DNA of 32,000 nucleotides from Opitutales bacterium (GTDB lineage Bacteria; Verrucomicrobiota; Verrucomicrobiia; Opitutales; PNEW01), in assembly GCA_965219535.1 (NCBI GenBank), contig CBDCNV010000001.1:330001-362000 (forward strand), read 5' to 3'. This document shows positions 1 through 32,000 of the stretch, piece by piece (positions within the stretch are counted from its first letter, which is position 1; each line of letters begins with the position of its first letter). Both the position numbers and the translations under genes were made by a program. Below the pieces are notes generated by a model, which saw only the letters and a list, made by a program, of their open reading frames with translations, searched no databases and was not told the origin of the DNA.

Positions 1-1401
1 AATCAGTACCCTTGGCGTCAATATAGTGGTGGAAGAGAGAACACTGCCTGGAGAGGTCCGGATGACTGGTTTGACAATACCCATGACTTCAACGTCATAA
101 AGTTCGACTACTCCTTCAGCGAAAATATCAACTATCGCTATGTTGTGATGAACAGACAGCGCGAAAGAGATGTTTTCTTAAGGCAGCCTCGCGGTCTTAT
201 ACGCGGTGGTGAATTCGATGGTTTCCAGGAAATTGGAACTCGTTTCACGATTGAGGAAGAAGACCACACCCATCATCGTCATGACCTGCAATTCAAAACG
301 AATTTCTGGAATATGGATCACAACATTGTGATCGGTTTTGACTCCAGACGCAGAACTTCGAAATTTGTATCGCAGTTTGGTTATCTTACCGATAACGTAG
401 TTCCTTACGATCCCGCCAACCCGTTTCTTAATGATGCAGGTCCAGACGGAGATGAGGAAAGAGTTATTGGATGGCCGAAAGGTGACGCGCCTAGCAAGTC
501 ACAAACCATCGATCGTTTGCATAATGTAGGCGGTGGATTTGGTTTTGATGCTTGGTTTTTTACTGACCAGATTACTGCTTTGGACGGTAGATTACACGTA
601 CTCTTCGGTGCTCGCACAGACAAGATCCAAAACCCTGAAGTACAGGATGAAACTTTCCAAGCTGGTGCGGTCTATGACATATGGCCCGGATTCGGTGTCT
701 TCTTTAGCTGGAGTGAATCTCTCGCTGATAATGGCACAGGACAGGATGCTAATGCTCTAGATCCACAGATTGGTAGTGGTACTGAGTTTGGTGTAAAGTT
801 CGATATCTGGGACGGAAGACTCTCTGGTTCGATGTCATACTTTGATATTGACCGGTCGAATATTCCACGTCAGGTGACGATCTTTGATCCTATAACCGGT
901 AATCGTGCAGGTGAGCGCACCTTCCTTTCCGGGATTGAAAATTCGAGTGGTTTTGATGGAGACATTGTTTATTCGCCATGGGATAACTGGCAGAACTTCT
1001 TCTCCTTCTCCTTCCTCGATACAGAACTCGTCAGTGACGAGACCAATCCTGCTCGTGAAGGTGGTCAATTAGGCGGTGCACCAGGAACCCAATTGAGCGT
1101 GATCTCAAGATACAGCTTTAATGAAGGTCCTCTGGAGGGTGTCGCCGTTGGAATGGGTGTTACATATATGCAAGAGGTAGACCGTAGCGGATTCACGAAT
1201 CTGCCGGACGTACCACGGGGTCGTTACTCCGATGAAATGTATGTTACCAATATGTTCGTTCGCTATAACATCGACTATAAAGACTACGACCTCACTCTTT
1301 TGTTCAATATACATAACTTGTTTGATATTGATGCAGTAGAAAGAAATCAGTCATTTCTTGAGGCTCGCACCTTTAAAGGTGGTGTAAGAATTGGCTTCTA
1401 A
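1..1401 (+). CDS. TonB-dependent outer-membrane receptor, C-terminal part (5' end lies outside the window)
   Basis: Frame 1 is open from base 1 (NQYPWRQYSGG...) into the listed ORF 145..1401. The sequence is Gly/Asp/Phe/Tyr-rich with alternating beta-strand character. It ends ...FKGGVRIGF with a terminal aromatic residue, typical of TonB-dependent beta-barrels. A strong terminator follows. Confidence 0.75.
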   Translation, partial: NQYPWRQYSGGRENTAWRGPDDWFDNTHDFNVIKFDYSFSENINYRYVVMNRQRERDVFLRQPRGLIRGGEFDGFQEIGTRFTIEEEDHTHHRHDLQFKTNFWNMDHNIVIGFDSRRRTSKFVSQFGYLTDNVVPYDPANPFLNDAGPDGDEERVIGWPKGDAPSKSQTIDRLHNVGGGFGFDAWFFTDQITALDGRLHVLFGARTDKIQNPEVQDETFQAGAVYDIWPGFGVFFSWSESLADNGTGQDANALDPQIGSGTEFGVKFDIWDGRLSGSMSYFDIDRSNIPRQVTIFDPITGNRAGERTFLSGIENSSGFDGDIVYSPWDNWQNFFSFSFLDTELVSDETNPAREGGQLGGAPGTQLSVISRYSFNEGPLEGVAVGMGVTYMQEVDRSGFTNLPDVPRGRYSDEMYVTNMFVRYNIDYKDYDLTLLFNIHNLFDIDAVERNQSFLEARTFKGGVRIGF

Positions 1402-1430
1402 CCTATAGTTTGCAGTTTTAATTAAACCTA

Positions 1431-1468
1431 ACAGGGGCATTGTTGAAAAACAATGCCCCTGTTTTTTT
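1431..1468 (+). terminator. Rho-independent terminator of the receptor gene
   Basis: Perfect 14-bp stem acaggggcattgtt (1431-1444) / aacaatgcccctgt (1449-1462) with loop gaaa. A T7 run at 1462-1468 overlaps the last stem base. It starts 30 nt after the stop codon. Confidence 0.9.
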
Positions 1469-1502
1469 ATAAACGCATAGGTAAAGGTGAGATCTATCTA
1501 AG

Positions 1503-1522
1503 ATTCATTTAAGAAAATGAAT
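1503..1522. promoter_or_regulatory. Perfect inverted repeat ATTCATTT-N4-AAATGAAT upstream of ndh (possible operator)
   Basis: attcattt (1503-1510), aaga, aaatgaat (1515-1522), ending 38 nt before the ndh ATG at 1561. AT-rich, and no known regulator consensus recognised. Confidence 0.25.
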
Positions 1523-1560
1523 GCTGTTTTTAGATTAGGTCTGTATTAAATTAATAAGAG

Positions 1561-2853
1561 ATGAAGGAAAAAGTGGGGCCGAAAAAAAGGAGGCATGTGA
1601 TTGTATTAGGAGCCGGATTTGGCGGATTGGAATTCTGCAAAAAATTTTCTATTGAAGAAGCTGAGATCATTGTTATCGACCGGCAAAATCATCACCTCTT
1701 TCAACCGCTGCTTTATCAAGTTGCATCTGCAGGATTGTCTGCCCCTGAAATTGCACAGCCCATTCGTCAGATCTTTTCGGGTAGAACGGACATATCTATA
1801 GTTTTAGATGAAGTTCTAGCAATTGACTTAAATGAGAGGAAGGTTCGACTGCGGGAGAGCGATACCGAGCTCACTTATGATTATCTCATTATCGCGCTTG
1901 GCGCACAGACGAATTATTTTGGGAACGACAGCTGGTCAGTATATTCGCATGGATTGAAGACGCTTGATGATGCAACACGCATTCGTCATCGCGTGCTTCT
2001 TGCATTTGAGAAAGCAGAATACGCGGGCAATGATTCTATCCGAGAACGCCTAATGACGATTGTCGTCATTGGCGGAGGGCCGACAGGGGTGGAGTTAGCG
2101 GGTGCGTTTGCGGAACTCGTGCGCCATGTTTTCAAAAGAGACTTTCGACATATCGATCCCTCGAAGGCGAGGATCATTCTTATCGAAGCGGCGCCACGAA
2201 TTTTATTAAGTTTTCCCGAGAGACTCGCAAGGAGAGGTAGAGAACAACTTGAAAAACTTGGTGTGGAAATTCGGACTGGAGCTAAAGTAAATGAAATTAA
2301 GAAGGGAGAGGTAGTACTGGAAAATGAAATCATTGAGGCTGAGAATATAATCTGGAGCGCGGGTGTTTGTGCCAATCCGATCACGCGCGAACTTAATGTG
2401 GAGAAGGATAAATCCGGACGGATAAAGGTAAGTGCTGATTTGAGTCTGCCTGGATTTTCCAATGTTTTTGCAGTGGGAGATATTGCGGCATTGGTAGATG
2501 CCAATGGCAGGTCTGTTCCGGGAGTTTCCCCCGCTGCGATGCAAATGGCCACCTATGTAGCAATGGTGTTGAAGCTTGAACTGAAAGCGCCGGCAGGTCA
2601 TAGCCCTCCACGGCCGCCATTTATCTATTGGGATAAAGGTTCAATGGCAACGATAGGGCGTTCAGCTGCAGTAGCGAAGATTGGCCGCTTAGAGATCAGT
2701 GGCCTGCTCGCCTGGCTATCCTGGTTATTTGTCCATCTAATTTTTCTCATCGGATTTCGCAATAAATTGGCTGTTTTATTACAGTGGTTTTATTCCTACA
2801 TTAATTATAAACGAGGCGCGCGTATAATCACTGGTTTAAATAGGGATGATTAA
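1561..2853 (+). CDS. ndh: Type II NADH dehydrogenase (NDH-2), FAD-dependent pyridine nucleotide-disulfide oxidoreductase
   Basis: N-terminal dinucleotide fold VIVLGAGFGGLEF. HHLFQPLLYQVA motif. Second Rossmann motif VVIGGGPTGVELAG. FAVGDIA motif. C-terminal amphipathic/membrane-anchoring tail. Confidence 0.9.
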   Translation: MKEKVGPKKRRHVIVLGAGFGGLEFCKKFSIEEAEIIVIDRQNHHLFQPLLYQVASAGLSAPEIAQPIRQIFSGRTDISIVLDEVLAIDLNERKVRLRESDTELTYDYLIIALGAQTNYFGNDSWSVYSHGLKTLDDATRIRHRVLLAFEKAEYAGNDSIRERLMTIVVIGGGPTGVELAGAFAELVRHVFKRDFRHIDPSKARIILIEAAPRILLSFPERLARRGREQLEKLGVEIRTGAKVNEIKKGEVVLENEIIEAENIIWSAGVCANPITRELNVEKDKSGRIKVSADLSLPGFSNVFAVGDIAALVDANGRSVPGVSPAAMQMATYVAMVLKLELKAPAGHSPPRPPFIYWDKGSMATIGRSAAVAKIGRLEISGLLAWLSWLFVHLIFLIGFRNKLAVLLQWFYSYINYKRGARIITGLNRDD

Positions 2854-2973
2854 TCTGCATGTTTAATATACAATTTAATATATAATTTATAGATAAGATG
2901 CGTTATCTTATTAATTTGGTATTGGTTGTATTTTGACGTCTCAGATTTCTTATATGTGTAGCCACCGTTTTCT

Positions 2974-4701
2974 ATGAAAGAATCAGAGCCCTACTGGCGA
3001 AATCTTAAGCACTGGGTATACTTTGCATTAATCGGTATTATTACATGTGCAGTATTTGCAAATTTACCGACGAATGCGCCCGAGTCACTCGATGGTAAGT
3101 TTGTCGGGCACTGGACGTCTATTTTGCCCCCTCTGCTCGCAGTAAGTGTGGCAATTTTTTTTCGGACCTTGGTTTGGGCATTGACGAGCGCTTTTTTACT
3201 TGGAGCTTTTCTGGCCTTTGGGCCGTCACCTTGGGTGGCTATTTCTTCAGCGGTGAACCAGTTCATCTGGGCCAATCTTACGACGCAGTTTAATATTTAT
3301 ATATTCGGCTTCCTCTTCGCTCTCGTCGGATTGATTCATGTAACCTATAAAAGCGGCGGTATCGATGGTCTGGTTGCGATTTTTTCACGTTTCGCAAAAA
3401 GCAGGCGTTCGACTAAGATAACGACAATGCTGGCCGGCTTGGCCATTTTTTTTGACGATTACTCAAACACTATAGTCGTCGGTTCAACGATGCGTAAGTT
3501 GACCGATAAATGGAGAATATCTCGCGAAAAACTCGCTTATATCGTAGACTCTACTACTGCTCCGGTCGCAGGATTAGCGCTCATTTCAACCTGGATTGGC
3601 TTTGAAGTTTGGCTGTTGGGAGAGACCGCGCGTGGTCTTGGGATGGACATTGGCGGCTATTCCATTTTTCTCAAGCTCATCCCTTTAAGATTCTATTGCT
3701 GGGGAACTCTAATCTTTATTTTGCTAAGTTCGCTTACAGAGCGTGATTTTGGTTCCATGTACCGAGCTGAAAAAAGAGCAGCGGTCGAAGGCAAGCTACT
3801 GGACGATGATGCACATCTTTTAACCCGTGACGGAGGTGATAATGAACCGGCGCCTGAAGTCCCCCGCCGTTGGATTAATGCCGCCCTCCCGCTGCTTGTA
3901 GTCATAGGAGGTATCTTAATTGGCGTCATTGTTGTCGGATATAAGCAATTACTCGCCAGGGGTGAGACTTATTCCATTTTTTCATTAAGTGAGTGGGACC
4001 GATTTATTGCTACGGCTGCTCAATCAAGTGAGGGAACGATGAGCGTCCTCTTCTGGTCATCCGTTGCTGGGGGAGTTATCGCAATTGCTCTCGCGTGGGG
4101 GCAAAACATTCTTTCCGTTAAGGAATCTTTCCAGGCATTTTTCCAGTCAATTAAAACTCTGCGGTTGGCAATATTTATAATCGTTATGGCTTGGGCGATG
4201 AGTACTATTAGTCAGACACTCGGTACGGATACTTACCTTGTTTCACTACTGGATGACCGGTTACCTCTATGGTTACTCCCGCTATTCACTTTCGTCCTTG
4301 CCGGAGTTATTTCATTTTCCACGGGTTCCAGCTGGGCGACAATGGGTATCCTTATCCCTGTAATCTTGCCCTTGATGTATTCGATGGAAACTTCTGACAA
4401 TGGTAGCAATGTGCTATTTTTTCTCGCCGCCGCCGCTGTTCTTGACGGGGCTATTTTTGGCGATCATTGTAGCCCAATTAGTGATACCACGGTCCTCTCT
4501 TCATTTTCATCAGCATGTGACCACCTCGACCATGTAGCAACCCAACTCCCTTACGCTTTAACGACGATGATATTCGCCTCAATTCTTGGGTATATCTTTG
4601 TAGCGCTTGGCGTTTCCAGCTGGACTTTTTTTATTCTTTTTCCGATCACGGCTTTTCTTTTCCTAAGGGTCGTGGGTAAAAAGGTAGAAACGGACATCTG
4701 A
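2974..4701 (+). CDS. NhaC-family Na+/H+ antiporter-like membrane transporter
   Basis: 575 aa and polytopic. FFDDYSNTIVVGSTMR and SSWATMGILIPV motifs are characteristic of the NhaC C-terminal family. A hydrophilic central loop is present. Confidence 0.75.
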   Translation: MKESEPYWRNLKHWVYFALIGIITCAVFANLPTNAPESLDGKFVGHWTSILPPLLAVSVAIFFRTLVWALTSAFLLGAFLAFGPSPWVAISSAVNQFIWANLTTQFNIYIFGFLFALVGLIHVTYKSGGIDGLVAIFSRFAKSRRSTKITTMLAGLAIFFDDYSNTIVVGSTMRKLTDKWRISREKLAYIVDSTTAPVAGLALISTWIGFEVWLLGETARGLGMDIGGYSIFLKLIPLRFYCWGTLIFILLSSLTERDFGSMYRAEKRAAVEGKLLDDDAHLLTRDGGDNEPAPEVPRRWINAALPLLVVIGGILIGVIVVGYKQLLARGETYSIFSLSEWDRFIATAAQSSEGTMSVLFWSSVAGGVIAIALAWGQNILSVKESFQAFFQSIKTLRLAIFIIVMAWAMSTISQTLGTDTYLVSLLDDRLPLWLLPLFTFVLAGVISFSTGSSWATMGILIPVILPLMYSMETSDNGSNVLFFLAAAAVLDGAIFGDHCSPISDTTVLSSFSSACDHLDHVATQLPYALTTMIFASILGYIFVALGVSSWTFFILFPITAFLFLRVVGKKVETDI

Positions 4702-4894
4702 GGGTTATGAACGATAAGCTCAGTAGACATATATTAAAAAAATGATTAGTTTTCATTGAAATATTAAGGTCTGCTTTTAAAAACTATTACTCATCGGTTC
4801 GAAATTAATAGTGTCCAATTTTAAAATAATAACCTTAGATTATTTGTTCGATGATTCTTCTATCCACAATACAGAATGATTCTAATTAACAATT

Positions 4895-5431
4895 ATGATA
4901 TTAACGGATAGTGAAATTCTCAAAGCAATAGAAAATGGTGACATTGTTATTGATCCTTTTGACCGCGTTAATCTTGGAACCAACAGTTATGATGTACATC
5001 TAGGAAACACCCTCGCTGTTTATGAGGATAAGGTGCTCGATGCGAAAAAGCATAATAAGGTGAACCGTATTGTTATTTCTCAGGAGGGTATAATTCTTGA
5101 GCCGAACCGAATTTATCTTGGGGCTACAGCTGAATACACAGAAACTCATAACTTTGTCCCATTTTTGGAGGGTAAATCCAGTATTGGCAGGCTTGGTATC
5201 GATATTCATGCCACCGCAGGCAAAGGCGATGTCGGTTATTGCAATCACTGGACTTTAGAAATATCCGTCCATCAGCCGGTAAAGATCTATAGGGGTATGC
5301 CGGTGGGACAACTTATATACTTCGAGATCAAAGGAGAGGTAGAGACCCCGTACCATTCCAAAGCTTCATCAAAGTACACCGTAAAAACTTCATTCCCCGT
5401 TGAATCCATGATGTGGAAAAACTTTTCTTAG
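4895..5431 (+). CDS. dcd: dCTP deaminase
   Basis: 178 aa. MILTDSEILKAIENGDIVIDPF, YDVHLG and EGKSSIGRLGI match the Dcd/dUTPase-fold family over the full length. Confidence 0.9.
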   Translation: MILTDSEILKAIENGDIVIDPFDRVNLGTNSYDVHLGNTLAVYEDKVLDAKKHNKVNRIVISQEGIILEPNRIYLGATAEYTETHNFVPFLEGKSSIGRLGIDIHATAGKGDVGYCNHWTLEISVHQPVKIYRGMPVGQLIYFEIKGEVETPYHSKASSKYTVKTSFPVESMMWKNFS

Positions 5432-5468
5432 GTGATTTTTTTATTGCTAGTTTTTAATTTATAGGAAT

Positions 5469-6416
5469 ATGTCAAAACCCAAGATAGCACTCTCCACCTG
5501 TTGGTGTTCACAGCGTCATATCGACGGCTATGAGATGATAAAGGAAATGGTCGACCTCGGATTCGAATATGTCGATTTAAGCCATGGAGTGCGTATTTCT
5601 CTAATTCCCGGTTTGCTGCGCGCGGTGGATGAAAAATTAATGAAAGTTTCTTCCGTCCATAATTTCTGCCCTCTTCCTACAGGTATTAGCCATGCCGCGC
5701 CTAATTTATATCAACCTTCTTCCCCTGAACGTAAAGAGAGGCAACTGTGGGTGCGCCAAACTTCACGAACCATTGATTTTGCTTCACGCGTCGGTGCCGA
5801 TCGTATCGTTGCTCATTTTGGCAGTATCTCTTTTTTTTGGACGGATCCGGAAAGAACGATCCACCGACTGCGCGCTGGAAGAGATTCTATAACCATAAAC
5901 AGTGATGAACGCTATCGTCGTTTAGTGGAGAAATACCTCGTTAAAGCGCGCCGAAAATCTGTTGTTGTCATGGACCGTGTCCGTCAATGCCTGGAAGAAG
6001 TGATCCCTTTAGCAAAGGAAAAAGGTATCCGGTTCGGAGTTGAAAATCGGGAAGGTTTTATGGAAACACCACTCGACGAAGATAACATGAATTTAGTGGA
6101 AAGTTTTATCGATAGTGGTGCGATTGGGACATGGCATGACACTGGGCACGCCAAGCTTAAAGAGCAGATGGGAATCATCGATCATGCCCAATTTCTGGAA
6201 CAGACTCACCAACATCTGCTCGGCTTTCATCTGAAAGATGTCACCGCGAAAGGTTGGGACAATCAGGCATTGGGTACAGGCACAGTTGATTTTGCAATGG
6301 TGAAAAAATATTTTCGACCAGAACATGTTTTAGTCATTGAATTGAGTCCGCGCCTTGCGTCCGAGGAAGTGATACATTCACGTGATTATCTATCCAAGCT
6401 GATCGGAGAGAGTTGA
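5469..6416 (+). CDS. Sugar phosphate isomerase/epimerase-like protein (xylose isomerase-like TIM barrel)
   Basis: 315 aa. The pattern of conserved H/D/E residues (HNFCP, VAHFG, FGVENREG, WHDTGH, HLKD) is typical of the AP-endonuclease-2/xylose-isomerase-like TIM-barrel family. Substrate unknown. Confidence 0.65.
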   Translation: MSKPKIALSTCWCSQRHIDGYEMIKEMVDLGFEYVDLSHGVRISLIPGLLRAVDEKLMKVSSVHNFCPLPTGISHAAPNLYQPSSPERKERQLWVRQTSRTIDFASRVGADRIVAHFGSISFFWTDPERTIHRLRAGRDSITINSDERYRRLVEKYLVKARRKSVVVMDRVRQCLEEVIPLAKEKGIRFGVENREGFMETPLDEDNMNLVESFIDSGAIGTWHDTGHAKLKEQMGIIDHAQFLEQTHQHLLGFHLKDVTAKGWDNQALGTGTVDFAMVKKYFRPEHVLVIELSPRLASEEVIHSRDYLSKLIGES

Positions 6417-7750
6417 TGAAAAGCATTTTAATATTAAATGCAAATTGCGTTAACGAGGGGACAATTCAAAACAGGGATATTTATATAAAAGAAGGTCGTA
6501 TCGAAAGGGTGGGGACGGACTTGGCATCTCTACCTGCGGACCAGGTTATTAATGCTGAGGGACGATTCCTTTTACCTGGTATGATTGACGACCAAGTACA
6601 TTTTCGCGAACCCGGTTCCCCTCATATTGCTAATATATTTTCCGAATCACGTGCAGTTGTCGCGGGTGGAATTACGAGTTACATGGAAATGCCGAATACG
6701 CATCCACCAACGGTAGACCGTAAGCGTATTGTCGAAAAACTTAAAATAGCGTCCCAGCATTCTTTCGCTAACTATGCCTTCTACCTGGGCGCGACTGATG
6801 ATAATCTTGAAGAAATACAAAACGTAAATGGACGAGAAACTTGCGGTATAAAAATCTTTATGGGATCTTCAACGGGGAGCCTACTTGTCGATGACCCCGA
6901 ATCTCTGGAGAGAATCTTTGCCCATGCACCGATTATAATTGCTACTCATTGTGAAGATAATTCCTTGATAAAAGATAACGAAAAAATCTATCGCCAGAAA
7001 TATGGCGAGGATATTCCATTTAGCTATCATCCTTTGATTCGAAATGTCGAGGCCTGCTTTAAATCATCATCTTTTGCGATCGAACTGGCACGTCGACACG
7101 GGACGAAGTTACATGTATTGCATATTACAACGGCGGATGAGCTTGCGTTGTTTTCTGATCTTCAACTTGAAGAAAAACAGATTACTGCTGAAGCTTGTGT
7201 CCATCATTTATTCTTTGACGATTCTTACTATGAAAAAAAGGGTTCACTTATAAAATGTAATCCCGCGATTAAAACTCAAAATGATCGGGATGCCATACGC
7301 CAGGCGGTCATTGATAACAAGATTGATGTTATTGCCACTGATCATGCGCCCCACGCACTAGAAGAAAAAAAGAATTCATATTTTAATGCACCCTCAGGCA
7401 TGCCGTTAGGACAGCATGCACTGATCTCTCTACTTGAACACTATCACGCGGGGCTTTTTTCCCTCGAGCTGATTGTCGAGAAAACCAGCCATGCGGTAGC
7501 GAGGCTGTTTCAACTGGAAGATAGAGGATTTATTCGCGAAGGGTATTGGGCCGATTTAGTACTGATTGATGTGAATAAAACATATACCGTTAGCGAAGAA
7601 AATGTTCTCTACAAATGTGGGTGGTCGCCGTTTACCGGTTTTACCTTCAAATCCTCAATTGATACCACTATTGTCTCAGGTCATATCGCTTATCAAAAGG
7701 GGCAGGTGGATCCTAAACCTGCGGGGAAACAATTATATTTTACGAGGTAA
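6413..7750 (+). CDS. pyrC: Dihydroorotase (cyclic amidohydrolase, long form)
   Basis: PGMIDDQVHFREPG metal-binding motif, ATDHAPH and a GxxADLV-like motif. The track start is TTG at 6413. ATG at 6416 (overlapping the upstream TGA as TGATG) is the more likely start. Confidence 0.85.
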   Translation: MMKSILILNANCVNEGTIQNRDIYIKEGRIERVGTDLASLPADQVINAEGRFLLPGMIDDQVHFREPGSPHIANIFSESRAVVAGGITSYMEMPNTHPPTVDRKRIVEKLKIASQHSFANYAFYLGATDDNLEEIQNVNGRETCGIKIFMGSSTGSLLVDDPESLERIFAHAPIIIATHCEDNSLIKDNEKIYRQKYGEDIPFSYHPLIRNVEACFKSSSFAIELARRHGTKLHVLHITTADELALFSDLQLEEKQITAEACVHHLFFDDSYYEKKGSLIKCNPAIKTQNDRDAIRQAVIDNKIDVIATDHAPHALEEKKNSYFNAPSGMPLGQHALISLLEHYHAGLFSLELIVEKTSHAVARLFQLEDRGFIREGYWADLVLIDVNKTYTVSEENVLYKCGWSPFTGFTFKSSIDTTIVSGHIAYQKGQVDPKPAGKQLYFTR

Positions 7751-7963
7751 AAAAGATCATCTTGGATTACACATTAAAAAGATGAATAATTCCTGCTCCT
7801 CATAAGTCCAAGCTCTTGCCCCTCTTTGACATAGATACTATCGAATTCAGGCCCTGGTTTAATTAATTTTTGGGATCAATTTTTGGTGACAAATCATGCT
7901 TAAGCTCTAAATTTATGGTTTTTCTAATTAATTTATTATAGAAACATAGAAAGGATAAATCTC

Positions 7964-8374
7964 ATGAACAAAGAAAAATTTATTTTATCATGTGTAAGTG
8001 TATTCGCATTTATTTTCCTATTTGATTGGGTTATGCATGATTATGTCATTAAAAACCTCTATGACGATACTTCATCTTTATGGAGGCACGATGAAGAGAT
8101 TATGTATTTCTTATTTTGGCGCGTATTTGGACAGCTCATGTTGGCCGTATTTTTTTGCTTAATCTTTCTGCACGGATATGAAAACAAGGGGTTGGGAGAG
8201 GGTGCACGTTATGGTTTGTTAATAGGTCTATTAATGACTGCTCCCATATTTATTCAGTTTGCAGTTCAACCCCTGCCTACAAATCTCCTTGTCTCCTGGT
8301 TAGTGGGAGGCGTACTGGAATTAATATTAGCCGGGGTTATTCTAGCCGCCATATATCGTCCCGCCAGGAAGTGA
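7964..8374 (+). CDS. Small integral membrane protein, function unknown
   Basis: 136 aa with about 4 predicted hydrophobic helices. ATG is preceded by aaaggataaatctc. No family recognised. Confidence 0.55.
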   Translation: MNKEKFILSCVSVFAFIFLFDWVMHDYVIKNLYDDTSSLWRHDEEIMYFLFWRVFGQLMLAVFFCLIFLHGYENKGLGEGARYGLLIGLLMTAPIFIQFAVQPLPTNLLVSWLVGGVLELILAGVILAAIYRPARK

Positions 8375-8435
8375 GTTGCCGATTAAGACGAGTAGATTAA
8401 ATTCAGCTTAGGTATTTGTTACTTATCTAAGTAAT

Positions 8436-9227
8436 ATGAAATTAAGGGAATCGCAAAGCTTAGATAGACGAGAAATTTATCAACTTGCTTTAAAAATAAG
8501 AGAAAGTGGCGCCCTTTATGATCTGAATAATACAGATCAGGAAAGCAATTTCCGAGGCAGTATTGACCGCTTTAGTTGGATAGCTTATGAATTCAGGAAC
8601 CAGGAAAAAATTCTGGATGTAGGACCCGGGCCCGGTTTACTCCTCTCATTGTTACACGAACTGGGTCACGAGTGTTTCGCGATCGATATCGTCGACAACA
8701 GAGAGAAATTTCCAGGTATTTTTTTGAAAAAAGATATTTCATTCCAACAGTGTAATGTTGAGGTGGATCCGATCCCTTTTCCCGATAATTATTTTGATGG
8801 AGTAGTATGCTGTCAGGTCCTTGAGCATTTTTCCCATTCACACCTATATGCGATAAGGGAAATGCACCGTGTCTTAAAGCCGGGGGGCATCATTGAATTG
8901 GATGTGCCTAATGTGGTTAGCTTTAGAAATAGATCCCGTATTCTCAGGGGGAAAAATATTACTTATGACTACGAAGCACATTATTTACATGCTGACCCCA
9001 TTTTATATAAGAACCTTGCATTTTACCCCGATAGGCATAACAGGGAGTTTACGATAAAGGAGTTGAAGATATTATTGGGAGCGGGCGAATTTAAAAATAT
9101 TCGTTGCTCTTTTTTAAAGTCGCGACGTTACCGGACGGGTTTATCACGCGTCAGATCGCTGGGGACGATGCTTAAAGATATGGTGCCATCACTTCGTAAA
9201 TCTTTAATTGGATTTGCCGAAAAATAG
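8436..9227 (+). CDS. Class I SAM-dependent methyltransferase
   Basis: Motif I ILDVGPGPGLL, acidic loop AIDI, post-I region DGVVCCQVLEH, and motif III LKPGGIIELDVPN. Confidence 0.8.
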   Translation: MKLRESQSLDRREIYQLALKIRESGALYDLNNTDQESNFRGSIDRFSWIAYEFRNQEKILDVGPGPGLLLSLLHELGHECFAIDIVDNREKFPGIFLKKDISFQQCNVEVDPIPFPDNYFDGVVCCQVLEHFSHSHLYAIREMHRVLKPGGIIELDVPNVVSFRNRSRILRGKNITYDYEAHYLHADPILYKNLAFYPDRHNREFTIKELKILLGAGEFKNIRCSFLKSRRYRTGLSRVRSLGTMLKDMVPSLRKSLIGFAEK

Positions 9228-9263
9228 TATTTTATTTTAATGTTCCTCTATTCATTACCTGTC

Positions 9264-11537
9264 TTATCGCGATCTTTTTAATAAACGGGTCAATGTTGCC
9301 AACTCGGTTGTTGGTATATCGCATGTGTAGTTTTCACAGACAAAGGCCGTCGTTTCGCCATCTACCGGATTTATCGCTTTAAAAATTTCGAGTTTCTCAT
9401 TAAGGAAATCCTGCCCTTCTGCGCCGTCAGCTAAAAGAATTACTTTATTAGGTAAATAGTGTCGGTAAATTTCATTGAGCATTGCTTTTGTCGTGGATGC
9501 AAACCTGTTCCCACTTAGAATAATTTGTTTAGGGGTATCGAGATAGAAGCTTAAAGCAGCGAGCATATGTGGCATGGATTGAGGGGATCGAATAAAGTTT
9601 GAACTAAAAGCTTGAAGTGTTTTTTCCGCGCGGCTTCGATGGCTTGCGCTATCTATCATTTGGGACAGGCGTAAGAGATTCATAGCGGCAATCGAGTTTG
9701 GTGAGGGAATGGCTCCGTCAAAATTATCTTTCATGCGTAGAAGAATACTAGCGTCTTCTCCAGTAACGGTGAAATAACCCCCCGCGGTATCGTCCCAGAA
9801 AAGAATGTCCTGTTTTCCCTGAAGTTGTAGCGCCCACTGCAACCATTGGATGTCGAAAGAGGCTTCATAAAGGTCGAGCAAACCTTGTATGAGATAAGCA
9901 TAATCTTGTAGGAAACCTTCCACTTGCGAGGATCCGTTGCGGTAGGCACGGAGCAGGCGAGCGTTACTTTCCTGATATAGATTATTGCGAATAAAGGTTG
10001 CGGCTGCCGACGCTTTTTCTAAATAAACCGGGTCCTGAAGAATAATCGATGCGCGGGCATAGGATGAGATCATTAATCCATTCCACGCGGTAATAATCTT
10101 ATCGTCCAGCTGTGGTCTCTTACGTTTGTTGCGTGCTTGGAGTAAGCGATCCTTACACAGATTGATAAGAGATTTTAGCTGTTCTTCACTCTGGTTAAAT
10201 TGTGAGGCGGTGTCATTGAGTGAATGTTTTTCGTAAAGAATGTTATTACCGGTAAACTCTCCCCGGGGATCACTTTCAGGAGGCGCATTCCCCTCATCCT
10301 CTATGCCGTAACGGTAGGCGAGGATGCTGCCGTTCTCTTCACCCAGAATTTCGATGATTTCTGCCTTCGTCCATATATAGAATGCACCCTCCTCTTTTTC
10401 TTCGGCATCTGGAGTCGGAAGACTGTCGGCATCTTCCGCCGAGTAAAAGCCCCCTGTGGGATCGGTCAGCTGATTGTCAACGTAGCGCAGGATATCCTTC
10501 GCAATATCACCGTACCAGGAGTCGCTTGTCTGTTGATAAGCATTTAGGTATGCGTCGGAGAGTTGCGCCTGGTTATAGAGCATTTTTTCAAAATGGGGCA
10601 CGCGCCATTTGCCATCCACCGAATAGCGGTGAAATCCACCGCCCAAGTGGTCATGGATTCCACCCTGTGCGATATTACGGAGAGTGAAGAGAACCATGTC
10701 CCTGGCTAATTGCTTATCGGTGTCTTCAATTTCTTTACCAATCGAATAGCGTAAAAGAAAATTTAATGATACTGGCCGTGGAAACTTGGGTGCAGAGCCA
10801 AATCCACCACTGCGCTCATCGTATGTATCCTTATAAATGGTGTATGCATTTTTCAGTCTGATTAATTTTAAATTCTCAGGATTGTATGAGTCTGCGCTTG
10901 ATGGAATAAGATGGGACAGGATTTCGTTACTTATTTTCAATATCTTTTCACGATCAGTATTCCACATTTCAGCTATTGAGTTCAGAATAGAAGGAAAATC
11001 TGGACGTCCATAGTTAGGCTTTGGAGGGAAATAAGTGCCTCCGACAAAGGGTTTAAGATCGGAAGTGAGCCATACATTTAATGGCCATCCACCACTACCT
11101 GTAGTCGCTTGGACAAAACGCATATATACCTGATCTACATCCGGACGCTCTTCTCGGTCGACTTTTATGCTGACGAAATATTTATTCATCAACTGCGCAA
11201 TTTCCGGATTGGAAAATGATTCACGTTCCATGACATGGCACCAATGGCAGGTAGAATAGCCGATCGACAGAAAAATAGGCTTATCTTCAGCCCGGGCTTT
11301 TTCAAATGCCTCTTCTCCCCAGGGATACCAATCCACCGGATTATGCGCATGCTGCAAAAGATAAGGTGATTTTTCATTGATAAGGCGATTGCTTTGTGTG
11401 GTCACCATTTGCACATCACTATCATGCGAGATGTCATCTCTATCACTTGCTATAGTGCGATGCGGAAAAAACGCGAAACCAATAATAGTAATTGCGCACG
11501 TCGCCATCGAAAAATTAGAAGTGAAAAACTTAATCAT
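9264..11537 (-). CDS. Thioredoxin-domain protein of the YyaL/DUF255 type with a C-terminal (alpha/alpha)6 epimerase-like domain and an N-terminal signal/anchor
   Basis: [42 protein letters not shown] is the hallmark N-terminal region of this family. 757 aa. Hydrophobic N-terminus [14 protein letters not shown]. Confidence 0.85.
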
Positions 11538-11688
11538 TTTTTATCAAATTCTAAATTGTAGAGTAATAACAAAAAATAATTTAAAACAGCATTAAGCAAA
11601 AAATATGAACATTTTTTGAGTATAATATAAAAAATGGGAACCCACTTTAACAATACTTGTTCCAGGTAATTAGGGTAATAACCTGCTA

Positions 11689-12366
11689 CTATCCTATGCT
11701 TTCCCAAGAACCTTGGCGAGTGGGTTGTTTCAATGCTACTTTAAGTAAATCGAGGAAATAATTGCGAGATATCGCCTTTGCCCCGAATACTTCAAGATGA
11801 ACAGTAGGCATCTGGCAGTCTATTGCATGAAACCCCCAGTGTTTTAACTGATTGACGAGACGAGCGAGGGCCACTTTGGAGGCATTAGTAATACGGTGAA
11901 ACATTGATTCCCCAAAAAACATGTTTCCCAGTGACACCCCGTAAAGCCCCCCCGCTAATTTCCCTTCTCGCCAACATTCAACGCTGTGCGCGAATCCTGC
12001 ACGGTGAAGTTGAGTATATGCTGCGATCATTTCATCAGTTATCCATGTCCCCTTTTGACCGGGTCGGGGGCTTACCGCGCATGCGCGAATGACTTCCTCA
12101 AATGCAGTATCAATCGTTGTTTTCCAGACTGGATTTTTTAATTCCCTTCGAAGGCTATGCGGATAATGAAATTCAGAAAGCAATAATATAAAACGCGGAT
12201 CAGGACACCACCAATAAACAGGTTCGCCCTCACTATACCATGGGAATATCCCCATCTCATAGGCAGTTAGTAATCGATCTACCGTCAGTGCGCCGCCTTG
12301 GGCAAGAGGAAGACTGGCCGGACCACACCGCGGGTCCGGGAACCCGTTACGAGGTTTGTCTTTCAT
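11689..12366 (-). CDS. aat: Leucyl/phenylalanyl-tRNA--protein transferase
   Basis: GIFPWYSEGEPVYWWCPDPR, GGLYGVSLGNMFFGESMF and an Aat-type C-terminal half. 225 aa. Confidence 0.9.
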   Translation of the reverse strand: MKDKPRNGFPDPRCGPASLPLAQGGALTVDRLLTAYEMGIFPWYSEGEPVYWWCPDPRFILLLSEFHYPHSLRRELKNPVWKTTIDTAFEEVIRACAVSPRPGQKGTWITDEMIAAYTQLHRAGFAHSVECWREGKLAGGLYGVSLGNMFFGESMFHRITNASKVALARLVNQLKHWGFHAIDCQMPTVHLEVFGAKAISRNYFLDLLKVALKQPTRQGSWESIG

Positions 12367-12393
12367 ATCTGCTCTATGATAGTTCCGTATCGA

Positions 12394-14259
12394 TCAAGCG
12401 GGATCTTTCTTCGCAGTCTTTGCTTGATCAACGTAGATGCTTATTTCAGCTTTCTCATCACCCAGTAGTTCCTGAGCCCGCTTAAGCGCTCGAGCAGTGG
12501 ATAAGGTAGGATTTTGTGTGACGTCAGGGAAAATGTTTTCACGCCCAATGATTTCTAATAAACCTGAATTCTTTAAGACGCGAATGACATCTTTCCTTGC
12601 TTCGCTCACCAGTAGGTAGCGATCCAGGTCTTTCATGTATACAATAAGTTCTTCCAATGATAAAACGCTGGTCGCGTCTAAATGGTGCGCATTGCGCATT
12701 TTCAACACAACAATTTTCAGGTTAGGGTCTTCAACGATTCTTCTCATCTGGTCCCGAAAAAGTTCAACCGCGCCAAAAAATAATTCACCTTCGACGTGGA
12801 CGATTGAAATCTCAGGGTGCGTTCTTTTATTGTCTTCAAGTTGGGTTAATTGTCCTTCATCGGTAAATGTATACTCTACTAACTCTGGCATCGCCGCTTT
12901 ACGTAAGAAAAGGAGAATGGATATTCCTGCACCAAAATAGATCGCAGTATCTAAACGGAACAGCAATGTCCCAATAAAGGTGGTAACAAAAACAATGGCA
13001 TCTGACCGAGTAGCTTTCATAACAACTTGTATCGTATGCCGATTGATAAGCGAAATTCCTATACTGATTACGAGTATCGCAAGAGATGCTTTAGGGATGT
13101 AACTGATAAACGGGCCAAGGGCAAAGACACCGACAATACAAAAAATGCCGGTAATAATACTTGAGCACGCTGTTGCAGCACCACTCATAATGTTGAGTGA
13201 TGATCGGGTCAGCGATCCAGAAGCAGGCATCCCCGAAAGGAAGCCACAGCAAAGATTAGCGACTCCCATACTTAACATCTCTTGATTGGTGTCGAGGCGA
13301 TCGCCTGAACGGGCAGCCAATGATTTACCGATAGATGATCCCTCTAATATGGCGAGAAAGGAAATCGCCAACGCCAAACTCGCCAATTCACTTATCCATT
13401 GGAAATTAAAGTTAGGAAGGGTAAAAGCCCAGTGATGGGCGTTGATTGAATTGAGCATGGAGAGAGGGGCCAAATCCATATGAGCAAATGTGGGAGTTTG
13501 AAGTAAATAATTTATACCCATTGCGACTGCAGCCATTAGGAGTAAAGTGATGACGACGTTGGGTAGCGTTTTAAATTTCCTCAAGAGAAAGAAATATATA
13601 ATGACTGTAATTATACTTATTACAACCGAAGGCCAGTGCGTAAGGTGCAAAGAAAATAGTGTCTGTCGACAAACATGATAAAAGGTAGATGCCCCCGGTA
13701 TTTCAAAACCGAGCACACTTTTTACCTGGTTCGCAATAATTAATATCGCTGCACCTGTGATATAACCAGTGACGACACTACGTGAAACATACTGAATAAG
13801 ATTTGCTACACGAAGGTATGCGCCGAGAATCATGATGATCCCGACCATGAAGAGGAGAAGTGGCATCATTACCACTTTTGCTAGTGTCGTCCCTCCTATT
13901 GCAAGAAATGAACTGAAGAATAATACCGCGGTCGCGTTTGTCGGGCCCAAAGTGATAAACCGAGATCCAGAGAATATCGGTCCTATGATCGAAGCCACCG
14001 CTGCCCCGAAAACGCCGTACTGTATGGGAATCCCGGCGATTAATGCGTAGGCCATACCCTGTGGAAAAGTGAGCAGTGCTACGTTCAGCCCGGCCTTCAA
14101 ATCACTATTTAGTTTTCCCTTATTATAATCTTTTAAAACACGCCCAAGGGGAAAGAAATCTAACTGATTGTTCTCGGCAAGTGCGGTAAACCCTCTTCGG
14201 ATAGTCCTCCATATATTTAACCGTCGACTAAAAGGGGGTACGGATTGTTTTGTTTCCAC
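12394..14259 (-). CDS. SulP-family anion transporter with C-terminal STAS domain
   Basis: 621 aa. N-terminal SulP signature region (GLNVALLTFPQGMAYALIAGIP), a polytopic core and a C-terminal STAS-like domain (IVHVEGELFFGAVELF ... LKMRNAHHLDATSV). Confidence 0.85.
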   Translation of the reverse strand: METKQSVPPFSRRLNIWRTIRRGFTALAENNQLDFFPLGRVLKDYNKGKLNSDLKAGLNVALLTFPQGMAYALIAGIPIQYGVFGAAVASIIGPIFSGSRFITLGPTNATAVLFFSSFLAIGGTTLAKVVMMPLLLFMVGIIMILGAYLRVANLIQYVSRSVVTGYITGAAILIIANQVKSVLGFEIPGASTFYHVCRQTLFSLHLTHWPSVVISIITVIIYFFLLRKFKTLPNVVITLLLMAAVAMGINYLLQTPTFAHMDLAPLSMLNSINAHHWAFTLPNFNFQWISELASLALAISFLAILEGSSIGKSLAARSGDRLDTNQEMLSMGVANLCCGFLSGMPASGSLTRSSLNIMSGAATACSSIITGIFCIVGVFALGPFISYIPKASLAILVISIGISLINRHTIQVVMKATRSDAIVFVTTFIGTLLFRLDTAIYFGAGISILLFLRKAAMPELVEYTFTDEGQLTQLEDNKRTHPEISIVHVEGELFFGAVELFRDQMRRIVEDPNLKIVVLKMRNAHHLDATSVLSLEELIVYMKDLDRYLLVSEARKDVIRVLKNSGLLEIIGRENIFPDVTQNPTLSTARALKRAQELLGDEKAEISIYVDQAKTAKKDPA

Positions 14260-14351
14260 GATAAAAAGATATTCTATACTAAGAAATTAATTGGAGCAAT
14301 GCTTTAGAAATAATAAATAAATCTCCTAATTTAAGTAGTCTTAATCTCATC

Positions 14352-15266
14352 TTATTCAGTTATTTTAGTAGAGTTCTGTAAGCGATCAATCCAGTTTTCA
14401 ACCACGCTTAATACATTGGGAGTATTTGTATCATGCAGCAATAGATGAAAGGCTTCGGGATAAAAATGCTTTTGTTTGTCTGTGCTATTTAGGCGTGCAT
14501 AAAATGATTCAACTCTGTCTGCTTTGATAAAAATGTCCTTTCCGGCATATAGAAGTAATACTGGCAAATTTACTTTACTGGCTGCCTTGCTGCAATTTTC
14601 AATCATTTTCAATAGATTATAATAAAATCTCAGGGTAAAACATTTTAGTCTGTGAGGCGCCTCTTCGAGATATATTTCGTATTCATCGTCACTACTGACG
14701 CGGGTTGACCGGTCCTTATCTTTATTGAACCACTCGGGTGGAATTTTTATCCGGGGTAAGGTTTTCGTCAATAATCGCCATAAGCAAATCTGCCATCGCT
14801 GCAAATGAATGTCTAATTCAGTTACCGGGGTAAATAAAATCAGGCCATCGATACCGGGTAGATTATTTTCACTAGCGCAAGCATTGATCGCAACTACAGC
14901 CCCCATGCTTTCACCGGCAAGTATATGTATGGCATCGGGATTTAAGGTATAAACATAATCGCAAAATTCTTTCAGGTCACTTGTCAGAATATGCCAATCG
15001 ATAAGATCTCCCCGACGTTTTAACTTGGGGTCGTTTCCCTGGGTACGCATTTCAAAGGCATAGGTTACAATATTTTTTTGTGCTAAGTGAGTACCCAAAG
15101 GGTCGAAATCATTTGCCGATCCACCCAAACCGTGGACCGCAATCAGGACCACGTTTGGTTGGTCTGCCCCCTCCTTATTATCTAACCAATAGGTATAGTT
15201 GAAACTTTCGCCGTCACTGCTTGTCCATAGGCTGGAATTCTTATCTATGGATTTATTCATTGACAA
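14352..15266 (-). CDS. Alpha/beta hydrolase (lysophospholipase / monoacylglycerol-lipase-like)
   Basis: HGLGGS oxyanion region, nucleophile elbow GESMGA, and a C-terminal HLLLHD histidine region. 304 aa. Confidence 0.75.
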   Translation of the reverse strand: MSMNKSIDKNSSLWTSSDGESFNYTYWLDNKEGADQPNVVLIAVHGLGGSANDFDPLGTHLAQKNIVTYAFEMRTQGNDPKLKRRGDLIDWHILTSDLKEFCDYVYTLNPDAIHILAGESMGAVVAINACASENNLPGIDGLILFTPVTELDIHLQRWQICLWRLLTKTLPRIKIPPEWFNKDKDRSTRVSSDDEYEIYLEEAPHRLKCFTLRFYYNLLKMIENCSKAASKVNLPVLLLYAGKDIFIKADRVESFYARLNSTDKQKHFYPEAFHLLLHDTNTPNVLSVVENWIDRLQNSTKITE

Positions 15267-15468
15267 TTAGTGACGGGTAAAAATTAAGACCTTTGTTTAA
15301 TATTCGTTCAATGGACATCTAATAATAAAGGTAATTGAATGCGTCCAATTGGATAAAAAGGATTTGGTTTGATGATAGAGTAATCGGTGATATATTATAT
15401 AATAAATACAGCTATTTAACTTTTATCACGGTAAAGTTGGGATAATTTTAATTAAATGAGGAATTAAT

Positions 15469-17724
15469 ATGAGTAAATTGAAAATTCTATCGTCCCTATT
15501 TATTACACTGGGTCTGGGGATATCCAGTATTCTTAATGCTCTTCCTGAGAATCTCGAAACATTCATAGACTTTGAAAATTTTTCGGCCGAAGGCACAGAT
15601 TTTACCCTTGGCAATCCTCCGTTCACTATTCGGGTGATAAACTTTACTTTGGAAACTGTAGAGAACCCAAGTCTAGCGCGTTCGGGGACGAAGGCCCTGG
15701 TTCTTGTTCCCGGTGCTCAGGAAGGGAAAGTTTTATTCGAACGAGGAGTCAATGAGCTTCAGTTCTATGCGGCCGAAACTAACGGCGCTGGGCGAATAGA
15801 ACTAAGAGATGAAAACTTTCAAACCATATCTCAAGAAGGGATTATTAATGGCTTTACGACTGATATTAGCCCGGGTGCTAATCCTCCCTTGAGAAGTTTC
15901 GTCGCCTTTGGTGGCGATATACAGGATACATCTGATCTCAACTTTACAAATGGTATAAAAGAACTAAAGGTGATCAATGTAACGGGTCAATTTTCTCTCG
16001 ATGATATCGGGTTTACTTACGTTGATGGTCCTCCTAATAACACCGTCTTTGAAGATTTTGAGGATTTGAATAATCATATCCTCTTCTCGAATCCTGCGGA
16101 TCGGGTAAATTTTACTCTTGGTCAATCACCCTTTACAGCAACTTTTACCGGAGGCATTGCACAAATCGCTTTCGGCACCGATGACGTTAATTCACCCTTA
16201 AATTCTACCTTTCCCATTCCAGCCACCGATGCATTCGGCAGGCAAGCACCGGGAATCTGGAATATTCAAGATGATACCCTGGGAACGATCACCTTTGAAA
16301 CCCCCGCGGCCAAGGTTCAATTTTACGCGGCGGTTTTTGTTGAAGGAGACGGTGTCATCAGTGTTTTTGACACGGAAGACAACCTTCTCACTACAATTAC
16401 AGATTTACCGTTAAATATTAGATTCGAATCCGGCTTGGATTTTACTTTCTTTGATTTAAATGCTGAAGCGTTAGGAGCCCCTGGAGGAATAGGAAAAATA
16501 ACCTACCTTAATACCCCTTTGTTTGCTCCCGGTGCTGACTTTGGTGATAGCAGTATTGATGATTTTGGTTTTACCCCCCTCGGAGCCCCGGGGACTGATG
16601 GCGGACCACCTCCCGCAACTGCTCCTTCGATCACTACCCAGCCGGTAAGCCAGGAGATCGCATCCGGTGCCTCAGTGAGCTTGGCCGTCACCGCTAGCGG
16701 TGACGATCTTATCTACCAGTGGTTTACCGGCAACAGCGGTGACACCACCAGTCCTGTCGCCGGTGCGACGGGAGGTACCCTGGATACGGGCGCTCTCACC
16801 GCGAACACAAATTTCTGGGTGCAGATCATAAACGCTGGAGGCAGTGCTGACAGCGTTACCGCGGTCATCACCGTATTGGCACCGTCCGTCCCGCTCGTGC
16901 TTGATGGCTCGGGAGACATCGCCGGAGAGAACATCCAACATCCTAATGGAAACGTCTTCGACCAGATTCTGCTTACGGGTGAAACGATCCAGCTACAGGC
17001 CAGACCCGGGCAAATCACCCGTGTCTCCTTCATGGACGAAACCGAGGACATTGTACAGGTCGAGTTCTCAGGCGTCGGTAATTTTACCGTTACCCTCGAC
17101 CCGGCAACCTTCCTGCCACCGGCTATTCCCCCACGCTACAACCAGGCCGTAGAGTACGTGACCGGTAAGCCGGGCGTGGTCATCGATGGAGCGGACGCCA
17201 ATACCTTCTTCAGTATTTTCACCGTAGGATCGATTAACGCAGTGAACCAGGCGCTCTTCCCCGAGGGACAGGTCTACGACGCGCAGGCGGACGTGACCCT
17301 GGTGGAAGTTGTCAATTCTACGGGCATGGGCGGCATGCAGCTGTCGAACGCCGCGTTTAGTGGAAGCACGGGCAAGGTGGGTGTCGATGCGCGCGGGGTA
17401 CCGATCGCGGTGCGCTTAACGGTAGGCGACATCGATGCTGATGGTGACGCGGTACCACACCTGTTATTTGGATCAGGTTCCTTCACCGTAGCAGCCGGCA
17501 ACCCAGGGTTGCGGATCACGGGAGGTGACTTATTACAGACAAACGGGGCCGCAGTTGTGGTGGCGGAGAGTGGATCGACGACGACCGGGTTTGACACTCT
17601 GATCACACAGAACAATTTCAAGTCCGACAACACTCCTCAGCCGACCCTTAGCATCGATGCCACTTTCGCCAACGAAGATGGGGATGAGATTATGGTGACA
17701 GTCGATGAGATCACGATTGAGTAA
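15469..17724 (+). CDS. Secreted multidomain protein: signal peptide, two copies of an unrecognised module, an Ig-like domain and a G/A/V/T-rich C-terminal domain
   Basis: AGGAA Shine-Dalgarno-like motif ending 5 nt before the ATG. Signal peptide MSKLKILSSLFITLGLGISSILNA. The module motifs F-x-DFE, FTLG-x-(S/P)PF, (V/L)QFYAA and DD-x-GFT occur twice. Ig-like segment TTQPVSQEIASGASVSLAVTASGDDLIYQW. DIDADGD Ca-binding-like motif. The first ~370 aa are paralogous to the next gene. Confidence 0.85.
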   Translation: MSKLKILSSLFITLGLGISSILNALPENLETFIDFENFSAEGTDFTLGNPPFTIRVINFTLETVENPSLARSGTKALVLVPGAQEGKVLFERGVNELQFYAAETNGAGRIELRDENFQTISQEGIINGFTTDISPGANPPLRSFVAFGGDIQDTSDLNFTNGIKELKVINVTGQFSLDDIGFTYVDGPPNNTVFEDFEDLNNHILFSNPADRVNFTLGQSPFTATFTGGIAQIAFGTDDVNSPLNSTFPIPATDAFGRQAPGIWNIQDDTLGTITFETPAAKVQFYAAVFVEGDGVISVFDTEDNLLTTITDLPLNIRFESGLDFTFFDLNAEALGAPGGIGKITYLNTPLFAPGADFGDSSIDDFGFTPLGAPGTDGGPPPATAPSITTQPVSQEIASGASVSLAVTASGDDLIYQWFTGNSGDTTSPVAGATGGTLDTGALTANTNFWVQIINAGGSADSVTAVITVLAPSVPLVLDGSGDIAGENIQHPNGNVFDQILLTGETIQLQARPGQITRVSFMDETEDIVQVEFSGVGNFTVTLDPATFLPPAIPPRYNQAVEYVTGKPGVVIDGADANTFFSIFTVGSINAVNQALFPEGQVYDAQADVTLVEVVNSTGMGGMQLSNAAFSGSTGKVGVDARGVPIAVRLTVGDIDADGDAVPHLLFGSGSFTVAAGNPGLRITGGDLLQTNGAAVVVAESGSTTTGFDTLITQNNFKSDNTPQPTLSIDATFANEDGDEIMVTVDEITIE

Positions 17725-17960
17725 GACGATCAGCCGTCGCCCGCGCAGTAGCGGGGCTATGGCCGACAGGTTGCCGAATGTGGGTTATATCTAACGGTTA
17801 TCACTTATAAACTACTTAAACGTAATCGTTCACCTTCAAACTTGGCCGGCAATAGGTCTGCGGTTATGGATTGAAGAGGGTTGTAGACTTATAAATGTAC
17901 ACTGATAACTGTAGACCGCTTAACAATGATAGTATTTTTATATATATCCACCTGCACCGT

Positions 17961-17989
17961 TTGACACGCTTCTTAGGTATTTATATATT
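17961..17989 (+). promoter_or_regulatory. Near-consensus sigma70-type promoter for the second paralogue
   Basis: -35 TTGACA (17961-17966), exactly 17-nt spacer, -10 TATATT (17984-17989). It lies 20-26 nt upstream of the GTG 18010 / ATG 18016 starts, with AAGGG between. Confidence 0.5.
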
Positions 17990-18009
17990 AATCGGAATTC
18001 GAGCTAAGG

Positions 18010-19095
18010 GTGAAAATGAAAAATATCGTTATGTTATTATTAACTTTCTGGTTACTGGGTGTGTTGTGGAGCGCACCTGAAGACCTCGACGTGTTCATTG
18101 ATTTTGAAAATACCACGGGAGATGATGACTTTGTTATCGGTCAATCACCGAACAGTGTTCGTTTTATTGGTTTTACATTGCAGTCAACGAATGATCCTGA
18201 CCTCTCGCACTCGGGGACGAAATCATTGATCATTGAAACGGGCGAAGAAGGTAAAATAATATTTGAGAGAGGAGTAAATTTACTTCAATTCTATGCTGCT
18301 GAGACGAACGGGGAGGGGCGGATTGAACTCAGAGACAAAAATGCCTTTATCCTGCATAAAAATGGGGTCGCAGTAAGCTTGCCTACGAGTATTAGTCCCC
18401 AGGTTAATCCTGTCTTACACAGTTTTATCGCTTTCAGCGGGAATTTAAACGATGGTAACGATCTTAATTATACCAATGGTATTAAAACAATATCATTAAA
18501 GAATGTATCAGGTCAAATTGCTCTCGATGATCTGGGTTTTTCCTATGTCGATGGCCCGCCCAACAATACCCTGTATGAAGATTTTGAAAATATATTTTCC
18601 GATCCGCAGTTTGAAGATCCAGAAAATTTCACTTTGGGTGAATCACCCATTACTGCTACCTTCACCGGGGGTCTGGCTCGAGAAATTGGCGTATCAAGGA
18701 CATATAATCATACCTTTCCTTTTGGGGATAATCTCCTCTCCGAGGCGGCGTGGGGCGTCTATAACGGCACTACCGGGACAATAACATTCGAAACCCCCGC
18801 CGCTCAGGTTCAATTTTACGCATCTGTTTATGATAAAGATGATGGCGAGATCAGGGTCTTTGATTCTCATGATAACCTAATTGGTATAACGACTAAAATC
18901 CCGAATGATATTTCTATTGAGGTAAGCACAGATCCCATCCCATTTTATGATATTAATGCCATAGATTTAGGAGCGCCCGATGGGATCGGTAAAATTGAAT
19001 ACATTAATAAACCACAAAATTCACTGGTTCTCTTTTTTAATTATAACACCATTGATGATTTTGGTTTCACCTCTGTAACAGTATTACGAATTTAA
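18010..19095 (+). CDS. Secreted two-module paralogue of the preceding gene, lacking the Ig-like and C-terminal domains
   Basis: Signal peptide MKNIVMLLLTFWLLGVLWSA. Collinear with aa ~25-370 of the 751-aa protein (e.g. GVNLLQFYAAETNGEGRIELRDKN versus GVNELQFYAAETNGAGRIELRDEN). It ends 10 aa after the last DDFGFT motif. ATG at 18016 is probably the true start. Confidence 0.85.
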   Translation: MKMKNIVMLLLTFWLLGVLWSAPEDLDVFIDFENTTGDDDFVIGQSPNSVRFIGFTLQSTNDPDLSHSGTKSLIIETGEEGKIIFERGVNLLQFYAAETNGEGRIELRDKNAFILHKNGVAVSLPTSISPQVNPVLHSFIAFSGNLNDGNDLNYTNGIKTISLKNVSGQIALDDLGFSYVDGPPNNTLYEDFENIFSDPQFEDPENFTLGESPITATFTGGLAREIGVSRTYNHTFPFGDNLLSEAAWGVYNGTTGTITFETPAAQVQFYASVYDKDDGEIRVFDSHDNLIGITTKIPNDISIEVSTDPIPFYDINAIDLGAPDGIGKIEYINKPQNSLVLFFNYNTIDDFGFTSVTVLRI

Positions 19096-19296
19096 TAAAA
19101 TATATTTCTATTTTTTTATTTTTTCTAGAGGGCCACGCTCCGTCGTGGGCGTAATTGAATTGCGACTACAACGAGATAATTTATTAATCTCATCGTAACA
19201 GTTAATGCACATTATTGACTTTTTATGCCTTTAAAAGCATTGTAGTCTCATTCGTTAAATCGATAAGTAATCAGAATAATAAATAAGGATAATAAG

Positions 19297-20106
19297 ATGG
19301 CCAATAAACCTTCTACCATGGTTCACGAGGATTTCCATTATGGAGATGAAGAAAATGCACATTACCTTAATGAAGGGTATCACATCTGTGATAAATTTTT
19401 GACAGATGAAGCGCTTGCTTATTGTCGGGCCAAAATCGATCCGATGACAGCGCAAGTCTGTGATGAACTCCCGACACATATGATTGTCTCCGCCCATCAA
19501 CTGGGAGCACAGTGGATGATAGACCTGGCTACTGAGCCGAAATTGTTAGACCTCCTGGAAAAACAAGTCGGACCCAACATTGTCCTCTGGTCCTCTCATT
19601 TATTATGCAAACAACCCCATACGGGGGAGGCTATTCCCTGGCATCAGGATGCTCCCTACTGGAATGTATCAAAGAATCTTTCCGGTGGAGTGTGGATACC
19701 ATTTGATGATATCGATGAAGAAAATGGAGCGATGTCCATCATTCCCGGGTGGCATAATAGAGGTACTCTAAAAAGACTTTACGTTGACGAAAAATTCTTT
19801 TCAGAGGAAATTGATCCAGCTGTTTTACCGGAAAATATAGATGAAGTGAAGGTGCAATACAATGTACGCGCGGGGCAATTGTGTGTTCACGATACGATGA
19901 CTCCCCATAACTCAGTACCCAATAATTCAGACCGATGGCGCCGCGTGCTCGTTTTGCGCTATATGGGCGCGGAAGATGAAATGGTAGAAAAGGACTATCA
20001 AGATTACCGTGATAACAGTGATTTCCGTCGAATATATTACCTTGTTCGGGGCCATGATATAATGAATCGAGGTCTGAACACGGATCTCTTGCCTGCTGCC
20101 GTTTAA
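19297..20106 (+). CDS. Phytanoyl-CoA dioxygenase (PhyH) family Fe(II)/2-oxoglutarate dioxygenase
   Basis: AAGGA Shine-Dalgarno-like motif before the ATG. HxD iron motif in IPWHQDAPYW. Distal His in VHDTMTPHNSVPN. Arg (RWRRVLVLRY) typical of 2OG binding. 269 aa. Confidence 0.75.
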   Translation: MANKPSTMVHEDFHYGDEENAHYLNEGYHICDKFLTDEALAYCRAKIDPMTAQVCDELPTHMIVSAHQLGAQWMIDLATEPKLLDLLEKQVGPNIVLWSSHLLCKQPHTGEAIPWHQDAPYWNVSKNLSGGVWIPFDDIDEENGAMSIIPGWHNRGTLKRLYVDEKFFSEEIDPAVLPENIDEVKVQYNVRAGQLCVHDTMTPHNSVPNNSDRWRRVLVLRYMGAEDEMVEKDYQDYRDNSDFRRIYYLVRGHDIMNRGLNTDLLPAAV

Positions 20107-20116
20107 ATAAGACGGC

Positions 20117-20137
20117 CGAACTTTTTAGATAAGTTCG
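20117..20137. terminator. Hairpin between convergent genes (possible bidirectional terminator)
   Basis: cgaactt (20117-20123) / aagttcg (20131-20137), a 7-bp perfect stem with a 7-nt loop, between the PhyH stop (20106) and the sixA stop (20151). No clear U-tract on either strand. Confidence 0.35.
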
Positions 20138-20150
20138 TTGCTGATCCGGT

Positions 20151-20636
20151 TTACCCAGCGTATAATTGGGAGTCGAGCATCCATTGGACAACCCAGAGCA
20201 GATTGTCATCTTCATCTATGGAGTAGCCCTCGAATGCGATAAGTCCGCAGGTATCCAAGTTAAATAAGATGGGGCTTTCTTCCCTTGTAAGAAGGGATGA
20301 AGCAAGGATTGCGAGCTGTGGTAAATGTCCTACAAGCATAATATTTTTTTCTTCCTCTTGTAATTGATCGAAGAGTGTTCGCACATTATCCGAGGGTGCG
20401 AGTCCCTTGATTTCTTTCAAAGGTATATCGAGATTCATCTCAGAGTTCAATAACTGGGCTGTTTCGCCTGTTCGAACAAGGGTGCTATGACGGATTTCAT
20501 CGATGGCGATGACGTCCGTTGCTTTTAATAATTTCGCCAAAGCAATTACTGTATTTCTCCCTCTCTCACTCAATATGCGCTCTTCGTCGGGATAAGTTGA
20601 TTGGGCTTCCGCGTGTCTTAGCAAGTATAGCTTCAT
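20151..20636 (-). CDS. sixA: Phosphohistidine phosphatase SixA (histidine phosphatase superfamily)
   Basis: MKLYLLRHAEA catalytic RHxE motif at the N-terminus, and VGHLP. I start at the internal ATG at 20636 rather than the track start at 20711. The 25-aa extension has no family similarity and would overlap the upstream gene. Confidence 0.8.
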   Translation of the reverse strand: MKLYLLRHAEAQSTYPDEERILSERGRNTVIALAKLLKATDVIAIDEIRHSTLVRTGETAQLLNSEMNLDIPLKEIKGLAPSDNVRTLFDQLQEEEKNIMLVGHLPQLAILASSLLTREESPILFNLDTCGLIAFEGYSIDEDDNLLWVVQWMLDSQLYAG

Positions 20637-20649
20637 ATGAAAAAATATT

Positions 20650-21108
20650 TTATTTGGCGCTCTGTGTGTGGAGCAGACCACTGAGAAACTGTTCTTTCCA
20701 ATGATACGCATTGAGCAGCGATGGGTTATCTTCTCCCAAAATCTTCATGGCGACATAGAGCGCTTCAATTGAGGCGAGTCCACCTTCAGGGTCTTTAAAA
20801 ATTTTACTTATTCGCGGATAAGCAGTTATTATATTTCCAGGTAGAGTGCGGCGTAAGGGATTTCCAACAATACAGGATTCGAGCTTAGGAATAAGACGCC
20901 ATGTGCTGTCAAGAATGAGAATCGGGTGTCCGGAATCTTGTGCAGTTAAAAGGGGTGCGTCGAGAGTGAGGAGAATATAATCGGTTGCATCAAAACGGAA
21001 ACTTTCGTGAGCATTAAAAAAAGTAATGCCGGTCTGCTTATGGAGTGGAGCCAGAGTACATTTACTTTTACGCTCTTTGGAGTGACGAATTACGACGACT
21101 TGTACCAT
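20650..21108 (-). CDS. Short DTW/Tsr3-like (TDD superfamily) putative aminocarboxypropyl transferase
   Basis: 152 aa. KSKCTLAPL near the N-terminus, LDSTW (DTW-type motif), RRTLPGNIITAYPR, ASIEALYVAMKILGE and YHWKEQFL. From memory, the spacing and order resemble archaeal/eukaryotic Tsr3 more than long bacterial DTW (YfiP/TapT) proteins. Confidence 0.55.
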   Translation of the reverse strand: MVQVVVIRHSKERKSKCTLAPLHKQTGITFFNAHESFRFDATDYILLTLDAPLLTAQDSGHPILILDSTWRLIPKLESCIVGNPLRRTLPGNIITAYPRISKIFKDPEGGLASIEALYVAMKILGEDNPSLLNAYHWKEQFLSGLLHTQSAK

Positions 21109-21272
21109 TGTATTAATAGCATAGCAGGAGTTTAATGTTAGCTAAAAGTGTAATTTAAGACCATAACAAATGAAGAATTTCGTAAGGTATTTTATTCCCA
21201 ATCTGATGCATGGGATGATCGCAGTCATGCATAATTCTTGACACACTAAATAATTAATATTCAGGATCAGCA

Positions 21273-22052
21273 ATGGCGAAGATAAAAGAAAAGATTGCAC
21301 TTGTTACGGGTGCCGCTGACGGCATTGGGTTGGCCATTGCTAAACGATTTGCTTCGGAAGGGGCAAAGGTGGCGATGGTCGACATCCAGGAAAAAAAATG
21401 TGTAGAGGAAGCAAGAGCTATTGAATCTCTGGGAGGTGAGGTGAGACCCATTTCTTGCGACGTCGGAAATTCTGAAAGCGTTTCCGCAGCGGTCGAAGAG
21501 ACGTTAGAGCATTTCGGTAAAGTTGACATTATGTGCAATAATGCAGCTATTGCTTTAGGTGTGACAATCACCGAGATGTCTGAGGAAGATTGGAATAAAG
21601 TAATTAATATAAACCTATCGAGCGTCTATCGAGGTTGTAAGTTTGTCATCCCGCACATGAAAAAAGGGAATGGTGGATCGATTATTAATATTGCGTCGGC
21701 TGCAGCACACGTTGGGCTTGATACTTTCACTGCTTATACAGCGGCAAAGGGCGCGATCATAGCTATGACCCGACAGCTGGCGAAAGAATTTGCCCCTCAA
21801 AATATTCGCGTAAACAGTATATCCCCGGGTACTATTAATACACCGATGAATGCCAAGTTAATGGCGGAGCCCGGGGGTGAAAATCTTATGGCGTCCTGGG
21901 TAAGTATGCATCCGATGAATAGAATAGGGGAGCCCGATGAAGTGGCTGGTGCCGCTCTTTTCCTCGCTTCCGATGATTCGAGTTTCGTTACCGGCGCGGA
22001 GCTCATGGTTGACGGGGGGCTTACGATCAATCCGGGATTTGACGAACAATAA
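21273..22052 (+). CDS. Short-chain dehydrogenase/reductase (classical SDR)
   Basis: TGAADGIGLAIA cofactor motif, NNAA, and catalytic S...YTAAK (YxxxK). 259 aa. Confidence 0.85.
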   Translation: MAKIKEKIALVTGAADGIGLAIAKRFASEGAKVAMVDIQEKKCVEEARAIESLGGEVRPISCDVGNSESVSAAVEETLEHFGKVDIMCNNAAIALGVTITEMSEEDWNKVININLSSVYRGCKFVIPHMKKGNGGSIINIASAAAHVGLDTFTAYTAAKGAIIAMTRQLAKEFAPQNIRVNSISPGTINTPMNAKLMAEPGGENLMASWVSMHPMNRIGEPDEVAGAALFLASDDSSFVTGAELMVDGGLTINPGFDEQ

Positions 22053-22075
22053 CTCACTCATATATTTTAAAGCAC

Positions 22076-22918
22076 ATGGAACCTCTTCTCAATTTAGATT
22101 CTGTCAGTATCTTTCATTTTGCCCGCTACTCCAAAATCCGTCTTAACCACCCGGAAGGCATAATGGTAGATCCGGATGGAAATATATGGTGTGGTGGCGA
22201 ACATGGTGAATTATACCGTATCAGTAATGATGGTACAGAAATCGAGATCTTAGCAAAGACCGATGGTTATCATCTCGGGTTAGCCATGGATTCTCAACGG
22301 CGCATCTATGTTTGCGACACAGGTCATAAGTGCGTAACGGTGTTTGATGAGAAGGGGAAAGAGCTAGATCGTCTTGTTGGCAGTGACGGTGATGATAAAC
22401 TGACCGTTCCCAATTACGTGGTGGTAGATGAAAAGCGTAACGCACTTTATGTGTCCAACAGCCTGGAAAACGGTCCGGGGGTATGGCGATTTGATCTGGC
22501 AACCGGTGCAAGTCAGCTATGGATGAACGAAGATTGCTTAGTTGCTAATGGAATAGCGTTGTCCCTGGATGGGAATACCCTGTATGTGGTGGAAAGCTAT
22601 TTACCCGGAGTCACTGCCGTGCCTATAAATGAAGACGGTAGCGCAGGTCCGAAGCGACTTCATGTCAGCATGACTGAGGGTCATGTTCCTGATGGACTCG
22701 CCGTTAATACTAAGGGACAGCTCTTTATCACCTGTTTCGACCCTAACCGTATTTTTCTTGTTAACGATAAGGGAGAGGCAGAACTTCTGGTTGAAGATAA
22801 GCTTTATTCTAAGCTCAATCACCCGACCAACATTGCCTTACGCAATGATCATGAGCTCTTTGTCGCCAGTTTGGGCGGTTGGCATATATGCCTCGTTGAT
22901 CTCTCCAGCTTGTATTAA
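22076..22918 (+). CDS. SMP-30/gluconolactonase/LRE-family beta-propeller (putative lactonase)
   Basis: PEGIMVDPDGNIWCGG, repeated D-x-G-x-(L/I)-(Y/F)-(V/I) blades, ANGIALSLDGNTLYVVES and PDGLAVNTKGQLFI. 280 aa. Starts 24 nt after the SDR stop. Confidence 0.75.
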   Translation: MEPLLNLDSVSIFHFARYSKIRLNHPEGIMVDPDGNIWCGGEHGELYRISNDGTEIEILAKTDGYHLGLAMDSQRRIYVCDTGHKCVTVFDEKGKELDRLVGSDGDDKLTVPNYVVVDEKRNALYVSNSLENGPGVWRFDLATGASQLWMNEDCLVANGIALSLDGNTLYVVESYLPGVTAVPINEDGSAGPKRLHVSMTEGHVPDGLAVNTKGQLFITCFDPNRIFLVNDKGEAELLVEDKLYSKLNHPTNIALRNDHELFVASLGGWHICLVDLSSLY

Positions 22919-22972
22919 AATCTATCTATTTAAAACCCGATAGATTCATCTCAGTTTTTTAATCCCAATTAA

Positions 22973-23839
22973 TCAACCACGAGCGGGTTCGGTCATCTTC
23001 TCCTTGGCCTTGCGAACTTCTTCGGGAAGATGGTCTTGATTGGCGAGAACCTGTTCGAGGTGTCGCATCCTTTCGGGTCCCGCTGTTCGCAGCATCGCCT
23101 CACCATAGGTTGAATCATTCCAGAATCGGGCATGTCCACTGATATTATCCCGAAGATGCTGTAGATGTTCAGTTTTATACCTGCTCGAACAATTGATCGT
23201 AAACATCCGCCTTCTTTTTCCACCACCCCAACTGCTGTGTTTGGTGCTGTGATTGAATATTCCGACATCACCCGGGTTTGTCTCTAGAGCGACGGCGGGA
23301 ATATCTTTCCCCTTCAGGCCAAAGAGTTTCTGCTCGTCCGTTCGCACTGAATTTTTTACTTCCTGTTCCAGGGCTTCCGCATAACTATCATTTAGTTTAT
23401 GGCTTCCCGGAATCACCCGCAATGCGCCTGTTTCGCGTGTCAATGGATCGAGATAAAATGCCACTTTGTACCATTTGACAACTCGTTTAAATTCGAAGAA
23501 TCCACCATCGGAGTGCCAGGCAGTATTGCCCACATAATAATTTCCATCGCTTCCATTATAGTTGTAGTCTTCGCCGAGAAGACTGGTCATAATACCGTCT
23601 ATTCGGGGATCATCAATAAGTGCAGAAAGGTATTCACTCTGATCAATAAAAGGGGTGATGCATGATCGCGCAGTACCTTCATGGGGTTTACCATCATGCC
23701 CTCCACCGTGATTGGTCCACACCCCTTCGAACTCGGCAGTTATCTTATTGATATCATTTTTAAATAAACCGGGAAAAGTGAGATAGCCAAAATTTTCAAT
23801 AAATGCCATCTCTTCAGGTGTGAGGACTTTCTTTTCCAT
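22973..23839 (-). CDS. PhyH-family Fe(II)/2-oxoglutarate dioxygenase
   Basis: HxD motif in TAWHSDGG. Distal His in IFNHSTKHSS. Arg-rich strand KRRRMFTI. 288 aa. Confidence 0.7.
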   Translation of the reverse strand: MEKKVLTPEEMAFIENFGYLTFPGLFKNDINKITAEFEGVWTNHGGGHDGKPHEGTARSCITPFIDQSEYLSALIDDPRIDGIMTSLLGEDYNYNGSDGNYYVGNTAWHSDGGFFEFKRVVKWYKVAFYLDPLTRETGALRVIPGSHKLNDSYAEALEQEVKNSVRTDEQKLFGLKGKDIPAVALETNPGDVGIFNHSTKHSSWGGGKRRRMFTINCSSRYKTEHLQHLRDNISGHARFWNDSTYGEAMLRTAGPERMRHLEQVLANQDHLPEEVRKAKEKMTEPARG

Positions 23840-23901
23840 AAGAGTTTCAAATTAAAACATTACTTTAAAGTGTAGTATTTTGTAAAATAACAACGGCCCC
23901 A

Positions 23902-24654
23902 TCATTTTACAATATCGAACTGGCGTGCTACCACCCAATCGGGTCGCGGGTTGTCCACAGGTCGCGGCTTATTATCAATACTATTATAGGAGATGATAAA
24001 TGATTTACGGGGCAGGGGGGACATATTGTGACTGGAGCCGTGTGCAATATTACAATCAAAGAAGAGCACGTCACCGGGGACGCCTGTGATCTGACGAATA
24101 TTATCTTCCTTTACTTTTTGCATGAGCGTTTCCCTGTCGATACACCACTGTTTGTAGCTGGTGGTTACAGTATCCGCATAATGTTCCTGTCGTCCCCAAT
24201 GATGAGATCCTGAAATGACCATGAGACAGCCGTTGTTGACGGTCGCCTCATCGAGAAATACCATTACGGAAACCAGTTTTGGATCTACTCCATCCCACAT
24301 CCAGTAACCATAGTCCTGGTGCCACAACCAGACTGCTCCCTCAAAAGCTTCCTTAGCATTAAGCTTACTATGCCAAATATAGACATCATTATTTATTATC
24401 TGTTTTACAGGTTCGTGGATTTTAGGATGCTTAATTAATTTTTTAAAAGCGGGGTTATAGCGATGCGCCAGAAATACCTGGCGGACGGCACCGGTTTTTT
24501 CCCTTTCACGGTGCATGAGGTCTTCCTCATCTTTTCCATCCATTAATTGAGCAACCGCATTATTTAGCTCCGACGTTTCTTCGCTCGTTAACAATCCAGG
24601 TATAAAAAGGAATCCGGTTTCAGCGTATTCATTCAACTGCTCTTGTGTCCACAT
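23902..24654 (-). CDS. PhyH-family dioxygenase related to ectoine hydroxylase (EctD-like, variant signature)
   Basis: Collinear with EctD-type proteins. WLWHQDYGYWMWDGVDP occupies the place of the EctD signature F-x-WHSDFETWH-x-EDG-M/L-P. HGSSHNMSPLPRKSFIISYNS matches the distal His and Arg region. Confidence 0.7.
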   Translation of the reverse strand: MWTQEQLNEYAETGFLFIPGLLTSEETSELNNAVAQLMDGKDEEDLMHREREKTGAVRQVFLAHRYNPAFKKLIKHPKIHEPVKQIINNDVYIWHSKLNAKEAFEGAVWLWHQDYGYWMWDGVDPKLVSVMVFLDEATVNNGCLMVISGSHHWGRQEHYADTVTTSYKQWCIDRETLMQKVKEDNIRQITGVPGDVLFFDCNIAHGSSHNMSPLPRKSFIISYNSIDNKPRPVDNPRPDWVVARQFDIVK

Positions 24655-24898
24655 TTTATAATAATTGTCGGCTGTTCACAGCGGGTAAAATCGTTTGTGC
24701 ATGTATATATAATGTCAATTGTCGATAGCTTGCTTTAATGGAAACAGTTAGCTGTAGCTGCTGTCTCTTCTTTATAATTCTTATGGTCTACTATCTTAGC
24801 TTAAGGATATACAACTTGCAATACTCACCATAAACTTTCTATTGCATAACGCTTTTGTCATGGATTTATATTTAAAATTTCAATTGTTTTCATCTCGT

Positions 24899-25354
24899 AT
24901 GCTAAAAGTCATAATCACAATTTTGATATTTTTTTTAAGTTTAACGTCTATTCTTTTGGGCGAAGAATTGACCAATCTGGAATTAAAAAAGGGAACAATT
25001 GAAATTAACGTCCAGAATCTTCGAAATGATAATGGTTCCGTAAGAATAGCGCTTTACGCATCCAGTGATACATTTTGCATAAAGGGTAAAGAATTTCGAA
25101 GTGCAGTGATTAAACCGAATGAGAAAAAAGCAATAACACAATTTACTGAAATCCCCTATGGTGAATTTGCGATTGCCCTTTATCATGACGAAAACAACGA
25201 CGATAAATTTAAGATGGGCTTGCTTTATATTATTTTTAGAGAACGGTACGGATTTTCTAATGATGCCAGACCGTTGTTTAGTCAGCCGGACTTCGAAAGG
25301 GCTAAATTCATTCTCGATTCTGAGACTCAATCTATCACCATAACAGCTCAATAA
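24899..25354 (+). CDS. DUF2141-family secreted protein
   Basis: Signal peptide MLKVIITILIFFLSLTSILLG. GSVRIALYAS and AIALYHDENNDDKF...RYGFSNDA...FERAKF match DUF2141 motifs as I recall them. The track start TTG at 24842 is replaced by ATG at 24899, which opens the signal peptide. Confidence 0.65.
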   Translation: MLKVIITILIFFLSLTSILLGEELTNLELKKGTIEINVQNLRNDNGSVRIALYASSDTFCIKGKEFRSAVIKPNEKKAITQFTEIPYGEFAIALYHDENNDDKFKMGLLYIIFRERYGFSNDARPLFSQPDFERAKFILDSETQSITITAQ

Positions 25355-25512
25355 GCGATTACAGCTAATGGGGTCCGTGCGAATCGTACGCCATCCTTTA
25401 TGTTGAGGAATTGTTTTTCACCACACCTGATTACTCTGCTCTCAAATGAGCTGGTGTGAAGCGTGGGAAATCCGTAACGTTAAAGCAGTTGATGACTAAT
25501 ACTTCTGATAGA

Positions 25513-27429
25513 CTATCGGAACAAAACTGCTTTCGCAGTTCTTGTTTCCAATGCATTATAGCGAGTTAAAATCTGGTTATAAATTGATTCGAAGTCTAGC
25601 CCATTGAGTGTCCGTAAATCATCTACCGAAGATCCGTGGTCAATAAATCGATCAGGCCAGCCAATCCGATTTACAGGTGTTCGACAATTGGATTCATTAA
25701 GCGTTTCGAGGACCCCACTTCCAAAACCACCCGTCAGGACATGATCTTCAATCGTTACAATCAATTGGCTGGAATTTGCCTGTGAGATGAGGAGGTTCGT
25801 ATCGATTGGCTTAGCATAACGTGCATTCACTACACCAACCGAAATTCCCTCTTCTACTTTCAGTTTTTCCGCCAGTTTTATCGCTTCAACTATCCAGGGT
25901 CCTAACGCCCATATATTGATATTATTACCTTCTTTTATGATCTCCGCTTCCCCGATATTTAAAATTGCGGGTTTCTTTTTAATTTGAACACCTGTTCCAT
26001 TGCCACGGGGATAACGAATAAAAGTGGGCTGTTGGGTCTGAAGGCTGGTCCAAAGCATGTCGACCAATTCGTCTTCATCTTTAGGTTGCATGACGATTGA
26101 ATTCGGGATGCAACGCAAATAAGCAATATCGAATAAACCGTGGTGTGTTGGTCCGTCCTGGGGGGATAACCCCGCTCTATCCATGCAGAAGGTAACGGGA
26201 AGATTTTGGACACCTACATCGTGAATGATCGGGTCGTAAGCTCGCTGCAGCATGGTCGAATATATTGCGCAAACGGGCTTAAAGTCTTGAGTCGACAAAC
26301 CAGCGGCAAATAAAACTGCATGTTCTTCTGCCATCCCCACATCAAAAAATTGTTTAGGTAATTCATCGTGCAGTAGTTTCAAGCTTGTTCCCGTGGACAT
26401 CGCAGCAGTGATGCCAACGATTTTGGGATCGCGCTTAGCAAAGCGAACCATGGCTCGACCAAATACATCCTGAAATTTTGGTGGTGTACCGGGTTTACTG
26501 GGTTTGCTTTTGCCCGTCGCAATTTCAAATGGACCAGGACCGTGGAATGTTTCAGGATCTGCAATGGCGGGTTCATATCCTTTTCCCTTTGTGGTGAGAA
26601 TATGCAGAACAATTGGTTTCTCGTAGTTTTTGCAGAACTCGAGATAATGACTGATTCTTTCGAGGTCATTGCCATCAATGGGACCGAGATAACGCAACCC
26701 ATATTTTTCAAAAATAGAGGAGGAGACAATAAAGTCTTTGGCGTCCTTTTTAGCCTTTCTTCCAATTTTTATAATGGATTCACCCCCGGGGATCTTTTTC
26801 AGGAAAGCTTTTACATCCTGATCAAGCCGATTGTAGATCGGATTTGTGATGAGTTCATTGAGGTATTTGGCGGTGGCACCAACATTTTTAGATATCGACC
26901 ACTTATTATCGTTCAGTACCACAATCAACCTTTTCGTATGAGCGGTAACGTTATTCAAGGCTTCCATCGTGATGCCGCAAGTGAGTCCGGCATCACCTAG
27001 AACCGCTACTACATGTTCATCACTTCCACGTAGGTCTCTCGCCGCGGCCATCCCCAAAGCTGCTGACAAACCTGTTCCCGCATGACCCGCACCGTAGCTA
27101 TCATGAGGACTTTCAGCGCGACTGAGAAAACCACTCGTTCCACCCGTCTTGCGCAATTTTTTAAAAAGCTCGCCCTGGCGACCGGTGATTAATTTGTGAA
27201 CATAACCCTGATGTGAGACATCAAAAGTAAACTTGTCCTGGGGAGAATCAAAAACCCGATGCAGGGCAATGGTGAGTTCAACCACTCCGAGATTAGGTCC
27301 GATATGACCACCATTTTCCGATGTGACCGCAATAATCTTTGCTCTGATTTCTTCTGCAAGTGAAGAGAGTTCGTCAAAGGTTAGAGCTTTTATGTCAGCT
27401 GGTTCTTTAATACGATCGAGAAGAGACAT
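25513..27429 (-). CDS. dxs: 1-deoxy-D-xylulose-5-phosphate synthase
   Basis: 638 aa. N-terminus MSLLDRIKEPADIKALTFDELSSLAEEIR, GGHIGPNLGVVELT, the TPP motif GDAGLTCGITMEALNN, and transketolase-like pyrimidine-binding and C-terminal domains. Confidence 0.95.
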   Translation of the reverse strand: MSLLDRIKEPADIKALTFDELSSLAEEIRAKIIAVTSENGGHIGPNLGVVELTIALHRVFDSPQDKFTFDVSHQGYVHKLITGRQGELFKKLRKTGGTSGFLSRAESPHDSYGAGHAGTGLSAALGMAAARDLRGSDEHVVAVLGDAGLTCGITMEALNNVTAHTKRLIVVLNDNKWSISKNVGATAKYLNELITNPIYNRLDQDVKAFLKKIPGGESIIKIGRKAKKDAKDFIVSSSIFEKYGLRYLGPIDGNDLERISHYLEFCKNYEKPIVLHILTTKGKGYEPAIADPETFHGPGPFEIATGKSKPSKPGTPPKFQDVFGRAMVRFAKRDPKIVGITAAMSTGTSLKLLHDELPKQFFDVGMAEEHAVLFAAGLSTQDFKPVCAIYSTMLQRAYDPIIHDVGVQNLPVTFCMDRAGLSPQDGPTHHGLFDIAYLRCIPNSIVMQPKDEDELVDMLWTSLQTQQPTFIRYPRGNGTGVQIKKKPAILNIGEAEIIKEGNNINIWALGPWIVEAIKLAEKLKVEEGISVGVVNARYAKPIDTNLLISQANSSQLIVTIEDHVLTGGFGSGVLETLNESNCRTPVNRIGWPDRFIDHGSSVDDLRTLNGLDFESIYNQILTRYNALETRTAKAVLFR

Positions 27430-27828
27430 CTTAATTTTCAGGGAAAAAATCGTTAGAAATTAAGTAAATTATTATTATTCTTTTATAACAATGACACAAT
27501 TTTAAAACGCTATAATAACAAACCTCACTCTAATTATTTAATCTCATCATGGTAAGTTATTTAGAGCATAATTGGGAGGTTAAAGGTTCTATTCATTCTA
27601 TTGCAACAAATTTTGTAAATATTACCATTTTGTAATTTTCCAGTTAGAAACAACGACCAAGTGAAGCTACGCGGTTTACCTCTTCATCTTTCAATTTCCA
27701 ACAATATAAAAATAGATATAGCGTACAATTTCTCAGTTTTCAGCATTTCTCACTCTTTTTCTGAGTCACCCTGGAATAGAAAGTTGAATTTGAAGGTATC
27801 ATTCTTATATCAATAAATACGTATCTTT

Positions 27829-28557
27829 CTAAAAACTTTCCGGTAAATAATTAAGAAGGATGTTCTCTGCCTGCCTCATTGCCTCAGGATCGTCCACGTC
27901 GATCCAAAATTTACCCGAGAATTCAGCCGCATTCACACGACCCTGCGAGGCTAAGATACATACCCCTCCGCTGAGGGTAGTATTGTCGTGCTGCTCAGCG
28001 CTTTGTTCTAATGCTTCAAAAATAGCGGGTGTGCACAGGAAGATACCGGTGTCAAAACCATTATAATTTGCCAGTCCCTTCCCTATTTCCAAAACTTTCC
28101 CTTTTTCTATTTTAACGCGAGTTACGTCGTCGAGATTTACCGAGGGATTGTCGATTGCTCTATCTACGGCCAAATTTATTTCGTCGTGCGGTAAAGGAAC
28201 TTCCATTAATTCGTGGAGCGTATTCGGGTCGAAGATATGATCTGACATAAGAAGAAGAAAAGGTTCCTGTATATAGTCTCTCGCTTTCAACACCGATAGG
28301 CCATTTTCCTGTTGCCAATCTTCATTGAAGATAGCTCGAATGGGAATCTTTAGTCGCGCGGATAAATCCTTCAAAAATGAAGTGACATTTTCATTTTGAT
28401 AACCTGTGACGACAAAGAACTCATCAACATCCGCAACCATGGCGGAACGGATGACCCGTTCAATTAAAGGAACACCAAAAACGGGTATAAGCGGCTTGCT
28501 GTTACCCCGTAACTGAAGCCGACTGCCTTTTCCGGCTGCTATGATCAGGCATTTCAT
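27829..28557 (-). CDS. Nucleotidyltransferase resembling CTP:inositol-1-phosphate cytidylyltransferase (IPCT)
   Basis: MKCLIIAAGKGSRL NTP-binding loop. MSDHIF, GFDTGIFLCTPAIFEAL and WIDVDDPEAMRQAE are collinear with the IPCT domain of the archaeal/Thermotoga IPCT-DIPPS enzymes as I remember them. ATG at 28557 has GAAGGTGA 8 nt upstream. The track start GTG at 28569 is also possible. Confidence 0.7.
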   Translation of the reverse strand: MKCLIIAAGKGSRLQLRGNSKPLIPVFGVPLIERVIRSAMVADVDEFFVVTGYQNENVTSFLKDLSARLKIPIRAIFNEDWQQENGLSVLKARDYIQEPFLLLMSDHIFDPNTLHELMEVPLPHDEINLAVDRAIDNPSVNLDDVTRVKIEKGKVLEIGKGLANYNGFDTGIFLCTPAIFEALEQSAEQHDNTTLSGGVCILASQGRVNAAEFSGKFWIDVDDPEAMRQAENILLNYLPESF

Positions 28558-29668
28558 GGTCCGGATCACCTTCTGTCATCTCAACGATAAACTTTTCCAT
28601 CATATGAAAAGCCTCATCATCAGTAAACTGGCGAGGTGGATGTTTACAGAAATATGCTGCAGGTGCGTAAAGAATGCCACCTTGCCCGCGGTTTAAAGCT
28701 AGTTTTGCGCAGCGGATAGCATCGATAGCGACACCAGCCGAATTTGGAGAATCTTCTACCGAAAGCCGAAGTTCAAGATTCATCGGCACATTTCCAAAAA
28801 GCAGACCTTCCATGCGGATAAAACAAACTTTATTGTCATTCTGCCAGGGCACGTAATCACTCGGACCGATGTGGATGCTGTCTTCATCCATTCGACAGGC
28901 GGTGACTGACTGAACGGCTTCAGTTTTTGAAATCTTTTTAGAAGCGAGACGACTGCGACTGAGCATGTTAAGAAAATCCGTATTGCCTCCGGTATTAAGC
29001 TGGTAAGTTTTTTCCAATTTAACACCGCGTTTTTTAAATAAATCAGTCAACGCTCGATGAGTGATTGTCGCCCCCAGTTGAGCTTTAATATCATCACCGA
29101 TTATGGGTAGATTTTTTTGAGCGAATTTCTTAGCCCACTCAGGATCGCTGGCAATAAATACGGGTATATTATTGATAAATGCTACTTCGGCATCCAATGC
29201 GCATTGGGCATAAAATCGCGTCGCTTCCTCCGACCCGACGGGCAGATAATTGACAAGAATGTCAGCGCCGGAATCTCTGATTACATCGACAACTTCCTTA
29301 TCTGATGGTTCAGTTTCTTCGGATTTAATGAAAGTCTGTTTATCCTTGAAATCCTGCATATGGGGGGCAAACCCATCGAGCAGTTTTCCCATTTTCACCC
29401 TCACACCCGATGGTGGTAAATCTCCACAAAAAATTTGCGTGCAATTCGGTTCGGCAAAAATCGCTTCGTTTACATCTTTGCCTACTTTTCGTTTATCGAT
29501 ATCAAAGGCAGCGACTACTTCGATATCATTAGGTTTATAATCGCCAATCTCACTGTGCATTAGACCAATCGCACGCTCCAGATTTTCATCCTGATAAAAG
29601 TGAATTCCCTGGATCAATGAGCTGGCGCAATTACCTAGCCCGACCAGGGCAATTTTAATTTTTCTCAT
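28502..29668 (-). CDS. ino1: myo-inositol-1-phosphate synthase (inositol-3-phosphate synthase)
   Basis: 388 aa. Rossmann start IKIALVGLGNCASSLIQGI, NTGGNTDF, SKKISKTEAV and the catalytic-region motifs of prokaryotic MIPS. The ~25-aa non-conserved tail overlaps the next gene. Confidence 0.85.
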   Translation of the reverse strand: MRKIKIALVGLGNCASSLIQGIHFYQDENLERAIGLMHSEIGDYKPNDIEVVAAFDIDKRKVGKDVNEAIFAEPNCTQIFCGDLPPSGVRVKMGKLLDGFAPHMQDFKDKQTFIKSEETEPSDKEVVDVIRDSGADILVNYLPVGSEEATRFYAQCALDAEVAFINNIPVFIASDPEWAKKFAQKNLPIIGDDIKAQLGATITHRALTDLFKKRGVKLEKTYQLNTGGNTDFLNMLSRSRLASKKISKTEAVQSVTACRMDEDSIHIGPSDYVPWQNDNKVCFIRMEGLLFGNVPMNLELRLSVEDSPNSAGVAIDAIRCAKLALNRGQGGILYAPAAYFCKHPPRQFTDDEAFHMMEKFIVEMTEGDPDHEMPDHSSRKRQSASVTG

Positions 29669-29673
29669 CGCAT

Positions 29674-29702
29674 ATTAATTTTCATAAATCACGTATTGTC
29701 AA
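29674..29702 (-). promoter_or_regulatory. Candidate sigma70-type promoter directly abutting the MIPS start codon
   Basis: On the minus strand: TTGACA (29702-29697), 17-nt spacer, ATTAAT (29679-29674), then atgcg and the ATG at 29668. If used, the transcript would be leaderless or nearly so. It could be chance in AT-rich DNA. Confidence 0.3.
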
Positions 29703-29750
29703 GATAATGACAACAACGTAATGTTGTGCAACGAAGTAGAATCAGAGAAC

Positions 29751-30734
29751 TTAATCCCGCTCTAAAAACCATGCCACTGCATCTTTTAGCGCTTCGTTTG
29801 CAGGTCTTGGTTTATATCCTAATTCCCGTTTGGCTTTGGCCGTGGAAAAATACATCTTCTTTTTTGCTAAACGAACACCATCCACGGTTACTAATGGTTC
29901 TTTAGCGTGCGTCAACCGCGCCAGACACTCAACAATATAGGCAATAGGCAATACGAAGTTGTGGGGGATCTGGAATAGTGGTGGAGCATTTCCAGTAACT
30001 TTTGAAATTTCTAAAAGTATTTTATGTAAACTCATATCTTCACCACCTAAAATGTAACGTTCACCGATCTTTCCCTTGTCAAAAGCAAGCAGGTGACCTT
30101 GTGCAACGTCATCGACATGAACAATATTTAAACCCGTATTCACATAAACAGGAATCTTTCCGTTAATCGCATCGAGAATCATACGTCCCGTAGGTGTCGG
30201 TTTTATGTCTCGTGGACCCACGGGTGTCGAAGGGTTAACAATAATGACGGGTAAATTTTCATTCTTAATTAAAGCATCTACTTCTTGTTCAGCCAGAAAT
30301 TTTGAACGTTTGTAATGGCCGATCATATCATTGAGAGATACGGGAGTCGTTTCATCAGCAGGGGTTTCATCTTTATTTATACCGAGAGTTGCAACGCTGC
30401 TCGTGTAGACGATACGCTGAGTACCGCATTGCGCAGCCGCGGTCATCAGATTACGAGTACCGTCGACATTGTGGTGGTAAATTTCCGAAGGATTCGGTAC
30501 CCACAAACGATAGTCCGCAGCTACGTGGAATAAAGAATCGCAATCCTTTAAGGCCCTGAGGAGAGAGTCTCGATCAGTTAAATCTCCGATTACGATCTCA
30601 ACGTCCAACCCATCGAGATTACGTTGATCGCTGTTTTGACGGATGAGGGCACGTACCTTTTGGCCTTCTTTAAGCAGCTGCCTGAGAACGGCAGAGCCTA
30701 AAAAGCCGGTAGAACCTGTAATTAAAGTTGTCAT
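29751..30734 (-). CDS. hpnA: Hopanoid-associated NAD-dependent sugar epimerase/dehydratase
   Basis: TGSTGFLGSAV Rossmann motif, HVAADYRLW, YKRSKFLAE (YxxxK), PTPTGR, VHVDDVAQGH, and a C-terminal VTVDGVRLAKKKMYFSTAKAKRELGY block. All are typical of the HpnA subfamily, and it sits next to shc/hpnG. Confidence 0.8.
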   Translation of the reverse strand: MTTLITGSTGFLGSAVLRQLLKEGQKVRALIRQNSDQRNLDGLDVEIVIGDLTDRDSLLRALKDCDSLFHVAADYRLWVPNPSEIYHHNVDGTRNLMTAAAQCGTQRIVYTSSVATLGINKDETPADETTPVSLNDMIGHYKRSKFLAEQEVDALIKNENLPVIIVNPSTPVGPRDIKPTPTGRMILDAINGKIPVYVNTGLNIVHVDDVAQGHLLAFDKGKIGERYILGGEDMSLHKILLEISKVTGNAPPLFQIPHNFVLPIAYIVECLARLTHAKEPLVTVDGVRLAKKKMYFSTAKAKRELGYKPRPANEALKDAVAWFLERD

Positions 30735-30908
30735 CGATAAGTTTCCATTTCGATTTTCAGTCTGTTAAAAAATACTTTTTGGAGTCAAAGTGAGGACAGT
30801 TGCGATTTCGATCAAGAGAGTTTCTCAATAGGCCCGGTGTTAAATAACATCATGTGCTTTGGAGCTGTTATTCGTCACTTATAACTTACCCTTCAATCAA
30901 GTAAGAGC

Positions 30909-31661
30909 TTACTGACAAAGAAAATTGTTGGGAGAAATTTTTGCAACTTCCTTTAATGTTTTTTTGGCCGCTGAGAATTGATGTCCTAATTGTGCTAAAG
31001 CGATCCAATCGAGTGGGTGTAGCATTGCCTGTTTGATAAGAGAAAGTCTTCTTACTTGTCCACCGGTATCCAGCGAATTTAAAATACTTTGTGGAATTCG
31101 TCGATTACTGGTATCTGCGATTGCTCTAACCGTGAGAAAAATTAATTTATGTTTGTGCGCAACTTTGGCAATAGCCGCGCTCTCCATATCGACTGCTATC
31201 GCGCGCGATTTTTCATACAGCAAATTTTTCTCATCAGGATCAGCTATAATTTGACTACGTTCCAATAAACAATCCTTACGGGTATGTAATTTATCCGATA
31301 ATAGAGGGTATAGACGATTATGCCAATCTCTGTCTACTGGTAATACAATTCCACTTTCACATTGAATTTGCTCAGGAAGAAGGAGACTCCCCGCTTCAAG
31401 TTCACTCGTTAACCCTGCTGCGCAGCCCCAGCTAAGCAGGGCACTTACACCTTGCTCAACTAATTGTGTCGCCGCTTCACCAGCGCGTTCAGGACCAGCT
31501 CCAGAAAGAAAGAGAGTGACGTCATCTTTTAAATTTAAAGAACTGCCGCTTTCAATTGTCTGGTTGCTAAGACTCTTTAGTTCTTCAGACAGTGCTACGA
31601 TAATTCCCAGTTTCACAAGCTTCCCGCTGAGAGAAGAGTTTTGTAACGTGCGAGGGCCCAT
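30909..31661 (-). CDS. hpnG: Hopanoid-associated phosphorylase/nucleosidase (PNP/UDP family)
   Basis: KLGIIVALSEE, SWGCAAGL and VDMESAAIA motifs of the nucleoside phosphorylase fold, immediately downstream of shc. The track start ATG at 31661 overlaps shc by 49 nt. In-frame GTG at 31616 forms a GTGA start/stop overlap with the shc stop and is an equally good start. Confidence 0.75.
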   Translation of the reverse strand: MGPRTLQNSSLSGKLVKLGIIVALSEELKSLSNQTIESGSSLNLKDDVTLFLSGAGPERAGEAATQLVEQGVSALLSWGCAAGLTSELEAGSLLLPEQIQCESGIVLPVDRDWHNRLYPLLSDKLHTRKDCLLERSQIIADPDEKNLLYEKSRAIAVDMESAAIAKVAHKHKLIFLTVRAIADTSNRRIPQSILNSLDTGGQVRRLSLIKQAMLHPLDWIALAQLGHQFSAAKKTLKEVAKISPNNFLCQ

Positions 31662-32000
31662 AGCGGAAAGTACTTATCGTAACCATGGTACTTTAAATAA
31701 AATACGCGGGAAAACCCCGGTGCCGTGAATTCCTCATCATCCCAAAGTCCGGATGGAGTTTGCGTGCTCAGCAAGAAATCTATGCCCCGTTCCGTCTCAA
31801 GGGTATTACCTTCTCCGGCCGCCATTAGTCCGAGAAGTGCCCATGCGGTCTGGAAAGAATTACTTCTCGACGCTTGTCCGCGAGAGCTGATGTCTGCATA
31901 AGAATCATTACTTTCACCCCATCCGCCGTCATCGCGCTGTTTGGATTTTAGCCAGCTGGCGGCCTTCCGCATGAGCGGATCGTCGCCGCCAATCCCTGCT
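31613..32000 (-). CDS. shc: Squalene-hopene cyclase, C-terminal end (gene continues beyond the window)
   Basis: The frame is open to base 32000 (…GIGGDDPLMRKAASWLKSKQRDDGGWGES…). It has QW-type repeats (QRDDGGWGE, TPSGLWDDE) and the characteristic C-terminus GFSRVFYLKYHGYDKYFPLWALARY. Confidence 0.9.
   Translation of the reverse strand, partial: AGIGGDDPLMRKAASWLKSKQRDDGGWGESNDSYADISSRGQASRSNSFQTAWALLGLMAAGEGNTLETERGIDFLLSTQTPSGLWDDEEFTAPGFSRVFYLKYHGYDKYFPLWALARYKTLLSAGSL

Follow-up and report, generated by a model that had tools for sequence, protein, structure and literature searches.

The gene at 15469–17724 of the window (the whole stretch of DNA that was analyzed, 32 kb in length) encodes a 751-aa secreted protein, and its 3′ half departs sharply from its 5′ half in base composition and codon usage. 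The break is best read as a boundary between parts of the gene with different histories, in which an old, GC-rich cassette was spread among paralogues and is still ameliorating (probability roughly 0.55). The parts of the gene are as follows.

15469–17724, + strand: gene of the 751-aa secreted protein (ORF), a member of a large paralogue family of low-GC Opitutales
15469–15540, + strand: probable Sec signal peptide, MSKLKILSSLFITLGLGISSILNA, assigned by eye from the translation
15541–16581, + strand: variable N-terminal scaffold of two diverged repeats (aa ~25–186 and ~187–371)
16551–17724, + strand: shared cassette (linker, Ig-like domain and C-terminal domain), DDFGFT motif through stop codon
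16582–16623, + strand: Pro/Gly-rich linker, LGAPGTDGGPPPATAP, from the translation
16624–16872, + strand: Ig-like domain, Pfam Ig_7 (PF19081), Pfam E 1e-09, aa 386–468
16876–17721, + strand: all-beta C-terminal domain (CTD), aa ~470–751, conserved core 476–751

The GC of the tract 16575–17785 is 0.586. When 568 other windows of 1211 nt from the same 32 kb were measured, their mean was 0.426 (sd 0.025, maximum 0.475), which places the tract at z = 6.5. GC at the three codon positions is 0.51/0.40/0.37 in the 5′ part of the gene and 0.60/0.48/0.66 in the 3′ part, and the window's 21 remaining long ORFs have GC3 of 0.32–0.46. The break in composition and codon usage described in the initial annotation is therefore real, with GC of 0.586 against 0.426 ± 0.025 and GC3 rising from 0.37 to 0.66, and its spot counts were reproduced exactly (22 of 60 G+C at 15481–15540, 38 of 60 at 17281–17340). 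The switch does follow the last DDFGFT motif, as was claimed, but it is not completed within a few codons: GC3 in the window gene climbs over ~16550–16650, just past the second DDFGFT motif, and the mean of 67 paralogues over aa 351–400 runs 0.36, 0.48, 0.54, 0.53, 0.70, a rise of ~30–40 codons. The five non-coding frames contain 13–34 stop codons in the 5′ part and 4–32 in the 3′ part, and the many out-of-frame and antisense ORFs of the 3′ part are, as had been supposed, a side effect of composition.

The first 24 codons have a basic N-terminus, a hydrophobic core and small residues ahead of the likely cleavage site and probably encode a Sec signal peptide. Each scaffold repeat is closed by a DD(I/F)GFT motif, and the two repeats are 32% identical to each other (E 4e-05). 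Scaffold GC3 is ~0.37–0.40, which is genome-like. The scaffold gave no match in Pfam or NCBIfam; its 46 homologues are all unnamed and all from the same low-GC genomes, and identity among paralogues is 30–60%. The cassette is 76–85% identical at the nucleotide level between family members and GC-rich in every copy, and blastn alignments to other loci begin at 16541–16564 and finish at 17720–17731. In the linker, GC at codon positions 1 and 2 is 0.68–0.77 across paralogues. The Ig_7 match (39 bits, above the cut-off of 27.3) makes the window protein a member of PF19081, described as Ig-like domain CHU_C associated, and an AF2 model of the domain superposes on Ig C2/I-set structures (e.g., 3bfo_A, TMt 0.85).

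At least 52 genes of one Opitutales MAG and at least 45 of another terminate in the same cassette (linker, Ig_7, 276-aa CTD), giving at least 97 family copies in two genomes beyond the window gene, and two further genomes also carry GC-rich CTD copies (at least four genomes in total). The hosts are a clade of low-GC Opitutales, 43–49% GC. In all 74 CTD copies from two genomes, GC is 0.527–0.585 and GC3 0.54–0.72, with flanks at ~0.46; cassette GC3 averages ~0.64 against ~0.40 in the N-terminal region. Of 101 family matches in the loci analyzed, about 80 are paralogues of full length, 60–77% identical; 67 full-length paralogues break at the same codon (aa ~375). Each paralogue begins with a signal peptide, continues with a two-repeat region that evolves fast and is specific to the clade, and ends in the conserved cassette (~90% aa identity), which other proteins carry behind different N-terminal domains (CAP, CARDB, RCC1, NHL).

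Aligned copies show that the paralogues swap tracts of kilobase length, through homologous recombination or gene conversion. CB_L035 and L046 have 0 mismatches over 2 kb and then 20–32 per 100 nt from within the CTD, while OY_L023 and L047 have 17–49 mismatches per 100 nt upstream and then 0 over 1.3 kb. Among 68 paralogues, pairwise identity at 4-fold sites was 0.346 in the N-terminal half (K4 1.55), 0.442 in the linker and Ig domain (K4 1.1) and 0.531 in the CTD (K4 0.76), by which measure the common ancestry of the cassette copies was shown to be about half as old as that of the N-terminal halves to which they are attached. Of the marks of concerted evolution, sharp-edged mosaic tracts and a later coalescence of the exchanged region than of the rest of the gene were found; paralogues within a genome were not closer than those between genomes, the best within-genome and best between-genome identities both being ~0.85 nt for most copies. 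The mycobacterial PE/PPE and chlamydial Pmp proteins are multigene surface-protein families with partial concerted evolution. The present family resembles them in its many paralogues, each pairing a conserved part with a variable one, in its sharp-edged mosaic tracts and in the reduced synonymous divergence of the exchanged part compared with the remainder of the same genes; it differs in its weak homogenization and in a conserved part that lies at the C-terminus and has a composition of its own, and its proteins are unrelated to theirs. Prokaryotic concerted evolution has been surveyed (PMC6053082).

The orthologous locus in a sister genome, L003, lies in the closed 4.49-Mb chromosome OY829953.1. 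It carries the same 751-aa gene (97.7% aa identity) with the same break, and the two loci are 95.5% identical at the nucleotide level over 6 kb. Reciprocal best hits between OY and CB were contaminated by antisense and repeat ORFs, and only clearly syntenic pairs were used, qualitatively; ~45% of 4-fold sites differ between single-copy orthologues of OY and CB, the one pair of genomes examined. In the orthologue comparisons, synonymous rates were similar in the module and its flanks. Four further features of the locus were assigned.

16596–16684, + strand: mismatch cluster relative to L003, 16 mismatches (background ~2 per 100 nt)
16876–17127, + strand: mismatch cluster relative to L003, ~39 mismatches
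17731–17770, + strand: GC-rich palindromic REP-like element, inside a ~48-nt insertion 3′ of the stop codon
18010–19095, + strand: downstream paralogue with its CTD deleted, junction at ~19071, just past its DDFGFT motif

Both mismatch clusters are probably recombination or conversion patches. In the 16876–17127 patch, the L003 allele is nearer the family majority than the window allele. The best sampled paralogues match the window alleles of the two patches at only 11/16 and 18/37 positions and the L003 alleles at only 9/16 and 25/37, and the patches in the window gene may reflect allelic recombination with an unsampled strain or ectopic conversion.

The GC-rich tract had been thought to continue ~60 nt past the stop codon. 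That stretch is indeed GC-rich (41 of 61 G+C at 17725–17785), but it is a separate REP-like insertion and not part of the cassette: the ~48-nt insertion is missing from L003 (48 gap columns in the alignment), and family-wide GC drops to 0.41–0.45 right after the stop codon. The element has the features of a REP-like sequence, being a short, GC-rich, imperfect palindrome that is repeated between genes and present or absent between strains. The motif is single-copy in the window; further copies lie 3′ of the stop codons of family genes at L026, L034 (two copies), L051, L059 and L067. Its RNA fold is −27.5 kcal/mol, with a z of only −1.8.

The two-state non-stationary maximum likelihood (ML) model was added because parsimony polarization by itself inflates the ratio of S>W to W>S changes, to 1.5–1.7 when stationarity was simulated through the same pipeline. 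The observed count of polarized recent third-position changes was 295 S>W and 86 W>S (ratio 3.4), an excess of about twice the stationary expectation that holds in pairs of 2% to 13% divergence. In the ML fit, the GC of 4-fold sites was 0.88 at the root (pi_root) and 0.39 at equilibrium (pi_eq; LRT 38.9, p 4e-10), with bootstrap ranges of 0.76–0.94 and 0.32–0.53, under a model that assumes a tree, which recombination violates. The present cassette has a 4-fold GC of 0.65, and fixing pi_eq at this value was 34 lnL units worse. With the root placed where the outgroup suggests, pi_root was 0.85 and pi_eq 0.41 (pi_eq overall ~0.39–0.43); rooting on single tips removed the signal, but these roots are biologically unnatural and fitted 10–19 lnL units worse. 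The background 4-fold GC is 0.46. Synonymous sites of the cassette are thus off equilibrium and moving toward the host, as in ameliorating DNA, in a manner sensitive to rooting.

The CTD family is at home in Opitutaceae of 60–70% GC, where the 4-fold GC of these relatives is 0.88 and CTD GC equals flank GC. Because the ancestral 4-fold GC of ~0.85–0.88 resembles that of the Opitutaceae while the scaffold is at host equilibrium, a GC-rich cassette on native scaffolds is plausible. Divergent CTDs in low-GC genomes have GC3 of 0.41–0.53, so the domain has no intrinsic need of high GC. The excess is a regional and not a per-site effect, GC3 being 0.50 in conserved N-terminal columns and 0.69 in variable CTD columns. 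No GC-rich donor was found; the sampled CTDs of GC-rich genomes (GC3 0.7–0.95) are at most ~50% identical and form a separate clade. In a neighbor-joining tree, the cluster of GC-rich composition is nested among CTDs from low-GC contexts, and GC3 rises stepwise toward the cluster core (0.41–0.45, 0.49–0.53, 0.54–0.70). In the cassette, C is up from 0.25 to 0.40 at 4-fold sites, and C/(C+T) rises from 0.34 to 0.62. At the 4-fold sites, C is raised far more than G, a pattern that simple mixing of donor and host usage does not give.

In the favored reading, the cassette would have equilibrated in a GC-rich genome and then entered the ancestor of the low-GC clade, where it would have joined an existing paralogue family or overwritten its native CTDs. 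Duplication and ectopic recombination would have spread it, and all copies would have ameliorated in parallel ever since. Counting against this reading are the failure of the search for a GC-rich donor, the nesting of the GC-rich cluster among low-GC CTDs, the GC3 gradient, which a force linked to recombination would predict as well, the uneven rise of C and G, and the dependence of the ML result on rooting and on a tree. The initial annotation proposed that a foreign 3′ cassette had been fused to a native scaffold; a distinct compositional history and a GC-rich ancestor are retained from that proposal, and a recent event specific to this gene is not. Amelioration of horizontally acquired DNA is a concept of Lawrence and Ochman. 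The cassette conforms to it in that its third-position GC departs from the host and drifts to host equilibrium, and differs from the classical case in that it is an intragenic cassette and not an island, with dozens of dispersed copies changing in parallel.

An origin of the enrichment in place, by GC-biased gene conversion (gBGC), is possible but unlikely. Under this explanation, the cassette, as the only part of the gene similar enough (76–85% nt) to recombine among dozens of dispersed copies, would be held ~0.2 in GC3 above genome equilibrium by biased heteroduplex repair. Higher GC3 has been reported in recombining bacterial genes (Lassalle et al., 2015, PMC4450053), and the confinement of high GC3 to the recombining part of these genes is alike; gBGC in bacteria is disputed (PMC8153448). 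Consistent with such a process, ectopic recombination tracts are documented here, the GC shift begins where DNA homology between copies begins, the effect is regional, GC3 grows toward the core of a multi-copy cluster nested among low-GC CTDs, and conservation correlates weakly and positively with GC3 in the N-terminal half (rho 0.18–0.22). However, neither an equilibrium GC above background nor a W>S bias was found: the ML equilibrium at 4-fold sites is 0.39–0.43, against a background of 0.46 and not 0.65, the S>W excess is seen across the whole 2% to 13% range of pairs, and C and G are raised asymmetrically. Unlike the reported bacterial cases, the cassette thus has a background-level equilibrium and AT-biased recent changes, the opposite of a currently acting GC bias. 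A hybrid form, in which a burst of gBGC during amplification has given way to decay, would be compatible with all of these points.

Selection on codon usage or mRNA, with GC-ending codons favored for accuracy, speed, co-translational folding or mRNA stability, is improbable. As this explanation would have it, no other part of the protein is as conserved as the cassette, and C-ending codons are preferentially enriched, but the two halves of the gene share one mRNA and so cannot differ in expression level. Furthermore, GC3 in the CTD does not follow the conservation of single sites (rho 0.01), N-terminal columns of high conservation remain at the GC3 of 0.50 given above, homologous CTDs in low-GC genomes work with GC3 of 0.41–0.45, and the estimated equilibrium is that of the background. 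A tblastn search of 767 kb of low-GC sequence with approximate EF-Tu, GroEL and L2 queries gave no match.

That this one gene recently received a horizontally acquired segment by in-frame fusion, as initially annotated, is very improbable; the orthologous locus and the count of paralogues refute it. The sharp change of GC and GC3 within one ORF would fit it, and GC-rich imports into this class of secreted-protein genes do occur: in P0064, an NHL domain with GC3 of 0.82–0.86 is fused to the same cassette, in a region of 33–41% GC that is rich in integrase and transposase genes. The event in the window is not recent, since the sister locus has the same gene and break, the exact 751-aa protein is found on independent assemblies (ENA contigs L001 and L002), and the family spans at least four genomes; with a full-length gene in L003, the segment is not absent from relatives as a recently acquired island would be. 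Nor is it a fusion of this gene, the same-codon break recurring in 67 paralogues and the further copies being separated by a pairwise K4 of ~0.76. Other secreted Ig-domain genes of the same genomes share the GC3 enrichment, and relatives do carry the full-length gene, not with uniform composition but with the same break. The neighbors of the gene in the window include no mobility genes and are of housekeeping types (hydrolase, sulfate transporter, PhyH). The paralogue at 18010–19095, which had been noted to stop 10 aa past the equivalent motif, is a CTD-deletion derivative and not an unfused ancestor: its L003 orthologue (L003 5081–7009) encodes 640 aa, with the scaffold followed directly by a CTD of its own (55% identical to the window CTD, GC3 0.41), and the deletion in the window copy removed roughly 930 nt. 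In L001, the window-type downstream copy is split further into ORFs of 276 and 89 aa.

An assembly chimera at ~16.55 kb, to which the sharpness of the break alone would point, is negligible as an explanation, the junction being present in four independent assemblies (identical in the window, L001 and L002, the last two from other metagenome assemblies, and lying in a region 95.5% identical in the closed chromosome), crossed by an unbroken reading frame and repeated in 67 paralogues.

The CTD is ~276 aa long, ~90% identical between paralogues and always at the extreme C-terminus. Searches of Pfam, NCBIfam and PDB with its sequence found no relative: Pfam and NCBIfam models gave nothing over aa 470–751 at E ≤ 1, and PDB sequence and profile searches returned Ig domains only. 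As Foldseek with a model of the Ig domain and CTD together gave Ig matches only, the CTD was modeled alone with AF2 (pLDDT 95.8, pTM 0.93); Foldseek with this model found no match in PDB (best E 1.8, TM 0.10–0.13) or BFVD. CTD relatives fall into 719 representative clusters at E ≤ 1e-3, and the sampled CTDs are confined to Opitutales. Its passengers, which carry signal peptides, include S8 and sedolisin proteases and NHL, RCC1, CARDB, MBG and CAP proteins, in which the CTD comes after Ig domains. A literature search on the CTD or on Opitutales surface-protein families returned nothing specific. From this architecture, we infer that the CTD acts at the C-terminus to anchor proteins to the surface or to export them; it would display variable passengers at the cell surface, with the Ig domain as a spacer.

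C-terminal sorting and anchoring modules include the T9SS CTD of Bacteroidota, PEP-CTERM/exosortase tags and autotransporter beta-domains. The Opitutales CTD is like them in that it recurs, well conserved, at the very C-terminal end of many otherwise unrelated signal-peptide proteins, often behind Ig-like spacers, with dozens of client genes per genome and passengers that include proteases, beta-propellers and adhesin-like repeats. It differs in having neither a hydrophobic or basic tail nor a terminal aromatic residue (it ends ...VDEITIE), and its size of ~276 aa far exceeds that of a T9SS CTD or PEP-CTERM tag. A T9SS C-terminal sorting domain, a beta-sandwich of ~80–100 aa, was rejected on this size and the lack of a Pfam or NCBIfam match. 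PEP-CTERM tags consist of a C-terminal PEP motif, a transmembrane helix and a basic tail; the protein ends ...GDEIMVTVDEITIE without a hydrophobic segment and has no NCBIfam match, and an exosortase substrate was likewise rejected. Autotransporter beta-domains are 12-stranded barrels with a C-terminal aromatic residue. A type Va beta-domain was rejected, there being no Pfam match, no PDB barrel matching the AF2 model and a terminal Glu.

A joint proposal is doubtful as a whole: that the CTD is a previously undescribed, Opitutales-specific display or export domain of new fold with at least 50 clients per genome, and that the GC-rich cassette overwrote native AT-rich CTDs by ectopic gene conversion, with GC-biased repair, and not simple inheritance, having driven its spread or kept its ~0.2 excess of GC3. 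If true, it would document gBGC in a bacterium directly, at the level of the locus.

For annotation, a GC break within a gene of these genomes is a mark of the family cassette and not of a fresh transfer or a chimera, and without awareness of the cassette dozens of genes per genome would be wrongly flagged. The ~100 dispersed copies, with one compositional history and set beside N-terminal halves at host equilibrium, form an internally controlled system in which amelioration rates could be measured and biased gene conversion tested in bacteria. The CTD itself is a good candidate for an unrecognized verrucomicrobial surface-anchoring or export signal.

The composition break lay within the window gene, an open reading frame whose 751-aa product consists of an N-terminal scaffold (two repeats ending in DD(I/F)GFT) and a cassette made up of a Pro/Gly-rich linker, an Ig_7 domain and a C-terminal domain (CTD) of about 276 aa.

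Features at the locus (window positions)
15469–17724, + strand: window gene, scaffold plus cassette
17731–17770, directly after the stop codon: GC-rich palindromic REP-like element, absent from L003, the orthologous locus in OY829953.1
18010–19095: short downstream paralogue, a CTD-deletion derivative; orthologue at 5081–7009 of L003, counterpart at 12548–13631 of assembly L001

In a 300-nt profile, GC of 0.55–0.61 was confined to 16501–17700, and no bin in the rest of the 32 kb exceeded 0.507. GC of the tract 16575–17785 was 0.586 (z = 6.5 against 568 other 1211-nt windows with mean 0.426, SD 0.025 and maximum 0.475), GC at the three codon positions of the gene passed from 0.51/0.40/0.37 in the 5′ part to 0.60/0.48/0.66 in the 3′ part, and GC3 in the remaining 21 long ORFs was 0.32–0.46. 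The sharp intragenic break described in the initial annotation is real and well outside the range of chance, and the G+C spot counts given there were exact on recount.

When one genome per GTDB species was scanned, 119 relatives emerged, the best 80 of which were all in two assemblies labeled “MAG: Opitutales bacterium”, OY829953.1 (a 4.49-Mb chromosome) and CBDANS01. After removal of duplicates, distinct CTD copies in the fetched loci numbered at least 52 in one MAG and at least 45 in the other, with a median identity to the window CTD of about 90%; tandem arrays held many CTD copies, and about 80 of 101 matches were full-length paralogues with every part of the 751-aa architecture. CTD GC was 0.527–0.585 and CTD GC3 0.54–0.72 in 74 of 74 primary copies, with flanks at about 0.46–0.47, and a GC-rich CTD was also present in two further genomes (5.05 Mb and 3.1 Mb). 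Across 67 full-length paralogues, mean GC3 was 0.34–0.49 for aa 1–375 and 0.55–0.75 for aa 376–751, the transition was spread over aa ~361–400, and identity to the window protein jumped at the same point from 0.3–0.6 to 0.7–0.95. DNA homology between copies started at window positions 16541–16564 (the DDFGFT motif) and ended at 17720–17731 (the stop codon). A break shared by these paralogues, and CTDs that were GC-rich throughout, contradict the earlier proposal of a fusion specific to this one gene.

Ig_7 (aa 386–468) was the sole Pfam match in the 3′ part, and an NCBIfam search of this part gave no match. A protein search with aa 369–751 returned 324 matches, several supplied by the same large contigs, in which the last ~276 aa were 75–92% identical across proteins of many lengths with differing N-terminal domains (CAP, CARDB, CarboxypepD_reg, RCC1, PQQ, NHL). 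Exhaustive HMMER searching gave 719 representative clusters for the CTD in public data (390 with E < 1e-30), despite which the domain has no Pfam or NCBIfam model. Its conserved motifs include HPNGN...DQ, DDIVQVEFSG and GGDL.Q.N, and the subfamily of the window copy has the tail ...PGF[DE]TLI[ST]QNN[FV]KSD.... The CTD was at the extreme C-terminus in every case, usually after Ig domains, on proteins whose N-termini resemble signal peptides, with passengers such as S8 and sedolisin proteases, propellers of the NHL and RCC1 types, and CARDB and MBG domains. Named sources, where the organism was given, were Opitutaceae or Opitutus. The scaffold, whose halves are diverged repeats of each other, had only 46 detectable homologues, all unnamed and all from the same low-GC genomes.

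Exchange among paralogues was visible in pairwise comparisons. Two CBDANS01 copies (CB_L035_2030 and CB_L046_3677) showed no difference over the 1300 nt preceding the cassette and its first 700 nt and then differed at 20–32 positions per 100 nt, while two OY829953.1 copies (OY_L023_6560 and OY_L047_3674) had 17–49 differences per 100 nt upstream, then almost none over 1.3 kb. The window gene differed from its L003 orthologue by ~2 mismatches per 100 nt outside two clusters in the cassette, 16 mismatches at 16596–16684 and ~39 at 16876–17127. Among 68 full-length paralogues, pairwise identity at fourfold sites was 0.346 in the N-terminal half (fourfold divergence K4 = 1.55), 0.442 in the linker and Ig domain (K4 = 1.1) and 0.531 in the CTD (K4 = 0.76), and third-position identity between the two MAGs was similar for cassettes (0.63–0.68) and syntenic single-copy genes. 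The lower fourfold divergence of the cassette, at similar orthologue rates, implies that the common ancestor of the cassette copies is younger than that of the N-terminal halves and thus that the cassette spread, or was homogenized, across paralogues already present. Separately, a 3.46-kb segment that takes in a family gene with the flank downstream of it (L038 2589–6050, L035 3735–7196) was 99.1% identical between the species-level MAGs OY829953.1 and CBDANS01, whose syntenic single-copy genes otherwise differ at ~45% of fourfold sites; either recent transfer between the lineages or a cross-over introduced in binning or assembly could account for this.

The synonymous sites of the cassette are out of equilibrium. 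Polarized recent third-position changes comprised 295 from G/C to A/T and 86 in reverse, against a ratio of 1.5–1.7 (maximum 2.08) in stationary simulations with the same tree and pipeline. A two-state non-stationary maximum likelihood model fitted to 207 fourfold sites in 86 copies gave an ancestral fourfold GC of 0.88 and an equilibrium of 0.39 (LRT 38.9, p = 4e-10; bootstrap ranges 0.76–0.94 and 0.32–0.53), and forcing the equilibrium to 0.65 cost 34 lnL units. The signal depends on the root: with the branch favored by the outgroup the values were 0.85 and 0.41, and tip roots abolished it but fitted much worse. Fourfold GC was 0.46 in the window background and 0.88 in CTDs of GC-rich Opitutaceae. 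On the reading that we prefer, with a probability of roughly 0.55, the ancestor of the cassette would have equilibrated in a GC-rich genome, the cassette would have spread among pre-existing paralogues, and all copies would now be ameliorating. GC-rich imports into this gene class do occur, as seen in P0064 (L161 8001–10004; ENA ERZ21829562), where a GC-rich NHL-repeat passenger (GC 0.69–0.73, GC3 0.82–0.86), apparently imported far more recently, is joined to the standard cassette amid 33–41% GC DNA with adjoining integrase, resolvase and transposase genes. Some family genes in L158 and L162 (the 3.1-Mb genome) and in L161 adjoin integrase, resolvase, transposase or Prim-Pol genes, and part of the spread in those genomes may be tied to mobile elements; none of these genes adjoined the window gene.

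Against import count the lack of any donor found for the GC-rich cassette, a neighbor-joining tree that places the GC-rich cluster within a set of CTDs from low-GC contexts, and a climb in GC3 toward the cluster core (0.41–0.45 at 55–75% identity, 0.49–0.53 at ~75%, 0.54–0.70 in the cluster). Such a gradual climb is what gBGC-type models predict, in which recombination-linked GC bias raised the GC of the cassette, as is a GC shift coinciding with the start of inter-copy homology; we regard these models as unlikely, and gBGC in bacteria has been both reported (PMC4450053) and disputed (PMC8153448). A hybrid, with GC gained during amplification and now decaying, is conceivable. Codon or mRNA selection is highly improbable: selection per site is contradicted by the absence of correlation between CTD GC3 at fourfold amino acids and conservation (rho 0.01) and by a GC3 of only 0.50 in highly conserved N-terminal columns versus 0.69 in variable CTD columns. 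Nor does the CTD have an intrinsic need for GC-rich codons, since its GC3 was 0.42 in two marine low-GC loci and its GC tracks that of its flanks (over 78 JGI metagenome loci with distant relatives, from genomes of 60–70% GC and with GC3 0.65–0.96, the two differed on average by −0.009). A recent fusion in this single gene and an assembly chimera are, even jointly, barely credible, and the remaining probability goes to other histories.

The exact window protein was found on two other metagenome assemblies, and L003, 95.5% identical to window 13000–19071, encodes the same 751-aa protein (97.7% identical), so that the junction is neither recent, as had been claimed, nor an assembly artifact. Also against L003, window 13100–13999 (a sulfate transporter/STAS gene, − strand) had 4–15 mismatches per 100 nt with neighboring genes at ~2, which points to a patch of allelic recombination within an ordinary single-copy gene. 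The short paralogue is not an unfused ancestral form. Its L003 orthologue is intact (640 aa): a CTD with GC3 0.41, 55% identical to that of the window gene, comes immediately after the scaffold. The window copy has lost ~930 nt starting just after DDFGFT. The L001 copy is further split into ORFs of 276 and 89 aa, so the paralogue may be decaying.

The ~60 GC-rich nt past the window stop codon, cited earlier in support of transfer, correspond to a separate ~48-nt insertion (~17727–17775) relative to L003; family-wide, GC falls to 0.41–0.45 right after the stop. The REP-like motif (GCCGTCG.CCCGC...GCGGG.CTATGGC) also followed the stop codon closely in six further genes of the family (L026, L034 twice, L051, L059, L067). 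Further short repeat families were present in the 100-nt 3′ flanks of family genes in L003–L076 (GATTGCGGAT-type units, GTGTTAGGTTTTAAG-type units, GGTCAAAACGTCAAAAGGTCAAAATGGAGGAGACC and (CACTGTT)n runs; for example L007 4850–4960, L028 2470–2590 and L026 4850–4900), so that, in sub-families, the stretch that is duplicated or exchanged may take in sequence beyond the stop codon.

AlphaFold2 models were very confident and all-beta for Ig plus CTD (pLDDT 95.3) and for the CTD alone (window 16876–17721, aa 470–751; pLDDT 95.8, pTM 0.93). The Ig part matched Ig domains, which were also the only matches in PDB sequence and profile searches, and Foldseek with the CTD model alone gave nothing significant in PDB (best E 1.8, TM 0.10–0.13) or BFVD. 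By every membership criterion tested, the window CTD differed from T9SS CTDs, PEP-CTERM tags and autotransporters. Judged from architecture, as a module that ends dozens of secreted proteins whose passengers vary, it would most simply be a surface-anchoring or export module. The initial annotation was right that cassette and scaffold have distinct compositional histories and mistaken about timing, about scope and in the arguments it brought. The processes brought together here are known ones (domain cassettes, amelioration, and gene conversion between members of multigene families), and the case is unusual in involving an undescribed C-terminal domain family without a structural match, and in being intragenic and repeated in dozens of copies.

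Follow-up and report, generated by a model that had tools for sequence, protein, structure and literature searches.

A MIPS-IPCT gene pair in the hopanoid/dxs block of a marine Opitutales genome, with probable local loss of a neighbouring transferase gene

Closest described systems

The di-myo-inositol-phosphate (DIP) pathway of hyperthermophiles comprises MIPS, IPCT and DIPPS (structures 2XME, 4MND and 4JD0), and its first two enzymes are the same as those encoded at the locus studied here. The IPCTs of this pathway have the fold and the signature motifs of the Opitutales protein and lead its matches in both sequence and structure searches; that of T. maritima (4JD0) is also stand-alone, while the A. 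fulgidus enzyme (AfIPCT) shares only ~27% identity. In contrast to the DIP pathway, the host is a mesophilic marine Opitutales, the genes lie within a hopanoid/dxs block, and DIPPS is neither fused nor adjacent in this species, with none among the best 120 matches listed. For Thaumarchaeota and Atribacteria of cold marine settings, i.e., for non-thermophilic marine hosts, operons of MIPS and IPCT-DIPPS have been predicted (PMC7265257, PMC10773090, bioRxiv 10.1101/536078), matching the 65 fused bacterial loci described below; those operons encode a fused bifunctional enzyme, whereas the transferase half is absent here. Also, a putative alternative cluster for inositol lipids in Bacteroides vulgatus and Prevotella (Heaver et al. 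2022, PMC9246714) has an NTP transferase, a CDP-alcohol phosphatidyltransferase and a HAD hydrolase near MIPS, and, as here, MIPS adjoins the NTP transferase, which was proposed for CDP-inositol. A lysyl-PG-synthase-like (flippase-like) gene near that cluster occurs in Opitutales and Nitrospinales relatives as well, but our locus has neither the transferase nor the HAD gene, and its neighbours are hopanoid rather than sphingolipid genes.

It is well known that dxs and ispH occur inside hpn clusters, and the block of this species resembles hpn clusters with MEP genes in holding shc, hpnG, hpnH, hpnA, hpnB, ispH and dxs. It differs from them in that MIPS and IPCT are not recognised members, hpnN is missing from the locus, and hpnI/J/K are not nearby. 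Both DXPS and ispH are listed among shc neighbours in a preprint that leaves CDP-alcohol transferases uninterpreted (bioRxiv 10.1101/2025.07.29.667474). In relatives, a DIPPS-like transferase gene (PT2) and a radical SAM gene (rSAM1) are placed beside HpnL and HpnN (TIGR03476, 313-315 bits, and TIGR03480, 945 bits, both above cut-off), and all four are absent from the present locus.

Gene block and identity of MIPS and IPCT

The window, i.e., the whole 32,000-nt stretch analysed, belongs to a marine Opitutales MAG with a GC content of ~0.40-0.47. Profile and Pfam matches of its ORFs confirmed every gene named in the first-pass annotation, on the minus strand and in the order shc (3' end)-hpnG-hpnA-MIPS-IPCT-spacer-dxs, with a spacer of exactly the 399 bp given there.

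31613-32000, minus: 3' end of shc (squalene-hopene cyclase), TIGR01507 163 bits across the C-terminal 112 residues, Pfam SQHop_cyclase_C
30909-31661, minus: hpnG (hopanoid-associated nucleosidase/phosphorylase), TIGR03468 179.5 bits, slightly below the cut-off of 187.1; Pfam PNP_UDP_1
30735-30908, no strand: hpnG-hpnA intergenic region, site of the missing hpnN (blastn against L096 and L089)
29751-30734, minus: hpnA (hopanoid-associated SDR, 3-beta-HSD-like), TIGR03466 504 bits, cut-off 368
28502-29668, minus: MIPS (myo-inositol-3-phosphate synthase, 388 aa), Pfam PF01658 Inos-1-P_synth 122 bits; TIGR03450 455 bits, below the cut-off of 638
27829-28557, minus: stand-alone IPCT (CTP:inositol-1-phosphate cytidylyltransferase, 242 aa), NF041135 IPCT half, 144 bits
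27430-27828, no strand: IPCT-dxs spacer, 399 bp, AT-rich, GC 0.28
27589-27614, minus: conserved element AAAATTTGTTGCAAT..., ~190 nt upstream of the dxs ATG
25513-27429, minus: dxs (1-deoxy-D-xylulose-5-phosphate synthase), TIGR00204 715 bits
25385-25512, minus: deletion scar (dxs-rSAM1 intergenic remnant and rSAM1 start), similarity to L091
24842-25354, plus: DUF2141 gene, Pfam PF09912 93 bits and synteny

The shc gene, overlapped by hpnG over 49 nt, runs past the window edge (655 aa in full, locus L001), and on the source contig the block continues upstream with sqs, ispH, hpnH, hpnB and an MlaC/HpnM-like gene. At the other end, DUF2141 is the conserved right-hand boundary of an ancestral dxs-rSAM1-PT2-DUF2141 block.

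The assignment of the cytidylyltransferase to the IPCT family was corroborated by profile, solved-structure sequence and fold searches. Its best profile was the IPCT half of NF041135 (144 bits versus 85 bits for the next family), and in a phmmer search of PDB sequences it matched the A. fulgidus IPCT (2xme) at E 9.5e-24 and the T. maritima IPCT at 3e-12, with LicC at only 1e-3. The AF2 model (pLDDT 91) had 4mnd, 2xme and 4jd0 as top Foldseek matches, and the motifs AAGKGSRL, KPL, NG.S, M.DH, DTG.F and W.DVD are common to the protein and AfIPCT. By these same searches, a choline-phosphate or sugar-1-phosphate transferase identity was ruled out. Counted from the ATG, the protein has 242 aa instead of the 243 first given, or 246 aa if translation began at a GTG that lies 12 nt further upstream. 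The last 56 nt of MIPS overlap the start of IPCT, a feature absent from the earlier description, and IPCT is translationally coupled to MIPS. The two genes are a real unit and fall in the bacterial part of the IPCT/DIPPS (CDP-inositol) system. From family membership, MIPS is predicted to convert glucose-6-phosphate to inositol-3-phosphate, which IPCT would join with CTP to form CDP-inositol.

L090, L089 and L008 also retain a spacer of about this length. Neither tblastn nor blastn found similarity to PT2 in the 399 bp, and the spacer was rejected as a transferase remnant on both grounds. The AAAATTTGTTGCAAT element within it is kept in 7/7 loci of the clade whose IPCTs share 71% identity or more, among them L085, in which PT2, not IPCT, lies upstream. 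It has no Rfam match and, judged from this conservation, is probably a promoter or regulatory site belonging to dxs. With this conserved element of its own, dxs probably has a separate transcript.

Synteny, deletions and selection

Across 79 related genome loci carrying IPCT, a CDP-alcohol transferase domain or gene is coupled to it in 74, either fused as a DIPPS-like domain (65, in Nitrospinota, Desulfobacterales, Acidobacteriota, Gammaproteobacteria and others) or encoded separately nearby (9), and MIPS adjoins IPCT in 58. Inositol genes lie inside hopanoid clusters throughout the clade defined by an IPCT identity of 71% or more. The conserved synteny with hpn genes considered in the first-pass annotation largely failed, as hopanoid genes are adjacent in only two of the 79 loci, both close Opitutales relatives.

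No PF01066-type CDP-alcohol transferase is found in the window or 6.5 kb beyond. As the first-pass annotation held, the window has no such gene: neither 11 DIPPS-like queries run in tblastn nor the pattern D..DG..AR..G...D...D, sought in all six frames, gave a match in it, and Pfam found no alternative phospho-alcohol transferase (LicD, PAP2, HAD) on its other ORFs. In close relatives, whose DXS is as much as 95% identical, the order is shc-hpnG-hpnN-hpnA-MIPS-IPCT-dxs-radical SAM-PT2-DUF2141, which would be the ancestral Opitutales arrangement, PT2 being a putative DIPPS-like CDP-alcohol phosphotransferase. The right-hand part, dxs-rSAM1-PT2-DUF2141, is intact in L096 (DXS 95% identical), L089, L008, L091 and L092; hpnN is carried by L085, L089, L096 and L094, and in L089 and L096 it stands between hpnG and hpnA. 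The window species would have undergone two deletions, one taking hpnN and the other the rSAM1-PT2 pair. At the first site, ~85 nt of filler (30769-30853) stands for the ~2.6 kb with hpnN of L096 and L089 (blastn). At the second, where rSAM1 and PT2 are missing beside dxs, the scar shares 67% nucleotide identity with L091 over 134 nt, and its frame-0 translation, with stop codons, resembles about the first 25 codons of rSAM1. The same scar occurs in L006, whereas L090 has an rSAM1/PT2 pseudogene remnant that decayed differently and L003 has no remnant, so these losses are independent. The hopanoid-adjacent position of MIPS-IPCT would then be inherited, and no acceptor transferase is visible because a lineage-specific deletion would have removed PT2 with rSAM1. 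The missing acceptor had been taken as a pointer to new chemistry; with PT2, rSAM1 and hpnN deleted here and kept by close relatives, it reflects gene loss and is therefore no evidence of new chemistry.

Both remaining genes evolve much like dxs, with omega values of 0.07-0.12 for IPCT and 0.05-0.10 for MIPS. Since the split from L006, IPCT accumulated 10 synonymous and 6 non-synonymous changes (P neutral 6e-4) and MIPS 19 and 7 (P neutral 3e-8). Only three deviations fall at columns at least 90% conserved, and no consistent rate acceleration was seen. The IPCT cluster at 90% identity or more has 14 members, of which at least 11 are full-length and carry the gene intact; the contigs with full-length copies reach 5.05 Mb. 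Because MIPS and IPCT are under purifying selection, CDP-inositol is most likely still made, and on these substitution patterns its production probably persists in the window species.

Use of CDP-inositol and alternative readings

We favour, with a probability of about 0.6, an inherited MIPS-IPCT unit beside which PT2 was deleted locally, the CDP-inositol passing to a phospho-alcohol transferase that would be encoded elsewhere. PT2 is present without MIPS/IPCT in L094, L095 and most metagenome loci; it is not a strict IPCT partner, and its deletion may therefore be irrelevant to CDP-inositol use. Profile searches with both separate-transferase families covered contigs of 4.98, 5.05, 2.86, 2.16 and 1.25 Mb, all with the window-type IPCT, and among the best 120 matches listed no member was found on them; no consumer of CDP-inositol came to light in this way. 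For this reason a transferase elsewhere stays an assumption, and the best-120 lists may have missed a PF01066 protein of greater divergence. The likeliest product is an inositol-phosphate membrane-lipid head group, followed by a DIP-type solute.

A compatible solute as such, in which a DIPPS at a distant locus joins CDP-inositol and inositol-1-phosphate to give DIP as osmolyte or piezolyte and the hopanoid neighbours are coincidental, is possible but unlikely. The closest characterised homologues are indeed DIP-pathway IPCTs, MIPS with IPCT/DIPPS is the canonical DIP operon (the form in the 65 fused loci), and the marine archaeal and Atribacteria genes cited above were read as DIP synthesis. 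However, no DIPPS-type protein appears on the species' contigs among those 120 matches, the separate Opitutales transferases sit among lipid genes (HpnL-like flippase-like, RND lipid transporter, phosphonate and PLD-type), and, to our knowledge, no mesophilic bacterium has been shown to contain DIP.

We consider it improbable that CDP-inositol supplies phospho-inositol to a bacteriohopanepolyol or another cluster lipid; in relatives the transfer would use PT1/PT2 with HpnL-like, radical-SAM and HpnN-like proteins, and the window species would need another enzyme. Gene order speaks for it in several places: MIPS-IPCT lies between hpnA/hpnN and dxs in every scorable locus of the 71% clade (L008, whose contig begins inside MIPS, was left out), L174 has MIPS-IPCT-PT2 collinear, and long PT2-like loci have HpnL-like (12/21), PT1-like (9/21), radical SAM (9/21) and HpnN-like RND genes (5/21). 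DIPPS-like transferases also occur inside hpn clusters in L094, with PT2 between hpnN and dxs, and in the unrelated metagenomic L136 (hpnH-hpnG-shc-PT1-PT2-HpnL-like-rSAM-B12 rSAM-hpnM-hpnN). Nevertheless, shc is near only 2/79 IPCT loci and 1/21 long PT2 loci, and PT2, rSAM1 and hpnN were lost while MIPS-IPCT stayed under selection, so the two gene sets are separable. CDP-alcohol transferases are among the most frequent shc neighbours in a supplementary table (bioRxiv 10.1101/2025.07.29.667474), a count that may reflect sampling bias. The adjacency in the window is no evidence for hopanoids as acceptor. The literature searched held no phospho-inositol hopanoid, and we know of none.

Finally, a decaying relic, in which the PT2 deletion disabled the pathway and MIPS-IPCT linger because the loss is too recent or because the cell still needs MIPS alone, is very improbable: three lineages (window/L006, L090 and L003) have lost the adjacent transferase and neither transferase family was found among the 120 matches, but purifying selection acts along the whole IPCT, also after the deletion that the window shares with L006, the scar is heavily decayed while IPCT is intact, and changes at conserved columns are not in excess.

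Outside the window, DIPPS-like transferase pairs co-occur with genes of the HpnL-like, radical-SAM and HpnN-like types, and at least two unrelated lineages have them within hopanoid clusters. This lead, transferases within hopanoid clusters, concerns the relatives and not the window species.

The predicted CDP-inositol gene pair and its homologues

The open-reading-frame list and profile searches recovered the minus-strand gene order proposed in the first-pass annotation, including its 399-bp spacer:

31613-32000, minus strand: C-terminal part of shc, the squalene-hopene cyclase gene (163 bits)
30909-31661, minus strand: hpnG (TIGR03468, 179.5 bits, slightly below the cut-off)
29751-30734, minus strand: hpnA (TIGR03466, 504 bits)
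28502-29668, minus strand: myo-inositol-phosphate synthase, MIPS (Pfam Inos-1-P_synth; TIGR03450, 455 bits)
27829-28557, minus strand: 242-aa NTP-transferase, the putative CTP:inositol-1-phosphate cytidylyltransferase, IPCT (ORF list and profile searches)
27430-27828: IPCT-dxs spacer, 399 bp
25513-27429, minus strand: dxs (TIGR00204, 715 bits)

The MIPS and IPCT reading frames overlap by 56 nt. Past the window end, the source contig (362.8 kb) carries sqs, ispH, hpnH (546 bits), hpnB (407 bits, above its cut-off) and an MlaC/HpnM-like gene; the hpn cluster comprises shc, the side-chain genes hpnG and hpnH, and the associated hpnA and hpnB. Among public genomes, the nearest is the chromosome of an Opitutales MAG (OY829953.1), with an IPCT 98% identical to that of the window. 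The GC content of the window is ~0.43, apart from 0.50-0.53 at 16000-18000, within a gene for a 751-aa Ig_7-domain protein (15469-17724).

The 242-aa protein is matched by Pfam NTP_transf_3 and NTP_transferase, in keeping with the Rossmann-like NTP-transferase fold, and has the N-terminal G-x-G-x-R-L nucleotide-binding signature (AAGKGSRL, residues 7-14); the other motifs in common with the A. fulgidus IPCT are also intact. Its best NCBIfam match, NF041135 (144 bits, cut-off 580 bits), spans profile positions 1-219 of 419, which is the IPCT half, and is followed by Arch_glmU with 85 bits. The C-terminal transferase (DIPPS) domain is absent, the protein ending at residue 242, and the motif D..DG..AR..G...D...D occurs in no frame of the window. 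In a PDB sequence search, the IPCTs of A. fulgidus (2xme, E 9.5e-24; 4mnd) and T. maritima (4jd0, 3e-12) were the top matches, with MurU and GMPP at ~1e-11 and the choline-phosphate enzyme LicC at 1e-3. The AlphaFold (AF2) model (pLDDT 91.2) likewise gave 4mnd, 2xme and 4jd0 as the best Foldseek matches, with TM-scores of 0.81-0.84 to 4mnd and 4jd0. Because the fold search discriminates weakly, other sugar-1-phosphate nucleotidyltransferases trailing the IPCTs by one or two E-value orders of magnitude, the assignment is carried by the sequence evidence. The initial IPCT-like call holds, since NF041135 and 2xme/4jd0 outscore the choline-phosphate, sugar-1-phosphate and other nucleotidyltransferase matches. 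Judged from sequence and fold, identification of the protein as an IPCT is supported, and it would convert CTP and inositol-1-phosphate to CDP-inositol and PPi.

A one-genome-per-species scan, annotated by BLAST against reference proteins, yielded 79 IPCT loci. Of these, 65 have an IPCT fused with a DIPPS-like CDP-alcohol transferase domain, nine have a transferase encoded separately within 10 kb, and 58 have MIPS adjoining IPCT, so that the two are genomically coupled. The fused form was found in Nitrospinota, Desulfobacterales, Acidobacteriota/Bryobacterales, Gammaproteobacteria, Gemmatimonadota, Bacteroidota and other groups, and stand-alone IPCTs form two separate clades, one in Opitutales and one in Nitrospinaceae. 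Based on these arrangements, the pair is part of a MIPS-IPCT-transferase module that is widespread among mesophilic bacteria, most of them marine; CDP-inositol genes occur in mesophilic marine members of at least 10 phyla, and their product may be a solute or a lipid. Such genes were noted earlier in cold marine Thaumarchaeota and Atribacteria and read as synthesis of di-myo-inositol phosphate, DIP (PMC7265257, PMC10773090, bioRxiv 10.1101/536078). The putative alternative inositol-lipid cluster of Bacteroidota (Heaver 2022) has an NTP transferase, a CDP-alcohol phosphatidyltransferase and a HAD hydrolase next to MIPS, whereas the window has the NTP transferase and MIPS only, with no PF01066 or HAD protein.

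Several variants were seen among these homologues. MIPS and IPCT appear fused in a single uninterrupted frame in two Nitrospinaceae and one Syntrophaceae MAG (L029:8834-10789, L061:4115-6034, L084:8834-10753). A Bryobacterales chromosome (L074) carries three fused IPCT-DIPPS copies (937-2292, 5964-7319 and 10991-11689), ~5 kb apart and equally similar to the query, in what looks like a tandem segmental repeat. On Nitrospinales chromosomes (L068:5476-8683, L079:8216-12025, L080:8206-11968), the neighbours of a stand-alone IPCT are a short PF01066-like gene, an HpnL-like gene directly upstream and, downstream on the other strand, PT1, a separate transferase described below; MIPS does not adjoin this IPCT. 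A fused MIPS-IPCT/DIPPS operon is present as well, at another site (L039), in one of these genomes (OZ253496.1). In Oscillatoria sp. SIO1A7 (L093:8630-10723), a gene for a PIG-V-like (Mannosyl_trans2) membrane glycosyltransferase precedes a stand-alone IPCT homologue with 55% identity, and there is no MIPS or CDP-alcohol transferase within 10 kb; considered as a clue to the acceptor, this context offered nothing beyond that glycosyltransferase.

Loss of the transferase from the locus

Neither tblastn with eleven DIPPS-like queries nor a motif scan of all six frames detected a CDP-alcohol phosphotransferase in the window and an extra 6.5 kb, or in the 10 kb on either side, and Pfam revealed no substitute among the other window ORFs. 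The observation that no acceptor transferase lies nearby is therefore correct; the conclusion drawn from it, that the pair would point to new hopanoid or lipid chemistry, is mostly explained away, since the acceptor gene is present in close relatives and has been deleted here.

The separate transferases of Opitutales fall into two families, PT1 and PT2, each of ~380-420 aa. Both have an intact CDP-alcohol motif and an N-terminal cytoplasmic domain in which a motif scan found no GxGxR signature, and both match best the DIPPS half of NF041135, followed by archaetidylinositol-phosphate synthase and PIP synthase. As a test for a degenerate IPCT, the N-terminal domain of PT2 was compared with the IPCT domain by hhalign (E 0.06, probability <1%). 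PT1 lies upstream of MIPS in divergent orientation in Opitutales with a 58-62% identical IPCT and in Nitrospinaceae, and PT2 adjoins IPCT or dxs in closer relatives. In the closest relatives, L096, L089, L008, L091 and L092, the order is shc-hpnG-hpnN-hpnA-MIPS-IPCT-dxs-rSAM1-PT2-DUF2141-PhyH-PhyH, rSAM1 being a radical-SAM gene (the L008 contig begins within MIPS, and its upstream flank cannot be scored). The window reads shc-hpnG-hpnA-MIPS-IPCT-dxs-DUF2141-PhyH-PhyH, with DXS and MIPS 95% and 92% identical to those of L096.

Scars remain at both sites. The 158-bp dxs-DUF2141 gap of the window retains ~134 nt, 67% identical to L091, that correspond to the dxs-rSAM1 intergenic region and the first rSAM1 codons, now containing stop codons, and the hpnG-hpnA gap consists of ~85 nt in place of 2.6 kb holding hpnN. 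The remnant in the relative L090 decayed differently, leaving 490 nt of rSAM1 and two PT2 fragments, and L003 has no remnant at all. In a tree of MIPS, IPCT and DXS, the three transferase-less lineages (the window with L006, which has the same scar; L090; L003) are interleaved with transferase-bearing ones. Given this interleaving and the differing remnants, loss occurred more than once. The genes hpnN, rSAM1 and PT2 are present together in L085, L089, L096 and L094 and absent together in the window and L006, L090 and L003. The 399-bp spacer was also considered as a transferase remnant and rejected, as it resembles PT2 at neither the protein nor the nucleotide level and carries a conserved dxs-upstream element instead. 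The missing acceptor is thus explained by deletion, and the feature is a stand-alone MIPS and IPCT unit, orphaned from the rest of the IPCT/DIPPS system and situated within a hopanoid/dxs block.

Beyond the scar, directly downstream of DUF2141 (19297-24654 and 21273-22918), lie three PhyH-family (phytanoyl-CoA dioxygenase-like) genes together with SMP-30/gluconolactonase-like, SDR and histidine phosphatase genes. Their order is kept in all close relatives, and the set might act on an isoprenoid or lipid substrate.

Selection on the pair and its hopanoid surroundings

Both genes appear to be in use. At 0.07-0.12 (IPCT) and 0.05-0.08 (MIPS), omega matches the range found for dxs and hpnA; hpnG values of L089 and L003 were alignment artefacts and ignored. 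Between the window and L006, IPCT differs by 10 synonymous and 6 non-synonymous changes (P under neutrality 6e-4) and MIPS by 19 and 7 (P 3e-8). Among columns with at least 90% conservation across 87 homologues, the window IPCT differs at only three, and the cluster of IPCTs with at least 90% identity has 14 members, some full-length, on contigs up to 5.05 Mb. From the low omega, the few changes at conserved columns and the full-length copies, it follows that MIPS and IPCT are maintained without PT2. Relaxed or accelerated IPCT evolution in the transferase-less lineages was unsupported by relative-rate tests with a proper outgroup, which gave no consistent rate acceleration. The species thus retains the pair under selection with no detectable DIPPS-like partner: among the matches listed, no PT1 or PT2 family member lies on contigs carrying a window-type IPCT, although distant PF01066 proteins could escape this search. 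Most likely, CDP-inositol synthesis supplies a transferase encoded elsewhere in the genome. As to the product, the lipid-gene company kept by the partners of the CDP-inositol genes somewhat favours a lipid head group over a DIP-type solute.

In every member of the Opitutales clade with at least 71% IPCT identity whose flank is available (L008 is not scorable), the hopanoid/dxs block includes the inositol genes. The proposed synteny with hpn genes largely fails outside this narrow clade: hopanoid genes stand beside IPCT in two of the 79 loci, both from close Opitutales relatives, and in Opitutales with a 58-62% identical IPCT the pair is found with dxs-rSAM1-DUF2141-HpnL and with no shc or hpnG. 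The IPCT-dxs spacer holds a conserved motif, AAAATTTGTTGCAAT... (27589-27614, minus strand, ~190 nt upstream of the dxs start), followed by ~90 nt of conserved sequence. This element is kept in all seven loci of the clade with at least 71% identity, even with another gene upstream, and is a candidate promoter or long leader of dxs; Rfam had no match in the window, the element included, and promoter and terminator consensus scans of the window performed at chance level. Being kept whatever gene precedes dxs, it argues for separate dxs transcription, and adjacency to hopanoid genes is for this reason weak functional evidence in the window. Our literature search found no paper linking hopanoids or hpnA with inositol, or MIPS with hopanoids. 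Hopanoid decoration in this genome is possible but unsupported.

The hopanoid cluster itself is mosaic between lineages. In L003/L007 (IPCT 81% identical), the hpnB, hpnH and ispH proteins are 93-99% identical to those of the window's locus, and those of the neighbouring sqs, shc and hpnG just 53-74% (coordinates 185-3581 versus 3822-7649 on L001, the window's locus), which suggests recent recombination or transfer of half the cluster.

PT2 and hopanoid-type genes in other lineages

PT2 is not tied to MIPS/IPCT. A Moanabacter-type Verrucomicrobium (L094) has it between hpnN and dxs and lacks inositol genes in the vicinity, and on a Methylomirabilota contig (L095) the core consists solely of rSAM-PT2-HpnL-like. 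When metagenomes were scanned with PT2, 80 loci were recovered; neighbours were counted in the 21 that extend at least 3 kb to either side. An HpnL-like gene occurs within 5 kb in 12 (11 by BLAST, plus L136 by NCBIfam), a PT1-like gene and a small radical SAM in nine each, an HpnN-like RND transporter in five, IPCT in three, MIPS in two and shc in one. The last, L136 (1-11912), comes from an unrelated lineage and is a genuine hopanoid cluster: hpnH-hpnG-shc-PT1-PT2-HpnL-like-rSAM-B12 rSAM-hpnM-hpnN. The RND and flippase-like genes match HpnN (518-561 bits) and HpnL (137-163 bits) best, below the cut-offs that HpnN and HpnL of Opitutales exceed. A recent preprint states that HpnL function is unknown, and its supplement ranks CDP-alcohol phosphatidyltransferase, without comment, as the sixth most frequent family near shc, a count that may reflect uneven sampling (bioRxiv 10.1101/2025.07.29.667474). 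Based on the PT2 neighbourhoods, the L136 cluster and this count, a CDP-alcohol-dependent step in some hopanoid clusters is a real, unexplained lead; it concerns the relatives, as the window species lost those genes.

The recurrent set, consisting of paralogous PT1-like and PT2-like genes (often overlapping), an HpnL-like flippase-like gene, a ~320-aa radical-SAM and an HpnN-like RND transporter, was also seen at L113, L116, L121, L122, L135, L104 and L130 and occurs widely in metagenomes from soil, peat and sediment. In an Opitutales relative (L087:12243-14974), genes for a PEP mutase, a second NTP-transferase and a class-V aminotransferase, of the phosphonate (aminoethylphosphonate) type, lie between PT2 and dxs, a hint that one transferase may build a phosphonolipid instead of an inositol lipid.

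This set, found inside hopanoid clusters of unrelated lineages, has not been interpreted before. One reading, which we consider improbable, is that it constitutes a hopanoid-cluster-embedded module that in Opitutales would take CDP-inositol from MIPS and IPCT, make from it a phospho-inositol triterpenoid or another isoprenoid lipid, and export the product. On this reading, the window species would represent a natural knock-out that lacks the transferase/export half and keeps CDP-inositol synthesis for a second acceptor. If true, it would mean a new lipid class and the first assigned role for HpnL. Strains with and without the PT1/PT2 set are near-isogenic natural comparators for lipidomics, which could render HpnL function testable.
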